64,000 nucleotides of DNA from IMG/VR virus record IMGVR_UViG_3300021093_000004. One strand, given 5' to 3'. This document shows positions 1-64,000 of this stretch, one piece after another. Each line of letters starts with the position of its first letter. The stretch's first letter is position 1. Made by a program: the position numbers and the translations under genes. The DNA comes from a virus (taxonomy: Duplodnaviria; Caudoviricetes). The notes under the pieces were generated by a model. That model did not search any database. It saw nothing but the letters and a program-made list of their open reading frames with translations, and was not told the origin of the DNA.

Positions 1-294
1 ACACAAGCAGATTCAATCAATAAAGGTGATAAATTCTGGTGCATCCACCGGCGTCTGCCAAAGGCGATGCTCGGTACTGTCATCGTCATGACTGATGAAC
101 CCGGAAAGCTCGTTGGAATGGAATTCGAAGACTGCTTCGGAGGACATTCATGCGATGGTCGCGGGAAAGATGGTCATTGCTTATGGGTAGGCCCAGAGTA
201 TATGTTGACCGAAGATGAATATGCCAGCGAACAAGCTGCGAAGCAAGAAGTATCAGCTTACTCGGAATTACCAAAGGTCGTGCTGAAGTCCTAA
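1..294 (+). CDS. Hypothetical protein, 5'-truncated by the window edge
   Basis: Frame is open from position 1 into the 67..294 ORF; contains GHSCDGRGKDGHC. Confidence 0.55.
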   Translation, partial: TQADSINKGDKFWCIHRRLPKAMLGTVIVMTDEPGKLVGMEFEDCFGGHSCDGRGKDGHCLWVGPEYMLTEDEYASEQAAKQEVSAYSELPKVVLKS

Positions 295-319
295 CGGTAT
301 ATAAGACCGGGGGATTTCA

Positions 320-808
320 ATGTCTACTGCACCAAATGCACCGCGATGGCTCGATGATCCATCGGCACCAGCCACACCGCCAGCGGCTACGACCGAAGGC
401 TACGATTATAAGCTCACATGGGCGGTCAAGTATCGAGATGGGGTCACGTTTGCTCAACGTACCAGTGAGCTAGACAATTCATCTGAATTGATCGATCACA
501 AACGTCTCTGGATACTGCAGCTTCGGGATAAATCCGGTAAAGTCGTAATAGCACAAGAATATCGCAAAGGCCAGATGCCGTTCTATCGCCGCCGCACAGC
601 ATTGCGTATAGGCGAAAACATCATCGAAGTGATTCACATTTTTGGATGGCGTTCCTTATCTGGTGACACCCACGTCGTTTTTGTGTATGAAAGCGATCTC
701 CGCATTGAGATGGGTGATTTCCGGAAAGAGGGCGAGGTGACGACTCGCAACGAGGAATGGCAATATCCAATCAATTTCCGTGATATTGATGGAGTTATAG
801 TAGAGTGA
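320..808 (+). CDS. Hypothetical protein (162 aa)
   Basis: ORF with a GGGGA SD-like element upstream, co-oriented with neighbours. Confidence 0.7.
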   Translation: MSTAPNAPRWLDDPSAPATPPAATTEGYDYKLTWAVKYRDGVTFAQRTSELDNSSELIDHKRLWILQLRDKSGKVVIAQEYRKGQMPFYRRRTALRIGENIIEVIHIFGWRSLSGDTHVVFVYESDLRIEMGDFRKEGEVTTRNEEWQYPINFRDIDGVIVE

Positions 809-817
809 TCCATCTAG

Positions 818-825
818 CAAAAATA
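818..825 (+). promoter_or_regulatory. Candidate late-promoter motif CAAAAATA
   Basis: Exact motif in intergenic DNA upstream of genes at 818, 11272, 34726, 44599 (+) and 58819-58826 (-). Confidence 0.4.
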
Positions 826-844
826 TGCTAGGAGGACAACCGCC

Positions 845-1378
845 ATGAAATGGGTTCCATTCACCGTCCATATTAAGATCATTCCTGCAAATCCGAACAA
901 GCGATTTGCTCACGTGCGAGATATGCAGAAAATCGCACATCTCGCCTACGAGGGCTTGGAAACGCTCGTACCCGACACTATTAATATTGCTCAGCCCGGT
1001 GGTGGACAGCACCGTTCTTTCGGAGGCACCGATCGCGGAGGGAACAGCGGGCTGGTCCATGGTTGTGCTGTGAAGCCACAATTTGGTGAAACCCCAGCAC
1101 AATTACAGATCACTGGGTTTTATAATTCTAGTGCCCAAAATATTCAACCATATCCAGAACTCGAAAGAATTCACGCTGGTGAAGTTCTAAATGGTCCGAG
1201 TGCACATTCTTGGGATTCAGTCCCAGTGACGACTGTTGTGAACGAGGTCAAGGCCCTTAAGACCGCATTGGAGGGAGCCATCACAACTACTCTGCCGGGC
1301 GGCGTCACATTCAACATTTTCCGCCTCGAATATTCTGGTGTGATGTATGGGGATCGTGGTTATCATTTCCCGATATAA
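845..1378 (+). CDS. Hypothetical protein (177 aa), possibly virion-associated
   Basis: Strong GGAGG RBS; lies just upstream of the neck genes. Confidence 0.7.
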   Translation: MKWVPFTVHIKIIPANPNKRFAHVRDMQKIAHLAYEGLETLVPDTINIAQPGGGQHRSFGGTDRGGNSGLVHGCAVKPQFGETPAQLQITGFYNSSAQNIQPYPELERIHAGEVLNGPSAHSWDSVPVTTVVNEVKALKTALEGAITTTLPGGVTFNIFRLEYSGVMYGDRGYHFPI

Positions 1379-1387
1379 GAGGTCAAT

Positions 1388-1606
1388 ATGCGAATGGCAC
1401 GAGAAGACGTATTACATATTCGTCAAATCGCTGCCTCTCACGGTCGTGAATTGACCCCCGATGAAGTAATAAATCTCATCAGGCTTATAAGACCAAACAT
1501 AGAAATAGATAACGACCCTGGTTTGATTACATTATTGAGGCAATCGAGGCATAACGATGGCGATATTGGCCCCAGCGGATCTTCCGGCAGTTCTCAAGGT
1601 TCGTAG
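1388..1606 (+). CDS. Small hypothetical protein (72 aa)
   Basis: GAGG RBS, fills the gap between neighbours. Confidence 0.5.
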   Translation: MRMAREDVLHIRQIAASHGRELTPDEVINLIRLIRPNIEIDNDPGLITLLRQSRHNDGDIGPSGSSGSSQGS

Positions 1607-2339
1607 CGAACCTATGAAGAAATTCGTCTTGTCGAAGATGGGCCATCCAATAACCGAAGTTGAAATCGCCGAAGATCAATGGGAAACAATTTTCAAGGTA
1701 TCGGGCGATTTTATCGCCGGATATTTCCCAAGAGAGCAAAAGCTCGGCGTATTTTATACTACTCCACTTAGATCGACATATCCTCTACCGCAAGACGCAT
1801 ATTGGGTTCAATCTGTAAATTGGGACCCAGTAACGACCCGCATTGATGATGTCTTTGGTGCGGGAAGTTTCTTATTCAATATTGGCAACATTTCTGGTGC
1901 CCAAAATGTTCTGTCTGACTATCATTTACTACAGTCATATCGCAAATTTAGCCAGAAGATTTTGGGGACTGAAGGGCATTGGGAAGTAATCGGAGAAGGC
2001 ACAAGCAACGTCACAGACGATCAATTGTCGGCAAAAGATCAATTGATCCGATTATACCCAACTCCAAAAGGTGCATTCCCGGTTGTTGTGTTGTACATTC
2101 CGGTCGTGAATCATTTTCGCAGTCCACAGGCCAGAGCTATCTGTTATGATATGATGCTGGCAGAAGCTAAGATTGCTGTTGGTAGTGCAAGAAGAAAAGT
2201 AGCCGGTATGCCGACACCAGATGGTGGCTCGATTAATTATGATGGATCGGATCTGGTTCAAGAAGGCGAAAAAATGAAAGAAGAAATCGTCAAACGAGCC
2301 ATCGAATTAGGTGAACCATTAGGTCCACATATGTGGTGA
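1557..2339 (+). CDS. Neck/head-completion protein, T4 gp13-like
   Basis: N-terminal KMGHPITEVEIAEDQW resembles the gp13-family LGxPxIxVE..DQ motif; first gene of the neck-tail run. Confidence 0.7.
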   Translation: MAILAPADLPAVLKVRSEPMKKFVLSKMGHPITEVEIAEDQWETIFKVSGDFIAGYFPREQKLGVFYTTPLRSTYPLPQDAYWVQSVNWDPVTTRIDDVFGAGSFLFNIGNISGAQNVLSDYHLLQSYRKFSQKILGTEGHWEVIGEGTSNVTDDQLSAKDQLIRLYPTPKGAFPVVVLYIPVVNHFRSPQARAICYDMMLAEAKIAVGSARRKVAGMPTPDGGSINYDGSDLVQEGEKMKEEIVKRAIELGEPLGPHMW

Positions 2340-2343
2340 TCAC

Positions 2344-2835
2344 ATGGGTGCGGGTACACACCAATATCAATTAGAAATTCGCGGAAGCAACAAAGTTTTG
2401 GTTCCGGGATGCGAACCTTCATCCGCGTTGTCGTCGCGAACGTTATCCGCATACATGGCATCTAGACAAGGCTGCAAAAACGCATTAGTCGATTTAGATG
2501 ATGCGTTGGCTGCTATTCCCGGTTCATCTGTTAAGATCGGATTCAATTTCAACAAAGGCGTGCGGCAGAAGTGGTTCGTGCTGCCTCCAATAGACCCAAC
2601 ATGCCCATGTGTACCGTATCCTGATTATTATAATATATTGCGTAATATTCCTGGATCTGAATTGCCTGTGGAATCAGAATTCGATAGATGCGATTTAATA
2701 GGCATGGGCTACTGCCCATCTCCAGATTTCATGGACGTTGAACCACCACCGCAAGACCCATATCAAGAAGAAGGGTCATTTCCTGCTGCTGGCGGTGTAT
2801 TACCACCGGTACCACCATGGGCTGAGAAGACATGA
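2344..2835 (+). CDS. Hypothetical Pro/Cys-rich protein (163 aa)
   Basis: ORF in the structural operon. Confidence 0.65.
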   Translation: MGAGTHQYQLEIRGSNKVLVPGCEPSSALSSRTLSAYMASRQGCKNALVDLDDALAAIPGSSVKIGFNFNKGVRQKWFVLPPIDPTCPCVPYPDYYNILRNIPGSELPVESEFDRCDLIGMGYCPSPDFMDVEPPPQDPYQEEGSFPAAGGVLPPVPPWAEKT

Positions 2836-2924
2836 ATCCAGAAGAAATCGCTAGATTAATAACTGAAGACCCTGATTTGAATGTGGATATACGCGATAAC
2901 AATTGGTGGGTAATAACAGTATAA
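2832..2924 (+). CDS. Micro-ORF, 30 aa (MNPEEIARLITEDPDLNVDIRDNNWWVITV)
   Basis: ATGA start/stop overlap with the upstream ORF; below the ORF-track size cutoff. Confidence 0.35.
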   Translation: MNPEEIARLITEDPDLNVDIRDNNWWVITV

Positions 2925-2968
2925 TCGGTTGGCTTGCCTTATCACAAACATATCGTAGAGGACACGGT

Positions 2969-3589
2969 ATGATTCATAGATTTGGAATTTCACAAGGCGT
3001 TGGCGACGAGGCTTTCGACTCAGTACACGAAAGCTTTCGCTCTGATGTTGACCAACGACATACTCCTATAGCATTACATGATCCCGAATCTGCTGACATC
3101 AAATTGGCTCGGCGATTAGCCGACGAAATGATAAATGTTAGTGGGGCGGAGGTTAAGGTATATGTTCGTACTGAGAACAGTGATTATGATACGGTTTGGG
3201 ATGAAGATGCGGACCCGACCTATTGGGCACCGATGCTGACTAAGGGATTCTTTAAGCCCAAACCGATCGAGATGGAATTGAAGCGTTGGGGTGTCGATAC
3301 TACCAACAAAACGGAAATTGTCTTCAGTCACCGACAGATTTATAACTTGCTTGGTGAGCGTATGCTTAGAGCCGGTGATGTTATTCAATTGCCGTTCAAT
3401 GCTGTGCCAATAAGCCCAAAAAATTACCGCATCTTGAATGCGACACCCAGTGGTAATTTTAGATATATCTGGTTATATTTCACATGCCAGATAGAATTGC
3501 TCACTGCCGATGTCACCGTTCGTCCCGAGGCTGATATGCCGGATGAAGAACAGATTCAATCTGGTGGTCAATATAGGGAATCGTTATGA
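2969..3589 (+). CDS. Neck/head-closure protein, T4 gp14-like
   Basis: E.I...GxEVKVY..., ELKRWGVD..., GDVIQLP pattern; GAGGA RBS before ATG 2969. Confidence 0.65.
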   Translation: MIHRFGISQGVGDEAFDSVHESFRSDVDQRHTPIALHDPESADIKLARRLADEMINVSGAEVKVYVRTENSDYDTVWDEDADPTYWAPMLTKGFFKPKPIEMELKRWGVDTTNKTEIVFSHRQIYNLLGERMLRAGDVIQLPFNAVPISPKNYRILNATPSGNFRYIWLYFTCQIELLTADVTVRPEADMPDEEQIQSGGQYRESL

Positions 3590-3879
3590 ACAAGACTAAA
3601 TCACAATTGCAGATGGCTGACGAAGGATTTCGAGTATCAAACCATCGCTTTATGAATATGATTGCATCAGGGATCTCTGCATTGATCGCAGAAACTGTTC
3701 CTGGTCTTAAGCTGCAATATACCGGAAAATCTATTCGAGGTGACTCGATATCGGCTGTGCTTATTGGAAAAATTCAGCTTGCTGATAAGGAGGAGCTTGA
3801 TAGCACATCCGACAAAGTGCGAATAACGATGCAAGGGTTAAAAAACCCATCAAACTTGCTCGCAACCATGAGAGAATAA
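3586..3879 (+). CDS. Hypothetical protein (97 aa)
   Basis: ATGA-coupled to the upstream gene. Confidence 0.6.
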   Translation: MNKTKSQLQMADEGFRVSNHRFMNMIASGISALIAETVPGLKLQYTGKSIRGDSISAVLIGKIQLADKEELDSTSDKVRITMQGLKNPSNLLATMRE

Positions 3880-3880
3880 G

Positions 3881-4756
3881 ATGCCGGTTTACAATTTTGA
3901 TAACGATTTCTCTGTTAAAGGCTCGGCGACGCAATCGTTGCCGTTTGGCTTAAAAGAGATACCGGCTGTACGGCAACTAAGTCATGCTGAAAGCGGACGA
4001 ACCCCGCTAGACGGATCTGACCTACAGACATATCCAAATCATCTCGAAGAATTTCTACAGCCAGGATTTTGGTCTCTTGATTCTGCTATGAAGCAATATT
4101 GGTGTGGGATTCGGGTCCCGACCAAAGACTCATACCGCTTTATGCGTGTAAAGGTTGCCGGTGGTGATAAGAGCCTGCTGATCTGGGCTGATGATCTGAA
4201 GGAGGGGCGTGCCCGATTGCCTTTGGCGGCGATCAGCCGTGAAGGTCACGAATTCAATCCAGAGAAATTTAGCCCTGCATATCATGCTATGACTGCTCGC
4301 TATCTGAGTCGTCGCGGCAATATGGCTGCTAAAATTTTTCGGCCTGTCCCGTTCTTGGTTGAGTATAAATTGATCATTTGGACGGAACGGAAGCGAGACG
4401 CTGAATATATCCTATATCAGATATTGACTCGTTTCAACCCTCTCGCTGAATTCAGGATGTTCGACGGGAAAATCGAGGGCAACGTGCAACTACGATATGG
4501 TGGATGTACGGATGCGAGTGATAAGGAAACAGGATTTGACCAGCATGCAAATGTACGTTATGAAATATCAACTACGGCAGAAGCTTGGTTGCCATTGCCG
4601 GAGAAGATTGTTCCGACCGTGCTTGGTAGAGTAGCCTTACTCAAGGAAAAATTAGGTGAGGTGCTACTTGCAGGGCTTGGGAGTTCAACAAGCAGTAATC
4701 AGTGGTTTGAACCGATTCAAGATCCGAACAAAGCACGTGAGATCGTAGCCCCATAA
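3881..4756 (+). CDS. Tail terminator/sheath stabilizer, T4 gp15-like
   Basis: PVPFLVEYKLIIWT...QILTRFNP matches the gp15-family core; precedes the sheath. Confidence 0.7.
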   Translation: MPVYNFDNDFSVKGSATQSLPFGLKEIPAVRQLSHAESGRTPLDGSDLQTYPNHLEEFLQPGFWSLDSAMKQYWCGIRVPTKDSYRFMRVKVAGGDKSLLIWADDLKEGRARLPLAAISREGHEFNPEKFSPAYHAMTARYLSRRGNMAAKIFRPVPFLVEYKLIIWTERKRDAEYILYQILTRFNPLAEFRMFDGKIEGNVQLRYGGCTDASDKETGFDQHANVRYEISTTAEAWLPLPEKIVPTVLGRVALLKEKLGEVLLAGLGSSTSSNQWFEPIQDPNKAREIVAP

Positions 4757-4777
4757 GACATACACGGAGACAACCTA

Positions 4778-5026
4778 ATGGCACCTAAGAAAAAATCACA
4801 TGTTGTGCGAATTTACAACAATTCGCGGCAAATGATACCGCTTCAGGCTCGTGCACCCGGTGCTGACTTTTTCACAAGTGAACAACAAGTGCGACTCGAT
4901 CCTGGTAAAGATGTGCTTCTCCCAAAGAGCCATCTGCGGCGGGATCAAATTGAAAACCTACAGAAGCGTGGGATGATCAAAGTCGTCTATGACAGCGAAG
5001 TTGCTGAAGAATTAGTAGCTTCCTGA
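4778..5026 (+). CDS. Small basic hypothetical protein (82 aa)
   Basis: GGAGA RBS; between gp15-like and sheath genes. Confidence 0.65.
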   Translation: MAPKKKSHVVRIYNNSRQMIPLQARAPGADFFTSEQQVRLDPGKDVLLPKSHLRRDQIENLQKRGMIKVVYDSEVAEELVAS

Positions 5027-5080
5027 ACGCTCCGAGAAAAAATACGTCAAAGTCGATAAACGACAGATGGAGTATGACAG

Positions 5081-7939
5081 ATGCCAGTATACTTAAGTCC
5101 GGGCGTTTTCCCGCGAGAAATCGATCTGAGCGTGTTGCCAACGGCAGTGGGTCCACTTCGGCCAGCATTCATTGGTACTGCCAAGAAAGGGGCAATGAAT
5201 CAGCCGTTGTTTATATCCAATTCTCAACAAGCCCTCGAAACATTCGGCGAACCGTTCCCCGAAAGTTATTTGATGTACGCAGTGCTTGCCTTCTTGGAAG
5301 AAGGTAATCAGTGCTACGTTATGCGGGTCGGTGTTGAATGTGAAGACGGGCAACCAGATGAACTATCTGACATCTGTATCGACACCTCTGGCGGTCGTGG
5401 GAAAGGCTGGGGACGAATTCCTCTTTTCACTGGCATTGATTACGGTCGTATCAATCTTCGCCAAATTTCTGCGGATAGCCCCGTAACGTTCCATAACGCT
5501 GACGTAGCTAATATCGAATACAACGATGTTGATGTGTCCGGCACACACGGTCCAACTAACGCCACTCTCAACACCCTTGGGACCTATACCGGCGAGATCG
5601 ATGACTCTTACGTCATGATTATCGCGTCGGCACCCGACGCTTCGGCATTTGCATCAGTTCAAGGTGCCGCATTCCAAGTTATTCGAAATAGTGACGGTGA
5701 GGTTGTTGCCGAAGGCACGCTCGAAGACGGCAACGATGATGGAATCTCTGAATGGATTCCGATTGGTGATGGTTTGTCGGTTCGAGTGAACGTCACATCT
5801 GGCGTTTTGGACGAAAACGACACCTTCACTTTCACGGTGCAGCCAAATAACCGTTCGTTCTCGGTGTCCGTTGAAGGTGGTTCGGCGACTGTCTACCAGA
5901 TGCCGATTGCATCGTACACCACAGTTGACGACTTTGTTGCCGCGTTCAATGCGGTGATTGTTGCTGGTGGTGAAGATTACTTGATGGTCGAATACACGCT
6001 GGAAGACGGCGATACCGTTATCCCGCAATTGCGAACGACCACCGCTGGCGAACGCATTCAAATTATAACTACCAGTGCGTGGGCGCAGGAAGTCGGAAGT
6101 CAACAATATGCATGGGATATTCCCCGCTCGTACTTGCTTGGTCTCGATGCTGGCCTATATGCGATCACCACGCAAAATAACCGCGTCAAGATCAATGCTA
6201 TTGGCCAATCCGCAACAAAGACCATCGAATTCAATGTGCCTGTTGGTCTGGGCCAGACTGCTGCTGCCATTGCGAATGTCATTGATCTGGCTGGTATCGT
6301 CGCAGGCGACGTTATTTGGGATTCGTTTGAATTGACCGTTCCGGGCGGCAACACCCACGTAGTGATTGTCACATCACCGGGGCATCAGTTTGATACACTC
6401 CATATGCAGGCCAGCTTCTCTAACCTCAAAACATTGCGGTTTGCGGAAGAATTGAACATTCCATATCCGTACAAGCGGGCCTACCGTGGCTTCAACGACA
6501 ATCGGTTGACCTTACCAAATTCTGGCGAAGTTACCGCCGCAACGCCATTGTCCTGCGAAACTGATCCATTTGGTGCTGATTGTGCGGCTGATACAGCCTA
6601 CTTCCAGAATATCGTAGGATGGCTGGTCGCTCCTAGCCCCGGAACATGGGTCGAGGGTGCCTCTGCCACCTTGGAACTGTTCACCGAAGGATTGGGTGAC
6701 TCCGCTGGTCGGTACAAGCTGACCATCAAAGACGCGAACAAGCAAGTTGTTGATATTGTTGAAGACCTGTCATTCGATAAACGAATCGATCGGTACATCG
6801 CCAACGTCATCAATGCAGGAACTGAATATGGCGGAACCAACGGTAACGCCTACATGAACTGGGAAGAACGTCCGGCGTTCTTGAACAACAACGTCAATGA
6901 TCTCTCAACATTTGAAGTGCGGCAGCCGTCGCAACTCAATGAGAAAGAATACCAAGGTCAGGAAAACGGTATTCCGACCGATCCAGCATTTTCTAGCGAA
7001 TTGGATGCTGCGGTGATTGGTAATCCCGCCATCAGTTCTGGAATCTACGCATTTCAGAATCCTGAAACGCTGGATATCAACCTGTTGCTCACACCCGGAT
7101 TCTCAACTGGGGCTGTCATCGGAACGGCATTGCAAATGTGCGAAAGCCGTGGTGACGTGCTTTACATCGTTGACCCACCGTTCGGCCTCCGACCGCAACA
7201 AGTTGTCGATTGGCACAACGGTATGCTCCTTTCTGATCTCCAAGCAGCGATCAACAGCAGCTACGGTGCATTGTACTGGGGCTGGATTCGGGTGTTCGAT
7301 CAGTTCACTGCCGATGAACTTTGGATTCCGCCGTCTGGACACATTTCGGCGGTCTTCTCGCGAACCGCTCGCGAAGCAGAGCAATGGTTCGCTCCTGCCG
7401 GTCTTCGCCGTGGTCGATTGCTCACCGCACTCGATGTCGAATACTCACCGACACAGGGCGAACGCGACTTGCTATACGGTTCTGGCAATTCGGTTAACCC
7501 GATTGTAAAGTTCCCGCAAGACGGAATCACGGTCTGGGGTCAGAGAACTCTCCAAAGATCTCAGTCGGCTCTAAATCGTGTAAACGTCAGAATGCTCTTG
7601 ATCTATGTGAAGAAGAATTTGGTTCGCTTGCTCAGAAACTTCATCTTTGAGCCAAACGACAGAATTCTTTGGAGACAGGTCAAGGCGACGGTTGACCCAT
7701 TCCTTTCTGACATCCAAGCTCGTCGTGGTCTGACGGCTTTCAATGTCGTCGTGGACGAAACGAACAACACGCCGGAAAGAATTGACCGGAACGAGTTGTG
7801 GGTTTCGGTCTTCCTGAAGCCAACGCGAGCCGTTGAATTTATCGTGCTGAACCTTGTGGTTCTCCGAACAGGAGCGAGCTTCTCTGCTGAAGAGGTCTTG
7901 GCTGCTGGCGGCATTGTGACTTCGGCAACAGCCGTATAA
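5081..7939 (+). CDS. Contractile tail sheath protein (gp18-like)
   Basis: YLSPGVFPREID N-terminus; WFAPAG, WGQRTL, RVNVRML and KPTRAVEFI sheath motifs. Confidence 0.96.
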   Translation: MPVYLSPGVFPREIDLSVLPTAVGPLRPAFIGTAKKGAMNQPLFISNSQQALETFGEPFPESYLMYAVLAFLEEGNQCYVMRVGVECEDGQPDELSDICIDTSGGRGKGWGRIPLFTGIDYGRINLRQISADSPVTFHNADVANIEYNDVDVSGTHGPTNATLNTLGTYTGEIDDSYVMIIASAPDASAFASVQGAAFQVIRNSDGEVVAEGTLEDGNDDGISEWIPIGDGLSVRVNVTSGVLDENDTFTFTVQPNNRSFSVSVEGGSATVYQMPIASYTTVDDFVAAFNAVIVAGGEDYLMVEYTLEDGDTVIPQLRTTTAGERIQIITTSAWAQEVGSQQYAWDIPRSYLLGLDAGLYAITTQNNRVKINAIGQSATKTIEFNVPVGLGQTAAAIANVIDLAGIVAGDVIWDSFELTVPGGNTHVVIVTSPGHQFDTLHMQASFSNLKTLRFAEELNIPYPYKRAYRGFNDNRLTLPNSGEVTAATPLSCETDPFGADCAADTAYFQNIVGWLVAPSPGTWVEGASATLELFTEGLGDSAGRYKLTIKDANKQVVDIVEDLSFDKRIDRYIANVINAGTEYGGTNGNAYMNWEERPAFLNNNVNDLSTFEVRQPSQLNEKEYQGQENGIPTDPAFSSELDAAVIGNPAISSGIYAFQNPETLDINLLLTPGFSTGAVIGTALQMCESRGDVLYIVDPPFGLRPQQVVDWHNGMLLSDLQAAINSSYGALYWGWIRVFDQFTADELWIPPSGHISAVFSRTAREAEQWFAPAGLRRGRLLTALDVEYSPTQGERDLLYGSGNSVNPIVKFPQDGITVWGQRTLQRSQSALNRVNVRMLLIYVKKNLVRLLRNFIFEPNDRILWRQVKATVDPFLSDIQARRGLTAFNVVVDETNNTPERIDRNELWVSVFLKPTRAVEFIVLNLVVLRTGASFSAEEVLAAGGIVTSATAV

Positions 7940-7983
7940 TTTAACGGTCGATTGAAAGACTAAATCGAACGTAGGAGTAAAAG

Positions 7984-8571
7984 ATGCCAGGATTTAACGT
8001 TCAACCATTCGGCGGTGGTTATTCTGCCGAAGGACCGTCGAATACGGTTGAAGTGCGGCGTAAGCACCGTTGGGTTTTCGAAACCCTCGGTCGCGGTACG
8101 AGCACCTTCTCCCAAGCTGAACTGTTGGTGCTACAATCGGCGTCCCGGCCAAGCTTCAAGTTTGAAGAAACGGACATGCACCATAACCAAGAACAGGTAT
8201 GGTTTGCTGGTAAGCAGAACTGGGACCCAGTTACCATGGTGTGGTACGACGTTGAACAGTCACCCGATATTTCGCGTGGTATTTACCACTGGTTAGAAAC
8301 CGTGGTGAACATGCAAAGCATCGCGGTAGCACACCCGCGATTCTACAAGAGAACCGCTTCGCTTATTCTGCTCGACGGTACTGGACAAACCACGGAACAA
8401 TGGCAAATGTTTGGTACGTGGCCAGTAACGATCAACTGGCAGGAACTCGATTACACTTCGACGGACCTGATGACCTGCGAAACCACAATGCGATATGATC
8501 GTGCGGTCCGGACGTGCCTTCAGGCTCCAGGCCCGCAACCGATTTCGCCGAACTGCCCACAAGGGAGCTAA
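7984..8571 (+). CDS. Tail tube protein (gp19-like), probable major tube
   Basis: Follows the sheath; GKQNWDPVTMVWYD, WQMFGTWP and LDY..D...RYD tube motifs. Confidence 0.88.
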   Translation: MPGFNVQPFGGGYSAEGPSNTVEVRRKHRWVFETLGRGTSTFSQAELLVLQSASRPSFKFEETDMHHNQEQVWFAGKQNWDPVTMVWYDVEQSPDISRGIYHWLETVVNMQSIAVAHPRFYKRTASLILLDGTGQTTEQWQMFGTWPVTINWQELDYTSTDLMTCETTMRYDRAVRTCLQAPGPQPISPNCPQGS

Positions 8572-8601
8572 GCTTCCTAATAACACGTTACGATTCTCAA
8601 T

Positions 8602-8634
8602 GGGACCTGCGATTGCATCAATGGTCCCGTTTTT
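8602..8634 (+). terminator. Putative intrinsic terminator after tube gene 1
   Basis: GGGACC/GGTCCC stem followed by GTTTTT. Confidence 0.4.
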
Positions 8635-8645
8635 GTAGGTATGTT

Positions 8646-9239
8646 ATGCCGGGCTTTTTAATTCCGAATACGCAGCCATGTAATGAAGGATTTAAGGGTC
8701 AATCTGTATATGAAGGTCCTGATCCTAACATGGAATATGCTCGTCGGAACCGATGGATATTAGAGTTTCTCGAGCCATTTGGGGACATAAAAAACGGTAT
8801 ATTGCTCTATGCTCATAAATGCACGAGACCGACACCAGAAATCGAAGAAATTGAAATTCATCATGGACAAGATGTAATATATCGGCCAGGGAAGAATCGC
8901 TGGTATCCAATAGATTTCACGTTTTATGAAAAGGCTCCCGGAACTGGTGATGGCCCACCGACTGAAGACGAAACAGCCAGACGAATTTACGACTGGTGGG
9001 CTAGATCAATGATAAACCTCACTGAATCAAGACATGGAGAACTGGATGACTATCTGAAATATGGCAACCTACAAATGCTCGATGGAAGCGGTATAGGCAT
9101 TTGGGAATATCAATTATACGAATGTTGGCCGCTGAAAGTTTCTCCTTCTGATTTAGACTATGCAGATAGTAATATAGCAGAAATCACAGTAACTCTACGT
9201 TACAATAAAGCTAAAGAGTTCAATGCGCCGAAGCTATAA
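8646..9239 (+). CDS. Tail tube-like protein 2
   Basis: Starts MPGF like its paralogs; YQLYECWPLKVSPSDLDY...VTLRY motif. Confidence 0.8.
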   Translation: MPGFLIPNTQPCNEGFKGQSVYEGPDPNMEYARRNRWILEFLEPFGDIKNGILLYAHKCTRPTPEIEEIEIHHGQDVIYRPGKNRWYPIDFTFYEKAPGTGDGPPTEDETARRIYDWWARSMINLTESRHGELDDYLKYGNLQMLDGSGIGIWEYQLYECWPLKVSPSDLDYADSNIAEITVTLRYNKAKEFNAPKL

Positions 9240-9256
9240 AGCTAGAGAGCAGTAAT

Positions 9257-9835
9257 ATGCCAGGATTTCAAGTCCAAACATTAGGCAAGCCAGTTCCATC
9301 AACAATTCAATATTATTACACATATACGTGGTCTCTGCCAACAATTTTCGGCATCGGTGCACAAAGTCCGCCATTAGTGCTATTAAAGGAAGCGACAACC
9401 CCGACATTCACCGCGAACAAAGAGAATTACGTTGGATCAAGTCTTGAATACAAGTATGCGAAGAGCATTACTTGGGAAGATATCAAGTTAACATGGTATG
9501 ATAGTGTTGGCTTGATAGATATTATCAGAGGCTGGCGGGAATCTGTTTGGACGCCGAAGGACGGATTAAAGCCAGCCACAGAATATAAACAAACCACTGA
9601 ATTGGAATGCTTCTTGCCTACTGGTAAGAGAACATATGGATGGAAATTGAATGGTAGCTGGCCATCGCAAATTAGATGTGGTGATCTAACCTATACTAAC
9701 AGTGATGTGAAACTCGTCGAAGTCACTGTTTCATATGATTGGGCGGAAGATATCTTCTTCCAGCCAGCAGCATCTCAACAGCCACCTCCGTACGTGAGCC
9801 CGGCATTGGACGGAGGCGGCGTGCCTCTTGGTTGA
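9257..9835 (+). CDS. Tail tube-like protein 3
   Basis: MPGF start; WEDIKLTWYD, WKLNGSWPS and DLTY...VTVSYD motifs. Confidence 0.8.
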   Translation: MPGFQVQTLGKPVPSTIQYYYTYTWSLPTIFGIGAQSPPLVLLKEATTPTFTANKENYVGSSLEYKYAKSITWEDIKLTWYDSVGLIDIIRGWRESVWTPKDGLKPATEYKQTTELECFLPTGKRTYGWKLNGSWPSQIRCGDLTYTNSDVKLVEVTVSYDWAEDIFFQPAASQQPPPYVSPALDGGGVPLG

Positions 9836-9962
9836 CTGGCGAAAAGGTTGGACAGCCAGACCGTCCTGATCTTGTTTAACACGCAATTTCATTTCTTCGC
9901 GATTTCGATGTATATAGAGTCGCTGGTACTTCTATTCTATTCCGCATGGGAAGACGAACAAA

Positions 9963-10991
9963 ATGGCCAACGAAGAAGAAATTAATCTCGATCCGATTGC
10001 CCCATCGCCCAAGCCTTCTTCTGGGGACTCTACCACTCAGGAAGAAATCAACCAGATTTACACTGCTGTTGGTGATTTATCTGGTCTAGTTGGGCCGGGT
10101 GCCACCAATGAGGAATTGCTCACACGTATTCTTCAGGCCCCTGAAGAAAAGCTCATTCCGTGGGAAGAATGCCATCTGCCGAGTCGTGGTATTTATTATG
10201 GCTGGCCAGACGGTACGATCATGGTGAAAGCCATGGGTCAGACCGCCGAAAAGGTGTTGGCGACACAGCGGCTTGCTCAATCGGGACAATCGATTGATTA
10301 TTTGTTCAGAGAATGTTGCAAATTTCCAGACGGATTTGATGCAGCCGACCTGTTGCTTGGCGATCGTGTATTCTTGCTATACTATATTCGTGGTATCACG
10401 CACGGCAACATGTACGAATTTGCGATCACATGTCCGAACCCAGATTGCGGGGCCGTTTCTACTCACACTTATGATCTGAACGAACTGGCTCGCACGGTGG
10501 TGTGGGCCAATCCTGCACTTGGTACTGAACCATTCAAGGTGAAGTTACCCTATCTCAGCAAAGCCACGAATCGCGATTTCTACGTCGGGGTCCGCTTCCT
10601 GAGAGGTGCGGATGCCAATGACATTTTGGCGAAGCGGAAAGCTCGCAAGAAGATGTTCGCTCGCCCCGGTGGTGTTCGGACAAAGGGGACACGCGGTGGA
10701 ATGCCGGTTGATCCTCGACGCCAACAACAGCAAACACAACAGATCGATGACTCAGTGTCCGAAAACATGGGCAAGATCATCGTCAGTGTAATGGGAGTTA
10801 CGGATCACTTCCAGATTCGGCAATTCATTGAAAGGATGCATGCGCAGGATACCGCAGCCGTCCGTGAGTGGCTACGAGATAACACCCCAGGTATTGATAA
10901 TACCGTAACCGTTGAATGCCCAGAGTGTTCACAAGAATTCACGATGGAGCTTCCGATTACGGAATCCTTTTTTCGACCGTCAAAAGCCTGA
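9963..10991 (+). CDS. Baseplate hub assembly / tail assembly chaperone, T4 gp26-like
   Basis: LPSRG, DRVFLLYYIRGIT, CPNPDC and C-terminal CPEC...PITESFF pattern. Confidence 0.75.
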   Translation: MANEEEINLDPIAPSPKPSSGDSTTQEEINQIYTAVGDLSGLVGPGATNEELLTRILQAPEEKLIPWEECHLPSRGIYYGWPDGTIMVKAMGQTAEKVLATQRLAQSGQSIDYLFRECCKFPDGFDAADLLLGDRVFLLYYIRGITHGNMYEFAITCPNPDCGAVSTHTYDLNELARTVVWANPALGTEPFKVKLPYLSKATNRDFYVGVRFLRGADANDILAKRKARKKMFARPGGVRTKGTRGGMPVDPRRQQQQTQQIDDSVSENMGKIIVSVMGVTDHFQIRQFIERMHAQDTAAVREWLRDNTPGIDNTVTVECPECSQEFTMELPITESFFRPSKA

Positions 10992-11232
10992 GGAATACGA
11001 TAGAGCATACTATAACTTAATGGAACAACAGTTCCAATTGAAGCACCATGGAAACCTGAGTCTATTCGAACAGGCGGCTATGGTCGCTGAAGATCGTGGA
11101 TGGTGGATAAAGCGTCTTGAACGCGAATTTAAAGAGAAGGCTGAACGCGAACACAAGCAAGTTGGTTCTGCACCACGGCCTCGCATGCCTTCTAAACCTA
11201 CCGTTTCTCGCCCATCAATTCCGCGTCGGTAG
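10975..11232 (+). CDS. gp51-like small ORF, possibly reached by +1 frameshift from the gp26-like ORF
   Basis: NLMEQQFQLKHHGNLSL..EDR resembles the small T4-like hub chaperone; ATG 11020 has no nearby SD. Confidence 0.6.
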   Translation, partial: DRQKPEEYDRAYYNLMEQQFQLKHHGNLSLFEQAAMVAEDRGWWIKRLEREFKEKAEREHKQVGSAPRPRMPSKPTVSRPSIPRR

Positions 11233-11300
11233 CGTTTAAATATACATTATAGTCGATTGGGTGTACCAGTACAAAAATAGGTATAACGGAGAGACCATAT

Positions 11301-12167
11301 ATGAGTTCGACACAACTTGCGAATGCGTTTCCGCGAATATCAGCACGTCGCGGACAGGTTGTGGATTTAAATGTGGACTTCCTACATGCCGGAGTGCTTG
11401 CTGATCCGTTCGCGGTCCGGCATATTGAGATCTATAAGACGCAAGTCGTCCCGCACAATCTGGTCGCCACGATTCCGTTGATGTTGCCGACCGATCCGTT
11501 GTACCCTGCTCCGGTGATTCGAGAGTATGAGGATGCTGAAACTGGCGAGTGTTGCACAGAACCAACAGCAGACACAATTCCCATTGCTGGCAAATACCAC
11601 TTACCATATCTGATTCCTACAGACTTCGGTGTGCCGGATGTTTACTTTGACGTCTGGTATTACTTTGCGGATAATCCGTGCGGTGAGTTAGGAACGTCCG
11701 GAACCGAATGTGATATCGATGATCCTCAATATGACGAATTCTTGTTGAAATGCTGCCACCGATTCTGGATTTATCCAGACGAGTGGATGTGCGACGATAA
11801 ATTACAGACCATACGATTTGGTTTTGAGCCGCTGGATCAGAAATTCCATCAGCCCGAATATCGTCCGTTAGAAATCGGGTTAATGCCGCTTCCGCTATAT
11901 GACTATAATTTCAATTTAGTCAACCCGATGATTCCGTTCTTGCAACCGACGATCACGATTGAAACACAACACAACGAGTTACTAGTTGATAATGACGTTT
12001 GCCGCATTGGTGTGCGACAGGGATCATATCGTTCTAATCCTTGGGTAATTCAGTACGATCTCGATACTACCAGATTTTTGAAGGGAACGTATCGATACTA
12101 CATTACCTTGAGATTACCTAACGGTGGCACTCGTGTCAGCCGTAAGTTCATCTTTACGGTTGCTTAG
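11301..12167 (+). CDS. Hypothetical protein (288 aa), probably structural
   Basis: GGAGA RBS, CAAAAATA motif upstream, long ORF. Confidence 0.75.
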   Translation: MSSTQLANAFPRISARRGQVVDLNVDFLHAGVLADPFAVRHIEIYKTQVVPHNLVATIPLMLPTDPLYPAPVIREYEDAETGECCTEPTADTIPIAGKYHLPYLIPTDFGVPDVYFDVWYYFADNPCGELGTSGTECDIDDPQYDEFLLKCCHRFWIYPDEWMCDDKLQTIRFGFEPLDQKFHQPEYRPLEIGLMPLPLYDYNFNLVNPMIPFLQPTITIETQHNELLVDNDVCRIGVRQGSYRSNPWVIQYDLDTTRFLKGTYRYYITLRLPNGGTRVSRKFIFTVA

Positions 12168-12178
12168 GGAGTAGATCA

Positions 12179-12700
12179 ATGTCAGATTCAGCGAGATCTC
12201 AGTCGCTTCAGATGGTTATTGGCGGGATACAAGAAGGACGTGCTAACCTCAGGAAAATCAAAAAACTCACGGAACGTTTGGATACTGAATGCGAGATCGG
12301 CGAAGTAGGTTTAATTAATTTCTGGAATTTATCTCCGGATATGTTCGTTGTGGCATCAACGGACGGAAGATTCCTAGAGATCAATGATTCATGGACGAGT
12401 GTACTGGGGTGGACAAAGGATGAATTATTATCAACCTCGTGGTTTGATTTTATCCATCCAAACGACGTACGTCCGACACGAGAAGTTATCGGACATATGA
12501 CGACCAACACGTTACTCCGCTTTCACAACCGGTACAGAAAGAAGTCAGGCGGATATGTCTCTTTGGAATGGAGTGCGACTCAGTGGCGTGATGGGAAATG
12601 TTACGCTGTCGCACGGCCTGTTCCATCCTTATGCCTAACCTGTCCCGAAGCGGCATCACGGTTCGGCTTTGAGGTGGAACCACATGGCGAGCACAGATAA
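12179..12700 (+). CDS. Stand-alone PAS-domain protein
   Basis: FWNLSPDMFVVASTDGRFLEINDSW..VLGW..DELL...FIHPND..RYRKKSGGYVSLEW is a canonical PAS/PAC sequence. Confidence 0.9.
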   Translation: MSDSARSQSLQMVIGGIQEGRANLRKIKKLTERLDTECEIGEVGLINFWNLSPDMFVVASTDGRFLEINDSWTSVLGWTKDELLSTSWFDFIHPNDVRPTREVIGHMTTNTLLRFHNRYRKKSGGYVSLEWSATQWRDGKCYAVARPVPSLCLTCPEAASRFGFEVEPHGEHR

Positions 12701-13106
12701 ACCCGGTGATACGTGGGCAGAGTATCGTCGTCTGGTTCTCGCTGAATTAGAACGGCTTGATGTCGCTGTATGCAAACTCGCTGAAACCAATCTCGAACAT
12801 GAAAGAGAACTGGTTGAGACTCTATCCGCATGCAAGACCGAACTGATTGAGAGATTACAGACTCTCAAAGAAATGATCGAAGATCGGCATAGACGAATAG
12901 TCGAAGATGTCAAAGCTGAATTAGAGACGAAAGAAAAGCATGATATTGACGAATTGAAGACTCTGATCAAAGCAGTGGAGGATTCTTACCACAAAGCATC
13001 AGCCGAAATTAAGGTAATTAAGGCAAAAGCCGCACTCTTTGGCTTCTTGGCCGGACTTGCCATTGCGATAGCCTCACTTGTGGCGAAATTTGTGTGGGGC
13101 AAATAG
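12684..13106 (+). CDS. Coiled-coil protein with a C-terminal transmembrane helix
   Basis: Heptad-rich body; C-terminus AALFGFLAGLAIAIASLVAKF; GAGGTGG RBS. Confidence 0.75.
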   Translation: MASTDKPGDTWAEYRRLVLAELERLDVAVCKLAETNLEHERELVETLSACKTELIERLQTLKEMIEDRHRRIVEDVKAELETKEKHDIDELKTLIKAVEDSYHKASAEIKVIKAKAALFGFLAGLAIAIASLVAKFVWGK

Positions 13107-13121
13107 CTGTATTAAAGATGT

Positions 13122-14243
13122 ATGCGATATGACCTCAGTCAATTTCGTTCCAATGCTGTTGGTGGTGTGTCTATTCCACCCGCGAAGATTATTGCATGGA
13201 TTACGAAACACTTCCAGTTCAAGACCCGAAAGGGTGGAGCAGAATATTGTATAAATAATCCGTTCGATGACGATACTGGGTATAATTTCAATATTAATCC
13301 GGAAAAAGCACGATGCCATGATTGGCGTGGCGATGAGTGGGCTGGCCCTATAAATCCGGAAACCAATCGTCGCAATTGCTCATTTATAAAATTTGTTAGA
13401 TTATACAAGAAATGCCGATATGCAGAAGCTGTCTCGGACGTTCTCGGTACCGCCGTTGACATTCGCTTCTATCTCAGGCCCGAAAACCGGCTTACCGATC
13501 AGACGGCCAAGAAAAAGATCGCCGTAGCCCTTCCTGCTGGCGTTGAACAATTAGCTTCATCGACGGACCGTCAAGCGAAGCTTTTGATCCACTGGTTAGG
13601 TACAAGAGGGTATACCAAAGACGACATCACCAAGAATGATATACACCATCTTGGAATGGATGTTTATTGGCCATACTATGAGTTCGACACACTCGTGTAC
13701 TGGCAAAGCCGGTCTCGGCTTAATAAGCGGTTCAATTTTCCATCTTTGGATGTGTACAACGAATCCGGCAAAGTCGTCGGACAGGTCGATGGGACCAAAG
13801 GAGACTTTTTGTATGGGTTTGATGATGTCGAACCGGCTAGCTATGTTATTATAACTGAAGCGATTTTTGATAAGCATACGCTTGGGGACCAAACGATAGC
13901 ATCGGGTGGTGCAATTCTTACCCCGAAACAAATCGGGAAACTGAAGATTTTGGGGCCGCGTAATGGCATTATTCTGGCTCCAGACAATGATGTCGCTGGA
14001 CTGAAAAGTGTTATTTCAAATTATCAGTTGCTATCATCACACGGATTCAATACCTATTATAGCATTCCACCATCCTTAGAATACGAGCGTGATGGCGAGA
14101 AACGATATACGAAAGATTGGAATGAAATAGGACAATTTGTTACCAGCTTCGATAAGGTACGTAAACTGCATGACGATGGAATTCGGAAGATTACCGAAGA
14201 AGCCTTAGTCGAATTAGATGAACGGATCGCATGTTTAAAATAA
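13122..14243 (+). CDS. DNA primase (DnaG/gp61-like, TOPRIM domain)
   Basis: VIITEAIFD, ILAPDNDVAG TOPRIM motifs; degenerate N-terminal Zn-binding region (YCINNPF...CHDW). Confidence 0.82.
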   Translation: MRYDLSQFRSNAVGGVSIPPAKIIAWITKHFQFKTRKGGAEYCINNPFDDDTGYNFNINPEKARCHDWRGDEWAGPINPETNRRNCSFIKFVRLYKKCRYAEAVSDVLGTAVDIRFYLRPENRLTDQTAKKKIAVALPAGVEQLASSTDRQAKLLIHWLGTRGYTKDDITKNDIHHLGMDVYWPYYEFDTLVYWQSRSRLNKRFNFPSLDVYNESGKVVGQVDGTKGDFLYGFDDVEPASYVIITEAIFDKHTLGDQTIASGGAILTPKQIGKLKILGPRNGIILAPDNDVAGLKSVISNYQLLSSHGFNTYYSIPPSLEYERDGEKRYTKDWNEIGQFVTSFDKVRKLHDDGIRKITEEALVELDERIACLK

Positions 14244-14470
14244 TTTCTGTTACTGAACATGAAGATAATCAAACGCGATCGATAATATCTGTATGTGAAA
14301 TTCCTAACCTTGGGTGCATTGTTCGCACCCAGTCACAGGCTGAGGGAAGTATCAGCGAGGCACTGGTGTTTGTCCCAAATGTTAAGCTTGGGGACAAAAC
14401 ATTAATATCGGTTCCGCTGATACCGGACGGGCCGATAGAAGTGGAACCGAATGCCGCATACGGGGAATGA
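14231..14470 (+). CDS. Hypothetical protein (79 aa)
   Basis: Overlaps the primase stop, co-oriented. Confidence 0.55.
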   Translation: MFKIISVTEHEDNQTRSIISVCEIPNLGCIVRTQSQAEGSISEALVFVPNVKLGDKTLISVPLIPDGPIEVEPNAAYGE

Positions 14471-14664
14471 TGCGGCTGTTACGCAATCGATGGCTTTGAA
14501 TTTTTCTCGGAATGGTGGCATCGTGCGAGTTCCGAAGTGAAGAAAAGCTGTGCTGATTGTTGGTCCTTTGGTTTTGTTAGTCCAATCTGCGGATGACAGC
14601 GATAGTGATTTAATTGCTACCTGCCATACCTGATCTAATCACTGATTTCAATATCAGAGCCGAA

Positions 14665-15255
14665 TTAATCGCCCGACATTGAACGTCCGACAGCTTCCTC
14701 CACTTTTTCGGTGAGTTCGTATAACGGATCTGTCTTTCTGATGGTAGAAAGATTCTGTGGGGTACGAACTTCGTAGGCTTGCTCGAGAGCGAAAAGAACG
14801 GTGAACTTGGTTCGTCCACCATATTCTTTACGTGTTTCGATTTCAACGACCAATCCTGGATTGCAGGATGGGTCCATCAACCGGTCTTCGCTGATGGTAC
14901 TGAATCCGTGAAGACCGATTCCGTGGGCGTCTTGGTGCAGTTCGACCCACTTGAAGTTGTGGCACTTGTTCTGCGTACCCACAATAGCAGCCTCGATAGC
15001 CATTCTATCGAGTGTGGCTCGATCAATGGGTTTGTATCCGTCCCGCCGCTGCCCGGAGATTTTGGTTTCGACGAATCGAGCGGCTGAATAGTCGGCGGCA
15101 AATGGTTCAGTTTTCGCTTGACCCTTCGTTCCGATCCGGCCCCATCGTCGTGTGACGGTTTTGGTTGCTAAGTCGTATACAATCGTCCAAAATTTGTTGT
15201 GGCCGGTACCTTGATGGACGAACAATTGTTCGTCTTTGTACTTGTCTCCCCACAT
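14665..15255 (-). CDS. WGR-domain protein
   Basis: HNKFW.I...VTRRWGRIGTKGQ...K...GY is the WGR signature; GGAGG RBS before ATG 15255. Confidence 0.88.
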   Translation of the reverse strand: MWGDKYKDEQLFVHQGTGHNKFWTIVYDLATKTVTRRWGRIGTKGQAKTEPFAADYSAARFVETKISGQRRDGYKPIDRATLDRMAIEAAIVGTQNKCHNFKWVELHQDAHGIGLHGFSTISEDRLMDPSCNPGLVVEIETRKEYGGRTKFTVLFALEQAYEVRTPQNLSTIRKTDPLYELTEKVEEAVGRSMSGD

Positions 15256-15404
15256 AGTAAATCCTCCTGGTAACATAGGATGGTAACGTCGATGTTATGT
15301 GACGATGACTTCTATATTGGTTAAATACAGTGATATGACATACTTAATTATTTTCGGAATCCATATTATTTTAGCAAGCATCCGGATCTCGAATTGATCA
15401 AGAG

Positions 15405-15686
15405 TTATATCGAGTGACGTTCGACGACAGTCAGATTTGAATTGAAAATTTCTCGGTAGCCGTTTCGGTATGCTGTTGGACAATTATCCTTGATCCATAT
15501 AAGTTGTCTGTCGAGCGGCAAACTAGATAATCTATCCTTGTTGTCGATGATCTTTTGCTTTTCTGGGTCTCCTACGGTATCTGTTACGATTCCACAGATT
15601 TTACCTTCGCGTTGGCCCAAATATAGCAATAGTAAGTACCGTGGGGTCTTACCTTTTGCGTGATAGTTAATTCGGAGTATTTCCAT
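15405..15686 (-). CDS. Hypothetical protein (~93 aa)
   Basis: Protein-like ORF filling the gap; start uncertain. Confidence 0.55.
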   Translation of the reverse strand: MEILRINYHAKGKTPRYLLLLYLGQREGKICGIVTDTVGDPEKQKIIDNKDRLSSLPLDRQLIWIKDNCPTAYRNGYREIFNSNLTVVERHSI

Positions 15687-16983
15687 GGGTGGTATCCCAA
15701 AAGCTGAAGCCAAACCGCAAATCCGCATTAAATTTCACATGGCGGGTGGGGAGCTTGATCTTGGTAGTTACTTTTCATCGTTTGAATTCAAGGCCATGAT
15801 CAATGGTGGGTATATTATTAGGGCAGAATTGTTTGATGCACACTTCAACGTTCATGGTAAGTTGATAAAAGCTGGATACTTCAAAGAGACCAGACAAGAA
15901 CCGGTAGTAGTCGAATTCCAGATTAAATGGGGTCCAGAGGCAACAGCACCTGAACGTGCTACTAAAGTCCAATATGCTATAATGCTTTCTTTGAAAGCAA
16001 GGGGTGATAGTGGTGACACTGCGAATCTTGAGTTCATTGCAATGGACCCACCATCTTGGTTTCTGAATAGGGGAGATGCGGCAGGTACGGTATGGAAAGG
16101 CCGTGTTGATCAAGTTATCAGAGATGTTGTTAAGAAATATGCTCCTGCGGTGACTGTTGAAGTATCAAAAACCACTGATTCTGACCAAAATAAGTGGTGG
16201 ATGATGCGTCAAGATCCGAAGACGTTCTTGTCATCGTTCGTGGATTGGTCATCATCGATTACTCAAAAGAAGACGCAGTGGTTAGTTGCATCAGACGGAT
16301 ATAATCTGGCTATTAAAGAGCAAGCTCAATGGGTATCTCGTCAGAGAGCCTATTATCGATCACGATCCGATGAAGCTCGTTCGAATATTGATCAATGGGA
16401 TTACTTGTCAGATAATGCATTATCAGTTGTGCAGACTAAATTACTTGCTCAAGGAGCGGCTGCATTATCGGGACACTACCTGGATAGAATCACAGACAAG
16501 CAAGAGGAAACTGTGTTCGTCAAAGACCAACGAACATCGACAAAACAAATTGCAAGAGTTACAGACCAGCAATCGTTTACAAAACCTCCTGATGCGGGAC
16601 CACCATTGGTTGGATGGTCGTCTGTTGCCAGTATTCCGGAAATTTACACTGCTGGGGATCTTGGACTTCGATATGATGAATATATTGATGGTCGCCCGCG
16701 TGGGATGTGGTTAAATCTCACCCATGGATTATTACGGACCAAAATTGAAGTGCTTGGTCACGGTGAATGGTCTGATTGTTATGGATTAGGTGTTGACACG
16801 ATATTCATACGATGGACACAAGGCCCAGGCGGACTCGATAATGATCCTCACTGGTGGATGACGGGAAATTGGATAGTATACGGATTCCATCATCACGTCA
16901 CTCGAAAAGATTGGACCACCGATTTGTACTGTGCTCGATTTGACTGGAACGCCGATGCTACAAAGGTCGGAGGAGGAAATTAA
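15685..16983 (+). CDS. Baseplate hub protein (gp27/late control D-like)
   Basis: Size, position before the tape measure, GRVDQVIRDVVKKY and WIVYGFHHHV resemble the hub fold family. Confidence 0.55.
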   Translation: MGGIPKAEAKPQIRIKFHMAGGELDLGSYFSSFEFKAMINGGYIIRAELFDAHFNVHGKLIKAGYFKETRQEPVVVEFQIKWGPEATAPERATKVQYAIMLSLKARGDSGDTANLEFIAMDPPSWFLNRGDAAGTVWKGRVDQVIRDVVKKYAPAVTVEVSKTTDSDQNKWWMMRQDPKTFLSSFVDWSSSITQKKTQWLVASDGYNLAIKEQAQWVSRQRAYYRSRSDEARSNIDQWDYLSDNALSVVQTKLLAQGAAALSGHYLDRITDKQEETVFVKDQRTSTKQIARVTDQQSFTKPPDAGPPLVGWSSVASIPEIYTAGDLGLRYDEYIDGRPRGMWLNLTHGLLRTKIEVLGHGEWSDCYGLGVDTIFIRWTQGPGGLDNDPHWWMTGNWIVYGFHHHVTRKDWTTDLYCARFDWNADATKVGGGN

Positions 16984-17027
16984 CCAATATATTGTAAGTT
17001 GAGACAATGTGGTGGAGGAGTATAACG

Positions 17028-17405
17028 ATGGTATTCAGACCTTATTTTAGCCCTGAAATCAACGACAACATCACTTCAGCCGAAGTAGATCAATGGTTTC
17101 GTGCGATTTTGTCGTCGAATTCACCTCAGTTGAATTACCACATCACTGATTTCAATACACGATTGGAGTTGGTACCAGGTTTCAATGTATCGCATGACAG
17201 TGTGGTGATTCGAAAAGCTATTCTATACCAGCAACGCGAATTGCAAAGGATAGCGTTGGAAGCCTCACAGACTGTTAACCCTCTCCGAGAGATCTTAGGG
17301 ATAGCCGGATCTATCGCTTTGGGCGCATTCATTGGTGAAAAACTTGCCAGCGGCATGCGTGTTGGGGTTGATCTGGACGAAGTCCACCGATTGCTCGGCA
17401 AGTAA
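17028..17405 (+). CDS. Hypothetical protein
   Basis: GGAGGAG RBS before ATG 17028. Confidence 0.6.
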   Translation: MVFRPYFSPEINDNITSAEVDQWFRAILSSNSPQLNYHITDFNTRLELVPGFNVSHDSVVIRKAILYQQRELQRIALEASQTVNPLREILGIAGSIALGAFIGEKLASGMRVGVDLDEVHRLLGK

Positions 17406-17568
17406 GCGATCAAGGATGTCCTGAAACTCAATTGTGGCAATGACAGCCAGATAACATGTTATATTAAAGAACGAACGCTGAATTAATTACTTTCCTCAGA
17501 TATTGTAGATATGTTATTATGTGCTGAGCACAGGAAAACATATCCTATAAAACCTTCTGAGGATTTGA

Positions 17569-20500
17569 ATGCCAGCAGTTGACCCGAACGTATACGCACT
17601 GAGTATTCAGTTACAATTAGACTCTCAAGAGGCTTTCTCCACTCTTGATCGGTTTGGGGAGTCTATTACCGCTGTCGAAGAGCAGATGGCAAAGGCCGCT
17701 GATAAAGCTCTTCATAACATCAACAATATCGTTCAGCAGATCGAAACGTCTTTGACGCATGTGACCGATTTAATTGGTCAGATGGATATGAGTGCGGTCA
17801 AAGTAGCGTCTAGTCTAGATTCTATCAATCGATCGACAACGGATAGCCAAAAAACAACTGAAGAAGATCTTGATAATTTATTGAAACAACGGGATCTTTG
17901 GGAAGAAGTCGTAGACTTTTACGCTGAAGTCACAGAATCGCTTGAACAACATTTGAAGTTGCATACTCGTGATGTTAAATTGCTGGATGATATTCATCAA
18001 GCGATTCTTACCAAGAATATAGGCCACAATGATCAAAATAAGTTTATCGATGCTGGAAACAAAGGATTACAACACGGTAATAAGTTAGCTCGTGGTCAGC
18101 GAGATGCAGTCAAGGCAATAGCGGATATGTGGCATAGTGTGTCGGCTGCCCTTGCTGGTACTGTTGCATATTACGCGAAGGTTGATCAAGGCACTGAAGC
18201 GTTCGTCCAAACAAATTATCGAGCGTATGGGTCACAGCAATTATTATTGCAGTCAACCCGACAACTTTCCACTGAGCTTGGTGTTTCCGCTGAAACTGCA
18301 ATTGCGACCTATAAAGCCCTTGCGGATGTTCGTACACCGCGAGAGGAAATTGAGAAGTATGCACAAGTAGTGGCGATGGCTAATCGCACTACGGGTGCGA
18401 ATATCCAGACATTGGCGATTTATACGGCCAGAATGCGGGCACTTGGCTTGACTGCTGGACCATTGCAGCAGCATATCGCCAGATTGACGGAACAAATGAG
18501 AAAATTCGGCTTGACAGCCGATGATGTCAACCGACTGATGAATAATACTTCTAGTAGTGCCGCAGACTTAAGAGACCTATTTGGTGGCAATACAGAAGAA
18601 GTTAAGAAATTCGAAGCGACATTTGCCGCTTTATCCGGCATGGCTAAACAATATGGGTGGGAGGTATCACAAATTGCCCAATTCCAAAAAAATGCGACTA
18701 ACCCAGAGCAGTGGATATCATTAGGTAATCAGACTGATATGGCGATTCAGGGTGCGGAGGATTACCAAGCTGCATTGCTGAAAATTGGTAGTCAATTAAG
18801 CACTATGCAGGCTGAGATGGATGCTGCTGGTGGTGCTGCGACAAATCAAGGCATGCAAATAAAAAACGAAATGGTAGGCTTGTTAGATGCTATTGGTGCT
18901 AATGAAGATTCGGGAAAAGCTTTAATTGATATGTATAGACAAGCCAGCAAGGAAGCTGGTGGAGCGGCATCTTCGGCTGCCGACTTCCAGCGTGTCATGG
19001 ATACTATGTCCAATAGTATGGACAATCAATATGCAGAATCAATGGCTGCATTATATGCCGAATTTGAACGTCTAAAGAATACTTTTGGTGCTCTGTCAAG
19101 TAGTGTATTACAATTTGTTGCTGATGGATTGATGTATCTCATATCGGCATTAAATAAAATTCTATATCCCATAAGTGTAGTTATTACCAAAGTTTTACAA
19201 TTCATCAATTTACTTGAAAAAATCCCGATACTCGGACGATATATTACCTATTTAAAAATCATCGTAGCAGTATTGGTCGTCGCCGGTGCTGTCTTCTTGG
19301 CTGCTGCTGGTGGAATATCGATATTTGCACTTGCGGTGGGATCGGCTAGTGGAATAGTCACTGGTGCGATTAATATAGTGACATCGATGGCTCAAGCGAT
19401 GGTGTCTGTCGCTCGTGCAGTCGGTGAATCAATTGTTATTATACTACAAAGCCTCGGTCAAGGATTGGCCGCCCTTGGGAGATCTGTCCAGCCGGTTATG
19501 CTGCCATTATTGGCACTTGGATTAGCATTAATGATGGTTGGTGCTGCGGCGTGGATGTTCGCACAAGCTGTCAAGACAATCGCTGAAGTGGGTGAGGCAG
19601 CTATTAAGGTTACCTTGGGTATGCTTGTCGCCATTGGTCTTCTAGGGCTTATGTTAGTTGGCTTGGGATACCTTGCAGGTCCTGTTGCGGGCGGTGTTTT
19701 GGCAATTGCTGGTGCAATTCTGTTGGTCGGCCTTGCTGCTATGCTGATGGGCCTTGGGATTATGTGGGCTGCACAGGGCCTGCAAATCATGGCCCAAGTT
19801 ATCAGCGTCGGACTAGTGACGCAGTTGCCGACGCTGGCTCTTGGTCTGATAGCTCTCGGTTTGGCTGCATTGGTTGCCGCTCCTGGTTTGGTGCTTCTCG
19901 GCGTTGCGTTGTTGTTCGTTGGTCTTGGGCTAACGTTAATTGCATCAGCACTGGTATTACTTTCTACTGCTTTGGAGAATCTTTCAGGGGTTAAGCTTGT
20001 TCAAGTCGCTACGGGATTCTTACAAGCATCATTAATATTTATAGCCGCTGCTGGTATTGCGATCGTTGCTGGAGTATTATTGCTTGCAGCATCAATAATA
20101 CTTGTCCCAGCAGCGTTAGCACTATTGGTCGCGTCGTTAATTTTATCGCTCGCTGGTGTTATATTCTTTATAGCAGCGAGCATGATTGCTATTGGTGCTG
20201 CATTACTGGCGGTCGGTGTGTCATTGCTGTTACCGGTAGCTGCAATGGTATTCACTGCCGGGGTCATGATCGGCGTCGGTGGCTTGATGATGTTGGCTGG
20301 TATGATCGCAATGTTAGCGGCAGTTGCTCTGATGACCGGTCTATCTTTCATATTGCTGCTCGCGTCGATTGCGTTGGGCACCGCTATTGCATTGCTAGTT
20401 CCGATCGCTGGAATGGTGATGGGCGTCGGGGTACTGATGTATGTAGGCGGTTTAATGATGGTTATGGCTGGGACACTGATGGTGATGGCTGGTATGCTGT

Positions 20501-21414
20501 TCACCACGGGCGGATTGATGCTAATGGCGTCGGCGGCATACTTGTACATGGCCGGTACAATGATGATGATTGCCGGTAGTGTTCTTGTTGACGGATCGAT
20601 GGTGTTAATTATAGCTTCGACATGGCTATTTGTAGCATCGCTTGAAATGTTGAAGGCTGGTATGGCCATCCTGCCTGGATCATATATGATATATCTCGGT
20701 CTGTCATTGCTACAGATGGCTGTGTCAAGATTTGCTAACACCATTGAACAAATTAAGATCGTTGGTGAGGGCATACTCAAATTAGCAACAGCCTTCAAGA
20801 TGATTCAAGACATTCCTGCCAGCAAATTGAAAGATGTTGCCGCTGATGCATTGAATGCGTTGCCGGATATTGATGCACTCGCGACTGGTTTGGATCAGGT
20901 GTCTGGAAAGCTTGCTGAATCTACCAGAAGATTCGCTGGCCCAGCGAATGAATTGGCTGAAGTCTTAGAACGACTTGGTACTGCTATCTCTCAATTTGGA
21001 GAGGGATTATCTCTCGCTGAAGATGTAGGCCAATTGGCGAACATGTTGGATCAATACGCATCTCTCTTAGAGGGAGCGGCTGATCGTATGGAAACTGCTG
21101 TTCAAACACGAGCGATTCCTGCAATGCGTGCCGCTGAGCAGGCCGGATTACAAGAAGCAGTTCGTTCCGAAGCGATTACTACAGTACAGGTAATGACTGA
21201 TTCCGAAGGTGGAGAGGACGACTCTACTGATTTAGCTGCTATTGGTACGGCTCAGTTGGTCGCGTTATTAGCACTGCAAGAGACAGTTGCAGGATTGCAA
21301 CCAAGTCGATCTGGTCCAATCCAAGATATTGTGAGCTTATTGCAGGCATACCTGCCAGCAATGGCTAGAAAAGACACGGGCCTTTCTACAGAATTTAACG
21401 CTTGGGCGAAGTAG
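17569..21414 (+). CDS. Tape measure protein
   Basis: 1281 aa, helical Ala/Gln-rich N-half, long hydrophobic repeat region, lies before baseplate genes. Confidence 0.85.
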   Translation: MPAVDPNVYALSIQLQLDSQEAFSTLDRFGESITAVEEQMAKAADKALHNINNIVQQIETSLTHVTDLIGQMDMSAVKVASSLDSINRSTTDSQKTTEEDLDNLLKQRDLWEEVVDFYAEVTESLEQHLKLHTRDVKLLDDIHQAILTKNIGHNDQNKFIDAGNKGLQHGNKLARGQRDAVKAIADMWHSVSAALAGTVAYYAKVDQGTEAFVQTNYRAYGSQQLLLQSTRQLSTELGVSAETAIATYKALADVRTPREEIEKYAQVVAMANRTTGANIQTLAIYTARMRALGLTAGPLQQHIARLTEQMRKFGLTADDVNRLMNNTSSSAADLRDLFGGNTEEVKKFEATFAALSGMAKQYGWEVSQIAQFQKNATNPEQWISLGNQTDMAIQGAEDYQAALLKIGSQLSTMQAEMDAAGGAATNQGMQIKNEMVGLLDAIGANEDSGKALIDMYRQASKEAGGAASSAADFQRVMDTMSNSMDNQYAESMAALYAEFERLKNTFGALSSSVLQFVADGLMYLISALNKILYPISVVITKVLQFINLLEKIPILGRYITYLKIIVAVLVVAGAVFLAAAGGISIFALAVGSASGIVTGAINIVTSMAQAMVSVARAVGESIVIILQSLGQGLAALGRSVQPVMLPLLALGLALMMVGAAAWMFAQAVKTIAEVGEAAIKVTLGMLVAIGLLGLMLVGLGYLAGPVAGGVLAIAGAILLVGLAAMLMGLGIMWAAQGLQIMAQVISVGLVTQLPTLALGLIALGLAALVAAPGLVLLGVALLFVGLGLTLIASALVLLSTALENLSGVKLVQVATGFLQASLIFIAAAGIAIVAGVLLLAASIILVPAALALLVASLILSLAGVIFFIAASMIAIGAALLAVGVSLLLPVAAMVFTAGVMIGVGGLMMLAGMIAMLAAVALMTGLSFILLLASIALGTAIALLVPIAGMVMGVGVLMYVGGLMMVMAGTLMVMAGMLFTTGGLMLMASAAYLYMAGTMMMIAGSVLVDGSMVLIIASTWLFVASLEMLKAGMAILPGSYMIYLGLSLLQMAVSRFANTIEQIKIVGEGILKLATAFKMIQDIPASKLKDVAADALNALPDIDALATGLDQVSGKLAESTRRFAGPANELAEVLERLGTAISQFGEGLSLAEDVGQLANMLDQYASLLEGAADRMETAVQTRAIPAMRAAEQAGLQEAVRSEAITTVQVMTDSEGGEDDSTDLAAIGTAQLVALLALQETVAGLQPSRSGPIQDIVSLLQAYLPAMARKDTGLSTEFNAWAK

Positions 21415-21415
21415 C

Positions 21416-21967
21416 ATGCCAGCACTCCTCATCCCTGCGGACTCTAAACTAGCTTCGGCAGTCGTATTTGAATTCCCACAAAACTCAAAAGTGGAATTTC
21501 AGTTTCCACCCAAAATCACAGGTGATAATCGAAGAGCTACGTGGAAAGAAAATACGTATGCTGGTCAAGTCGAACCAATTATGGTTTATGCATCGTCCGG
21601 GCCTCGTGAAGTAACGATGCAAATAACTTATATATATGATGGAAATTGGGATTCTAATAAGATCAAAACACAAGTTAGATTATTGCGTGGATATTTTCAA
21701 CGAGTTAAAGATCTGAAGCAGCAAAGAAATTTGGCTATCCTATTGAAATTGTGGTCTATCGGAGGAGAATCTTCGATGTCTTTTCGAATGAAATCTTGCG
21801 ATGTTAAATATAGCGAGACAATGATTTTTAAAGGAAAAGCGGAAAACGCTTATCCATTACGCACTGATATCACGTGTGATCTGGCGTCGTGGACAAGGGG
21901 AACCGCGCAAAAAGCTGATCAACCGCTTGAAGGCTTGCGAGAGACATTGATTCCAGAGTGGTATTAA
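21416..21967 (+). CDS. Baseplate/tube-initiator protein (gp48/gp54-like)
   Basis: FQFPPKI...Y.SSGPREVTMQITY motif directly after the tape measure. Confidence 0.6.
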   Translation: MPALLIPADSKLASAVVFEFPQNSKVEFQFPPKITGDNRRATWKENTYAGQVEPIMVYASSGPREVTMQITYIYDGNWDSNKIKTQVRLLRGYFQRVKDLKQQRNLAILLKLWSIGGESSMSFRMKSCDVKYSETMIFKGKAENAYPLRTDITCDLASWTRGTAQKADQPLEGLRETLIPEWY

Positions 21968-21968
21968 T

Positions 21969-22307
21969 ATGGCCGGAATATTAGACGATTTTTCGAGATT
22001 CTCGCGGACTGAAATGATCATCACTGATGGTCATGAAACATTCGGTAGGTGGAAGTCATATTCATTTTTGAAAGAACGTCCGGCAGATGAAAATATTGGA
22101 GTCTTTCGAGTCACATCTGCTGTAGAAGGTCGTCCAGACCTCATTTCTCAACAAGTATATGGTACGCCTCTCTTAGATTGGGTATTAATCGCTTTCAATA
22201 ATACAATAGACAATCAATCTGCTCGAAATGCGTTGAATTGGCCAAGAGCGGGTGACTTGGTAGAATACCCGGTTGAATCGATAGTGGTACCGGAGGTTCT
22301 TCAATAA
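21969..22307 (+). CDS. Baseplate wedge protein gp53-like (LysM-like fold)
   Basis: RPDLISQQVYGTPLLDWVLIAFNN. Confidence 0.82.
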   Translation: MAGILDDFSRFSRTEMIITDGHETFGRWKSYSFLKERPADENIGVFRVTSAVEGRPDLISQQVYGTPLLDWVLIAFNNTIDNQSARNALNWPRAGDLVEYPVESIVVPEVLQ

Positions 22308-24482
22308 ATGGACAATATCCATGTCGTATGGTCGAAATTTTTCTCGCACCGTACCCGTGTACTGTGGGAACGGTTTCCTGGATATTATCGGGCGTTGGTT
22401 GTAGAAACCAACGATCCACTTAACATATATCGAGTGAGATTTAAATGTCCTGATATACATGATTTCGACTTAAAGCCAGAAGATTGTCCATATGCGGTTC
22501 CAGCCCATGATCTTGGTGGATATAGAGCAGGTCGTTTCACACATCCGTGCATTGGTGATTGGATCTGGATTACGTTTGAGCGTCAACATCCATACGCTCC
22601 TGTGTGGGTCGGCTTCGCTAGTCCTACAAGACGGAAATTATACACATACCCACAAGTATTTCAGGTCACACCACTGAGTGTGAATGAAGAGGGAAGACCG
22701 GCTGACAAGCCATCAGACTACGATGAGGAGTATCTGCCCAAAGACGGGCGTCCGATGATGCATGGATGGCAAGACCGCTATGGCAGTCTTGATATTCACT
22801 CTGCTGTTGGCTTCTTTCCGAACGAACATGATCGTCAGCCACCTCCCCCAGATCACGATGCAGTTCAAAAGGCTGACTTTGATCAGCAGCGTCGCAAGCC
22901 GGAGATTAATAATCCTGATAAGAAGTATATGGCCAGGGTTACGAAGTATGGCCACATGCTATTACTTGGTGATCAGGGATATTATTGGAAGAAAGACGAA
23001 TATGGGGAATTAGGAGAATTCGAAGGTAAATTCAAAGAGGACGAAAAATTTGAGATAAAGCGATGGCTATACCTTCAGCGTCTGATGAACGAGGATAAGC
23101 CGCGATCCGATAGGCCATTCGGTGATCAACGCCGAATGACTATGTTGACGCGGTATGGGCATAGAATTGAATGCCGTGATGTCGGTTGGGCACAACAAGG
23201 ACCAATCCAATCGAAATCTCGTCAAGGAGAATATGGACCACGGAAGATTTTATCCAAAGAAGAAAAGAATGATTTCAGATGGATTAAGATTCGTACAAAA
23301 GGTGGAATGTTATTTCAGGCTTATGATAAGGGATTCCACCCCGACGAAGATATATTCATTAAACGCAATTTGATCGAAGAACAAGGGCATCTGAGCGAAG
23401 AAGAGCACAAATACTGGAAAAATAAAGATGCTCGATGGATTCGGATTGTCACCCGGCATGGGTTGAAGCTAGTCCTTGATGATCGGGGCACCGACGATAA
23501 GCGTTCACATAAGAGAGAACTTCCACGTCCTAATGGGATTCTTTTTAAGGGACGCCGCACACCAGCCGCTAAAATGCGAGAAGCTCGCGGAAAGCCGCGT
23601 GGTTTCGTTTGGGAGTTCAATGAAAATGATGCGGCTAACCACACTATGTGGGCATCGCCGCTTGGACAATCGGTAGAATTGAATGACCGCTATCAATATA
23701 TGATGATGGCGGTGTCAATGGGCAAAGGCTGGGTTCGCAAATGGCAGAATCTGAAAGAGAATGAATTTAGCCGTAAACCAATGATGATCCGCAAGCCAGA
23801 GCGGACATCATATCATTTGAAATTAGACCATGATAACGAATACTTGCGACTGAAAACGCGAGCGAACAAGGGTCCAAAGCCAGAGCGTCCAGCTAATCCA
23901 TCTGGGGTCGGTAAATCTGAGATTAACCAAGGGCTTGAAGCCCGTGACGGTAAAAAGGGCGATGGACCTTGGGTCGAAATTGTGGACTGTCAACATCGCG
24001 GGATGTGGTGGTCCAAACGCTATAAACTTGGTATTTGGAGAGCCAGAAAAAAGCGTAAGATGTATATGTGGATGGATGAGAAGAAGCGTGAAATTGTGAT
24101 CTTTAATCGCAATGGAAAAATTATAATATATTCGAGCACGGATGTTCAAGTGGTCTCAGACCGCAATATTCATATGCAGGCCGCTGGGCATATTTTCATG
24201 AAGGCTGGGCGTTCTATCCGGATGCAGGCCGGTGGTACTAAACTAACCGTCGGTAGAAATATTCTTACTAACACGACCATAAACGCTGCTCGTGTCCAAG
24301 CTTTTATCTGTGGTGTCTTTCCGGGTCCTGGTGCTGGATGTGCGAATCCATCGGGCGCACAAGTGGAACCCGTTATACCACCAGAAATTCCAGATATAAT
24401 TGAACCAACGGATCGGGCTAAAACTTACAATGAACCATTTGAAGAATGTCCGAAGGATGAAGTGGAGCATCCTGTCGAATGA
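22308..24482 (+). CDS. Baseplate spike/hub protein (gp5/VgrG-like)
   Basis: OB-fold motif YRALVVETNDPLNIYRVRF...PCIGDWIWITFE..PVW; recurring TxxGHxxxxxD beta repeats. Confidence 0.8.
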   Translation: MDNIHVVWSKFFSHRTRVLWERFPGYYRALVVETNDPLNIYRVRFKCPDIHDFDLKPEDCPYAVPAHDLGGYRAGRFTHPCIGDWIWITFERQHPYAPVWVGFASPTRRKLYTYPQVFQVTPLSVNEEGRPADKPSDYDEEYLPKDGRPMMHGWQDRYGSLDIHSAVGFFPNEHDRQPPPPDHDAVQKADFDQQRRKPEINNPDKKYMARVTKYGHMLLLGDQGYYWKKDEYGELGEFEGKFKEDEKFEIKRWLYLQRLMNEDKPRSDRPFGDQRRMTMLTRYGHRIECRDVGWAQQGPIQSKSRQGEYGPRKILSKEEKNDFRWIKIRTKGGMLFQAYDKGFHPDEDIFIKRNLIEEQGHLSEEEHKYWKNKDARWIRIVTRHGLKLVLDDRGTDDKRSHKRELPRPNGILFKGRRTPAAKMREARGKPRGFVWEFNENDAANHTMWASPLGQSVELNDRYQYMMMAVSMGKGWVRKWQNLKENEFSRKPMMIRKPERTSYHLKLDHDNEYLRLKTRANKGPKPERPANPSGVGKSEINQGLEARDGKKGDGPWVEIVDCQHRGMWWSKRYKLGIWRARKKRKMYMWMDEKKREIVIFNRNGKIIIYSSTDVQVVSDRNIHMQAAGHIFMKAGRSIRMQAGGTKLTVGRNILTNTTINAARVQAFICGVFPGPGAGCANPSGAQVEPVIPPEIPDIIEPTDRAKTYNEPFEECPKDEVEHPVE

Positions 24483-25231
24483 TTATAAAGTTTCCAACTG
24501 GATTATATAGTACAGCTCTTCCGTCGAAGCCGGAAGATGCTGGTAATGTTACATTCCTTATAAGTAACACTACTCCTCCACGCAGCAACCTATTGTTTCC
24601 TAAGGTACCGACTGGGATCGTTGAAAAGCGGAAACCGCCCAAAGAAGTAGTGTTGGTGAATCGTCGTAGTACATTTGGAAATTTAGTATTTTCTATATCT
24701 AAATCTACTCGTAAGGAAGAGGGAAACAACGCTCGGCAATTTGAAATCGGTCAAGTATTAGACTTCAATGATACTTCCGGGCAAGTTGTTGATTTGATGT
24801 TGGTTGGGACCGTAACCGAAATTCGTCATGATACGAATGTTCTCGATTATGAGCAAATGGGACTTACACCGGAGGAAGAGCAAGCAATTGCTGAGTTGTC
24901 GTTGTTGACTCAGGATCAACTTGCAAATCGTTTGAATGATTTGAAACAATTGCGTGGAGATGCCGAACAGGTCATTAACGTTCAACAGAAGTTGATTAAT
25001 GATACGACCAAGACGATCACCTCTCTGACCGTTACTCTGGAAGAGGGACCGACAACTGGCACTGCATCAACTGAGGCTTCGGTTGTCGAACAGTTGCTTG
25101 TTAAATTGAAGGCCAAACGAGATTCTGCGTTTGTGATCCGAAATCAAGCTGTTGCGGATGCTAATCGGTATGCAGAAGAGGCGACCAAAGTTCTTGACCA
25201 ATTACGCACTGTTGGGACTTTGGTGAAATAA
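24479..25231 (+). CDS. Hypothetical baseplate-associated protein with coiled-coil C-half
   Basis: Coupled to the gp5-like and gp25-like genes. Confidence 0.7.
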   Translation: MIIKFPTGLYSTALPSKPEDAGNVTFLISNTTPPRSNLLFPKVPTGIVEKRKPPKEVVLVNRRSTFGNLVFSISKSTRKEEGNNARQFEIGQVLDFNDTSGQVVDLMLVGTVTEIRHDTNVLDYEQMGLTPEEEQAIAELSLLTQDQLANRLNDLKQLRGDAEQVINVQQKLINDTTKTITSLTVTLEEGPTTGTASTEASVVEQLLVKLKAKRDSAFVIRNQAVADANRYAEEATKVLDQLRTVGTLVK

Positions 25232-25635
25232 TGGCAAAATTCAGACCACGAGCAACGTTTTTCGGATTCAATCCACCATTTATTGGTGGAGCACAGAACG
25301 TTATGTCTCGGCAGGAAGACGATCGGCTCATTAAGAATGACATCTTGCAATTGTTATTGACCATTCCAGGTGAAAGGGTCATGCGGCCCACATATGGGGT
25401 AAACCTACGCAATTTCGTGTTTGAAAATTTGGTTAGTTCCGACTTGTCAATATTACAATCGAATATCGAAGAGCAATTGAGAATATATGAGCCACGAGTA
25501 GATTTAGAATTTATTGATCTTCTTCCCGATCCAGATAAAAATGGGCTACAAATAAAGATAGTTGTAACGCTCAAGAAAGATCCAAAGAAACAACTGTCTA
25601 TCGAACAGTTCATACAAGGGATTCAAACGACATAA
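25231..25635 (+). CDS. Baseplate wedge protein gp25-like
   Basis: LLLTIPGERVMRPTYG...IYEPRV. Confidence 0.92.
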   Translation: MAKFRPRATFFGFNPPFIGGAQNVMSRQEDDRLIKNDILQLLLTIPGERVMRPTYGVNLRNFVFENLVSSDLSILQSNIEEQLRIYEPRVDLEFIDLLPDPDKNGLQIKIVVTLKKDPKKQLSIEQFIQGIQTT

Positions 25636-27257
25636 TGGCAAACGACATTCGCGAAACATTGTTCGAACTTCCACTCGTCCCAGACGAGTTTGGGGTCGTA
25701 TTATCACCGCCTAATCTTCGTCGCATCGACTTTAGCGGTTTGGATTATCCTACGGCCCGCAGAGCTATTATTGAATATATTCGAACATATTTCCCAGACG
25801 ATTTTAATGATTTTATCGCCAGTAACGGTATTATCATGTTGATCGAGATTTTGTCCAGCGTGGTGGCGAAATTGTCACTGCGTTCGGATATCTTGGCCAA
25901 TGAAGGAACACTGCCAACATCGACCACCGAAGAAGCTGTAGTGAATCATTTGGCTCTGATCAATCAGAGAATGAAGCGTCAGACGCCAGCCGTCACCGAC
26001 ATCGAAGTCACCGTTGACCAACCAATATTCACTGATATCGAAGTTGATCCTGGTACACTATTCTCAACCAGCGGCACCGATGGGCAATCGGTGTTTTACG
26101 AAGTCTTCCGTGCCCCCGGCGATTGGACCGGTAAGATCGTTATTCCAGCAGGCAAGCGTGGCGTTATAGCTTACGGATTGGAAGGGCAGTTTGGCAATCC
26201 GACGACTGTCACAAGCAGCGGTGGTCCGAACCAGCGGTTTACGCTCGAAGAACCGACGATGCTGGAGTCACCGATTTTTGTTTTCGTGACGGTGGGCAAT
26301 ACCAAAGAAGAATGGAAAGTTGTAATAGATCCGTTGGAGCGGTATGGACCTACTGATAAAGTGGTGGAAGTAAACTTTATTGATAACCAAACAATATTCA
26401 GGTTTGGTGATGATGTTACTGGTCAGGCCCCATTATCTGGATCACTTATAGAATTTAGGTTTAGAAGTGGTGGTGGACGGCGTGGGCGTATTGGCGTCGG
26501 CCTAATCGATTCGGCTCGTCAAGTAACACCGCTTCCTCCGGCCAACGCTGCCGTTCCCGTGCGTTTCAGAAACATCACGCCGTCCATAGGCGGTACTGAC
26601 AAAGAGACCGTCGAGCAGGCCAAGAGACGTGCTCCTCGTGACTTCTCGTTACAACGTAGTATCGTGACCGCTGATGATTACGCCCAGGCTGCTATTGCGT
26701 TTGCTCATCCGGTCTTCGGCTCGATTAGCAAAGCCATTGCTACACTGCGGACAGGGTTGAACGCTAACAGAGTTGAATTGTATGTCCTGGCTGAAGGTCC
26801 GGACAAATTGCCGACAGCCCCCAATGCTGGTTTGAAAGCCGGGTTGGTTACATACTTCTCTGATCTTAATGTCTTAACTGACCATATAGTAGTGCTGGAT
26901 GGTCAGATTAAGCCTGTCGATATCGAACTCAATGTGATTATCAATCGCAACGCAGATGCATCGGTGGTGCGTGAACGGGTGGAATCGGTAATCACTGAAT
27001 TTTTCGATCTGACACGTTGGGACATGGGTGAAGCCTTCTATGTCTCGAATTTCATTGAAACCATTGAAGCAATTGATGGTGTGGCTTATATTGACTTACT
27101 ATTCCCATATGATAATATTATTCCAACCGGTGTGCCTAAGGACCCGAATTCTGCTGGAATCGGATTCAACGAGGTAATTATAGAAGGAAAGCGAAAAACG
27201 AATTACTACTACGAAAAAGCTCCACCTCCTGGAGGCATTCGTACGGGGCGGCTATAA
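25635..27257 (+). CDS. Baseplate wedge protein gp6 / baseplate J-like
   Basis: IDFSGLDY...YFPDDFNDF; FRFGDDVTG; GGTDKET...RAPRD...VTADDY. Confidence 0.9.
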   Translation: MANDIRETLFELPLVPDEFGVVLSPPNLRRIDFSGLDYPTARRAIIEYIRTYFPDDFNDFIASNGIIMLIEILSSVVAKLSLRSDILANEGTLPTSTTEEAVVNHLALINQRMKRQTPAVTDIEVTVDQPIFTDIEVDPGTLFSTSGTDGQSVFYEVFRAPGDWTGKIVIPAGKRGVIAYGLEGQFGNPTTVTSSGGPNQRFTLEEPTMLESPIFVFVTVGNTKEEWKVVIDPLERYGPTDKVVEVNFIDNQTIFRFGDDVTGQAPLSGSLIEFRFRSGGGRRGRIGVGLIDSARQVTPLPPANAAVPVRFRNITPSIGGTDKETVEQAKRRAPRDFSLQRSIVTADDYAQAAIAFAHPVFGSISKAIATLRTGLNANRVELYVLAEGPDKLPTAPNAGLKAGLVTYFSDLNVLTDHIVVLDGQIKPVDIELNVIINRNADASVVRERVESVITEFFDLTRWDMGEAFYVSNFIETIEAIDGVAYIDLLFPYDNIIPTGVPKDPNSAGIGFNEVIIEGKRKTNYYYEKAPPPGGIRTGRL

Positions 27258-27665
27258 ATGATCCAGTGGACTAACAAAGTCTGGGGCAAAACTCGTGAAT
27301 TAATTGATACTCCATTCTATTCCAAACACGAACTGCAATTAATAGCGAAAACATATTGTTCCCTTCATTATCACCAACACCGTGCTAATAAATTTTTAGT
27401 AGTCAGCGGACAAGTTGAGATAATCGAGATGTATGGGCCGCATGTCGTTAGGACACTGCTCGGTCCAGATAATACACATGACGTGCCATCCTTAGTCACG
27501 CACATGTTCGTTGTCCACAAAGCCGGATCGATGATTGAAGAATATTATGGAGATCGCGGCGGACAAGTGCTATGCGATGATATCATTCGCATTGTTGAGG
27601 GTGGTAAGATGGATGTCTCGGACTTAAGTAAGCTTCCGTGGAATATAATTAAGAACATGATCTGA
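27258..27665 (+). CDS. Cupin-domain protein (mannose-6-phosphate isomerase C-terminal-like)
   Basis: KVWG...CSLHYHQHR..FLVVSG...VTHMF. Confidence 0.75.
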   Translation: MIQWTNKVWGKTRELIDTPFYSKHELQLIAKTYCSLHYHQHRANKFLVVSGQVEIIEMYGPHVVRTLLGPDNTHDVPSLVTHMFVVHKAGSMIEEYYGDRGGQVLCDDIIRIVEGGKMDVSDLSKLPWNIIKNMI

Positions 27666-27674
27666 GGGTATATC

Positions 27675-28034
27675 GTGTTTAAGCATCACTCGATAACGAT
27701 CTGGATGGTTGTCTATGACGCTGATCCGGATCGAATCTATAGTTTTAACAAATTCGAAAATGCAGTAGCATCTATCGACGGATCAATTCGTAGTTATGTC
27801 CTTGATGAGACCCCACAGATTGAATATGTGATATCGCATTGTGTGCAGCAAATCAGCGAATTAGAAGATGCTTCATGTATCCCGATTCAATTTGGTAATT
27901 TAAAGATTGTTGTTTATAAATGGTCTCTGGATCGTACTAGTCCTATCCATGCAATTCTTAGTGAATGTTATGATAAAATCGAAGATCTAGATCTACGCAA
28001 GCGAATTCGCCAATTATTCACTAAGAATTTTTAG
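27675..28034 (+). CDS. Hypothetical protein (119 aa)
   Basis: GAGGG RBS, GTG start. Confidence 0.6.
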   Translation: MFKHHSITIWMVVYDADPDRIYSFNKFENAVASIDGSIRSYVLDETPQIEYVISHCVQQISELEDASCIPIQFGNLKIVVYKWSLDRTSPIHAILSECYDKIEDLDLRKRIRQLFTKNF

Positions 28035-28342
28035 CGGTCTTCTGGATAATCGATCTCTGGCTCGGCATTCAGTCCAGACATCAATTCTTGCTTCAATCCA
28101 CGCAATATACTTGCTAGTAGTGATGCGACATCGTATTGATGTCCACGAGCGAAAACGATCGGATGGCTTTCCTCTGGGTGAATTGCAATTGCGATTGCAA
28201 CTGGTACTTTGTGCTCTTCACATGCTTTCCCAAATCCATTCGTAAGAGATTCGAATCGCTCGTCAAATATGGCTTGTCTTTGCTCTTCGGGTGATAGCTC
28301 TCGGTTGTGTTCAGTAGCAGAGGATGCAAGTTTGTCGGCCAT
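28031..28342 (-). CDS. Hypothetical protein
   Basis: GGAGA RBS before ATG 28342; helical protein-like sequence. Confidence 0.6.
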   Translation of the reverse strand: MADKLASSATEHNRELSPEEQRQAIFDERFESLTNGFGKACEEHKVPVAIAIAIHPEESHPIVFARGHQYDVASLLASILRGLKQELMSGLNAEPEIDYPEDR

Positions 28343-28367
28343 TTCATCTCCTTGTATTGACGGTCTT

Positions 28368-29018
28368 ATGAACACTGAAACTGTTGTCGCTGACCGTGTT
28401 ATGACTGTATGGGGATGGTGTTCCGATGCCTATTTACAGCAAGGGATGCGAATTTCATTTCCTGCCAATACAGACCCGCATCGAACATATCAATGGCGAT
28501 TTGCCTCATCGATCTCCAGGAAATTCAATGAGTGGGGATTTGATGACAATACTGCTAAGCGGTTTATAACAATAGCAGTGGGGCAAGCGAAACAGCGTGG
28601 AGTATTGAGGAAGGGATTGGCGGCACTCCATCAGTCGAACATGCTAGATATTTGTTATCAAATTCTAACTTCGCAACAAAAAGATAATGTCGATCAGATC
28701 GCATCTTTATCATCGATGAAACGTTGGTTTGATGCTCAAATCGGAAACGAAGATTCGCTCAAAACTTTGTTATGTCGACGCGAACGAAACACATTGCCCA
28801 ATATTATTCTATGGTATCAAGCATCGAAATTGTCGGATTTATTTCTCGCATTATCGAGAGCATGTGGCCGAGCGATGTCTCATTTGCACAACGAAGTCGA
28901 GTGTCGTCTACTTCCCTCAACTACTTCACTGTATTTGCTACGTTCTGAGTTTTTATCAGAACAACATAACGTGAAGACAACTAGAACCCTGTTTGGGACT
29001 GACTGGAGAAAACCGTGA
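28368..29018 (+). CDS. Hypothetical protein
   Basis: Coupled (GTGA) to the RNR start; probable ATG at 28368. Confidence 0.6.
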   Translation: MNTETVVADRVMTVWGWCSDAYLQQGMRISFPANTDPHRTYQWRFASSISRKFNEWGFDDNTAKRFITIAVGQAKQRGVLRKGLAALHQSNMLDICYQILTSQQKDNVDQIASLSSMKRWFDAQIGNEDSLKTLLCRRERNTLPNIILWYQASKLSDLFLALSRACGRAMSHLHNEVECRLLPSTTSLYLLRSEFLSEQHNVKTTRTLFGTDWRKP

Positions 29019-31270
29019 GTTTGGCAATAATTAAAGATTCAGGTTCAAGCAAGCACGGACGTGACGCTGATACTCACGACCTTCTCGATGTGCCGAACAT
29101 TTCGGCACAATACTTCGCTGGGATCAAAAACGAAGATCCTAGTGACGCATTCAAATTGGATGATGAATTTATTTCGAATTACGAAGGTCGCCAACCGAAC
29201 TTCGGATTCAACGGTCTTGGCGAGTTGGTCTTCTACCGGACATACTCGCGTCTCAAAGATGACAACCTCAAGGAAACTTTCTGCGACATGGTGCGTCGGG
29301 TCGTCGAAGGTTGCTACGAAATCCAGAGACGGCACTGCAAACGCTTGCATATTCCGTGGGATTATACCAAGGCGTTGATGTCAGCCCATGAAATGTTCCA
29401 GCGGATTTGGGATTTCAAATTCACGCCTCCGGGTCGTGGTCTTTGGATGATGGGCACACCGTTCATGTGGGAACGTGGTAGTGCCGCGTTGAACAACTGT
29501 GGATTCGTTAGCACGCACGATCTGATCGAATCAGACCCAGCGGAACCATTCTGCTTCTTGATGGATATGTCCATGCTTGGTGTAGGGGTCGGTTTCGACA
29601 CCAAGGGAGCGGGTAAGATTCTGATTCATCTGCCCGCCGATATGCGACGTGTGTATGTCGTCCCAGACTCTCGCGAGGGCTGGGTTGATTCAGTTCGACA
29701 TTTGATTCGCTCTTATACCACCACCGCTGATGAGGGGTCAATTGAATTTGATTATTCACAAATCAGACGAGCGGGGTCCACTATTAAGGGATTTGGTGGA
29801 AAAGCGTCTGGCCCCGGCATTTTGATGGAGCTGCACAAGATCATTCGTGCTCACCTGCACAAAAAGATCGGCAAGACACTATCGAGCGTTGATATCACTG
29901 ATCTGATGAATTATATCGGTCGCTGCGTTGTGGCCGGAAATGTTCGTAGAACGGCAGAAATCGCGTTTGGAGACGCCAATGATGCCGAATATCAATCGAT
30001 GAAGAATTACAAATCAACGCTTTTGCCAGAGGACATCTCGAAATTCGAGGCTGTCACTGGCCGTCTGTGGGCAGATGCTCTCAAAGTCTCAAAAGACAAT
30101 GCCTGCCCACAAGGGTTGTTGCATGATTTTGACGAAACCGGTATCCCGCATGACCGTCTTGCACCGGCGATTGAGACGTGGAATGCGATGAATCATCATC
30201 GTTGGGCATCGAACAATTCGATATTCGCTCATGTTGGTATGGATTATACCAACGTTGCTGAACAAATCGCGGTCAATGGTGAGCCGGGTCTTATCTGGCT
30301 GGATAACGTTCGAGATTTCAGTCGATTGATTGATGGGCGACAGCCGGGAATCGATGGGCGAGTTCTTGGAGCAAATCCGTGCATGGAACAAAGCTTGGAG
30401 AGCTATGAACTCTGCAATCTTGTCGAGACGTTCCCTGCGAATCATGAAAATGCTGAAGATTACATGCGAACTCTGAAATTCGCATATCTTTACGCAAAGA
30501 CCGTCACACTTCTTCCGACTCACAATCCGAGAACCAACCAAGTCACTCTGAGAAATCGTCGTATTGGCTTATCTCAAAGTGGGATCGTCCAAGCGTTTGC
30601 GAAATTTGGACGCCGGGCGGTTCTCAGAGACTTCTGCGATACCGGATACAACGAGATCCGCCGTTGGGATTCAATTTACGCTGAATGGTTGTGTGTCCAA
30701 CGTTCGATCAAGGTCACGTCCGTTAAGCCGAGTGGAACCGTGTCGCTGGTGGTAGGTGCCACTCCTGGCATTCATCATCCGGAAGCCATGACTTATTGGA
30801 GACGGGTTCGCATTGCTCGCGATAGTGTCTTGGTGAAGATTCTCCGGGACGCCGGATATCATATCGAACCGACGATTAGCGATCCGGAACGCACGGTCGT
30901 CGTGAAATTCGCTGTTGATGATCGGCGTGTTCGTCCCGTGCAAGAAGTTTCTATCTGGGAACAGATGGCAAACACTGTTGATTATCAGCGATATTGGGCT
31001 GACAATCAGGTTTCTTGTACTATCAAATTCAAAGCCAGTGAGAAACCTGACATTGCCCGCGTCCTTGAAGCTTACGAAGATCAGTTGAAGGGAATCAGCT
31101 TCCTGCCGATGGAAGACCACGGATACGCTCAAGCTCCGTATGAACCGTGTACGCCCGAAGAAGTTGAAGCGTACAACGCATCTATCAAAGAGGCAGACTA
31201 CGGTGCATACATTCAGGAGGCGGCTGGAAGCTACTTCTGTGATTCTGAAAAATGCGAAATACAGAAGTAA
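29015..31270 (+). CDS. nrdJ: Class II (adenosylcobalamin-dependent) ribonucleoside-triphosphate reductase
   Basis: PPGRGLW, ALNNC, GANPCMEQSL..ELCNLVE, VKPSGTVS and C-terminal CDSEKC redox pair. Confidence 0.93.
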   Translation: MSLAIIKDSGSSKHGRDADTHDLLDVPNISAQYFAGIKNEDPSDAFKLDDEFISNYEGRQPNFGFNGLGELVFYRTYSRLKDDNLKETFCDMVRRVVEGCYEIQRRHCKRLHIPWDYTKALMSAHEMFQRIWDFKFTPPGRGLWMMGTPFMWERGSAALNNCGFVSTHDLIESDPAEPFCFLMDMSMLGVGVGFDTKGAGKILIHLPADMRRVYVVPDSREGWVDSVRHLIRSYTTTADEGSIEFDYSQIRRAGSTIKGFGGKASGPGILMELHKIIRAHLHKKIGKTLSSVDITDLMNYIGRCVVAGNVRRTAEIAFGDANDAEYQSMKNYKSTLLPEDISKFEAVTGRLWADALKVSKDNACPQGLLHDFDETGIPHDRLAPAIETWNAMNHHRWASNNSIFAHVGMDYTNVAEQIAVNGEPGLIWLDNVRDFSRLIDGRQPGIDGRVLGANPCMEQSLESYELCNLVETFPANHENAEDYMRTLKFAYLYAKTVTLLPTHNPRTNQVTLRNRRIGLSQSGIVQAFAKFGRRAVLRDFCDTGYNEIRRWDSIYAEWLCVQRSIKVTSVKPSGTVSLVVGATPGIHHPEAMTYWRRVRIARDSVLVKILRDAGYHIEPTISDPERTVVVKFAVDDRRVRPVQEVSIWEQMANTVDYQRYWADNQVSCTIKFKASEKPDIARVLEAYEDQLKGISFLPMEDHGYAQAPYEPCTPEEVEAYNASIKEADYGAYIQEAAGSYFCDSEKCEIQK

Positions 31271-31289
31271 TGAAGTGTTAACACCGCGA

Positions 31290-32147
31290 TTAATTATGAA
31301 TTTTTTGCAGTGAACGGTTGAGGCGGCGTAAGAAGCTTTCCGCCACACGGCCACCGTCGTCAGCCCATCGCATCATTTCATTGTCATGTTTAAGTTTTTC
31401 TCGTTCTCGCTGTTGTTCTCGCTCTAGTTGCTCTCGATGCTTTTGTTCATATTCTGCAAATCTTTTCTCGTGTCTAGATGTATCTAAATTGTGATTTTTG
31501 ATTACTTCTTTGGCGGCTTCATCGATTTCAACATCAATATGAACACCATAATTATCCCACCATGTTTTGATCGGATCGTCACCGACCGGGCGGAGCTGGC
31601 CGGTATTGAAGTGGTGGGTTTTTGGGGCGGAACCATATTTAGGTATATTTATCCAGCCCTGCAGTTCGCCTTCTCGTGGGTGAAGTGAGAATGAATCTTC
31701 GTCATCTACTATATCATATAATTTTCCGGCGATTTTTATATCTTCACCGGCATTTGCTTTTCTTTCGATTTCAGAATATATATCAGGCAGAAGGTTGTTT
31801 ACGAAAATCGCATCACCATCCCACTTATCAACTCCAAATTTTATGTCACCATATCCAATTTGTTTGGCAATGTTAGCCGCACTAGCGACAGATTTAAATT
31901 GATCTATTAAGGCTGGTTCATACCGGGTAGCATCAGTGCCAGTAAAAATTGTAAACACGCCCCAGGGAAAGCCACGGAATCGTTCCCACTGTGGAATTAA
32001 CTTGTTTACAGCTTGAGCACCAATAGTATTTTTTGCCACAGCTTGAGCTATTGGCGCATTTCCAGAAAGTGCTGCTGCCGCACCGGCCATACTTTTTAAG
32101 AAATTTCGTCTGGTGAATTCAGCTTCAATTATCAGTGATAATTTCAT
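31290..32147 (-). CDS. Hypothetical protein with a twin-arginine (Tat) signal-like N-terminus
   Basis: MKLSLIIEAEFTRRNFLKSMAGAAAALSG. Confidence 0.75.
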   Translation of the reverse strand: MKLSLIIEAEFTRRNFLKSMAGAAAALSGNAPIAQAVAKNTIGAQAVNKLIPQWERFRGFPWGVFTIFTGTDATRYEPALIDQFKSVASAANIAKQIGYGDIKFGVDKWDGDAIFVNNLLPDIYSEIERKANAGEDIKIAGKLYDIVDDEDSFSLHPREGELQGWINIPKYGSAPKTHHFNTGQLRPVGDDPIKTWWDNYGVHIDVEIDEAAKEVIKNHNLDTSRHEKRFAEYEQKHREQLEREQQREREKLKHDNEMMRWADDGGRVAESFLRRLNRSLQKIHN

Positions 32148-32209
32148 GCCATGGGTCCCATGTATAATGTTTGTTTGGTTGATGTTATATTTGCGTATTT
32201 ATATGTCTT

Positions 32210-33829
32210 ATGATAGCTTACGTTGACAATCAATGGATTTATCTTGATCATATTACTGATCCTGAGGATCAGATAATATGGGAAGAATTTAGCGTTTGTA
32301 AGCCGAATGTCTATATCGATCCAGCAATGCGTGGTAATTGGGATGGAATCTATCGCAAATACAATCGGGCTAAAAAGCGAATGGCTCGACCTCTATTGAG
32401 CATGCTTCGAGGAGTGTGTACGAAGCACGGATTGCCGTTGATCATACAAGATCGTCGCCAGCAGTGGGCATACGAGGCTGCAAAGCCAGAAGATATAACC
32501 CCAGACTTCTTGCCAGGTATTAAGCTCGAAGATTATCAAATTCGGGCGATTCAGAAATGTTGCAAGGCTGAGTGCGGAATCATTGATATGCCCACTGGAA
32601 GTGGGAAGGGTGAAGTCATTTGTGGCATTTGCAAAGCGATTCCCTGCCCCACATTGATTCTGGCAGATCAACGAGTGGTTGTGGATCAGTTGAAAAAACG
32701 GCTTGAATTGCGTGATATCGCTGAAGAAGTTGGTTTGTTCTATGCTGGCAAGCGACCGAACGGCGAGATGGTCATAGTTGGGTTGATTCAATCATTGAAT
32801 CCACCAAAAAAGCCGCCAGATGTTCCGATACGAAAGCTTAATGAAACAGATAATGCATTAAACAAACGGCTGCAAAAATGGGATCAATCATACAAAGCAC
32901 ATCAGACTAGGGTGAAGAATGTCAAATTCTTATATTCATATGTCAGAAAGGCTGAGATGATAATTGTCGATGAATGCGACAAAGCCACTTCGGAATCTTA
33001 TAAATCACTGTTCAGACACTATTATAAGGGGCGAAGACGGTACGGATTTTCTGCAACGCCTATCGACCCGGATAAGCCAGTGGAAGCGATGGTGATGCAG
33101 GAGCATCTCGGATCGATTATCGTGAAGGAAACCCGCGATAATGTTCAGAAGCATGGCCGAATCATTCCATGCCATTACAAAATGATGGCATTCGGTCTAG
33201 AGGGAAACATTGATGAAGCTTCGGCTTATGATATGGCGTATGTTGAATGGTTAATCGAAAACCAACGCTTTCATCAGCTTATTACTAGTATCTGCAAGAA
33301 ATATCGGGAAGACGGAACGTTGATTCTTGTGGATCGTAAAGATCTTGGATTCGCATTGGAGAAATCAATTAACGGTCAGGGAATGGAAGCTCACTTCATT
33401 TATGGCGAGACACCAAAGCGTCGCAGAGATGAGATACTGCGGAAGTTTGAAAAGCGAGAGTTCAACGTACTTATTGGTGGTAAAATTATCAATCGTGGAC
33501 TCGATTTGGCAGGAGGCTGTGAGAATCTGATAATTGCTGGAGGAGGTAAACTACAATCCGACTTGATACAAAAAGTCGGACGTGCCCTTCGAAGAAATCA
33601 ACAAGGATATAGCAGGATTTTTGATTTTTTCTTCCGATGCAACAGATATCTCTACAGTCACTCGAAATCCAGATTGAAAGCCATGGTAAATGCCGGATTC
33701 GACGTTCAGGTAATATTCCCCGGTGGTGTCATTGATGGCCGAGAACTCGTTGAAAAGCGACGATTTAGAATCGAACGAAAGTTCTTCTCTAGAGCAACAA
33801 CAGCCCAGCGAACCCTCTTCAACACCTGA
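32210..33829 (+). CDS. Superfamily 2 DNA helicase (UvsW-like)
   Basis: YQ..A, PTGSGKG, VDECD, GFSATP, RGLD and QKVGRALR motifs. Confidence 0.92.
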   Translation: MIAYVDNQWIYLDHITDPEDQIIWEEFSVCKPNVYIDPAMRGNWDGIYRKYNRAKKRMARPLLSMLRGVCTKHGLPLIIQDRRQQWAYEAAKPEDITPDFLPGIKLEDYQIRAIQKCCKAECGIIDMPTGSGKGEVICGICKAIPCPTLILADQRVVVDQLKKRLELRDIAEEVGLFYAGKRPNGEMVIVGLIQSLNPPKKPPDVPIRKLNETDNALNKRLQKWDQSYKAHQTRVKNVKFLYSYVRKAEMIIVDECDKATSESYKSLFRHYYKGRRRYGFSATPIDPDKPVEAMVMQEHLGSIIVKETRDNVQKHGRIIPCHYKMMAFGLEGNIDEASAYDMAYVEWLIENQRFHQLITSICKKYREDGTLILVDRKDLGFALEKSINGQGMEAHFIYGETPKRRRDEILRKFEKREFNVLIGGKIINRGLDLAGGCENLIIAGGGKLQSDLIQKVGRALRRNQQGYSRIFDFFFRCNRYLYSHSKSRLKAMVNAGFDVQVIFPGGVIDGRELVEKRRFRIERKFFSRATTAQRTLFNT

Positions 33830-34718
33830 GGTTCCGCTGCGGAAACTGTATTTCATTAATGAAATAGTCGAATGGCAGCTTACTCAATATTTATGGACCG
33901 GTTGCACCCAAGTTCGATTACGCGACATGATTATGTCGCATGCTACCGAATTGATTCGCCAGATCATTCGTAAGCAAGGCTTGCATACCATCTATCCCGG
34001 CCAGGATGAATCGTCTTTCGGTGATCTTCTTCAGACAGCATGGGTTCAAATTGAACGAACTTTGTACAAGTATCGTTCACGCCCACATTGTCGTAAGTGC
34101 TTCAATTGGGAACGTCCAGCCGAATCGTTATTGTATCAACCGGGCGATCTCGAATATGGAATCAAGACATTAGATGAAGTAGTGGCGATGCACCGGCATT
34201 GCCCAAAGTGCGGAATCAAATTGACCACAACCCCGATTATTGAACCGGTCCAAGGGCGATATGGTGGTTCTGAGACCATTTTGTATCGCGGGATGTCAAA
34301 AGTTTTTAATATGTGGTCTCAGATTGCCAGAACAGTGATTCTTGCCCACATCAAAAAAGAAGGTCGTGACCGAAAGAATTCTGGGTCATATGTTAGTCAT
34401 CTCGGAAATAAGCAGAAGCCCGTCAGCGGAGTGATGGCTAGATTCTTATCAGAAATAAGAGAATTGAATCAGTATGACGATAATCATTTGAAAATCATTG
34501 ATGCATTAGAATACTTGGTTCTGAATGATGACCGTCCATATGATGGTCTTATTGGTAAATTGGTTGACCAGTCTGGTCTATCGCGGGTGATTGTGACGAA
34601 TTTTTTGCATCTTGTGAAGCTACGTAGCTTCGAACTCTCTGATTCGATGCTGAATCGATCTATTGGCGAACCTAAGATCGACAATCGGAAATCGAATGTG
34701 GACTTTGATGAAGAGTAG
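33735..34718 (+). CDS. Phage sigma factor (gp55-like, late) with a Zn-ribbon insert
   Basis: LYFINE..., region-2-like GDLLQTAWVQIERTLYKY and KVFNMWSQIARTVILAHIKKE split by CRKC/CPKC. Confidence 0.6.
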   Translation: MAENSLKSDDLESNESSSLEQQQPSEPSSTPEVPLRKLYFINEIVEWQLTQYLWTGCTQVRLRDMIMSHATELIRQIIRKQGLHTIYPGQDESSFGDLLQTAWVQIERTLYKYRSRPHCRKCFNWERPAESLLYQPGDLEYGIKTLDEVVAMHRHCPKCGIKLTTTPIIEPVQGRYGGSETILYRGMSKVFNMWSQIARTVILAHIKKEGRDRKNSGSYVSHLGNKQKPVSGVMARFLSEIRELNQYDDNHLKIIDALEYLVLNDDRPYDGLIGKLVDQSGLSRVIVTNFLHLVKLRSFELSDSMLNRSIGEPKIDNRKSNVDFDEE

Positions 34719-34759
34719 ACCTCACCAAAAATATTGTAGCTTTTTTGGAGGTGAGGATT

Positions 34760-35353
34760 ATGGCTACAAAGAATTGCCCAGGTTGTAATAAACGATTCGA
34801 GAAAGACGAACCTTATCCTGACGTGTCCATGTGTGAAGTGTGTGAACGCCATGGGCCACCAAAAAATGAGTCGGATGAGTTGCTCAAGGGTATCTTGAAG
34901 AAAATCGATGAAGGTACTGTCACATGTGACGACTTTAATCGACTTATTCAGGAAACCACTCCTGAATCTATTCGCGATCGAATTCGCAGGCGAACTGTTA
35001 AGAATGCGACGAGTTCGCATATCGACAAAGACGGGCATCAACAACTGAAATTGCCAGAATTTAAGAAGAGAATAGCCCCAAAGCGAAAACCGGAGCATCA
35101 ACAGAATCACGGACGCAGTAAGATCGCACATGCACATAGTGCCCGAACGCAACGTCGAACAATGCCGGGCAAGTTCGATGAAGAAATCCAATTCATCGCG
35201 TATAATATTGGTAAGAATCTATCTGAATGTGATTTGTCCAATATAAACCGTCGCCAATTATTATTGGTGTCACGGAAAATGATGGCACTTCCGAACATAA
35301 ATAGAGATTGGTTGTTGGATTTATGTTCACATATCGGAGTGAAACATGGATGA
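34760..35353 (+). CDS. Hypothetical Zn-finger protein (CPGC...CEVC)
   Basis: GAGGA RBS; paired CxxC motifs. Confidence 0.7.
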   Translation: MATKNCPGCNKRFEKDEPYPDVSMCEVCERHGPPKNESDELLKGILKKIDEGTVTCDDFNRLIQETTPESIRDRIRRRTVKNATSSHIDKDGHQQLKLPEFKKRIAPKRKPEHQQNHGRSKIAHAHSARTQRRTMPGKFDEEIQFIAYNIGKNLSECDLSNINRRQLLLVSRKMMALPNINRDWLLDLCSHIGVKHG

Positions 35354-36050
35354 TGATTTACAACATTTGTTAAATCAGTTAGATCCAGAAACTCCTGTCA
35401 TTTCAAAAGCCGCTCCCAAGACTTCACCCAAAGCTTCAAAGGCTTCTTCACAACCTCCGATTGAAGAAGATGAAGAAGTGAGTGATAGTGGAGCAGCATG
35501 GATTGAAGGGGTCATTGACCCGTCTGAATTGATATCTGTCGATCCATCTCAATCCGATTTATCCAAACCCGATGATGCCATTTTATTTCCTACGGACGTT
35601 AGAAATATAGATGATATTGGATCTGATTCGACGACTGCATTTGCAACATTGATGGATACTCCACTGGCACCGGCAGTGCCATCTATCGATCTTCAGAAGT
35701 ATCTCAATCGTCTTGATGGTGTTACTGATGAAATTCTTGGTGCTTGTCGGTCAGATCGACAGGAAGCACAAGATGTGATTCAGATGTTCAGGCAGGAGAT
35801 CGAGCAGGCACTAAATCAAAGTAAAGCTCCGTCTCGCATGTTTATCGATGGATTGGTTAAGGCAGTCGAGGTCAAAGCCAATATCAATATGACGGCAGTC
35901 AAAATGATGGAAGCTAACGCGAAAATGTTGGCTTCAATGAAAGCTACTACCAGCGTCCAAGTCAATAATCAAAATGTAAGTGTGACCGGCAATGACCACG
36001 ACTTGGAGCGAATTCTTGACGAACCTATGAACGCAGATGATGAGTTTTAA
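35346..36050 (+). CDS. Acidic helical protein, candidate terminase small subunit
   Basis: Directly upstream of and coupled to the large terminase; function inferred from position only. Confidence 0.45.
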   Translation: MDDDLQHLLNQLDPETPVISKAAPKTSPKASKASSQPPIEEDEEVSDSGAAWIEGVIDPSELISVDPSQSDLSKPDDAILFPTDVRNIDDIGSDSTTAFATLMDTPLAPAVPSIDLQKYLNRLDGVTDEILGACRSDRQEAQDVIQMFRQEIEQALNQSKAPSRMFIDGLVKAVEVKANINMTAVKMMEANAKMLASMKATTSVQVNNQNVSVTGNDHDLERILDEPMNADDEF

Positions 36051-38026
36051 TGGCAGTAACTGCACAACATAGAGCGATCATCAAAAGATGCCAAAGTTCC
36101 GTGGTATGGTTTCTCCGTACCTACGGTAAATTAAAGCATCCGTCTGCCGGTATTATCCCATTCACCCCATTTTCATATCAACGAAACGCGATTCGAGCGT
36201 TTAGAAAATATCGCCTCAATATTTTCCGCAAATGCCGCCAAGCTGGTGCATCTAAAATTGCTGGAGCATTCGCATTATGGTTTGCGATGTTCCACAATCA
36301 TAAAACTATTCTGATAGTTTCGCGTCGTGATGAGGACGCGATGTCGTTTTTACGAGAACATATTGTATTCCTATTCGGGCATTTGCCAGACTGGATGAAG
36401 GAATTATGGAAACCGGTGAAGCAAAATGAGCATGAAATCATGTTCCCCAATGGGTCAAGAATCCAGAGCTTGACCTCACATCCGGACGTTCTTCGTTCTA
36501 ATGCATCGTCATTGAATATTATTGACGAAGCGGCGTTTATTCAGGGAATGGATTCCATGTGGGCTGGTGGTTGGCCTACTCTGCAACACGGTGGTAATGT
36601 TATAGTCATCAGCACTACGAATGGTGTTGGTAACTGGTATTGGGCAACATGCACCGAAGCGGAAAGCGGATCGAATCAGTTCAATCCCATTGTTATCAAT
36701 TGGTGGGATATGGACTGGGTTATCGAATATTTCGATCCAATCTCGAAAGAACACAAACGAATCGCTCCGCGTGATGGCTTGCGGAAATGCACGACTAAAG
36801 AAGAGATTGTCAAATACGGACAATACTGGTCTCCATGGTTGGAGGAACAGTACCGAGCATTGCAAGCTCGTGGCGAGTCGTGGAAGTTTGAACAGGAAAT
36901 TCTCGCATCGTTTATCGGATCTGGTAATACGGTACTTCCAAAAGAAGTATTGGCACATCTTGCTACAACAGTTCGTGAGCCGGTTCAGCGTGTCAGAGGG
37001 ATGCAGACATACGTGCATCCGGTGACGGGTAATGTTGAAGAACTCAGCTTCGACTTTAATGAACCTGATGAAGGATTATGGATTTGGGCCAAACCGGTGG
37101 TGGCTCGCCCTGAAAAACGTCGCGGCAATGAGATTATTGAGCATAGTTCACCTGCACATCCATATGTGATGGGTGTCGATACCGCAACTGGCAAAGGGAA
37201 GGACTATCATGCTATAGAAATCTTCGATGTTTATACTCGTGAACAAGTGGCTGAGTTTATGGCCCGATGTTTGCCACGAGAATTGATTAAGTATATCGAT
37301 CGAATTGGAAGATGGTATAATTGTGCATTGGCGGTCGTCGAGCGTAATAATGGTGGTGATATTATCATCGACGAACTGCGATATACTGTAATGTATCCAC
37401 GGTTGTGGCGACGCAAAGAAATTAATGATAAGCCGCAACCTCAAGGTCGTGGTAGGAGGCGTGCACGCCCGTTGAAAGTCAGCCCATATGGGTTTTCAAC
37501 ATCGCAGGCAAGTAAACCAACGTTGAATCAGTTTCTATTAAACTGCATTCGTGATAATAACGAAGATGGATATACAATTTATAGCAAGAGATTACTGAAG
37601 GAATTTAACACGTATGTTAGAAAGCGTGATAGATTAGGTCACGATACTTCTAAGACAGAAGCTGAAGAAGGTGCAGGAAACTTCGATGACTTGGTAATCG
37701 CTACTGCATTGGCTCTGTTAGGTACATCGGATGCATTTGTAGTTGATGCGGGCAATCTGACTCCGTTTGGTGGTAATTCTACATTTAAGAGTCAAACTGG
37801 CCCGACCATTCTGTCGGATGAACAATCTGCACATGTGCAAGAAGATTGGGCGGGGAAAGGCGGGGCTGCGTTATTAATGCCTATGGCTTTAGCTCCGACA
37901 GACTTCCCAGAAATTGTAGCACAGCGACACCTCGATTCTTATACGCTTCAACTTGGCGGCATTCCCATCAGCCAGGGTCGCCCGCTTGTCACGCCGCCTA
38001 AATATTTCTACGAGCGTAAAGGTTGA
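36050..38026 (+). CDS. terL: Terminase large subunit (gp17-like)
   Basis: KCRQAGAS Walker A, IIDEAAF Walker B, ISTTNG coupling motif, GVDTATG..DY and DDLVIA nuclease motifs. Confidence 0.95.
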   Translation: MAVTAQHRAIIKRCQSSVVWFLRTYGKLKHPSAGIIPFTPFSYQRNAIRAFRKYRLNIFRKCRQAGASKIAGAFALWFAMFHNHKTILIVSRRDEDAMSFLREHIVFLFGHLPDWMKELWKPVKQNEHEIMFPNGSRIQSLTSHPDVLRSNASSLNIIDEAAFIQGMDSMWAGGWPTLQHGGNVIVISTTNGVGNWYWATCTEAESGSNQFNPIVINWWDMDWVIEYFDPISKEHKRIAPRDGLRKCTTKEEIVKYGQYWSPWLEEQYRALQARGESWKFEQEILASFIGSGNTVLPKEVLAHLATTVREPVQRVRGMQTYVHPVTGNVEELSFDFNEPDEGLWIWAKPVVARPEKRRGNEIIEHSSPAHPYVMGVDTATGKGKDYHAIEIFDVYTREQVAEFMARCLPRELIKYIDRIGRWYNCALAVVERNNGGDIIIDELRYTVMYPRLWRRKEINDKPQPQGRGRRRARPLKVSPYGFSTSQASKPTLNQFLLNCIRDNNEDGYTIYSKRLLKEFNTYVRKRDRLGHDTSKTEAEEGAGNFDDLVIATALALLGTSDAFVVDAGNLTPFGGNSTFKSQTGPTILSDEQSAHVQEDWAGKGGAALLMPMALAPTDFPEIVAQRHLDSYTLQLGGIPISQGRPLVTPPKYFYERKG

Positions 38027-38046
38027 TGTATCAACGGTGGTGGTAG

Positions 38047-38571
38047 CTATTCTTCCGTACCATAGAGCGGTTCTGGTTCGTGGCTTACGGATTTAGTGAA
38101 AACCAACTGTCGGCTTAATGATGTTACAAAGACTGCACACCAATAACGCCCAACTTTCGCGAACCCACAATTTTTATATTTTCTGGCTAGAATGTGTCTA
38201 CGATGTCCGGAAGATGACATCCAACCTTGCATGACTGACGTGACTGTGCTATAACCACGTGCGATATTCTCTCCCATTGCTTGTGGACGATGTCCTTCAT
38301 CCCTGATTCTGCTAGCAACGTTCGAACCACGTGATCCTCTGTGCGACAACAATTCGTTATCGGCCATCCATTTTGCATGCTTCTCTGCGGCTGTAACTAA
38401 CTTACTATCGAGAGTTAATATACTTACACCCGCTTTTGTACGTTCATTGTTGTGAGCGACTAACAATTCTCCAGCAACGGACGTTGGTGTAGGTGGTGGC
38501 AATGGGGGTTGTGGCGGAGTAGGTCGGTTTCGTCTAAATATGTCTCGGAGCCAGTACCAAAAATCGCTCAT
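38047..38571 (-). CDS. CAP/SCP-domain protein with a Pro-rich N-terminal linker
   Basis: HNNERTKAG, AAEKHAKWM, GENIA, WMSSSGHRRHIL. Confidence 0.9.
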   Translation of the reverse strand: MSDFWYWLRDIFRRNRPTPPQPPLPPPTPTSVAGELLVAHNNERTKAGVSILTLDSKLVTAAEKHAKWMADNELLSHRGSRGSNVASRIRDEGHRPQAMGENIARGYSTVTSVMQGWMSSSGHRRHILARKYKNCGFAKVGRYWCAVFVTSLSRQLVFTKSVSHEPEPLYGTEE

Positions 38572-38631
38572 TGTTTTTACCCTCAATGGCACCAATTTCA
38601 GTAAATATAGAATAGATTTTGAGGACCACAT

Positions 38632-40611
38632 ATGCCGAGTAACTGGCTAGTTTTCGACAGAATACGTGCACTTACCCGGCAGCACCGTATTTATCAAGCA
38701 GAACGAGTATATCAAGATCAAGCACATCTTGATCGTTTAACTGCTGGCGGCGAATTTCTTGACTTTAATCAACAAGCCGCTATCCTCGATCAGACCAATC
38801 TACAGATTAATAGATTGGAGAGGTATAAAGATTATGAACAAATGGATCAGACTGGCGAAATCAGCCTTGGTTTAGATTTATATGCCGATGAAGCTAGTTT
38901 AGTCGATCCTGAACGAAAACACACATTGATTATTCGAGCACGCAATCGGCGGCTGAAGCACGAGCTTGAAGATTTATTCTTCAATACGCTTCGTTGGGAC
39001 ACATTCTGCCGTCCCACAGTCCGATACCTATGCAAATATGGTGATTCTCCGTTCGAGGTAATTCTGGACGCTAATCGTTCCGGCGTCTCTGCTCTTAAAT
39101 TCATGAACGTCTACAATTTCACCAGAATTGAAACACGATATGGTGATCTTGTTGGATTCTTTTATATGGATGCAATTTGGCCGCGTCCAATGTTTCTTCA
39201 TCCGTGGCAAGTAATGCATTTGCGGTTGACCAGCTTTGAAAACATCTACCATCCATATGGTCGTTCAGTGTTAGATGGCGGACGCAAGGCATTCAAACAA
39301 TTGCGGCTGATGGAAGATGCTGCGTTGATTTACAGAATTACTCGTGCACCGGAGAAACGTAAATTCACTATTCCTGTCGGCATGATTCCGCCAAAAGAAG
39401 TGCCGGAATATATGCAGATGATCGCACGGAATTTCAAACGCCAGCGATTCTATAATCCAACTACCGGCACGTTCGACGAGCGATATTCTCCACTTATTCA
39501 AGAAGATGACTTCTTCTTGCCGCGTCGTCCAGACGGAACTGGTCCGGATGTTGACGTTTTGCCGGGTGCTGAGAACCTCGACCAAATTAAGGATATCGAA
39601 TATTTCAAGAAGAAAATGGTGTCTCCAATGAAAATCCCGTTCGCACGGGTTGGAATTGGGGAGGGGGCTGGCGAAGCCAGTGAAAAATCGCTCTCACAAT
39701 CACACTCGGAATTTTCGAAAGCTGTTCAATGGATACAACGTGAAGTTGCCACCGGATTAACCAAAATTGCTATCATTCACCTCGCGTTACGTGGATATCG
39801 TGTCGAAGATCTGCGTGGATTTGAAGTTGCTCTTACTGCAACTTCTGCGATGGAAGAATTGTATAGAATCGAAACATGGCAAACTCGCGTAGCTGTGATG
39901 GCCGATCTCAAGGATTTGGGATGGTTTCCGAAAGAATGGATTGTGACTCACTTTACCGACTTGTCTCCCGATGAAATTCAAGAATTGAAGGATATGGAGC
40001 AGACTGCTACGCAAAGTGGCAGCAGTGGTGGTGGCTTGGATCTTGGAGTTGGTGATGAAGCACCAACCCCACCAACTGATGCGGCTGATATTCCCACGGA
40101 TGCGGCTGGTGGTGCTCTAGAAGACGCAGCGGGTGCTCTGGGGGCTGAAGCTGGTGGAGACACTCCTCCGCCAATTGAAGGATTCGATTATGCTGCTGAG
40201 AAACGCTTGATACTTGAACTCCGTAAACAAGGTCGCATGAATGAAGCCAAAGTTATCGTGGAGCGATGGGCGGCTCGGATAGGTCGATCAGCAGAAAAAC
40301 CTCTGATTGAACATAGTAGCGGCTACGATTACATTTTGGCTTCCAAAGAACTCGATGGGTTATCGGGATCTCCTCCTACCCTTCGTCATGAAGGTAATGG
40401 GAAATCACCCTCTACGATTTTGGAAGAAATTTACAACCCAAACAAAGATAAAGAGTTACTCGTCGAATGGTCTGTTGACGAAGACACTCGCAATGACGCA
40501 ATCAAAGAGATTTACGACGTTCTGATGGATGGATCGCTAGTAGAATCCGAAGAGGAAGTAACTGAAGTTACCGAAAGCGATCTTCCGTCAGTTGCCGTTA
40601 GTGGCCTTTAG
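38632..40611 (+). CDS. Portal protein (gp20-like)
   Basis: LMEDAALIYRITRAPEKRKF, EDDFFLPRR, IEYFKKKM..PMKIP. Confidence 0.95.
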   Translation: MPSNWLVFDRIRALTRQHRIYQAERVYQDQAHLDRLTAGGEFLDFNQQAAILDQTNLQINRLERYKDYEQMDQTGEISLGLDLYADEASLVDPERKHTLIIRARNRRLKHELEDLFFNTLRWDTFCRPTVRYLCKYGDSPFEVILDANRSGVSALKFMNVYNFTRIETRYGDLVGFFYMDAIWPRPMFLHPWQVMHLRLTSFENIYHPYGRSVLDGGRKAFKQLRLMEDAALIYRITRAPEKRKFTIPVGMIPPKEVPEYMQMIARNFKRQRFYNPTTGTFDERYSPLIQEDDFFLPRRPDGTGPDVDVLPGAENLDQIKDIEYFKKKMVSPMKIPFARVGIGEGAGEASEKSLSQSHSEFSKAVQWIQREVATGLTKIAIIHLALRGYRVEDLRGFEVALTATSAMEELYRIETWQTRVAVMADLKDLGWFPKEWIVTHFTDLSPDEIQELKDMEQTATQSGSSGGGLDLGVGDEAPTPPTDAADIPTDAAGGALEDAAGALGAEAGGDTPPPIEGFDYAAEKRLILELRKQGRMNEAKVIVERWAARIGRSAEKPLIEHSSGYDYILASKELDGLSGSPPTLRHEGNGKSPSTILEEIYNPNKDKELLVEWSVDEDTRNDAIKEIYDVLMDGSLVESEEEVTEVTESDLPSVAVSGL

Positions 40612-40733
40612 GATTAAGACTAGCCCACACGCATTTGGTCAAAATTAGTAATAGTTAAGCAAGAAACGCTGCTGAACCAGTAGAATCAAAATCTACTATA
40701 TTAAGGCAACGTGCTGATCTAGGAGCGAATTAG

Positions 40734-43700
40734 ATGACATCGAATACAACCGGCCCGGTACGAATTGACAGTCGCAAATTCCTTGGTGCATTGAACGATT
40801 CTGCTCAGGCAAAAGTTGCCGTTTTCGAAGAGCGGATCGAACAAATGGGCCGCTCTGCTGGTAAACAGTGGAGACTAGCTGCTCTTCACGCCAAGCAACT
40901 TTATATTGAAGATGTGAATGCGCAACAATTCTTCATTGCAGAACACGTCCGCGAGGCCCATGGCAAGGTCACAATCACTAATATTAGACCTCTCGAAATT
41001 GTTGAAGAAGAAAAGCAAGGTCTGTTTGCTGAAACCTGCGAGAAATTGGTTTCGGCAATTGAAGAAAACGACCAAAAGGGCATGCAGGTTTCATTTGACC
41101 GCATGAAAGCCCAGCGATTCTCAGGTCGGGCTGTTCCTTACTCTGGTGCTGTTCGATGCCGAGATGGTGTTCTGCGACGCATCAGTATTCAACCGAACAA
41201 TGTCAGTCTCGAAAACAATGTGCGGTCAAAACTGGTCGCTGTGATTGTCGAGAATCTGCGAGATCGCGTTCTTGTCGAGAACGGAACAGTCGTCTCCGGT
41301 TCATTCGGCGATGGAGAACCGATCTCGTTGCCTGTCACGAAATGGGCGGCACGAAAGCTGGTCGCTCGACGGATGATGGAAGCCGCCAAGAATGCATACT
41401 GGTCCGAAGGATTCCAAAACCGCGTCTATCACGCTGCCAGATTGGTGTCTGAAGCGAAAATCGACGACGCTGTTCAGGCTGTGACACCATTCTTAGAATC
41501 GATGGAGGAATTCACACTCCTCAATCGTGCTCAATTCCAGACATTGGTTGAGAACGCATTGGCTTCGAAAGCGATTTTCAACCAGCAACTGTGTGATGAC
41601 ACCGCTACGCTCTTCTTCAGAACCAATATGAAGCTGAGCCGCCGTAAGATTATCGATGAATGGAGAAATATTGCCAAGAAGTCGGAACATCCGGCGTTGA
41701 TGGAAAATGTGCGGATTCTCGAAGAATCGAAGAATTTCGAGAGTGCATACCAGAAATTCTTGGCATTGATTTTCGAAACAATTTCAAACCGAGAAGTCGC
41801 CGCCGAAGCTTTGGCCACGACTTTGGATGTCTTGCGAAACAAGACTCCGAAAATTCGGGAGTCGCACGAATTGTCGAGCAAGTTGAGCAGCTTGATCACG
41901 CGGTTGAAGGACAAAAACTTCGACGATGCTGCGATCTATGAAGCCGAGGATTTGATCGCGACAATTCAAGAAGAGCTTGCTGCCGCCGACACACTTCAGG
42001 GATTCGATCAAATGCCACCTGGAGGTGGTCCGGCTGGAAGTGATGCTCTCGATCTTAGTGGCGATCTTGGGGGCGGCGGTGGTGCTCCTGTCATCAATAT
42101 CAACTCTCCGCTGATTCAAATTGGTGGTCAGAGTTCTGGCGGTGGTGCCGGTAAACCGGGTGCTGGAGCCGCTGGAGAAGTCCCTCCGCCTTCGCCAGCC
42201 GGTGGTGACGAAGATCTGGATGCCCTGTTGGGTGCTGGCGGTGGTGCTCCTCCGGCTCCGGCCCCTGCTGCTGCTCCTGCTGCTCCTGCTGCTCCTGCTC
42301 CGGGTGCTCCTCCGGCTCCGGGCGGTGCTCCGCCGATGGAAGGCAAGTACAAGAAGAAAAAACCACTATCAGAATCCCGTCCTGTTCATTATGAGATGAA
42401 GAAGGACGAAGATGACGATATGCCGTGCGATGACGATGAGATTGAGGAAGGCTTAGATCCATATGCTATTCGGCGTGATGAAGGAATCGATCTCTCAGAA
42501 GGTGTTCATATCACTGATTACGGCACGCCGGTAATCACTGATGAAGGAGACCTCGAAAAGATCATCAGAATCATGCAGCGTTTGGCGACCGAAAATCGTC
42601 TGTCTGGTAAGCTTCTCGAACAAAGCCTTCCCAGCATGGCGAAAGCCTCGTTGAAAGCCTTGGGAATGCGAATCCCAGAAGGCAAGATGTCGAGAGCACT
42701 GGAACAGGTTGTAACGTGCTTTTTGGAAAGTGACGACGATAAGGGTGGTCCATTCCCTGGTGCCGCTCCGCCGTTCAAGAAGAGTGGTTCGGACGATTTT
42801 GTTTGTGATGATTCTGGCGATTCCGGCGATTCCGAGAAGCCATGGGAATCAGATGATTCGGACGATGAGGGTGTGGCCGAAGATCAGTACCGAAGCCCAC
42901 GAATTACTCCACGCGGATATGGCCGTGCCAGCGTTGGGAAGACGACCAAGGAAAGCCGCATTAGATGGGGACAGGCACAGAAAGATGCTGTTCTTGGTGA
43001 ATATGCGGGAGTTCGATTCATCTTCGACCATGGTGGCTCTGATGAATCTCTCACTCCTGTCATCTTGAGTGAAGACGGATCGGTTGAAATTCCAATTCCG
43101 AAAGCACTTTATGAAAGCGCGTTTGCCGCTGCGAAGATGAGCTACGGCGATCCGCGTGCATTCACCAAATGGATCAGTGAATCGATTGAGCAATTGCGTC
43201 CAATTGATGACGGTGAAGACAATGCCTTAAACGAGGCCATGGCGAAAATCACGACCGGTCCGGATGGAACGATATCCGTCGAAGTCTCTGATGATATCGA
43301 TGTTGGAAAACTTGGAGCCGGTGGTGAAGGCGGCGATGATGGTATGATCGCCGACATGGGCGACTCCATGGATGATATGGGCGATGCCGGTGATGATACT
43401 TCCGGAATGTCGCCGGTCGATTCTATCAATGCTCCCGGAGATGATGCTGGAGACATGGGTGGCGATGATGATGCCATGCCAGACTTCGAAAATGGCGAAG
43501 ATTCGATGGATGGAGAAGTCGCTGGTCCACCAGAAATGGGAGACGAGGAGGACGAGGAGGAAGAGGAGGAAGTGGAGGAAGAGGACGAAACCGAAGGAAT
43601 GGTCGAAGATCAGGATGTGACCAGTCCATCGAATGCCAAATATACCAAGCACGTAAAGGATAATTTACGTGATATGCCAACTCCGAAGTTGCCGAAGGCC

Positions 43701-43790
43701 ACTGACGACGAGTTAGAGGACATTGGTCCGACCGTCAAGAAGGATGATGGCACCGGAACCAAGCCGCCAACGGCGAAAAAGGGAGATTAG
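40734..43790 (+). CDS. Large prohead core/scaffold-like protein (1018 aa) with low-complexity segments
   Basis: Sits between portal and protease; Pro/Ala/Gly and Asp/Glu tracts; several hydrophobic-x-E sites. Confidence 0.6.
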   Translation: MTSNTTGPVRIDSRKFLGALNDSAQAKVAVFEERIEQMGRSAGKQWRLAALHAKQLYIEDVNAQQFFIAEHVREAHGKVTITNIRPLEIVEEEKQGLFAETCEKLVSAIEENDQKGMQVSFDRMKAQRFSGRAVPYSGAVRCRDGVLRRISIQPNNVSLENNVRSKLVAVIVENLRDRVLVENGTVVSGSFGDGEPISLPVTKWAARKLVARRMMEAAKNAYWSEGFQNRVYHAARLVSEAKIDDAVQAVTPFLESMEEFTLLNRAQFQTLVENALASKAIFNQQLCDDTATLFFRTNMKLSRRKIIDEWRNIAKKSEHPALMENVRILEESKNFESAYQKFLALIFETISNREVAAEALATTLDVLRNKTPKIRESHELSSKLSSLITRLKDKNFDDAAIYEAEDLIATIQEELAAADTLQGFDQMPPGGGPAGSDALDLSGDLGGGGGAPVININSPLIQIGGQSSGGGAGKPGAGAAGEVPPPSPAGGDEDLDALLGAGGGAPPAPAPAAAPAAPAAPAPGAPPAPGGAPPMEGKYKKKKPLSESRPVHYEMKKDEDDDMPCDDDEIEEGLDPYAIRRDEGIDLSEGVHITDYGTPVITDEGDLEKIIRIMQRLATENRLSGKLLEQSLPSMAKASLKALGMRIPEGKMSRALEQVVTCFLESDDDKGGPFPGAAPPFKKSGSDDFVCDDSGDSGDSEKPWESDDSDDEGVAEDQYRSPRITPRGYGRASVGKTTKESRIRWGQAQKDAVLGEYAGVRFIFDHGGSDESLTPVILSEDGSVEIPIPKALYESAFAAAKMSYGDPRAFTKWISESIEQLRPIDDGEDNALNEAMAKITTGPDGTISVEVSDDIDVGKLGAGGEGGDDGMIADMGDSMDDMGDAGDDTSGMSPVDSINAPGDDAGDMGGDDDAMPDFENGEDSMDGEVAGPPEMGDEEDEEEEEEVEEEDETEGMVEDQDVTSPSNAKYTKHVKDNLRDMPTPKLPKATDDELEDIGPTVKKDDGTGTKPPTAKKGD

Positions 43791-43793
43791 TGA

Positions 43794-44576
43794 ATGTTGC
43801 CTAGCCGTCGATCATATGCCACGCTTATGGAAGAGCGTGGTTTCCCTGCCATCAATCGGGGATTAATCGCTGAAACTGGTGTTATTCCTACCGGTATGCA
43901 GCTTATCCGTGATGTTTTCCCATTCGAAATTATTGATCGGAAAGAAACAGTAACGGAAGACGTTAACGGCAAAGAAGTTCCAGTGATGCGAGTCACTGGG
44001 CTTTTCCAAATGGGCGACAAAGAGAACGCCAATCAACGCTTCTATCCAAGCAATGATGTTCTTGCTCCTGCTGTTCGGGGAATTCAAGAAGACGTTTCTC
44101 ATCGAGCCGTGATGGGTGAATTTGACCACCCAGCCGATGCCAAAATCCATCTCGACCGCGTAAGCCATCTGATCACGAAAGTGTGGATGGATGGGAAGAA
44201 GGTATTCGGTGAAGCTGAAGTGCTTCACAAACTGCCTTGCGGTTCATACCTTCGCGGGTTGTTTGAACATAAAGTTCGAGTTGGTATTTCATCCCGTGGT
44301 GTGGGTGATATGGAAGTCGCGGAACACCATGGACATCAGATTTATCGCGTGATGCCTGGATATTCATTTGTGACGTGGGACGCTGTGGCGGAACCGTCAG
44401 TGAATGGGGCAATTCTGCAAATCCAAGAAAGCCTGAGTCGGCGGTTGAAACCAATTAAGGAATCCCGCAATCGATTCAGTCCGCAAGCATACCAAAATCT
44501 CTTGGTTCAAGAGATTGAAAGTTACTTCGGTTTGGACAAGCGTGGACCAAAGATTCCGAGCCGGTCTCGGAGATAA
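43794..44576 (+). CDS. Prohead maturation protease (gp21-like)
   Basis: NANQRFY, GEFDHP, HLDRVSH, VGISSRGVG, WDAVAEPS. Confidence 0.95.
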   Translation: MLPSRRSYATLMEERGFPAINRGLIAETGVIPTGMQLIRDVFPFEIIDRKETVTEDVNGKEVPVMRVTGLFQMGDKENANQRFYPSNDVLAPAVRGIQEDVSHRAVMGEFDHPADAKIHLDRVSHLITKVWMDGKKVFGEAEVLHKLPCGSYLRGLFEHKVRVGISSRGVGDMEVAEHHGHQIYRVMPGYSFVTWDAVAEPSVNGAILQIQESLSRRLKPIKESRNRFSPQAYQNLLVQEIESYFGLDKRGPKIPSRSRR

Positions 44577-44638
44577 CACTAAGTTTTCTATATTCGAGCA
44601 AAAATAACTTTCAGCAAGCTCGTGAGGAGTAGATTGTT

Positions 44639-45358
44639 ATGAACAAGATCAAGACACTCTTGGAAAAGGCAGGTTGCAACCAGGACTTGGTTGGCAGCAT
44701 CTGCGAGGCCCTTGAGGACTACAAGACAACTCTTCGTGAGCAATACGATTCTGACTACCAGAATCGTATCGAGCAGGCTAAGAAAGTCTGCATCGAAGAG
44801 ACGGAAGCACACAAGAGAGAACTCGCTCGTCGAGTTCAGATCTTCTGTGAGACGAAAGCTGCTGCGATTGAGGCACAGCTTGCTAAGCAGTCGGCCCTTA
44901 GTGAGTCCGAGGCTGTTACCAGGCTTAAGAACGTTATGTCCCTCCTTGAGGGCATCGAGCCGAATGGTGAGCCAAATGGACAAGCTACAGCCGCGTTGGA
45001 CAAGGCAAAGCTCAAGATCCAGCAGGTCAACGAGGAACGCACTCGTGCAGTCGAAGTTGCCAATCGCCAAGTAGCGATCTCCGAGAAAGCTCTCAAGGAG
45101 AATCGACGGTTGGCCGCAGAGAACGCACAACTCAAGCAACGCTTGGGTACGGTCTCTGAGTCACGCCAAACACAAGGCGGACGAAAGAGAATTGACGTAA
45201 GCCGTACTGCCACTCACCCGGTAACGACTCGTCAGACGCTCCTCGAAAATCAGGACCGACGCCAGCCACAACGCAAGGCTTCGCCTGTTCAAACCCAACC
45301 ACAACGTGGGTTTAACATTGGTGACATTGCCGAGGGTATGGACGAAGACCTGATCTAA
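44639..45358 (+). CDS. Prohead scaffolding protein (gp22-like)
   Basis: Coiled coil between protease and capsid genes. Confidence 0.7.
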   Translation: MNKIKTLLEKAGCNQDLVGSICEALEDYKTTLREQYDSDYQNRIEQAKKVCIEETEAHKRELARRVQIFCETKAAAIEAQLAKQSALSESEAVTRLKNVMSLLEGIEPNGEPNGQATAALDKAKLKIQQVNEERTRAVEVANRQVAISEKALKENRRLAAENAQLKQRLGTVSESRQTQGGRKRIDVSRTATHPVTTRQTLLENQDRRQPQRKASPVQTQPQRGFNIGDIAEGMDEDLI

Positions 45359-45401
45359 CCTGTACCTGAATCGAATACTAACCAATAAGGAGTTTTAGCA
45401 T

Positions 45402-47021
45402 ATGTTACCAACGCGAAGCAGCCGTACTGCGGTGTCTGGCAACGCTCGTCGCCGTCATCTGGTTGAAGGTGCGGGAGCCGGTCGCCGTCCAATTACGGAA
45501 GAAACCGATTTGCACAAGGCATCAGTTTTTCACGAGTCCAAGAAGAATGCACTCGTCAAGAAGTGGTCCCCGGTGCTCAGCAAGTGCCGTGAAGTCACGC
45601 CGCAGAAATTCGGCTTGATGGCGGCAATTCTCGAAAACCAGTACAAGCACAACAATCCGGAAAATCGCTCGGTCATCTTCGAAGACCAGACGACAACCGC
45701 GAACATCGCCGATTTTACTCGGTTCGCTCTTCCGCTCATCCGGAAGTCCTATCCGAAGTTGATTGCTGACAATCTCGTCGGCGTTCAACCGATGAGCCAG
45801 CCAGCCAGCTTGATCTTCTACATCCGATATCGTTACGCTCTCACGAAGGGACAGACGGTTGCCGGAACGCAGATCATGCGTCAGAACACCGCTCAAGGCT
45901 CTGCCCGTCAGAACGGTTGGGCACTTGACCCGTATTACTCTTCGCAAGAAGTTCGTGGCGAAGACGCGACGATTGTCGGTGGCACAGTGATTTCAGCGAC
46001 TCTGGCCCATCGCCCGGTTCTCGCTGGAACGGTCGTGGTCGAAGCATTCGCCAGCGAAGCCGATGCAGGCCCGAACTGCGATGACGCAGTGCCTTGCTTG
46101 CGAGTTACCTTCGATGCGGACGGCAGTCCCGATACCGTGTTGGTTGGTGACTGCACTGAGTTCACCGCTAACATCTCTGTTGATACGGTTACTGCTGGTG
46201 CGACAACCTTCAACCACACAACCGGTGCAGTTCAGATCACTCTGAGTGCCGGTGTTTTCCCGGGTGGAGCTGTCGCACGGGTGAACTACGAGTACGATCT
46301 CGAAGCCAACCCGTTCCAGCCGGAAGTTACGTTGAGCATCGACAGCGATTCGGTCGCTGCTATCACCCGCAAGCTGAAGACCTCTTGGTCGCTGGAAGCC
46401 GCTCAAGACCTGAAGTCGGTGCACAACATCGATGCCGAGAGCACCTTGACGGACTTGATGGCCGACGAAATGGTCGCCGAAATCGACCGCGAAATCATCA
46501 ACGACTTGATCATTTCCGCCTCGATTCGTGCTGATCACAACTTCGCGACGGCAGCCGGTGCATCGGTCAACTTCACAGACCGCAACATCGCGTTGATGTA
46601 CAAGACGCTCGAAGTCGCCAACATCATCCACCGCACCACTCTCCGTGGTCCGGCGAACTGGATGGTGATGAGTGCTGACATCTGCTCGAAGTTCGAGCAG
46701 TTGAATGACTTCCGTGCATCGGACGCCTTCACTACAGAAGGTGTGGATGTCGGCATCATGAACGTCGGCACGATCCAAGGCAAGATGCGGATTTACAAAG
46801 ATCCGCTCTTCCCGAATTGCAAGATCCTGCTCGGATTTAAGGGCAGCAGCGTTCTGGATGCGGGCTACTTCTACGCCCCATACATTCCGTTGCTCAGCAC
46901 GCCGACCGTTCTCGATCCAAACAGCTTCACGCCGAACAAGGGTATCATGACCCGATACGGCAAGAAGCTCATCGAAGACGGTGGTCTGTACTACGCAACC
47001 ATCACGGTCTCTAACCTCTAA
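45402..47021 (+). CDS. Major capsid protein (gp23-like)
   Basis: KKWSPVL, VGVQPMSQP, RKLKTSWSLEAAQDL, AEIDREII, GYFYAPYIPL, GIMTRYG. Confidence 0.97.
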   Translation: MLPTRSSRTAVSGNARRRHLVEGAGAGRRPITEETDLHKASVFHESKKNALVKKWSPVLSKCREVTPQKFGLMAAILENQYKHNNPENRSVIFEDQTTTANIADFTRFALPLIRKSYPKLIADNLVGVQPMSQPASLIFYIRYRYALTKGQTVAGTQIMRQNTAQGSARQNGWALDPYYSSQEVRGEDATIVGGTVISATLAHRPVLAGTVVVEAFASEADAGPNCDDAVPCLRVTFDADGSPDTVLVGDCTEFTANISVDTVTAGATTFNHTTGAVQITLSAGVFPGGAVARVNYEYDLEANPFQPEVTLSIDSDSVAAITRKLKTSWSLEAAQDLKSVHNIDAESTLTDLMADEMVAEIDREIINDLIISASIRADHNFATAAGASVNFTDRNIALMYKTLEVANIIHRTTLRGPANWMVMSADICSKFEQLNDFRASDAFTTEGVDVGIMNVGTIQGKMRIYKDPLFPNCKILLGFKGSSVLDAGYFYAPYIPLLSTPTVLDPNSFTPNKGIMTRYGKKLIEDGGLYYATITVSNL

Positions 47022-47049
47022 TCGAGACCATTCGATCCGCATCAATTCG

Positions 47050-47086
47050 AGTGGCCCGGTTGACAACAACCGGGCCACTTTCGTTT
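47050..47086 (+). terminator. Intrinsic terminator after the major capsid gene
   Basis: 13-bp perfect stem AGTGGCCCGGTTG/CAACCGGGCCACT, ACAA loop, T-rich tail. Confidence 0.85.
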
Positions 47087-47198
47087 ATATGTATTGAAAA
47101 GCGAGGGGCAATTCCCTTGAGAATTATTCACGCAAATTTATCTTGGATGTTGCGTGACATCCTGAAAATACGACCTGTTACCCGTATGGAGATGATGC

Positions 47199-47561
47199 AT
47201 GAAGAATTGGCTTGTAGCACTGTTAGCCCTAGTGGGCTGTGCTAGCCTTGCGGGTATTGCAACCGCGAGCGACGTTCAGTTTGTGACCGGTGGGTGCACT
47301 TCACCAGTTGTTGTGCAGCAGCAATTTGTGGCAAGCCCGTTTGTGATGCGATCATTCGTGTCACAGGTATTCGTTGCTGCTCCGGTGGTTCAACAGCAAT
47401 ATCTCGCGGCTCCGATGGTCCAGCATAAAATCGTCGCGGCTCCGGTTTTCGTTCAACAGCGATTCGTCGCGGCTCCGGTTTTCGTTCAACAGCGATTCGT
47501 CGCGGCTCCGGTGGTTACACGGCGAGTCATTCGCCAACGATCGGTCATCAGAGGCTTTTAA
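47199..47561 (+). CDS. Small secreted protein with VAAPV/QQ repeats
   Basis: Signal-peptide-like MKNWLVALLALVGCASLAGIATA, then (F)VAAPV.VQQ repeats. Confidence 0.7.
   Translation: MKNWLVALLALVGCASLAGIATASDVQFVTGGCTSPVVVQQQFVASPFVMRSFVSQVFVAAPVVQQQYLAAPMVQHKIVAAPVFVQQRFVAAPVFVQQRFVAAPVVTRRVIRQRSVIRGF
47431..47512 (+). repeat. 33-bp tandem repeat (about 2.5 copies)
   Basis: TCGTCGCGGCTCCGGTTTTCGTTCAACAGCGAT at 47431 and 47464, partial at 47497. Confidence 0.9.
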
Positions 47562-47697
47562 GCCTTCGTCCGACGTGAAGAGTGACAGCACTGACGTGAG
47601 ACCCGGCCTAAAATGCCGGGTCTTACTGTATTTAGGCATCGTTTGGAAGTATTTAAAATCATGCGAGAGTCCAATCGAGTGCCACACGGATCAAGTT

Positions 47698-48195
47698 ATG
47701 ATAACAGTATCTGCCGGATATAAGCAAGAACGTGAAGCATATGTAGTAGGATTTGGTCTTTCTGAAGACAATCTTGTTGAATTGCGGAAATCCCGCCCCA
47801 TCGCTGTTGCTAATGACCGTGTTAAACTTCCCCCACCTGGGTGTGATTTCGTCATTCTCGCTGTGAAAGATCGAGAAGCAATTCAGAATGAATTAGACAC
47901 AATACTATCACGTGTCCCTGTTATGACGGATGCATCTGTTCCAGTCATGTACATTGATAATAGTTTCTATGTCGCTGTTTTGAGTAAATCTGATGGGCGG
48001 ATTCTGTATGTAATCATACTCGATGATATATCTTACCAAAAGCTTCGAGATAAGGTATTTCTCACTTTTCGATCACGTTCCGTTGAGGGTAGTACGACTT
48101 CTATTGAAGTCATTATCTTCTGGGGACTAACCGAAGCTGAGATGAAACAGAAATTCGAAGAACGTGGGCTGATCTTCGACCCGAATATGAATTGA
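47698..48195 (+). CDS. Hypothetical protein
   Basis: Probable ATG 47698; GLSEDNL..LR...PI and IFWGLTEAEM motifs. Confidence 0.6.
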   Translation: MITVSAGYKQEREAYVVGFGLSEDNLVELRKSRPIAVANDRVKLPPPGCDFVILAVKDREAIQNELDTILSRVPVMTDASVPVMYIDNSFYVAVLSKSDGRILYVIILDDISYQKLRDKVFLTFRSRSVEGSTTSIEVIIFWGLTEAEMKQKFEERGLIFDPNMN

Positions 48196-48208
48196 TATAT
48201 AAGGTACT

Positions 48209-49108
48209 ATGGCTACCAATTTTGATGATATTACGTTCGACGCACAATCGCATACCTATAGGCTTGGTAATCAGGCTCTGATTCCTGTTACGTCCATTGT
48301 GAAATGGTTGACTCCAGAATTCCGTAGTGACGAAATGTTGGAAACAAAAGCCGCCACATCTGGAAGATCGAAAGCGGATATCCAAGCCGAATGGGATTCG
48401 AAGCGTGATATTGGATTAGACAAAGGTACGCGGGTCCACAATTATATCGAGAATGTTCTTGAAGGACGTGATCCGCGTTTATTGCTTTCTGTCAACGACC
48501 ATTTACATGAAATGAAACAATTTGACATCGCCTGGGGGCGTATGTGCTCCAGATTGTCAGCGAAATTTGATCGTAAGGAGTGGACTGTTGGTGATGCTGA
48601 ATTAGGTGTTGCTGGGCGAGTGGATGCTATTTTACGGATCGTTATTGAATCCGAAGAAAAGCGATGCTTGTTCGACTGGAAGACTGGGAAATTCATGGTT
48701 CGGAAGTATGCTCGTGAAACGATGCTTCCGCCATTTGATGATCTTCCATGTTGTGAAGAAATTAAATATAGTATTCAGTTGAGCCTATATCGCTTGATTA
48801 TCGAACGAAATACCGATGAGCGATTATTCAATGGATTTATTCTACATCTCCCTGCCGAATATCAACACAATCTTTACAATGTAATCGATTTGCGAGAACG
48901 TCTTGAAACGTGGCTGCTTAAAATGCGGGCAGAAGGGCGTCTAGGCGATCCAGAGGGCGACAAGAAAGCCTTGCGAGTGGCTAAATCTCTGGATCAATTC
49001 GATGATGATATTCTTCGAATTCTGTCGCCGCAATCTCGCAAAAAATTGTTATTGAAAGCGGCGAAGTTGTTAAAGCGTGGCCAGCAATATTTTAATGAGC
49101 CGACATAG
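48209..49108 (+). CDS. PD-(D/E)XK exonuclease (Cas4-like fold)
   Basis: FDAQSHTY, KGTRVH, GVAGRVD, LFDWKT, YSIQLSLY. Confidence 0.85.
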   Translation: MATNFDDITFDAQSHTYRLGNQALIPVTSIVKWLTPEFRSDEMLETKAATSGRSKADIQAEWDSKRDIGLDKGTRVHNYIENVLEGRDPRLLLSVNDHLHEMKQFDIAWGRMCSRLSAKFDRKEWTVGDAELGVAGRVDAILRIVIESEEKRCLFDWKTGKFMVRKYARETMLPPFDDLPCCEEIKYSIQLSLYRLIIERNTDERLFNGFILHLPAEYQHNLYNVIDLRERLETWLLKMRAEGRLGDPEGDKKALRVAKSLDQFDDDILRILSPQSRKKLLLKAAKLLKRGQQYFNEPT

Positions 49109-49140
49109 AAGAAGGCCGCTTTCACGACCTTCTTCTATGT
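49103..49140. terminator. Hairpin after the nuclease gene
   Basis: 13-bp stem ACATAGAAGAAGG/CCTTCTTCTATGT. Confidence 0.6.
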
Positions 49141-49161
49141 CGGCTCATTAAAATATAGTGC

Positions 49162-49647
49162 ATGAAACTTCGCACTATACTCGAATTCGTAGAACCTGAG
49201 ATTAATGCGGCAGATCCCGAAGATTGGGAGGCTGCTGATCAGGCAGACCGTATTGCTAGCAATTCGGGAATTAGAATATCTCGGAATAAAGAGTTAACAC
49301 TAGTCGCACAAGTAGGTGGCGAAGTTGTCGGGGCGGTTTGGTCAGCGTTCGAACGTGACGATGAAGCAAGTCAAGAATACGGAGAGGATGTATACCGCTT
49401 CGATTTTGACGTTGCAGTTGATCCAAAATCGCGAGCTATGGGCATGGCGTCTGCTCGGATTGGGCCAAAACTTATTGATGCTGCTTTAGACCACTACCGC
49501 TCACTGAAATCTGAATTTGGAAATGCCTACATCCGTGTGTATGTTGTGAATCCGAAATTAGCCGGTTATCTGGAACGACGTTACGGATTTGAACCGGAAG
49601 GACGTGGATGGTCTCAAGATAGTTTACATATGATTTATCACGGATAA
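49162..49647 (+). CDS. GNAT-fold acetyltransferase-like protein
   Basis: LVAQVGGEVVGAV, FDVAVDPKSRAMG...IG..L, YLERRYGF. Confidence 0.7.
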   Translation: MKLRTILEFVEPEINAADPEDWEAADQADRIASNSGIRISRNKELTLVAQVGGEVVGAVWSAFERDDEASQEYGEDVYRFDFDVAVDPKSRAMGMASARIGPKLIDAALDHYRSLKSEFGNAYIRVYVVNPKLAGYLERRYGFEPEGRGWSQDSLHMIYHG

Positions 49648-50673
49648 TCCGGGCGTTTGTGTATTTCGAGCGATCTTGTCTTTGTCGATTCTCAGATTTG
49701 TGATAATATTTGTCATTCGTTCAATCATAAATCCCAATAATACTGCCGCGTCTGGAAAAACGATCCTTTCGGCACTTGAATGGCTGATATCTAGCTCGTT
49801 CCACAGTTCAATATTCTGCATTACTGTGGTTTGATATCCTCTAATTACTCTGGCTAGACCACAAATATTCTCACATTGTATAGGATTTCGCTTGTGCGGC
49901 ATGCTGGATGATCCGACTTGGTTTTCTTCAAATCCTTCTGCCATTTCTTCTATTCCGCTTTGTGATAATAGCCGAATATCGGTTGCAATTTTCGCGATTG
50001 CACTTGCCAATAATGCCCATTCATTCATGCGTTCTGCATAGATGCCACGGTGGATGATCTGCCCATCATACAAGCCTTCGACGAGATTCAGTTTAGACAG
50101 CGTGTTTATAACGACAGCACGATTGACATACTTTAGTGATCCTACACTATCCGCCAATCGTCCGTAATAAGCACATTTGAATGTTCCGTACCTGAGAATT
50201 GTGTGCAAATATGTATCGAACTTTTGGCTGAGTGGCATTAGTTCTGCGGCCTGCCCATGAGTTCGTCCCACGATCATAATTCCATCACACTCAGAGATTT
50301 TCTGCTTGAGTATAGATACGAGTGCTCGCAAGAGATCAGTGATAACTTCATTGCTGGCACGGATCATCATAGAAAAAGCGGTGTCAACAATGTCCGATGA
50401 AGTCAAACCATAATGCACGAATCGGCTGAATAATGGATCAGTTTCGTGTACTTTCGATTCGAGCCACTCAACGAATGCGACTACATCGTGTTTCGTTTGC
50501 ATTTCTCTCGATTGGATGTCATCGATCCACGATGACTCGAAATGATCAGGGGCGAGAATGGAGACGGCTTTTAGTTCTGACAGAAATGATAATTCAATTT
50601 GCGTCCATACAAGGTATTTATTGCCAATGGACCAAATTTCTGAGATTTTTGGGTGATCGTATCGTGGTAACAT
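49624..50673 (-). CDS. purB: Adenylosuccinate lyase, C-terminally short
   Basis: TKHDV, HYGLTSSD, GRTHGQ and signature SSSMPHKRNPIQCE. Confidence 0.88.
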   Translation of the reverse strand: MLPRYDHPKISEIWSIGNKYLVWTQIELSFLSELKAVSILAPDHFESSWIDDIQSREMQTKHDVVAFVEWLESKVHETDPLFSRFVHYGLTSSDIVDTAFSMMIRASNEVITDLLRALVSILKQKISECDGIMIVGRTHGQAAELMPLSQKFDTYLHTILRYGTFKCAYYGRLADSVGSLKYVNRAVVINTLSKLNLVEGLYDGQIIHRGIYAERMNEWALLASAIAKIATDIRLLSQSGIEEMAEGFEENQVGSSSMPHKRNPIQCENICGLARVIRGYQTTVMQNIELWNELDISHSSAERIVFPDAAVLLGFMIERMTNIITNLRIDKDKIARNTQTPGLSVINHM

Positions 50674-50725
50674 TTTCTTCTCCGATAACTTTTTCTAGCT
50701 TTAAAACTTTGGAGAGGTCAGTTGA

Positions 50726-50917
50726 ATGTATGTAATTTTTGATAATCTAACCGGGAAATATTATACCGGTAATGGTTGGAATGCTGCATTGAAGCTAGCT
50801 CTTCAGCAAACTAAACTTCGTGCTGAAGAATTAGCTGAATCGATGAATATGCATGTTGCTCGTGGATGGATCAAAGGCGAATTCGTGTTGATTGACTACG
50901 ATTCAATAGATAATTGA
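50726..50917 (+). CDS. Small hypothetical protein (63 aa)
   Basis: GAGGT RBS; coupled to the next gene. Confidence 0.5.
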   Translation: MYVIFDNLTGKYYTGNGWNAALKLALQQTKLRAEELAESMNMHVARGWIKGEFVLIDYDSIDN

Positions 50918-51630
50918 TGCTCCAACACAAACGAAACGAACGATGGGAACCGTCTGCCGACCAACTCAGGCAATCGATCAAGGAGCGGACATTACAGATA
51001 CTTGGCGGTAGCTTAGAATTTCCTACTGATCATCGTCTTCGATATCTCCTTGATAATATTGAATGCAATCAATTAACTGCTGTTGAATTCGGATCATGGC
51101 ATGGTTGGCATACCGCCACGCTATCCAGAAAGTTTCGGCATGTGATTGCCGTCGATGCCCGCCCCACCAATGTCGCATTTGCCCTATTGAGGCTAAAATT
51201 GTTGGGCATTAATAATGTTGATGTAGTTTTATCCGATGTTCAATCATTTGAATTTAACTGTGACGTTCTAGTTCATATCGGGGTTTTATATCATTTGTCA
51301 TTCCCGATCAAGCATTTATACCATGTGTTGCCAAAATGTCATACTATCTGCCTCGATACCCATATTGGCGACGAGGACCGTCCTCATTTGACGCCATCAT
51401 ATGAAGTGTACAATGATGAGATATATTATGGCAAAAATTTCCCTGATGGTGACTGGGATGATGCGTTGAGTGGAGTTTGTGGTACTAGTTTTTGGCCTAA
51501 TTTGGCTGAGATTCATCGTGTTCTTAATAATTTGCGATTCAAGATTTTACACGAACATCGGCATATGGTTGATCCTGGCCCGCGTGTGACTATTGTCGCT
51601 TCGAAACGATGCGGCAGGATTCTCATGTGA
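50914..51630 (+). CDS. Class I SAM-dependent methyltransferase
   Basis: AVEFGSWHG, VIAVDAR, GVLYHL..P. Confidence 0.82.
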   Translation: MMLQHKRNERWEPSADQLRQSIKERTLQILGGSLEFPTDHRLRYLLDNIECNQLTAVEFGSWHGWHTATLSRKFRHVIAVDARPTNVAFALLRLKLLGINNVDVVLSDVQSFEFNCDVLVHIGVLYHLSFPIKHLYHVLPKCHTICLDTHIGDEDRPHLTPSYEVYNDEIYYGKNFPDGDWDDALSGVCGTSFWPNLAEIHRVLNNLRFKILHEHRHMVDPGPRVTIVASKRCGRILM

Positions 51631-51657
51631 GTATGTGCCCTAAAAATGGTGACAAGG

Positions 51658-51996
51658 TCAAGTGAAATGTGTCACATAAAATCTCCAAATTTGCGCATAG
51701 CAAACGCCCCAGCTTGCGCGATGCGCTTCAACCGCTACGCCGTTAAGCTCTTGATCGAGTGCGTGCGCGTACTCGTGGAGTAACGTGTCAATCGCAGACA
51801 ATGCCGACAAGTGTGTATCTACTTCAATAACAAAACGAATTATAGATCCATCGTTGTCGAGATATGTGATACAACTCCCACAGATTTTTTGCTTATTCAG
51901 TTTTTTACACACAATTCGCAAAGGACGTGACAACGGAAACTCACGCCGCAACTTTCGAGCAAGTGTTTTAAAATTGTTTTGCATATTGCGTGCCAT
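51658..51996 (-). CDS. Small HExxH zinc-metallopeptidase-like protein
   Basis: TLLHEYAHAL...H...WG; GGAGG RBS. Confidence 0.7.
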   Translation of the reverse strand: MARNMQNNFKTLARKLRREFPLSRPLRIVCKKLNKQKICGSCITYLDNDGSIIRFVIEVDTHLSALSAIDTLLHEYAHALDQELNGVAVEAHRASWGVCYAQIWRFYVTHFT

Positions 51997-52020
51997 AGTA
52001 CCCTCCTTGGTATGGCTTGT

Positions 52021-53346
52021 TTAATTTCCGAGAGGTCTCCCGGTGTAACTGTTGATGTTCACCTGCATTCTTGCAATAGGTCCCTCACTGTGATCCCAAA
52101 CAAAAGCCATTGCGCCTCGCTGTTGCCAGTTAAACGCTTTGATTCTGTGCCAGGCATTAGGTGGCGTCAGTGAGGGTAGGTATTCTACGCTGACACCTTG
52201 CTCCTCCATAATTACCGGACTACCTGAACCTTTACGGTGCTGGTCACCCAAGTGCCATTCACGAAAACAAGTCTTAGCCCATTGGTTTTTAGCTTCGTGA
52301 GCCATTAGTCCGGCTAAGCGAATTGGTTTAATGTGATGTCCATGGTCGAAACCTACCAAGTTTACCCCGTAATGCCAAAACTTGTACGGCGACGAATCCA
52401 CAATCACGCTGACATTGCTGTTCTGTCGGTAGTATGCCCGCAAAACATGTCCTAAACTAAAAGAAGAAACCTGATCATGGTTTCCGCTAATTTGAATTAC
52501 GCGAACAGGAGCTACCTCAGAAAGACGTTCCACGATCGCGATTCCAAGCTCAATAGCTTTCTCGTACACCGTAAAGTACGACACGCCTTCTGGCTGTAGT
52601 GTTCCTTTCGTTGTCGTGTGCATTAGATTGTCGTGGTGCATAAAGTCATTGCCAAATGGAAAGACAATTTCTTCAAAATCACCATAACTAGCTGCACGTT
52701 CAAGCAACCGATCGACAGTCCACATACAAAGCTTAGAACACTGCGATAAATCCCAAGAGTGATCGCTTTCACCCTTAAAACAAAGCATGCCAAGGTGCGG
52801 GTCCATCAAAGAAACTTCTAAAGCACGCCGCGTTTTGGATGAACGTCCTTTAGGATACTTAATGCGTGCGCGGAACGGTCCGTGCTTAGACAACTTGTCG
52901 AGCAAACGCTCTACCGCGATCTTTTCGTCTCGCTTGCGACGCAAAAGAACTTTAATCTGCCGCAAGCCAGTTTTGTAGATACCGCCGTCTGATTTTCCTC
53001 CGGCTTGTTCCCAGACGTTAGTAATGACTTGATCAATCTCAAAAAGTGCGAGATCAATTCCGGATTTTAAAATCAATTCTTCGTAGGTGTGAATCTGTTC
53101 ACCAAAATATTCAATCTCAGTGACAGCACCTTTTTCTTTGATGTTTACTTTCTCTTTTGCCGAAACAGTGTTGCCCGACTGCAAGTCTTTTCGCAATCGA
53201 TCAAGAAGTCCCGACTCTTTTAGTTTATAAAACACACAACCACGCGAGACGTTCATCTGTCTTGCGGTTTCTGCTAGATTGCCTTTATTAGCTAAAGCTA
53301 GCGAATACAACTCCTGATCTGTCAACTTATTGGCACGTTCGGCCAT
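52021..53346 (-). CDS. Calcineurin-like metallophosphoesterase with an N-terminal HTH
   Basis: NLAETARQMNVSR HTH; DPHLG, GNDFMHHD, GNHD, DHGH, GDQH motifs. Confidence 0.82.
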   Translation of the reverse strand: MAERANKLTDQELYSLALANKGNLAETARQMNVSRGCVFYKLKESGLLDRLRKDLQSGNTVSAKEKVNIKEKGAVTEIEYFGEQIHTYEELILKSGIDLALFEIDQVITNVWEQAGGKSDGGIYKTGLRQIKVLLRRKRDEKIAVERLLDKLSKHGPFRARIKYPKGRSSKTRRALEVSLMDPHLGMLCFKGESDHSWDLSQCSKLCMWTVDRLLERAASYGDFEEIVFPFGNDFMHHDNLMHTTTKGTLQPEGVSYFTVYEKAIELGIAIVERLSEVAPVRVIQISGNHDQVSSFSLGHVLRAYYRQNSNVSVIVDSSPYKFWHYGVNLVGFDHGHHIKPIRLAGLMAHEAKNQWAKTCFREWHLGDQHRKGSGSPVIMEEQGVSVEYLPSLTPPNAWHRIKAFNWQQRGAMAFVWDHSEGPIARMQVNINSYTGRPLGN

Positions 53347-53423
53347 TGTTTATCCTCCATGACGCGACATTGTCGCAACTTTCTTTAGTTTTGGGTTGGA
53401 TTAACAATCTGGCACAAAATTAA

Positions 53424-53496
<73 letters not shown>

Positions 53497-53567
53497 CTTG
53501 AGGAATCATTCGTTCAATTTAATCGAAAACTAGCAACGATTGGTAAGCAAGATTCAAGCATGATCCA

Positions 53568-53813
53568 ATGTGTTGGACCAGCGACGGTTATAAGGACACT
53601 ATTCGATATTGGCAGACCGGCAACAAAGACCTGGATATTCTGCTGAAGGGCGTTGGAGAAGTCAGTGAACAAGTATGTCTAGACTTCGGCTGCGGAATAG
53701 GAAGGCTGACTATTCATGCCAAAGAAGCATTCAGGAAAGTACATGGAATTGATATATCAAAAACGGTTATTGATATAACCAAGAATAACGAAAGTGATTC
53801 ATTAGACACCTGA
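53568..53813 (+). pseudogene. Truncated SAM-methyltransferase fragment
   Basis: LDFGCGIGR motif I and GIDIS motif II, then a stop at 81 aa. Confidence 0.6.
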
Positions 53814-53855
53814 GTATATAGAAATTGTTCGACTCTTGTTAGATTTACAGAAATC

Positions 53856-54083
53856 ATGATCCACGAGTTCAACAAGCCAATACCTGTAGTCGTTGAAGGT
53901 AACAAAACAGGTTATGCAATTTATGTCCAATCTTCAGGCATGTTTGAGAATGATGTGTGGTGCGTCGTCCATTGTGATGGCGGAATAGTTAGACACTACA
54001 CTACTGACCAGATCAGGGTTTACCAAAATCTGACATTTAATATCAAGAAATCAGGTGGTCAGACGCAGGAATGTCAAACATAG
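53856..54083 (+). CDS. Small hypothetical phage protein (75 aa)
   Basis: PIPV...GYAIYV..SG.FENDVWCVV pattern. Confidence 0.7.
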   Translation: MIHEFNKPIPVVVEGNKTGYAIYVQSSGMFENDVWCVVHCDGGIVRHYTTDQIRVYQNLTFNIKKSGGQTQECQT

Positions 54084-54196
54084 CATTGGAGGTTACTATG
54101 ACATTCAAAGAGCGATTCGTTGTTGGTCTCGAACAACCCTGAATCGCTTTGGCTACCAGAGATGCACAAATGGGCCGATGTTCATGAAGGATAATT

Positions 54197-54919
54197 ATGT
54201 CAGATCCCATATGGGTCGGTTCTCTCGACGATATTCGACATGGCGAAGCTGCATTAGCGGCTATCAAAGAACAAAGTGACGTCGATCGCTGGGTCGATGG
54301 TCAAGGTATCATTCAAGTTGATAGAAATAGATGGGAAGCCGCCCAAAAGTTCGAACGACAAGGCTGGATGAACGCATGGGCCTCTGATTCTGATGATCGC
54401 AGCCGCGAGCACCACCAATTGTTTGATGGCTATAATGCAGTTCCACCAAATCTTGGTAACATATTAGAAGTTGGCTGTGGTCCGTTCACTCAAACGCGGA
54501 CGATCTTATCTGCCCGCTCTGCAACTTCGATTACTCTACAAGATCCGTTGATTAACGACTATCTTCATCATCGGCATTGTAGTTATACCAATCGCCGATT
54601 GCATGATATTCCGGTGACGTTAGTCCCAATGATGCTTGAGTATTTCACACCACCGGAAGAATTCGATACTGTGGTGTGTATCAATGTTTTGGAGCACACC
54701 ATGGACGTGAAAGTGTGTCTTCAACATATGCTCGCGGCACTGAAGCCGGGCGGAATATTGATTTTTGGGGAGCGAATTTACGACGACTTCGATCCTACGA
54801 GATTATATTGTATCGGGCACCCCATTCGGATTTGCAAAGCGATTGTTGACGAATTCAAAAAGAATTTCAGGATGCTTTTTGAGCGTAGTGATAATGGCTA
54901 TTTCATAGGTCAGAGATGA
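54197..54919 (+). CDS. Class I SAM-dependent methyltransferase
   Basis: ILEVGCGP, FDTVVCINVLEH, LKPGGILI. Confidence 0.9.
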   Translation: MSDPIWVGSLDDIRHGEAALAAIKEQSDVDRWVDGQGIIQVDRNRWEAAQKFERQGWMNAWASDSDDRSREHHQLFDGYNAVPPNLGNILEVGCGPFTQTRTILSARSATSITLQDPLINDYLHHRHCSYTNRRLHDIPVTLVPMMLEYFTPPEEFDTVVCINVLEHTMDVKVCLQHMLAALKPGGILIFGERIYDDFDPTRLYCIGHPIRICKAIVDEFKKNFRMLFERSDNGYFIGQR

Positions 54920-54986
54920 GTCTCTTTGACATATGAACCAGTGGGCACTTGTTTTAACATACTCGCTCCACGTGTTAGGAGCGTAT

Positions 54987-55595
54987 ATGAACCTTTTCAT
55001 ACTGAATGTTGATCCACGTCAAGCGGCTATCGAGAACTGCGATAAGCATGTTTGTAAGATTATCCTCGAAGCCGCCGATATGTTGTGTTTAGCTCATTGG
55101 CACTTCGATTTTCCACGCATCGCACAAGCCCCGCAGATTCTTAGAGAATCTCGAATGGTTGTCAATGACAAGGGCACCCATCGGTGCGTTTGGCGGTATC
55201 GCCCCCAGAGTCAGAATAACAATCATGTTAGTGTCTGGGTCCGCACGAGTCTTGAAAATTATCGTTGGACAGGGCAGCATGGTCTGGCACTTTGTGACGA
55301 ATATGAACGTCGCTATGCACACACATTGCGTAAGAAGGGTTTACTGCATCATCAGACCCGACCAATTATGGAGTGGTTCGCGAAGAATGAACCACCGATC
55401 CAGTCTGTTGACAGAACGCCTTTTCGCCAAGCGGTAGCAGAAGATTGCTACAATTCCGACATTGTTACTGCATATCGTGAATATTATGTGAGATACAAGG
55501 TACGATTTGCTAAATGGCGATTGGGTAATGTACCAGAATGGTTTACGGATGGTGTAAGGGCAAATCTTACTTCTTTTCCATCTTCCGCAACTTAG
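54987..55595 (+). CDS. Pyrimidine-dimer DNA glycosylase-like protein (DenV family)
   Basis: MNLFIL..DP..AA...CDKHVCKIILE...ENYRW...LCDEY.RRY. Confidence 0.8.
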   Translation: MNLFILNVDPRQAAIENCDKHVCKIILEAADMLCLAHWHFDFPRIAQAPQILRESRMVVNDKGTHRCVWRYRPQSQNNNHVSVWVRTSLENYRWTGQHGLALCDEYERRYAHTLRKKGLLHHQTRPIMEWFAKNEPPIQSVDRTPFRQAVAEDCYNSDIVTAYREYYVRYKVRFAKWRLGNVPEWFTDGVRANLTSFPSSAT

Positions 55596-55726
55596 TATAA
55601 ATCTTTCGGATTTTCTTTGAGATGATCTTTCGCGATTTCTTTGGCGACTCTGCTGTCTGATGTCTGTTCTAATTTGGTTTCGATTCTCATTCGAAGTTGT
55701 TCGGGATCGAATTTACGTAGTCGCAT
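55592..55726 (-). CDS. Micro-ORF (44 aa), DUF5661-like
   Basis: MRLRKFDPEQLRMRIETKLEQTSDSRVAKEIAKDHLKENPKDLY; absent from the ORF track. Confidence 0.55.
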   Translation of the reverse strand: MRLRKFDPEQLRMRIETKLEQTSDSRVAKEIAKDHLKENPKDLY

Positions 55727-55730
55727 AAGC

Positions 55731-56186
55731 TTATAACGAAACGTCTTCATCAGTCAAATAATAGGTAGCTCCGAAACCCTCACGAAATCCGTGCTTTTTA
55801 TAGATTTGGGCAGACCCTTCCGTCGAAGATAGGTACAATCCAGCCCCATGGTCTGCGGCTACGGACTTTAAACCTCTTATGACTTCTGATCCAATTCCAG
55901 GATGGGCGGTTGCTAAACTTCCTATTCTTAAATAATCGCCCTTGGGCATCCCTTCAGAGTCTCCATGATCTGGTGCTTTCCAGAGACTAGCCACTCCTAC
56001 AAGCTTGCCGCTGTGATCTCTAAATGCATGAACATCGAACCATTTCGGAGAATCACCTGTGGCAGCCGATAGGGCTCGTTGCAATCTTTCTCCGTCTGGA
56101 AACGAATTTAGAATTTCATATACGATTGTTCTTCCATCTAACACTTGACTTCGAAGCCTATTTTCATCTATTATTCGTAGTCGCAT
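55731..56186 (-). CDS. GNAT-fold acetyltransferase-like protein
   Basis: LVGVASLW, YLRIGSLA...GIGSEVI, GLYLSS...IYKKHGF; probable start MRLRIIDE at 56186. Confidence 0.72.
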   Translation of the reverse strand: MRLRIIDENRLRSQVLDGRTIVYEILNSFPDGERLQRALSAATGDSPKWFDVHAFRDHSGKLVGVASLWKAPDHGDSEGMPKGDYLRIGSLATAHPGIGSEVIRGLKSVAADHGAGLYLSSTEGSAQIYKKHGFREGFGATYYLTDEDVSL

Positions 56187-56222
56187 ACTGGCCCGTTTCC
56201 TATCCTGGGCGGTCACACTTAT

Positions 56223-56296
56223 GCCGCTATCAGCTAGAAACCAAGGCTACCCGGTTCTAAGCCGGGTAACGGTGGGTTCGAATCACCATAGCGGTA
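56223..56296 (+). tRNA. Atypical tRNA with CTA anticodon (amber suppressor-like)
   Basis: GCCGCTA/TAGCGGT acceptor, CCCGG-TTCTAAG-CCGGG anticodon arm, imperfect T-stem. Confidence 0.65.
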
Positions 56297-56299
56297 TAC

Positions 56300-56370
56300 G
56301 TGACTGCAACTCAGCGGTATTAGAGCACCGCCTTGATAAGACGGGGGTCGTTCGATCCGGACCAGTCGCA
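56300..56370 (+). tRNA. tRNA-Ile(GAT), degenerate (5' T-stem deleted)
   Basis: GTGACTG/CAGTCGC acceptor, loop TTGATAA, about 4 nt missing before GTTCGATC. Confidence 0.6.
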
Positions 56371-56874
56371 CTAGATGGTTTTACGCCGTGGAAGATGCTT
56401 AGTTTTAGGTCGTGGCTTCTTCTTCCCGAACTTCAAGCCATGAGGACCGGGGGTTTGGGATTCCACGACTTCAGACTGCATTACGGGTGATTCAACAACC
56501 GGCTCAACTGCGGCTGGAGCTTCAGTAGGGGGAATTCTACTAACCGGTTCTTCGGCGGGAGGCAATTCAGGCTCTGGTTCGCCCTTTGGCTCTGGTGGGG
56601 GAGTTCGTGTTTCTGCCACTTCTTGTGGCTTCTCTTGCGTCAGAACGGGATCGACGGGCTTCTGGGCCTCTTCGGTCTTAAGTGGCTTTTCGGACTTCGG
56701 AGAAGCCTCGACGAGCTTTTCGGTAGCCGGTTGTTCGGCCACGACAGGCTTTTCGGACTTCGGAGAAGCCTCGACGAGCTTTTCGGTAGCCGGTTGTTCG
56801 GCCACGACGGGCTTTTCGGCCTTAGTAGCTGGCTTATCGGAAGATTTTTCAGTAGGTTTCTTGGTTTCGTCCAT
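56371..56874 (-). CDS. Low-complexity Pro/Glu/Lys-rich protein with a basic C-terminus
   Basis: GGAG RBS before MDETKK; 21-aa repeat. Confidence 0.7.
   Translation of the reverse strand: MDETKKPTEKSSDKPATKAEKPVVAEQPATEKLVEASPKSEKPVVAEQPATEKLVEASPKSEKPLKTEEAQKPVDPVLTQEKPQEVAETRTPPPEPKGEPEPELPPAEEPVSRIPPTEAPAAVEPVVESPVMQSEVVESQTPGPHGLKFGKKKPRPKTKHLPRRKTI
56684..56819 (+). repeat. 63-bp tandem repeat (2 copies plus partial)
   Basis: Units begin at 56684, 56747, 56810; encode KSEKPVVAEQPATEKLVEASP-type repeats on the minus strand. Confidence 0.9.
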
Positions 56875-56907
56875 TAATTCCTTCTCCTGTATAATAGATT
56901 TGCCCAT

Positions 56908-56988
56908 GTACATGTGGTGGAATGGTAGACACGCTGGTCTTAGGAGCCAGTGCCGTAAGGTGTGAGGGTCCGAGTCCCTCCGTCCACA
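56908..56988 (+). tRNA. tRNA-Leu(TAG), degenerate acceptor stem
   Basis: GGTGGAATGGTAGACAC D-arm, loop CTTAGGA, long variable arm, two acceptor mismatches. Confidence 0.7.
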
Positions 56989-57079
56989 CTATTTAAGTAC
57001 CGTCAGCCGCAAGGCTACCATCGTGGAAATATCACGAAGGCGATGATCGTAGCCACAGTCCTTACTAAAGGCTCATAAT

Positions 57080-57162
57080 GGTCGTGTGGTGGAATGATAG
57101 ACACGGGGGTCTCAAAAGCCGCTGATCGTAAGATCGTGAGGGTTTAACTCCCTCCTTGACTA
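57080..57162 (+). tRNA. tRNA-Leu(CAA), degenerate
   Basis: Leu-type D-arm, loop CTCAAAA, T-loop TTTAACT, anticodon-stem mismatch. Confidence 0.65.
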
Positions 57163-57167
57163 TTATA

Positions 57168-57241
57168 GGGCGTTTAGCTCAGTTGGTAGAGCATCTGCTC
57201 GACACGCAGAAGGTGCACTGGTTCTACTCCAGTAATGCCCA
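57168..57241 (+). tRNA. tRNA-Val(GAC), atypical (C33, T-loop TTCTACT)
   Basis: GGGCGTT/AATGCCC acceptor, TAGCTCAGTTGGTAGAGC D-arm. Confidence 0.75.
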
Positions 57242-57252
57242 CTGTATTTTAC

Positions 57253-57334
57253 GGAGGGTATCCGAATGATCAGGAAGCCGTTTCGAAAACAGCCGGGTCG
57301 AAAGGCTTTTAGGGTTCGAATCCCTTGTCCTCCG
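57253..57334 (+). tRNA. tRNA-Ser(CGA), slightly degenerate
   Basis: GGAGGGT/GTCCTCC acceptor, loop TTCGAAA, long variable arm, GTTCGAATC. Confidence 0.7.
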
Positions 57335-57348
57335 CTTGATAGGTGAAT

Positions 57349-57765
57349 ATGTACGCAATATTATACAATGATGCTCAATTAAAAATCGCTGATATTCACG
57401 CTGAATGTGGGCATGAACGATGGGTGCCCTTAATGGTATATCGTCCAATTGATGATCCAGGAGGTCTACCCAGACTAGTCCTATTTGATAATAAGGACTC
57501 AGCCTATCGGTTCGCGAGGCGCAACGTGACTTCTCAAATGGAGAAAAAAGGATGGCTGCGTGGATCGGTATTTCTGACACGAGAAGACATTGAAGCAATC
57601 AAAGCACGTGGATGGATATTAGACATATTCCAATGGCCTCGGAAAATCATTGGAAATAAAGATTTATTGGTGAGCTTTGAAGTTCACGAATTCGCTGGCC
57701 GAGTAGATGTGAGACATATCCATGGTAAAACACGACCAGAGCTTCCCAAATCTGACGATCTTTGA
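57349..57765 (+). CDS. Hypothetical protein
   Basis: AGGTG RBS before ATG 57349. Confidence 0.65.
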   Translation: MYAILYNDAQLKIADIHAECGHERWVPLMVYRPIDDPGGLPRLVLFDNKDSAYRFARRNVTSQMEKKGWLRGSVFLTREDIEAIKARGWILDIFQWPRKIIGNKDLLVSFEVHEFAGRVDVRHIHGKTRPELPKSDDL

Positions 57766-57973
57766 TGATTTCTTGCCGCCAGAAGAACTCGCGTATTGGA
57801 AGGAACGAGTCGAAACCGGCGAAGAATCGGTCTGTTTATACGGGGACGACATCAAAAAACACGGAATTATATAAGAGATGTCGAGAATTAGTCGGTCAAT
57901 CCGACAGATGGTTCATTGCGATCTTCGATAGTATTGAAATGGCGATTGCCTCTTGAATATATTTCGTGATTAT

Positions 57974-58058
57974 GACCGGATGGTGGAATGGTAGACACTA
58001 GGGACTTAAAATCCCTTGCTCTGTAACGGGCGTGAGGGTTCGACTCCCTCTCCGGTCA
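57974..58058 (+). tRNA. tRNA-Leu(TAA), intact
   Basis: GACCGGA/TCCGGTC acceptor, loop CTTAAAA, GTTCGACTC. Confidence 0.92.
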
Positions 58059-58066
58059 CTGAATCT

Positions 58067-58092
58067 GGAGGGTATCTGAATGGTTAGGAAGC
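58067..58092 (+). pseudogene. 5' fragment of a Ser-type tRNA
   Basis: GGAGGGTATCTGAATGGTTAGGAAGC matches 57253-57278 at 23/26 nt; no 3' half follows. Confidence 0.5.
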
Positions 58093-58273
58093 TGAAAGCG
58101 TACTACAAGCAGTACACGGCAGTACACGTTCCACATCGATTTATCGCGAGTTCTGTCATTTCGTCACCTCGTGATCTATAATATATATCTGTTATGTCTA
58201 TATATTCTACACAGAGGCGAATAAACAGCAAGTCATTAGAAGAAATGGGGTCGGGCTACCAAAAATTAATTAT

Positions 58274-58297
58274 CGTCTAGGCGATCCAGAGGGCGAC
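58274..58297 (+). repeat. Exact 24-bp direct repeat of 48938-48961
   Basis: CGTCTAGGCGATCCAGAGGGCGAC at both positions. Confidence 0.9.
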
Positions 58298-58316
58298 GGT
58301 CCTCATTATAATCTGG

Positions 58317-58799
58317 TTAATAATCATAATCTGGTTCATAATCATAATCGCCGCCAGACAGCTTATCATATTCTTTCTCGATAACTGTCGCTTCCAATTT
58401 TTCATGGAAGTAGGCTACGGCTGACTTTTTCCAGATTTCCAATTGTTCTAGAGTCGGTTGGATTTCATTGCCGTCTTCATCGTATCCGACGACATCCATA
58501 TTGGTGATTTTGCCGATTTGCACATCGGGACTTTCGGCGGGTGTTTCATATGTGGCTGGATACCAGCCGCCGCTGATGTGTACCTCATAGGTATAAATAA
58601 CGTGGCCGGTAGTCCCCGATGCGTCTAACGGGACTTCTTCATCTTCGTAAGTCCCTTCGCCGCCGCCAGTGTGAGTTCGTTTGTTACCGTATCTTCCCAT
58701 CTCGTTGACGACAGGAGCACTTTCGATCAAGATGTCTGGATCATAGGTGAGCATACTTGCCACTAGATCCACCACATTTTTTTCAACTGGCTTTGGCAT
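58317..58799 (-). CDS. Acidic hypothetical protein (160 aa)
   Basis: GGAGA RBS, CAAAAATA motif upstream. Confidence 0.7.
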   Translation of the reverse strand: MPKPVEKNVVDLVASMLTYDPDILIESAPVVNEMGRYGNKRTHTGGGEGTYEDEEVPLDASGTTGHVIYTYEVHISGGWYPATYETPAESPDVQIGKITNMDVVGYDEDGNEIQPTLEQLEIWKKSAVAYFHEKLEATVIEKEYDKLSGGDYDYEPDYDY

Positions 58800-58846
58800 A
58801 GCGATCTCCTAGTTTTAATATTTTTGCGTCTAGGTAAACATAGTGT

Positions 58847-60277
58847 ATGAAGCTGAAACTCATTACCGAAGGTATATCGTACTTACCAAATTCTGGAGTC
58901 GATCTTGCTCAAATTGAGCAACGACTCCAGGGTGAGGCAAAGGTCAATCAAATTGATTTGATGCAATTTCTTGAGGCTAATGGTACGTTTGTATTCCAAC
59001 CGCAAGATTCTCCAAATGATATTATCAAGATTGAACCATTTCAAAAATCTGTTAATCTCAATATAGCTCCTACCGACCCTGAAGCCCTAGAATCATTTCA
59101 AGGGGCACGGATATACTATGCATATCGTGTGGCTGATCCCGCAGACATCGACCTCGATTTCTACAAAGCAAAACAAGAACCGCCGATTTTACGAGCCCTT
59201 AGTGCTATTTCTCCACCACGAGGAAAATTCAGAAGATTGAATAATCTTGATTCTCTGTCAGCAAAACACCAAGAATTATTGAGAGACCTAAATAGTAAAT
59301 CGGTTCAATATCACAACGATGCCCACCGTGCACAAGTACACGGTGAATTGCAGGGTGACATTGATGTCATAAAACAAGTCGAAGGACTGCTGAAGACAAA
59401 TGGAGTGGAATCAGTCGATGGCCTGAGAAAAATACTTGCTAAATCAACTCGCCGATATAATACAGGCAAGAAAAAACTGTTACCGGCTCTTAAAAATGCT
59501 CTTGGGCATATTATTAAACATCCACGCAATGCACATGAAGCTCAACTGCGTACTACTATATTGGATCAGATTATTAACAAAGTCAATGTAATCGGACAGT
59601 GGGGCGATGGGCACGATGTTTTCCCGGACATTATTGCATACCCAACTTCGACTGTTCGTGCTGGTGAGACTCAAAGTTTCAATCAGGAATTCGCGAATCG
59701 CATCTCTGAAGCATATGGTGGTGTTCCGGTAATTGAAATTGCCAAACGGCCCAGAGAAGACACCACCGATTACTTCGAATCGACTATTGATCGTGCTGCG
59801 CTTCAGCGATTTGCAAATACTATACATAACAAATACTTAACGACGCCGCCAGGTCCGGCGTTAGCGAAAAAAAGGCAAATTACCAGGAAGACACAATTAA
59901 AATATTTGGGGGCAGTTCGATACAACGAAACGATACTCCCAACTGATCCTAGATGGCCTAAGTTGTGGGCTGACAAAGAATTTGCGAAGCTTCAGAAGGG
60001 GCTAGAACGTACGCCGGTTGGTCTACAGCCAACTTATAAATCACTTGCCGGACCATCCGGCAGCATGGGATCTAAACGGCGATACGTACAATTATTTGGG
60101 AAAAGTGCCGGAGTATCCCAATATAATTCGGATGATCAGCTACGAGGGAAAAATGTCTTAATTGTAGATGATAATATTCAGTATGGCGGAACCATGGAAA
60201 CGCTCCACAAATTAGTGAATGAAGCGTCTCCACAGAGTATAACCGTCTTTGTTCCGTTTTATTTCGGAAAGTTCTAG
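58847..60277 (+). CDS. Phosphoribosyltransferase-fold protein (476 aa)
   Basis: C-terminal GKNVLIVDDNIQYGGTM PRPP-loop motif; DIIAYPTS. Confidence 0.65.
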   Translation: MKLKLITEGISYLPNSGVDLAQIEQRLQGEAKVNQIDLMQFLEANGTFVFQPQDSPNDIIKIEPFQKSVNLNIAPTDPEALESFQGARIYYAYRVADPADIDLDFYKAKQEPPILRALSAISPPRGKFRRLNNLDSLSAKHQELLRDLNSKSVQYHNDAHRAQVHGELQGDIDVIKQVEGLLKTNGVESVDGLRKILAKSTRRYNTGKKKLLPALKNALGHIIKHPRNAHEAQLRTTILDQIINKVNVIGQWGDGHDVFPDIIAYPTSTVRAGETQSFNQEFANRISEAYGGVPVIEIAKRPREDTTDYFESTIDRAALQRFANTIHNKYLTTPPGPALAKKRQITRKTQLKYLGAVRYNETILPTDPRWPKLWADKEFAKLQKGLERTPVGLQPTYKSLAGPSGSMGSKRRYVQLFGKSAGVSQYNSDDQLRGKNVLIVDDNIQYGGTMETLHKLVNEASPQSITVFVPFYFGKF

Positions 60278-60360
60278 GCAGGTTATTCATCGGCAAACCA
60301 TAATACCATATTGGTAAGCCATGATTGTAATTCATCGAGGCTGTTCGGATTTAGATCGAC

Positions 60361-60441
60361 CGTATGTGCGCACATACGAGATTCCTACCGTGAATTCTGA
60401 ACCGCCGAGATTCCTACCGTGAATTCTGAACCGCCGAGATT
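60361..60441. repeat. Perfect 18-bp palindrome followed by a 29-bp tandem repeat
   Basis: CGTATGTGCGCACATACG (60361-60378); GAGATTCCTACCGTGAATTCTGAACCGCC at 60378 and 60407, GAGATT at 60436. Confidence 0.9.
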
Positions 60442-60465
60442 ACTGATGACTGTGAATAGCGATCA

Positions 60466-61026
60466 TCATAGAGTCCGATTTTTGCCAGCAGCCCTGTGAT
60501 TATAGCCTTCTCTGTGTTGGTTCGTGGCATGTCGGGGAATCGGTGGCTGTACATGTTGGTTCAATAGGGTAAAGACTTGAAGTAGGAATGCCTGTACGAA
60601 ATCTCCAATACCAGGGCTAGTCTTGTCAGAATTTCCTGCTATGTTCAGGATTTTGATATCGTTCTCGATGATCCAGTTCGACACATCTTCAGGCGTCGTG
60701 GTTTCACGTCTAACGTCAATCGACAGGCTCGGTTTGCCATATTGCCGAATCATTTTCGCGGTGAGTTGTTCTCCCGGTGACACGAAATTCGACGCGAACC
60801 GTATAGTCCCATCTGATTCTTTCACATTTAGAGCGGTGCGTGGTGGGTATTCAGGGCTTTCGTGTTCTTTGATGCCGTATTGGTAAGCGAACTCTGGATG
60901 AGACCCGTCGTGTGCCTTGAAGCCTTTCGGCATCCATCCACCGGTCTTTAACCCGGCTGTAATAGCCGCGTCCAATCCCGCTCGGTCGGCTCCGGTCTGC
61001 CCTCCAGAAATCACTTTGGTTAACAT
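60466..61026 (-). CDS. SLOG-superfamily protein (putative molybdenum carrier / circularly permuted YpsA-like)
   Basis: VISGGQTGADRAGLDAA, GGWMPKG, YPPRT..NV..SDGT, LNIAGN. Confidence 0.85.
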   Translation of the reverse strand: MLTKVISGGQTGADRAGLDAAITAGLKTGGWMPKGFKAHDGSHPEFAYQYGIKEHESPEYPPRTALNVKESDGTIRFASNFVSPGEQLTAKMIRQYGKPSLSIDVRRETTTPEDVSNWIIENDIKILNIAGNSDKTSPGIGDFVQAFLLQVFTLLNQHVQPPIPRHATNQHREGYNHRAAGKNRTL

Positions 61027-61137
61027 GTGGGACCTCCGTTAGTGTTGTTGCATTGTTTACCTTTATTGTTAAATACAGTCTATTTCTGAATGAAGATGTG
61101 GTAGTCAGAATCTGCCGTCTCCCACTAAGGAACAAGC

Positions 61138-61608
61138 ATGTACGATGATAATGGAATGGACGACGACGCTCCGACCAATGATTCAGAATCGACAGAGGAG
61201 TCAGAATCGACAGAGAAGTCAGAATCGACAGAGAAGTCAGAACCGGCAGAGCCGAAAGAAAAGCACTGCGATTACATGGTGGGTTCCGGGTTCGATGCGT
61301 ACCCAAAGATTTATCGCATCGCGTTTCGAGTATATGGTGTCGATTCCGCAGGCGTCAAGCATGTTGTAGTTGAGGTTGATCGGGCTTACATGGTTGGCGT
61401 TGATGTTGAGGATATTGTCGCTCAACTCAAATCAGATCACCTCAACACCGAATTCAATGATCATGATGGTGAAGGGATGTACCATATTATTGGGCAACAA
61501 GTCGTCGTACATTCTGTGCGATACATGGGGATCTTAAACCATATGACGAGCAAGGCCAAGAAGATGTTCGAGATCCCAGACGACGAATTGGACGATCTAG
61601 AATCCTAA
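61138..61608 (+). CDS. Hypothetical protein with an acidic SESTE(E/K) repeat N-terminus
   Basis: AAGGA RBS; 18-bp units at 61183-61254. Confidence 0.7.
   Translation: MYDDNGMDDDAPTNDSESTEESESTEKSESTEKSEPAEPKEKHCDYMVGSGFDAYPKIYRIAFRVYGVDSAGVKHVVVEVDRAYMVGVDVEDIVAQLKSDHLNTEFNDHDGEGMYHIIGQQVVVHSVRYMGILNHMTSKAKKMFEIPDDELDDLES
61183..61254 (+). repeat. 18-bp tandem repeat x4
   Basis: TCAGAATCGACAGAGAAG units, last one degenerate. Confidence 0.85.
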
Positions 61609-61810
61609 GCCGATTTCGTAGGTTGGTTTAGATATATAGGTTTTGAGGCGGCGAATACCGCAGCAATGCGTTTGTAATAGATCGACAATGTGTGCTACAT
61701 TGTCAACAACTCGGACATGTCTGGGTGAAAGGTCTCAAATTATCGACCGAATGATGTGATAGTCAAGGGTTTGGGGCACGTAAAGCGTGCTGCAAACCAT
61801 ATATAGACCC

Positions 61811-62524
61811 ATGAAAATCGCGGTCTGTACATTATTTCGAAATTGTGTAAATGATGTGCTCCATGCCTTTCGCCAACGCGGGGCTTGGAAGCAACAATTG
61901 GGCAATAAATATGACATAGTTCATGTGTGTCTCGAAGGCGACAGTACCGACGCGACCTACGAAACTTTAGAGCAATATCAAAAAAATTTCAATATTGTTT
62001 TAATCAAAAAAGACACTGGCAAACCCCATTATCCTAGCCATGCTATCACAGATCGCTTAATAACACTTGGGCAATTATCGAATATCGCCTTAGAACGAGC
62101 GATGGAAGAAAATCCATCATATATTTTATGGCTTGATTCTGATGTTACTCTACCAAAAGATTATATTCCACGATTACTTGCTCATAATAAAGATGTCGTC
62201 GCTCCGATGTTCTTCTTTGAAAAGAGCTGTTATTTTCGCGACACATGGGGATACCGAGTAGGCGAAACATTATTCACAAATCGATATCCATATTGCAAGA
62301 CGTATCGCAATAATGAATTATTTGAAGTCGATAGTGTCGGACTGCCGTTGATCAACGCGAATGTGATTAAGGCCGGAGCACGATTTGGTAATGAAGAAAT
62401 CGTAGACCTGTGCCGCTCAATAAGAGGACTTGGATTCAAGATTTTCGTTGATCCGTTGGTGGAAGCAACCCACCCACGACATGGTACAATTGTTCCGACA
62501 AACCACGAGAGACATGAGAGATAA
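61811..62524 (+). CDS. GT-A fold glycosyltransferase
   Basis: EGDSTDAT, ILWLDSDV (DxD), DVVAP, GFKIFVDP. Confidence 0.82.
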   Translation: MKIAVCTLFRNCVNDVLHAFRQRGAWKQQLGNKYDIVHVCLEGDSTDATYETLEQYQKNFNIVLIKKDTGKPHYPSHAITDRLITLGQLSNIALERAMEENPSYILWLDSDVTLPKDYIPRLLAHNKDVVAPMFFFEKSCYFRDTWGYRVGETLFTNRYPYCKTYRNNELFEVDSVGLPLINANVIKAGARFGNEEIVDLCRSIRGLGFKIFVDPLVEATHPRHGTIVPTNHERHER

Positions 62525-62526
62525 TC

Positions 62527-62916
62527 ATGGTCGAGAATCTAATGCACGACGGAGTCTTTTTTGGATACATCTATACTGGAAACGTGCCGGACCAGACCAC
62601 ATTTATCACACCAAATGAATGTCAGCAACAATCTGGATATATCGTCTATCCGAAGGGTTCGGAGATACAAAAACACTATCACAACCCAGTAGAACGCCAC
62701 TTACACACGACTACCGAGGTACTGTTAGTTCTCAAAGGTTCGTGCTTCGTTGATTTTTATCAAGATCAAGAATTTGTATTCAGCCGTCAGTTGCATGCTG
62801 GAAATGTACTTATCATAGTAAATGGCGGCCATGGATTCCGCGTAACTGATGATTTGGTCCTGTTCGAGGTCAAACAAGGACCATATACCGGGCTTCAAGA
62901 GAAGGTTCGATTTTAA
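62527..62916 (+). CDS. Cupin-fold protein (WbuC-like)
   Basis: HYH..VER....TEVL.V.KG, GGHGF, FEVKQGPY. Confidence 0.8.
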   Translation: MVENLMHDGVFFGYIYTGNVPDQTTFITPNECQQQSGYIVYPKGSEIQKHYHNPVERHLHTTTEVLLVLKGSCFVDFYQDQEFVFSRQLHAGNVLIIVNGGHGFRVTDDLVLFEVKQGPYTGLQEKVRF

Positions 62917-64000
62917 TGATTCCAGTTAATACACCAGTGATTGGGCATCCTGAGAAAGAATATGTCGCTCAATGCATGGAAAGCGGCTGGATATCATCGG
63001 TGGGCCGCTTCGTTCCAGAATTTGAAAAATCATGGGCCAATTATTGTGGGTGTGAACATGGTATTGCCGTAACCAATGGTACCCATGCTTTAGAACTTGC
63101 TATAGCCGCCCTTCAATTGCCCAAAGGCAGTGAAATAATCATTCCGAGCCTCACCATCATTTCGTGTGCACTTGCCGCAATTAGAAATGGACTGAAACCG
63201 GTTCTCGTAGATGCTCATCCATATACGTGGTGCATAGACACCGACGCCATCGAAGCCGCGATTACGCCCAACACATCAGCTATTATGGTTGTGCATATTT
63301 ATGGCTACCCTGTCGATATGGACAGTATTCTCACGTTGGCCGCAAAGCACAATCTAAAAATCATCGAAGATGCCGCCGAAGCCCATGGTGCGGAATGCTT
63401 GGTGCGGCAAGAAAAAACGTGGAAACGTTGCGGGAGCATAGGGCATGTCGGATGTTTTAGTTTTTATGGCAATAAAATAATAACCACTGGCGAAGGTGGT
63501 ATGGTGATCACCAATGACAAGACATTGGCTGATCGCATGCGGTCAATTCGAAATCTGTGTTTTGGCGAAGGTGAGAATCGATTTACGCATGTAGGAATTG
63601 GTAATAATTTCAGAATGACGAATATTCAAGCCGCGATAGGGCTTGGGCAAGTATCTCGTATTTCTGACATATTGCGACAGAAACAATTCGTCGGCACATT
63701 TTACCGCCAACAACTTAAGGATCTTGGGGTATACCAATTGCCCCCAGAGTCGCCAGACGCGATCAATGTCTATTGGATGTTTGGGCTGATTAGCTGTGAT
63801 CCACAGCGTCCGGCGTCGTACTTCATCAAGCAATTACGAGATCGCGGGGTTGAATCTCGCCCATTTTTCACCGGATTACATCGTCAACCGATAGGCGTTG
63901 GTGGTGAGTTTCCAGTCTGCGATAAATTGTCGAAGCAAGGCTTTTATATCCCATCCGGTGTTGGATTAACGATTTCTGAACTTGTTTCCGTGTGCTCAGC
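62916..64000 (+). CDS. DegT/DnrJ/EryC1/StrS aminotransferase (perosamine synthase-like), runs off the window end
   Basis: MIPVNTP, GWISS, NGTHALELA, IEDAAEAHG, SFYGNKIITTGEGG; not listed in the ORF track. Confidence 0.92.
   Translation, partial: MIPVNTPVIGHPEKEYVAQCMESGWISSVGRFVPEFEKSWANYCGCEHGIAVTNGTHALELAIAALQLPKGSEIIIPSLTIISCALAAIRNGLKPVLVDAHPYTWCIDTDAIEAAITPNTSAIMVVHIYGYPVDMDSILTLAAKHNLKIIEDAAEAHGAECLVRQEKTWKRCGSIGHVGCFSFYGNKIITTGEGGMVITNDKTLADRMRSIRNLCFGEGENRFTHVGIGNNFRMTNIQAAIGLGQVSRISDILRQKQFVGTFYRQQLKDLGVYQLPPESPDAINVYWMFGLISCDPQRPASYFIKQLRDRGVESRPFFTGLHRQPIGVGGEFPVCDKLSKQGFYIPSGVGLTISELVSVCS

Follow-up and report, generated by a model that had tools for sequence, protein, structure and literature searches.

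A candidate +1 ribosomal frameshift at a conserved UUU_C site in a gp26/gp51-family tail gene of giant phages

Results

A gene of the gp26/gp51 family lies directly downstream of three tail tube paralogs

In the window, by which we mean the whole 64,000-nucleotide stretch of viral DNA that was analysed, Pfam and PHROG matches place a tail sheath gene (5081..7939) and three tandem gp19-like tube paralogs (7984..8571, 8640..9239, and 9257..9835) upstream of a 342-aa ORF at 9963..10991, which lies directly 3' of the tube paralogs; these and all other features described here are on the plus strand. The order tube1-tube2-tube3-gp26-like is common to nearly all relatives for which enough upstream flank is available. 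A 1281-aa ORF at 17569..21414, a putative tape measure gene that had no match in a PHROG scan, is followed by gp5-, gp25-, and gp6-like baseplate genes, and the genes on its 3' side match phrog_430, phrog_261, and phrog_219. It lies 6.3 kb downstream of the gene at 9963..10991, with unrelated genes in between. Because the 100-kb IMG/VR fragment that carries the window is estimated to be 26% complete, the source phage is a giant one, and the available part of this record carries one PF12322 gene.

That gene is the 342-aa ORF, which has two CxxC pairs and matched PF12322 (T4_baseplate) in Pfam with 39.2 bits (E 8.1e-10; cut-off 24.5), its residues 82-338 aligning with profile positions 10-219 of 219. 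By this curated cut-off it is a member of PF12322, the gp26/gp51 family, and it also matched phrog_150 'baseplate hub' with an E value of 3e-14. A search of 5.8 billion proteins returned 460 homologs, and all 120 among the matches listed are 290-377 aa long and carry PF12322. Across 40 homologs, C157, C162, C319, C322, F336, F337, R338, and P339 are invariant, and the zero-frame end ...ELPITESFFRP(S/A/T)K is close to invariant. The predicted structural model of the 342-aa protein (pLDDT 76.7) matched the folds of baseplate hub or gp51-like proteins of many myoviruses in BFVD, many of them labelled 'baseplate hub assembly protein, T4-like', and the best match was the baseplate hub subunit of phage SP-15 (E 2e-18; TM 0.83 by target). 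The same model had no match at E <= 0.001 in a Foldseek search against PDB, and blastn of positions 9000-12500 against the phage collection returned zero matches.

Two reading frames overlap at the 3' end of this gene. The ORF ends GAA TCC TTT TTT CGA CCG TCA AAA GCC TGA, which gives the C-terminus ...ELPITESFFRPSKA with ...ESFFRPSKA as its last residues. The Phe codons at 10968-70 and 10971-73 and the CGA codon at 10974-76 form the candidate shift site UUU UUU CGA (10968..10976), and the zero-frame stop codon TGA (10989..10991) lies five codons 3' of the second Phe codon. Across this site, positions 10909 to 11229 are free of stops in the +1 frame, which is bounded by its nearest upstream stop, a TAA at 10906..10908, and by a TAG at 11230-32. 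If UUU at 10971-73 were decoded as UUUC, the reading after ...ELPITESFF would run on as DRQKPEEYDRAYYNLMEQQFQLK..., and the joined protein ...ELPITESFF-DRQKPEEYDRAYYNLMEQQFQLKHHG... would comprise 337 + 85 = 422 aa. The +1-frame extension of 85 codons (DRQKPEEYDR...SIPRR) and the TAG, at 10975..11232, would be the C-terminal domain of this long form. The original prediction had proposed a candidate +1 frameshift with a 422-aa fusion beside the 342-aa product, and the ORF end, the TTT TTT CGA site, the coordinates, and the length of the predicted fusion that it gave all agree with the sequence. The extension alone had no match in Pfam or PHROG at E 0.1.

The candidate shift site is conserved at the nucleotide level

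Among IMG/VR relatives, which comprise 80 loci with 45-83% protein identity, UUU followed by CGN is present at the site in all 80 (75 by motif scan and five others that include the 3' end). When only distinct loci are counted, of which there are 63, TTT is the sole second Phe codon (63:0) and CGN the sole Arg codon (63:0; CGC 41, CGT 18, CGG 3, and CGA 1), while the first Phe codon is TTT at a ratio of 60:3. As controls, we used other invariant columns of this gene across these loci, four for Phe and three for Arg. The four control Phe columns have TTT and TTC in a ratio of 114:93 (singly 44:19, 31:31, 19:20, and 20:23), and the three control Arg columns have CGN and AGR in a ratio of 107:50 (32% AGR), with AGA or AGG in 17-49% of loci per column; elsewhere in the gene, synonymous sites are clearly randomised at 45-83% protein identity. 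Comparing the site with the control columns, Fisher's test gave 3e-14 for Phe and 5e-9 for Arg, values that are not strict probabilities given that the loci are related. The conservation of UUU_CGN is far beyond chance and, because TTT and CGN are fixed at the site while synonymous choice is free at the controls, we conclude that selection acts on the nucleotides of the site. The zero-frame protein also conserves R338 and P339, which follow the two Phe residues, and the invariance of CGN CCN is therefore partly protein-level; selection on Arg-Pro does not account for why CGC is preferred and AGR excluded. UCC directly precedes the Phe codons in 31 of the 63 loci. Downstream of the site, RNAalifold predicted 0 pairs on 31 sequences and the single-sequence fold had z = -0.03; no conserved SD-like element was found upstream of it.

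The slippery site named in the original prediction was TTT-TTT-CGN. Its UUU_CGN portion is universal among the relatives, but the first Phe codon may be TTC: the loci L043, L045-L047, L049, L052, and L057 as well as phages HSE3 and GXN1 have TTC TTT CGN, with a run of only three T, and keep the +1 layout. This variation identifies UUU_C, and not the T6 run, as the essential element.

These loci also bear on how the frame would be changed. A long form could in principle arise if RNA polymerase dropped one U on T6, or if the ribosome moved by -2 on UUU UUU, which would insert an extra Phe. T6 is kept in 60 of the 63 loci, re-pairing from UUU to UUU on it would be perfect, and TTTTTTC also serves a -1 lineage (L084), such that polymerase slippage could yield both frames. 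The TTC TTT CGN loci, however, preserve the +1 layout with T3 only, where -2 re-pairing would mismatch, and six T are, as general knowledge has it, short for productive polymerase slippage. Known bacterial polymerase slippage cases use about 9 T. We consider it very unlikely that the long form is made in either of these ways. Because the TTC TTT CGN loci keep the design, we favour +1 re-pairing, and we infer that the shift is made by the ribosome rather than by RNA polymerase and is +1 rather than -2.

We also considered that the gene might be broken, or that an assembly indel in the homopolymer might conceal a true gene with a single 422-aa ORF, given that sequencing errors are frequent in homopolymer runs and that in-frame long forms exist in other lineages. 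This explanation deserves almost no credence: the same frame layout is present in 80 independent assemblies from many samples, the TTC TTT loci share it without a homopolymer, and protein-level conservation extends to the zero-frame tail RP(S/T/A)K.

The +1 frame is conserved as protein ahead of its first ATG

In every relative the +1 frame passes the site without a stop and stays open for 64-105 codons, and residues E17, L22, E32, Q33, E39, R41, and W43 of the extension are invariant. The position of the zero-frame stop drifts between 2 and 13 codons after the second Phe codon. In 11 loci a +1-frame stop is located at -14 nt from the second Phe codon and in two loci, L066 and L068, the zero frame ends FFRP* with its stop at +9; the frame change is therefore confined to about 20 nt (-11..+9) around the site. 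The first +1-frame ATG downstream of the site is at 11020..11022 in the window and corresponds to residue 16 of the extension. The spacing between the site and this Met is constant in the relatives except for one 11-codon insertion (L043, L050, and L054).

Positional entropy identified the zero-frame third position as the most variable one in 26 of 28 codons upstream of the site, and the +1-frame third position as the most variable one in 10 of the 13 codons from the site to the Met (binomial p 0.0016); the third positions of the other frames are the most variable in 2/13 and 1/13 of these pre-Met codons. In the corresponding protein columns, column 9 is E/D in 56/56 sequences, column 10 is K/R in 54/56, and column 12 is Y/W in 56/56, and the K/R of column 10 is written with AGA, CGG, CGT, and AAR codons. 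The 15 residues before ATG 11020 are conserved at the protein level in the +1 frame.

This segment lies outside the protein that would be made if the locus held two separate genes, i.e., if the extension were translated as a 71-aa protein from ATG 11020, or by re-initiation after the zero-frame stop, and no fusion were formed. Some observations agree with such an arrangement. In the 56 distinct sequences, the Met position is ATG in 49, TTG in 2, CTG in 2, and TTA, CTC, and CTT in one each. A profile built from 34 extensions and searched against 1.84 billion proteins matched 164 proteins at E <= 0.001, nearly all of them standalone ORFs of 37-133 aa that often start at the Met, and a small separate ORF is annotated for the extension in the GenBank records of phages SP-15 and HSE3. 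Moreover, genes without an SD-like match are common within the window. The original prediction had counted the lack of a nearby SD against ATG 11020, and indeed the 20 nt ahead of it contain no SD-like match; the argument is a weak one, because 12 of the 37 other window genes, i.e., a third, are also without such a match, and we set it aside as evidence.

What two separate genes would not account for is the selection on the +1 frame ahead of the Met. The canonical +1-frame starts in the window are TTG 10912, ATG 11020, TTG 11038, ATG 11080, and ATG 11185; the first sits 80 nt inside the upstream gene, and those at 11038, 11080, and 11185 are deep inside the extension domain. Although the 15 pre-Met residues are under +1 protein-level selection, many loci lack any canonical start in the interval from the upstream +1 stop to the conserved segment ahead of the Met. 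Moreover, the Met is replaced by a non-start Leu codon in 5/56 sequences, and in two loci (L005 and L006) canonical starts are absent up to +67. Separate genes would also leave unexplained the fixation of TTT and CGN at the site and the in-frame fusions, described below, that contain the linker. We therefore regard translation of the extension solely as a gene of its own as unlikely, although initiation at ATG 11020 may be an additional route beside the shift. With respect to conservation of the TTT-TTT-CGN site, coding in the +1 frame before the ATG, and independent starts, the homologs thus bear out the frameshift proposed by the original prediction, and natural in-frame fusions add to this support.

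Distant relatives keep extension-like domains in different frames

A tblastn search of 50,697 phage records returned five matches with 22-27% identity. In the Bacillus phages SP-15 and vB_BceM-HSE3 (HSE3), the sheath and tube genes are followed, in this order, by 'baseplate hub subunit', a small hypothetical ORF, and the tape measure gene, and the position of the gene is the classical place of the chaperone pair. The zero frame of SP-15 ends EFFHARFDD* (TTT TTT CAC) and has a +1 continuation with a weaker match to the extension profile (9.8 bits). In HSE3 the zero frame ends EFFRPKFR* and in Streptococcus phage GXN1 it ends EFFRPRFD*; both have TTC TTT CGT CCC and a +1 continuation that matched the extension profile with 21.4 and 22.7 bits, respectively.

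In LR756511, a 595-kb uncultured phage, the corresponding end is GGT TTT TTC TTC, and the domain lies in the -1 frame behind a canonical U_UUU_UUC heptamer. This domain matches the extension profile weakly, with 2.8 bits (single-sequence E 0.0067), and its reading as a -1 domain is based on its position and on a shared LMDEQF motif. The proteins P0255 (325 aa) and P0256 (301 aa) have PF12322 followed by the extension in one reading frame, and each is preceded by a short PF12322 paralog without extension that ends LFYPEIDL* or LFYPELDI*. Because the in-frame fusion stands beside a short paralog, the short and the long form in these lineages come from two genes.

The extension weakly resembles the C-terminal tail of T4 gp51

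Like the protein in the window, T4 gp26 and gp51 match PF12322 and phrog_150 and have an FF motif at the end of the domain. T4 gp26 (208 aa) covers positions 1-206 of the PF12322 profile and ends EFFELL* (TTC TTT GAG); because gene 25 starts at the gp26 stop, it has no extension. In T4 gp51 (249 aa), residues 1-201 correspond to PF12322 and are followed by a C-terminal tail of 48 aa, which begins where the extension attaches in the window protein. By hhalign, the gp51 tail and the extension gave p values of 0.025 and 0.036, and of 0.0011 with a broader alignment; these similarities are weak and always in the same register. In the fused reading, the phrog_150 match reaches profile position 259 instead of 233, a gain of 3.4 bits. 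The PHROG family most matched by the extensions is phrog_634 (5/34; best E 0.012), which matches gp51 residues 147-246. A comparison of the full-length fused proteins with the gp51 profile brought only a single zinc ribbon into alignment, placed it in the wrong register, and was uninformative. Based on these sequence comparisons, the label 'gp51-like' given to the extension by the original prediction is plausible: the position fits a gp51 domain plus tail, while the support from sequence similarity is weak (p 0.001-0.04). The arrangement in T4 differs in that T4 has two genes and no shift, whereas the window has one gene and a proposed shift.

Discussion

Our analysis makes it likely that two proteins, one short and one long, are produced from the gene at 9963 by way of a +1 ribosomal shift at UUU_C. 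In the mechanism that we propose, most ribosomes would read FFRPSKA and stop, giving the 342-aa short form as the counterpart of T4 gp26. In a minority of ribosomes, the P-site tRNA-Phe (anticodon GAA), bound to UUU 10971-73 by a G:U wobble while CGA waits in the A site, would re-pair with the overlapping UUC at 10972-74 before CGA is decoded and thereby shift by +1. The shifted ribosomes would then read GAC CGT CAA... and add 85 residues, giving the 422-aa long form as the counterpart of T4 gp51. The UUU_C element is found in the window, in 80/80 IMG/VR loci, and in SP-15, HSE3, and GXN1. According to Atkins et al. (PMC5009743), +1 shifting in bacteria occurs with particular ease at UUU_Ynn, and the minimal cassette in influenza is UCC_UUU_CGU.

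The likening of UUU_CGN to the +1 motif of influenza PA-X in the original prediction is well founded in this respect, because UUU_C and CGN match the UCC_UUU_CGU cassette. As in PA-X, a P-site UUU is followed by C, and the shifted tRNA-Phe would thereby gain a G:C pair; CGN occupies the A site, UCC is present before the Phe codons in about half of the distinct loci (31/63), and no downstream structure is needed. The two differ in that the site described here belongs to a bacterial virus, has two Phe codons, and in the relatives mostly has CGC, or else CGT, as the A-site codon, both of which are not rare in model bacteria. Moreover, by analogy with tail chaperones, the proposed product would be an assembly factor made in a fixed ratio and not a host shut-off protein.

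In T4, gp26 and gp51 are hub assembly chaperones, and gp51 is absent from the particle (PMC3004832). Because of this literature, the adjacency of the gene in SP-15 and HSE3 to those for tube and tape measure, and the parallel to lambda G/GT, we propose that both forms are non-virion chaperones that would act in a fixed ratio on the initiation complex of hub, tape measure, and tube; the binding partners are likewise suggested by analogy. A low-percentage shift would suit a ratio like that of G and GT.

The conserved frameshift in tail assembly chaperones, of which lambda gpG/gpGT is the example, is described by Levin 1993 and by Xu, Hendrix and Duda 2004, both as cited in PMC5009743. The gene described here is similar in that it follows the tube gene(s) and, in SP-15 and HSE3, directly precedes the tape measure gene, and in that, as in tail chaperone frameshifts generally, the type of shift varies by lineage while the design is constant. 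It is unlike lambda G in that the short form is 342 aa long and has zinc-ribbon motifs, compared with about 130 aa for G, in that the shift would be +1 at UUU_C and not -1 at a heptamer, and in that the putative tape measure gene of the window is separated from it by 6.3 kb of unrelated genes. Searching for homology of the short form or the extension to the G/T families gave zero TAC matches in Pfam, and in the search for a fold relation to TAC by Foldseek against PDB the best row was the HK97 chaperone 2ob9_B with an E value of 1.1. The link to G/GT is thus one of analogous logic, in that the gene would work like G/GT; membership in that family is not supported.

We suggest, with a confidence only a little better than even, that PF12322 is the contractile-tail counterpart of lambda G/GT, in which a short and a long form are always needed and are supplied interchangeably by a +1 shift at UUU_C, a -1 shift at U_UUU_UUC, or gene duplication. 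The assignment of lineages, held with the same modest confidence, would be +1 for the clade of the window, SP-15, HSE3, and GXN1; -1 for LR756511; and duplication for T4 26/51 and P0255/P0256. Nearly all long-tailed phages are reported to have programmed frameshifting in their tail chaperone genes, and the T4-like phages are the standing gap. If our suggestion were true, T4 would cease to stand apart from the rule of a conserved chaperone frameshift, and the 'catalytic' gp51, long obscure, would gain a concrete role; a two-product design in the gp26/gp51 family is a possible reason why T4 has two paralogous hub 'chaperones'.

Among tailed viruses, +1 shifts are reported for cps and tsh of Listeria phage PSA (Zimmer 2003, as cited in PMC9024508) and for G-T of the archaeal myovirus HSTV-2 (PMC5009743). 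The proposed shift resembles these cases in that +1 recoding lengthens a protein with a structural or assembly role in a tailed virus. It is unlike PSA in that the zero-frame stop is 2-13 codons away and has no part in the shift. The shifts in PSA are said to take place at a Pro codon next to the stop. In our full-text literature search, which covered a minority of subscription journals, we found no report of a frameshift in the PF12322 gp26/gp51 family. What would be new, as judged from sequence, is the occurrence of the chaperone-frameshift principle in an unrelated protein family and with a PA-X-type +1 site.

In the library of 1.84 billion proteins, gene calling has nearly always rendered the extension as an orphan ORF (37-133 aa), so that a protein of about 400 aa would have been missed in hundreds of giant-phage genomes. 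A UUU_CGN site kept over 45-83% protein identity with no visible stimulator would be a clean natural example of a PA-X-type +1 site in bacteria, and the cultivable Bacillus phages SP-15 and HSE3 open the design to study.

Variation around the probable shift site and in the extension domain

In three of the relatives' loci from IMG/VR (L043, L050, and L054), 11 codons are inserted immediately 3' of the first +1 codon (e.g. RRRSAESDEDYF). This insertion preserves the frame and shows that the linker after the shift site accepts changes in length in multiples of three only. The 595-kb uncultured phage LR756511 has an extension-like domain (LMDEQFFFLYH...) in the -1 frame at about 3245-3480 of locus L084, and this domain is preceded by a U_UUU_UUC heptamer, the zero frame reading GGT TTT TTC TTC. 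The member of the chaperone family in this phage is, on its predicted reading frames, one that uses the other direction, i.e. -1 instead of +1.

The frameshifted long form is probably missing from the database records of Bacillus phage SP-15 (KT624200) and vB_BceM-HSE3 (MF418016). Both records contain a small "hypothetical protein" gene (SP15_046 at 3306-3425 of locus L081 and HSE3_gp075 at 3243-3413 of locus L082, respectively). Each of these genes is annotated as starting at a Met codon inside the extension domain, and for SP-15 this choice of start leaves out the conserved LDEQFDL segment.

The extension in the window ends in a basic, Pro/Ser/Met-rich tail (11170-11229; PRPRMPSKPTVSRPSIPRR). 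Tails of this kind, varying in length, also form the C-termini in L018, L036, L037, L047, and other loci, with PSMPSMPSM repeats in many relatives and RR as the usual last residues.

Genomic context and naming of the putative chaperone gene

Upstream of the chaperone gene lie three tandem gp19-like tube paralogs (7984-9835), all sharing the N-terminal start MPGF. Their order before the chaperone gene is the same in nearly all L001-L080 loci with sufficient upstream flank; in L075, two paralogs rather than three are visible. Because paralog 1 is the most conserved of the three in these flanks (42-81% identity), we suggest that it is the major tube protein and the other two initiator or terminator types.

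In MN709128 (Acinetobacter phage vB_AbaM_Berthold), the gp51 homolog is labelled "tape measure protein assembly chaperone"; therefore, at least one annotator has already equated gp51 with a tape-measure chaperone. We found no published source for this name in the literature.

Several unrelated genes (11301-14243) separate the chaperone gene from the remaining tail module. One is a 288-aa ORF with no assigned role, and another (12179..12700) encodes a stand-alone PAS-domain protein. The others encode a coiled-coil protein that carries a hydrophobic helix at its C-terminus and, at 13122..14243, a Toprim/primase-like product (phrog_47, E 5e-20).

Follow-up and report, generated by a model that had tools for sequence, protein, structure and literature searches.

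Results

Genomic setting of the gene pair

The window, a stretch of 64,000 nucleotides that is part of a 100-kb viral record (IMG/VR IMGVR_UViG_3300021093_000004; Duplodnaviria, Caudoviricetes), carries two overlapping plus-strand genes: one for a stand-alone PAS protein of 173 aa (12179..12700, +), the other for a tail-anchored helical membrane protein of 140 aa (12684..13106, +; hereafter the TM protein). Identical proteins were found on contigs of up to 235 kb. The pair lies in a tail gene cluster with profile matches to T4-like neck, tail completion, sheath, tube, and baseplate hub genes, and the virus is therefore assigned to the T4-like jumbo myoviruses. The order, 5' to 3', is sheath, three tube-like genes, baseplate hub, a 288-aa gene, the PAS gene, the TM gene, and a primase-like gene, so that the virion morphogenesis region named in the earlier note is indeed where the pair resides.

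Two genes mark the slot. Upstream, the 288-aa core gene of unassigned function (11301..12167, +) adjoins the baseplate hub, is 51–87% identical across all relatives, and is present with or without the pair, hence outside the module; it had no match in Pfam, PHROG, or NCBIfam. Downstream, a primase-like Toprim gene (13122..14243, +) lies among the tail genes in every relative, which is unusual for a replication gene. A search for promoters and terminators at the pair gave no signal above chance.

Other features of the cluster were recorded in passing. Three tandem tube-like (gp19-type) genes, two of them with a Pfam match, follow the sheath gene (window 7984-9835); in close relatives a Mom-family gene, absent in the window, lies between sheath and tube genes (L007:2613-3944; L008:2650-3951). 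A stand-alone WGR-domain protein is encoded on the opposite strand (window 14665-15276, -) and is kept in several relatives.

The PAS protein

The PAS gene has an ATG start and the ribosome site AGGGAG. Its product matches Pfam PAS_3 (E 2e-11; 44 bits against a cut-off of 25.6) and TIGR00229 (E 7e-14); the AlphaFold model (pLDDT 84) has a PAS alpha/beta fold, with PDB 8px4 as best structural match in Foldseek (rmsd 1.4 A, E 5e-11). The 173-aa protein belongs to the PAS domain superfamily by profile score over cut-off and by fold. A long N-terminal helix (residues 3–37, described as short in the earlier note), a PAS_3-type core (about residues 47–148; 12317..12622, +), and a C-terminal CxxC tail account for all 173 aa, and no kinase, cyclase, or DNA-binding output domain was found, as had been read from the sequence at the outset. 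Homologues are 135–189 aa long.

The CxxC (C152-C155; 12632..12643, +), noted earlier as a C-terminal CLTC, is indeed present at 152–155; only 13 of the 19 clade members have a CxxC there, with variable middle residues, and it is therefore not essential. It fits a possible, optional redox or metal site. Two cofactor types were considered for the core and rejected. A LOV flavin sensor is contradicted by the cysteines, which occur only at 38, 141, 152, and 155 and none at the motif position; a heme-PAS of the FixL/Dos type is contradicted by a threonine at the equivalent of the proximal histidine (by inspection). Only 13 of 25 sequences have H106. The window PAS protein has no FixL or DosP match; the partner protein of locus L192 matches both.

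The TM protein and its family

The TM gene has its own ribosome site (GAGGTGG) and overlaps the PAS gene by exactly 17 nt, as first reported. Its product was modelled as one helix (residues 10–139). A single hydrophobic transmembrane helix (residues 116–134; 13029..13085, +; KD 2.37) is followed by six residues; ahead of it, a lysine-rich stretch points to a cytoplasmic N-terminus, and the predicted topology is N-in/C-out. The earlier description as a coiled coil ending in one transmembrane helix thus stands for the all-helical build and the anchor, and less so for the coiled coil, of which the heptad pattern is weak.

The sole strongly conserved part is the signature WxEYxxLVLxELERL (residues 11–25; 12714..12758, +), proposed here as the site that receives the partner helix. 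By this signature (WxEYxxLVLxELE in the family at large) the TM protein belongs to a widespread phage family that no Pfam, PHROG, or NCBIfam model covers. A profile search gave 1,043 clusters with E values of 0.001 or less, part of the weak ones likely being plain coiled coils, and 74 at 1e-10; among the matches listed, members are 67–177 aa long and nearly all end in a hydrophobic helix. The family occurs in many aquatic and soil phages, and the match counts from DNA pattern scans of viral and metagenome contigs for the WxEY family are to be read as "at least". No cultured phage record matched either gene of the pair or three distant members, PDB matches to the family were generic coiled coils, and the search found no longer fused forms of the WxEY motif, which is weak evidence.

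The closest models are the XhlA-like "hemolysin" PHROGs (1193/937) and DUF7201 (PF23831), all matched weakly. DUF7201, a viral family of about 111 aa, is the closest named cluster by language-model features (0.92); five family members match it weakly (best E 2e-4), the window TM protein has no Pfam match to it, and we found no paper on this uncharacterised family.

A helix shared by unrelated partners

Residues 22–34 of the PAS protein (12242..12280, +) form a 13-residue amphipathic helix with the consensus xNLxKLRxLxEEL, a candidate docking and output helix. In unrelated phages, genes upstream of the WxEY gene begin with the same pattern, and the helix is common to PAS, cupin, receiver, and helix-only partners. 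In 40 of 75 other viral loci, where 3.9 were expected, a profile built from the clade only scored highest across the locus in the gene directly before the WxEY gene; with an extended profile, made from the clade profile and its viral-locus matches, that preceding gene came first in 43 of 96 metagenome loci, against 10.9 expected, and a few of these loci belong to the clade. Held-out phage PAS partners scored a median near 21 bits and the window PAS protein 24.9, against at most 9.4 for 30 bacterial PAS_3 proteins and at most 6.1 for 30 bacterial receivers; the helix is therefore not a generic PAS linker.

The cargo on this helix varies. PAS partners include PAS_3, PAS_4, PAS_9, and FixL-like PAS domains; their pocket residues vary, and some partners (L023, L077, L079) are degenerate. 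A cupin is the partner in L187. Receiver partners occur in three loci (L236, L235, L351), each with the helix in the C-terminal position that a receiver output usually takes; L236 scored 29.5 bits against a background maximum of 10.8, L235 and L351 scored weakly, and two of the three lack the phospho-acceptor Asp (by inspection). About 22 of the 75 partners are shorter than 100 aa and have no sensor domain; helix-only partners form a helical hairpin of 58–91 aa. Upstream of many short TM-family members the helix partner is missing.

In these comparisons the conserved unit of the partner is the helix, not the PAS domain, and the 13-residue motif is best read as a contact and output element because three different folds carry it, at either of two positions in the protein, next to one neighbour gene. 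The earlier note missed this putative portable helix with swappable sensor cargo, which we take to be the main point of the locus. The partner helix and the helix of the TM protein probably interact; covariation between the two over 75 pairs was 0.139, against 0.162 at 95% of shuffles, which was not exceeded.

Two further arrangements were seen at WxEY genes. In L297, L302, L328, and L353 the upstream gene encodes another type of partner of about 80 aa, with an N-terminal transmembrane segment, an NSRLDEL helix, and a weak helix-profile score. In two phages (L154:1989-2711; L094) a gene for a membrane-anchored trypsin-like protease directly follows a helix-only pair.

Inheritance and selection

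The slot survey, anchored on the upstream 288-aa gene, covered 53 loci, 39 of them scorable after dereplication. Between the 288-aa gene and the primase-like gene, both genes of the pair were present in 20 of the 39 and neither in 19; one alone was never seen, so that a lack of co-occurrence, which the earlier note had named as damaging, is not what the relatives show. On the tree, gain and loss amount to at least seven joint changes, of which the strongly supported branches alone force only one. Distances of the PAS and TM proteins correlate with each other (Mantel 0.60) and with those of the anchor 288-aa gene (0.56 and 0.59, respectively).

Against L007, pN/pS was 0.16/0.82 for the PAS gene and 0.25/0.77 for the TM gene; both are under purifying selection, the PAS gene more strongly, and GC3 of both matches that of genome and neighbour genes. 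Joint inheritance, pN far below pS, the GC3 match, and the tracking of the anchor gene together show that the pair is not a recent isolated fragment of host origin, the other outcome named beforehand as damaging. It is an accessory, since the TM gene is absent from a complete 408-kb relative in which four positive controls were detected. The pair is real, conserved, widespread, and, as far as the literature was searched, undescribed.

Some individual loci deserve mention. In L033 the PAS gene is intact and the TM gene (L033:6358-6789) is frameshifted near 6450-6490, by assembly error or decay; stop-codon recoding, considered for its three TAG stops, was rejected in favour of the frameshift. 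Two lineages have a cysteine-rich HNH-like gene (by inspection) between the TM and primase-like genes (L019:6199-6801; L066:5623-6255), and in L041 (6570-10391) three tandem paralogues of a 360–470-aa gene follow the TM gene. Elsewhere in the 408-kb relative (L232:1063-2283, -), a 307-aa protein with two transmembrane segments ends in a PAS domain without output and is followed by a 91-aa coiled-coil gene.

Lysis genes near the pair

A verified lysis neighbour was found in only six of roughly 170 loci, only two of them with a helix partner (raw count): Amidase_3 in L187; GH108 and holin_10 in L228; VanY in L270; M15_4 (weak) in L244; GTA_holin_3TM in L289; and holin_10 (weak) in L253. All six are small phages. 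Most loci in large T4-like phages are surrounded by capsid, neck, portal, and prohead genes, with no lysis enzyme. None lies near the pair in the window, and four common families of endolysin (SLT, Amidase_3, phage lysozyme, and M15_3) were all absent from five clade records of jumbo phages (G000, G001, G002, G004, G006), two of them near complete. The TM protein passed no holin family cut-off.

In two relatives (L017:5893-8505; also L018) a different set of genes fills the slot of the pair: a receiver with a C-terminal transmembrane segment, a LydA-type holin (PHROG holin E 2.5e-6; Pfam E 5e-5, below the cut-off), and a GAF-PAS membrane protein of 596 aa without output domain. This is a second cassette of sensor and holin, not homologous to the pair, in which sensors without output are again linked to a membrane protein, in this case the holin.

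A recognised holin is also present in L228, L253, and L289, so the TM protein is there more likely an accessory regulator than the hole-former. The lysis genes of T4 are not clustered. LysA2b of mycobacteriophage D29, which regulates lysis and has one transmembrane segment, has its gene among the tail genes, at a distance from those of the lysis enzymes (10.64898/2026.08.27.747656); given this precedent for dispersed lysis genes, the lack of a nearby enzyme makes the lysis reading less probable without overturning it. On gene context, we consider a role of the TM protein in lysis somewhat more probable than none.

Discussion

Comparison with known systems

Three systems resemble the pair in part, and it appears to be a member of none of them; in its proposed working it comes nearest to the first. 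RIII of phage T4, a small cytoplasmic antiholin, binds the N-terminal amphipathic helix of holin T (PMC12162936); a further paper (PMC8385771) also treats this holin T/RIII antiholin system. Both arrangements combine a one-TM membrane protein bearing an N-terminal cytoplasmic helix with a small soluble partner, the binding of which we infer for the present pair. T has a large periplasmic domain and superinfection is sensed through RI, whereas the pair has nothing outside the membrane; unlike in T/RIII, about 115 aa lie in the cytoplasm, and a PAS, receiver, or cupin domain is part of the partner. No Pfam or PHROG match and no sequence similarity to T or RIII was detected.

We know of no sensor partner of XhlA, the second system. 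XhlA of Bacillus PBSX (PF10779) likewise has a helical cytoplasmic part and one C-terminal transmembrane helix, and is an accessory membrane protein alongside a separate holin and endolysin (PMC5589764). The XhlA/holin-like label of the earlier note suits this architecture and does not extend to family membership: the window TM protein has no match to PF10779, and its best relative (E 0.018) is far under cut-off. The third, LysF1b/LysA2b of mycobacteriophages, have a single transmembrane segment and a large cytoplasmic part, as here, are non-essential, and affect lysis timing (PMC13056207; 10.64898/2026.08.27.747656); their topology is opposite (N-terminal transmembrane segment, N-out/C-in), and they work with a two-TM holin in place of a soluble sensor.

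VqmA-Phage of vibriophage VP882 is a phage-encoded PAS sensor as well; its PAS domain shares a chain with a DNA-binding domain, and its action is on qtip transcription in the lysis-lysogeny decision (PMC8284805). The PAS protein of the pair has no such domain; its link to lysis is putative and its output would be by protein-protein contact at the membrane. Literature searches combining PAS with holin, PAS with jumbo phage, or receiver with holin, which largely did not cover subscription journals, returned no description of the pair.

Proposed mechanism and alternatives

We propose that the two genes form a translationally coupled switch made late in infection. The C-terminal helix would anchor the TM protein in the inner membrane and leave about 115 residues on the cytoplasmic side; the protein would act as an accessory holin-type lysis regulator, not as the sole holin. 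The 13-residue partner helix would pack on its WxEY helix, and the partner would hold or release the TM protein in the manner of RIII, which holds holin T by its amphipathic helix. Together with its CxxC tail, the PAS domain may respond to a ligand or redox state in the cytoplasm by altering how available the helix is; in other phages, receivers and cupins would have an equivalent role, and helix-only partners would be constitutive versions. That the PAS domain passes a signal is, in our judgement, moderately favoured. The whole, a swappable sensor that gates an accessory regulator of lysis, loosely as in T4 T/RIII, comes close to an even chance without quite reaching it. Our estimates for the helix interaction, the role in lysis, and PAS signalling are approximate and depend on one another. 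The lysis-timing switch of the earlier note therefore remains the best reading by gene context, tempered by the lack of a lysis neighbour at most large-phage loci.

Those same large-phage loci, among capsid, neck, portal, or baseplate genes, would also suit a sensor-gated membrane device with a late role other than lysis, whether it tethers head or tail assembly to the membrane, excludes superinfecting phages, or controls a membrane protein of the host, and so would a TM protein without holin family match in a clade in which no endolysin was recognised. About half of the clade, a complete genome among them, does without the pair, however, so it is no core factor of assembly; it has moved among phages of unrelated type and into differing positions, six loci adjoin lysis genes, and the alternative content of the slot includes a holin. 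We regard such a device as rather unlikely. Signalling would be dispensable altogether if the helix neutralised or stabilised a membrane-toxic protein, as in a toxin-antidote or chaperone pair, with the PAS domain as dimerisation scaffold or passenger. Three unrelated signalling folds (PAS subfamilies including FixL-like, receiver, cupin) on one helix speak against this, since a passive scaffold needs none of them, as does the stronger purifying selection on the PAS gene than on the TM gene; the abundance of helix-only partners, the varying PAS pockets, the degenerate partners, and the two receivers lacking the Asp point the other way, and leave this explanation quite unlikely.

The earlier note had also raised a decoy that heterodimerises with and poisons a host PAS kinase, the TM gene being an unrelated neighbour. 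The arrangement of helix and PAS does resemble linker-PAS segments of bacterial kinases and cyclases, but within the clade the PAS gene never occurs without the TM gene, receiver, cupin, and helix-only partners with the same helix replace PAS and keep the TM partner, and the motif was not found before the 30 bacterial PAS_3 control domains; the idea is poorly supported and very improbable.

Known inputs to lysis control are membrane energy, superinfection (T4 RI/RIII), and quorum signals at the level of transcription (VqmA-Phage). If the lysis-regulator reading is true, the pair would add a new route to these, by way of a post-translational switch whose cytoplasmic sensors can be exchanged. 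In its widest form, which we think somewhat unlikely, the pair would stand for a widespread and undescribed kind of signalling module in phages, coupling interchangeable sensors (PAS of several ligand types, phospho-receiver, cupin) through a portable 13-residue helix directly to a tail-anchored membrane protein, and lysis time would be set by the internal redox, metabolite, or phosphorylation state of the host. The two conserved helices offer defined residues, and the idea is testable in a laboratory strain without phage culture.

A possible host link

When binned genome contigs were scanned for the TM family, four of 19 matches were true; these were mostly phage contigs inside bins, and hosts were therefore not assigned from bins. 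One locus within a 3.2-Mb Latescibacterota contig (L226:415-1238, -) has a small TM gene, a gene for helix and PAS-like domain, and a TM gene, and is a possible prophage and a possible host link for the family.

Follow-up and report, generated by a model that had tools for sequence, protein, structure and literature searches.

An eight-residue N-terminal tag shared by unrelated proteins in a large relative of phage T4: a candidate capsid-targeting propeptide, joined in one family to a Tat-type signal

The locus and the head module

The window (i.e., the whole stretch of 64,000 nucleotides analyzed here) belongs to a large, distant relative of T4, as judged from its gp20-, gp21-, and gp23-type genes (Pfam). 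Its genome is represented by record G000, a near-identical fragment of 100,391 bp with 27 mismatches versus the window. The near-complete genomes G003 (408 kb) and G004 (354 kb) are relatives, and the proteases of close relatives are 67 to 85% identical. The closest capsid protein among GenBank phages, from a 595-kb uncultured phage, is only 40% identical, and those of cyanophages and RM378 are ~29% identical to that of the window. ARAGORN predicts six tRNAs in the window, one at 53424-53497 and the other five from 56908 to 58059, and none at 56223-56296. At least 13 ORFs of G000, mostly structural, start with Met-Pro (e.g., MPVY, MPGF, MPAV, MPAL, and MPSN), which is above our expectation; examples lie at window positions 3881, 5081, 7984, 9257, 17569, 21416, and 38632.

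The focal gene is an open reading frame whose product begins with MKLSLIIE, at the earliest start codon available after a stop. Several unrelated proteins of this phage open with the same octapeptide pattern, M-[KR]-L-x-x-[IL]-x-E (here called the tag or leader). The features of the window considered below are as follows.

14665-15276, minus strand (minority strand): WGR-domain protein
31290-32147, minus strand: focal ORF (285 aa), comprising leader, putative Tat-type signal, globular domain, and long C-terminal helix
32124-32147, minus strand: leader MKLSLIIE, residues 1 to 8 of the focal protein, candidate propeptide ending in I-I-E (from sequence, conservation, and pLDDT)
32040-32123, minus strand: putative Tat-type signal, residues 9 to 36, AEF-TRRNFLK-SMAGAAAALSGNAPI-AQA (from motif and Pfam TAT_signal)
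32186-32203, minus strand: late-promoter-like words TATAAATA (32196-32203) and AAATATA (32186-32192), 49 and 38 nt ahead of the start codon (ATG) of the focal ORF
38047-38631, minus strand: CAP-domain protein (cysteine-rich secretory protein family), hydrophobic at its N terminus, in head-to-head orientation to the portal gene
38632-40611, plus strand: portal protein, gp20 family (Pfam Portal_T4, E = 5e-67)
43794-44576, plus strand: prohead protease, Peptidase_S77, T4 gp21 family (Pfam, E = 4e-17; PHROG 207, E = 1.5e-38)
44639-45358, plus strand: scaffold-like coiled-coil protein at the gp22 position (putative role, from position and composition)
45402-47021, plus strand: major capsid protein, gp23 family (Pfam Gp23, E = 6e-80)
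49162-49647, plus strand: GNAT acetyltransferase (161 aa), leader MKLRTILE (from sequence and Pfam)
49624-50673, minus strand (minority strand): Lyase_1-family (PurB-like) lyase
55731-56186, minus strand: second GNAT-superfamily protein (151 aa from ATG), leader MRLRIIDE (from sequence and Pfam)
58847-60277, plus strand: 476-aa protein with a C-terminal phosphoribosyltransferase (PRTase) domain, leader MKLKLITE (from sequence and Pfam)
60466-61026, minus strand (minority strand): circularly permuted YpsA SLOG protein

The gp21 homolog invoked by the original prediction is thus identified by both Pfam and PHROG, and the two sites that it had read in the capsid protein were located at residues 20 to 22 (LVE) and 31 to 33 (ITE), where orthologs keep [LI]-x-E. 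The N-terminal region of the capsid protein (~95 residues) holds four [IL]-x-E words, and in the protease the word IAE (residues 25 to 27) is invariant in 14 orthologs. Both proteins open with MLP[ST]R, after which come a basic stretch and conserved [LIV]-x-E words (in the orthologs on L001 to L022), and these words are compatible with a cleavage specificity like that of T4. MLP[ST]R (43794-43850 and 45402-45700) is a second shared N-terminal pattern, separate from the MKL tag. The scaffold-like protein is rich in [IL]-x-E and starts with MNKIKTLLE; this start was considered as a tag copy and rejected, the resemblance being loose and the Glu not conserved. Between the portal and protease genes lies a 1,018-aa ORF (40734-43790, plus strand), found in all relatives at 50 to 67% identity and without a Pfam or PHROG match; its product is possibly a head-internal protein.

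Distribution and conservation of the tag

The original prediction had listed four tagged N termini in the window, and all four were recovered as ORF starts: MKLSLIIE (32147, minus strand), MKLRTILE (49162, plus strand), MRLRIIDE (56186, minus strand), and MKLKLITE (58847, plus strand). The start of MRLRIIDE is ambiguous because of an in-frame GTG at 56216, ten codons upstream. A proposed weaker fifth member, MRLRKFDPE at 55726, was dropped, since its Met lies inside an ORF beginning with MKTFRYKL and it has no Ile6 or Glu8 in register. The start MLPRYDHPKISE of a 349-aa ORF was likewise rejected as a leader, because its body is a Lyase_1-family lyase; we take this N terminus to resemble those of adenylosuccinate lyases.

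The tag could in principle reflect chance, composition bias, or the ordinary first strands of folds, as two of the four tagged window proteins are GNATs and Met-Lys-Leu is a common bacterial start. GNATs often start M-x-I-R. The counts from a motif scan, as suggested with the original prediction, effectively refute this explanation. In all six frames of G000, ORFs of at least 40 aa were searched for the start pattern M-[KR]-L-x-x-[ILVF]-x-E, and the expected number of N-terminal matches was derived from how often [KR]L..[ILV].E occurs internally. Exactly six leader ORFs were found versus ~0.05 expected among ~126 ORFs (Poisson p of order 1e-10), and all six G000 ORFs that start with M[KR]L have the complete motif. 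The two copies outside the window are MKLRTIAE (179 aa) and MKLRQLSE (78 aa). At the DNA level, the motif pattern matched four times in G000 and its reversed-pattern control not once.

The relatives behave in the same way: G003 has 8 leader ORFs versus 0.16 expected (one G003 match, within a paralog family, is probably false), and 4 strict leader ORFs were counted in G004 versus 0.09 expected, along with 3 relaxed or extended variants. Further copies lie on six other related contigs. Over three genomes, at least 10 unrelated families are tagged, which also speaks against chance, and the bodies of the G000, G003, and G004 sets are mutually unrelated by BLASTP. Leader genes are scattered and often isolated on the opposite strand; the head module contains none of them. 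As a DNA pattern, the exact motif is not enriched in the distant relatives LR756511, LR756508, S-SRM01, and RM378; the tag in its exact form therefore belongs to one clade.

Selection on the tag acts on amino acids, as indicated by the random-looking synonymous positions of 31 non-identical copies. Leu3 is encoded by both CTN and TTR codons (TTA, CTT, CTA, CTG, and CTC) with 11 A, 6 C, 6 G, and 8 T at the third position, and Ile6 codons also vary (13 A, 9 C, 1 G, and 8 T). An RNA-level motif was rejected on these grounds. At the peptide level, all 31 copies have [IL]-x-E at positions 6 to 8, and 19 of the 31 carry a small residue (Ser, Gly, or Ala) at position 9. Orthologs from G003 and G004 retain the tag in four families at 21 to 54% body identity, namely, the 78-aa protein (30 to 45%), the 179-aa protein (47%), the GNAT (54%), and the PRTase-domain protein (21%), whose G004 ortholog begins MKLDMIYNCVSE-G.

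The tagged bodies are diverse. Pfam and PHROG searches of 16 leader proteins from the relatives returned nearly all of them as orphans. One G003 protein resembles ADP-ribosyltransferases (ART-PolyVal, E = 2e-5, under the curated cutoff), and its tag stands just ahead of the His-bearing first strand. The two window GNATs belong to the same superfamily without detectable mutual similarity (E = 0.19), and a sequence search of the PDB with the GNAT at 49162 gave no match. Among the 36 homologs of this GNAT, near relatives retain M-[KR]-L-x-x-[IL]-x-E, and more distant ones have a longer leader version ending in L-L-E. Two homologs (P0034 and P0035) are tagless and start with MN-V(R/E)I(V/I)PW, which aligns to residues ~11 to 16 of the window protein, i.e., the first strand of the fold. 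The tagless start of P0035 is real, as this gene has a GAGGTG ribosome site and its upstream frame enters a neighboring divergent gene. The existence of tagless homologs and the position of the first GNAT strand after the tag are further evidence against the tag as an ordinary first strand. The tag is thus real, selected as a peptide, clade-wide, modular, and functional.

Upstream words, the Tat-type signal, and internal copies

The word TAAATATAG lies 22 nt upstream of the portal gene, and G-TAAATATA (38603-38611) is kept 20 to 35 nt ahead of the portal start codon in at least eight diverged relatives (including L003, L005, L009, L014, L015, L018, and L022), in which the flanks diverge. Given this conservation, G-TAAATATA is probably the late-promoter core of the clade. 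In six genomes, [TCA]AAATA-N6-ATG, with the core that is also kept ahead of the portal gene, abuts several genes, mostly tagged ones (window 49150-49164; L009:17924; L014:1029; G003 382703; G004 207341 and 128419), which suggests that these would yield leaderless late mRNAs. The word AAAATATA lies 4 nt ahead of the ATG of the GNAT at 49162, downstream of a 22-bp hairpin. This hairpin region (49105-49150) is a perfect, terminator-like inverted repeat of ~22 bp that separates the tagged GNAT from a 299-aa PD-(D/E)XK-like gene. AAATATA occurs within 60 nt of only 5 of 19 leader genes, or about a quarter, versus 3% of other genes (p = 4e-4). It was rejected as a strong genome-wide promoter signal, its intergenic enrichment being just two to three times. 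Overall, the promoter evidence for a late timing of the leader genes is weak.

These upstream words bear on an explanation in which the tag is unrelated to the capsid and is an N-terminal expression or stability module of certain accessory genes (e.g., those read from late mRNAs that are leaderless or have no Shine-Dalgarno sequence), the focal protein being a plain Tat-exported product. The promoter-like core lying exactly 6 nt before the ATG of several leader genes agrees with such a module, as do the Shine-Dalgarno word being present in just 3 of 19 leader genes and the Shine-Dalgarno site of a tagless GNAT homolog. However, the depletion of this word is not significant (p = 0.06 to 0.09), because only ~36% of all ORFs have one, and its absence was rejected as a mark of leader genes. 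The random synonymous positions speak against an RNA-level signal, translation gives no reason for an invariant Glu8 and Ile6, and cytoplasmic-type enzymes (GNAT, PRTase, and ART-like) carry the tag without an export signal.

Directly after the tag, the N terminus of the focal protein is predicted to carry a Tat-type export signal, which the original prediction had overlooked. TRRNFLK (residues 12 to 18) fits the twin-arginine motif S/T-R-R-x-F-L-K and is followed by a weakly hydrophobic, Gly/Ala-rich h-region, SMAGAAAALSGNAPI, and then by AQA at residues 34 to 36; in most homologs, A-x-A is not obvious. The focal protein itself scores under the profile cutoffs (Pfam TAT_signal, 22.5 versus 22.7 bits; TIGR01409, 13.1 versus 16.7). 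At E <= 0.1, TIGR01409 is matched by 9 of 15 members of the family (best E = 6e-12). An exhaustive HMMER search gave a family of 18 representatives; a word-indexed homology search returned only the focal protein itself, tblastn against GenBank phages gave no match, and no homolog was found in G001 to G005. In the alignment of representatives, the N terminus reads M[KR]L-x-x-[IV]-x-E, then 2 to 4 residues, and then [ST]RR[DEN]FL[KR], with Glu8 and Arg14 among just five columns whose conservation is 90% or more. In the relative L008 (15052-15255, plus strand), a different body starts MKLSAIIEVDSRRDFLKK, in an ORF that ends at the contig edge; the combination of tag and Tat-type signal thus recurs on another body.

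The Tat-type signal argues for a periplasmic destination of the focal protein. Its conservation across the family also favors the explanation without a capsid, under which the focal protein would act in superinfection exclusion, envelope remodeling, or lysis control and MKLSLIIE would be part of the n-region. The tag and spacer place 12 residues before the RR pair, which is a normal n-region length; in Tat signals such as TorA, the n-region is about as long. The focal N terminus could therefore be a plain signal peptide. We regard this explanation of the tag as a whole as the main rival reading, possible but unlikely; it also leaves the internal copies described below unaccounted for.

The focal protein was modeled with AlphaFold, which gave a pLDDT of 42 from the single sequence and a mean pLDDT of 81 with the family alignment. 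In the latter model, residues 1 to 8 are below 50, residues 9 to 60 are low, and a confident alpha/beta domain begins at about residue 61, together with a 60-residue C-terminal helix. The tag is thus predicted to be disordered and to lie outside the fold. Foldseek searches of the PDB, AFDB clusters, VIA-align wide, and ESM Atlas recovered no relative of the fold; only the C-terminal helix was matched, to coiled coils.

Two family members carry the I-x-E word and the RRDFLK motif internally. P0042 (520 aa; L061:6001-7563) is a tandem duplication of the focal family, in which the second unit is joined via ...KAINSINE-AGMSRRDFLKKSAVGALAMSPLGKLL (junction SINE-AGMSRRDFLKK). In P0050 (L062:6001-7542), ...QQAILE-AEGYNRRDFLKLLGK lies between the family domain and an unrelated C-terminal domain (junction AILE-AEGYNRRDFLK). 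A Tat signal placed inside a chain is not functional as it stands, and the two proteins, which look like polyproteins, would make sense if cut after I-x-E. They represent the best indirect sign in our data of cleavage at the I-x-E word.

Taken by themselves, these junctions would also suit a tag that is a protease site and nothing else, with a phage or host protease cutting after I/L-x-E in the cytoplasm for zymogen or polyprotein processing; in the focal family, the cut would unmask or separate units bearing the Tat signal. The near-invariant Glu8 is in line with this, as is the agreement of I-x-E with the cleavage preference of the S77 protease in T4 (PMC9026906). Yet gp21 is active only within proheads, as established for T4 alone, and a disordered eight-residue tag outside the fold offers no obvious means to inactivate a GNAT or PRTase. 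Moreover, Leu3 matches the cleavage word in its degree of conservation, which suggests a second function such as binding. Processing alone seems to us quite improbable.

Proposed capsid targeting and comparison with known systems

The best-supported mechanism is that the tag is a T4-like capsid-targeting propeptide removed by cleavage, to which we assign a probability of about one-half. It is the best reading of the I/L-x-E ending together with the S77 protease, scaffold-like, and gp23-type genes nearby. In T4, gp21 cleaves after L/I-X-E, and the capsid-targeting sequence (CTS) of IPIII, its first 10 residues, is sufficient for a foreign protein to be packaged into heads; residues 4 and 7 (hydrophobic and three apart) are the main determinants of targeting and residues 8 and 10 those of processing, and the internal proteins are otherwise diverse (PMC9026906, PMC3012670). 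The account of a roughly 10-aa T4 leader cut by gp21 after I/L-x-E, from which the original prediction had started, agrees with PMC9026906.

For the tagged set (i.e., two GNATs, the PRTase-domain protein, two small orphans, and the focal protein), we infer core binding, cleavage, packaging, ejection, and, in the focal case, Tat export. Leu3 and Ile6, two hydrophobic positions, would dock a tagged protein onto the assembling head core, and the gp21-family (S77) prohead protease would remove the tag after Glu8, at I/L-x-E. The matured protein would then remain in the head and exit with the DNA. Removal of MKLSLIIE from the focal protein would leave the N terminus AEF-TRRNFLK, a Tat signal with a short n-region, and the delivered protein may then pass by Tat export into the periplasm of the new host cell; its mature domain would act there.

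The main difficulty for a simple capsid reading is that Tat export from the producing cell competes with loading into the prohead. A two-stage label would combine the two signals: the protein would be loaded into the capsid, cleavage would bare the Tat signal, and the injected protein would be re-exported to the periplasm, with the relatives bearing internal modules being split into exportable units. We regard this extension as doubtful. If it is true, the focal protein would be the first phage cargo routed from the capsid through the cytoplasm to the periplasm.

If the tag does load proteins into the capsid, this clade of huge phages from the environment ships a changing set of enzymes (acetyltransferases, PRTase-domain and ART-like proteins, and many orphans) into the host with its DNA, and the internal-protein principle of T4 would reach far beyond the T-even phages. 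A simple sequence rule would then list injected effectors in uncultured phages, and the eight residues would be a candidate tag by which foreign proteins could be packaged in capsids.

The tag was compared with the T4 CTS as described in PMC9026906. Like the CTS of IPI, IPII, and IPIII and the Alt-type propeptides, it is a short leader shared by unrelated proteins (PMC9026906, PMC3012670). It also resembles the CTS in its Met-Lys start, in a hydrophobic pair three residues apart (here Leu3 and Ile6), and in its I-x-E end. The window phage has homologs of gp20, gp21, and gp23, and, as in T4, the tagged set differs among related genomes, that of one relative including an ART-like protein (cf. 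T4 Alt). The tag differs from the CTS in having 8 residues rather than 10 and in sharing only Met-Lys and I-x-E with it, without sequence homology. In further contrast to T4, the nucleotide sequence of the leader is not conserved between copies in the window phage, the leader genes are scattered with no IP locus, the cargo consists mostly of enzyme-sized proteins and orphans, and one cargo family adds a Tat signal; the genome is well over 200 kb.

The giant phages phiKZ, 201phi2-1, and SPN3US, which contain much internal protein, also have an S77-related protease (a diverged gp21 homolog that cleaves at S/A-X-E), and many of their head-internal proteins are cut after Glu (PMC9026906, PMC10052503). 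Their sites are S/A/G-X-E, however, lying deeper in long propeptides with no fixed octapeptide, and the capsid genes of phiKZ-like phages are not T4-like, unlike those of the window phage (PMC9026906, PMC10052503).

The focal N terminus resembles bacterial Tat signals in its S/T-R-R-x-F-L-K motif, weakly hydrophobic h-region, and A-x-A site, as well as in the HMM matches across the family. It is unlike them in being encoded by a phage, in being preceded by a tag common to nonexported proteins, and in occurring internally in two relatives. If the capsid reading is true, this pairing of tag and Tat signal adds a new idea, that of a delivered protein sent on to the periplasm.
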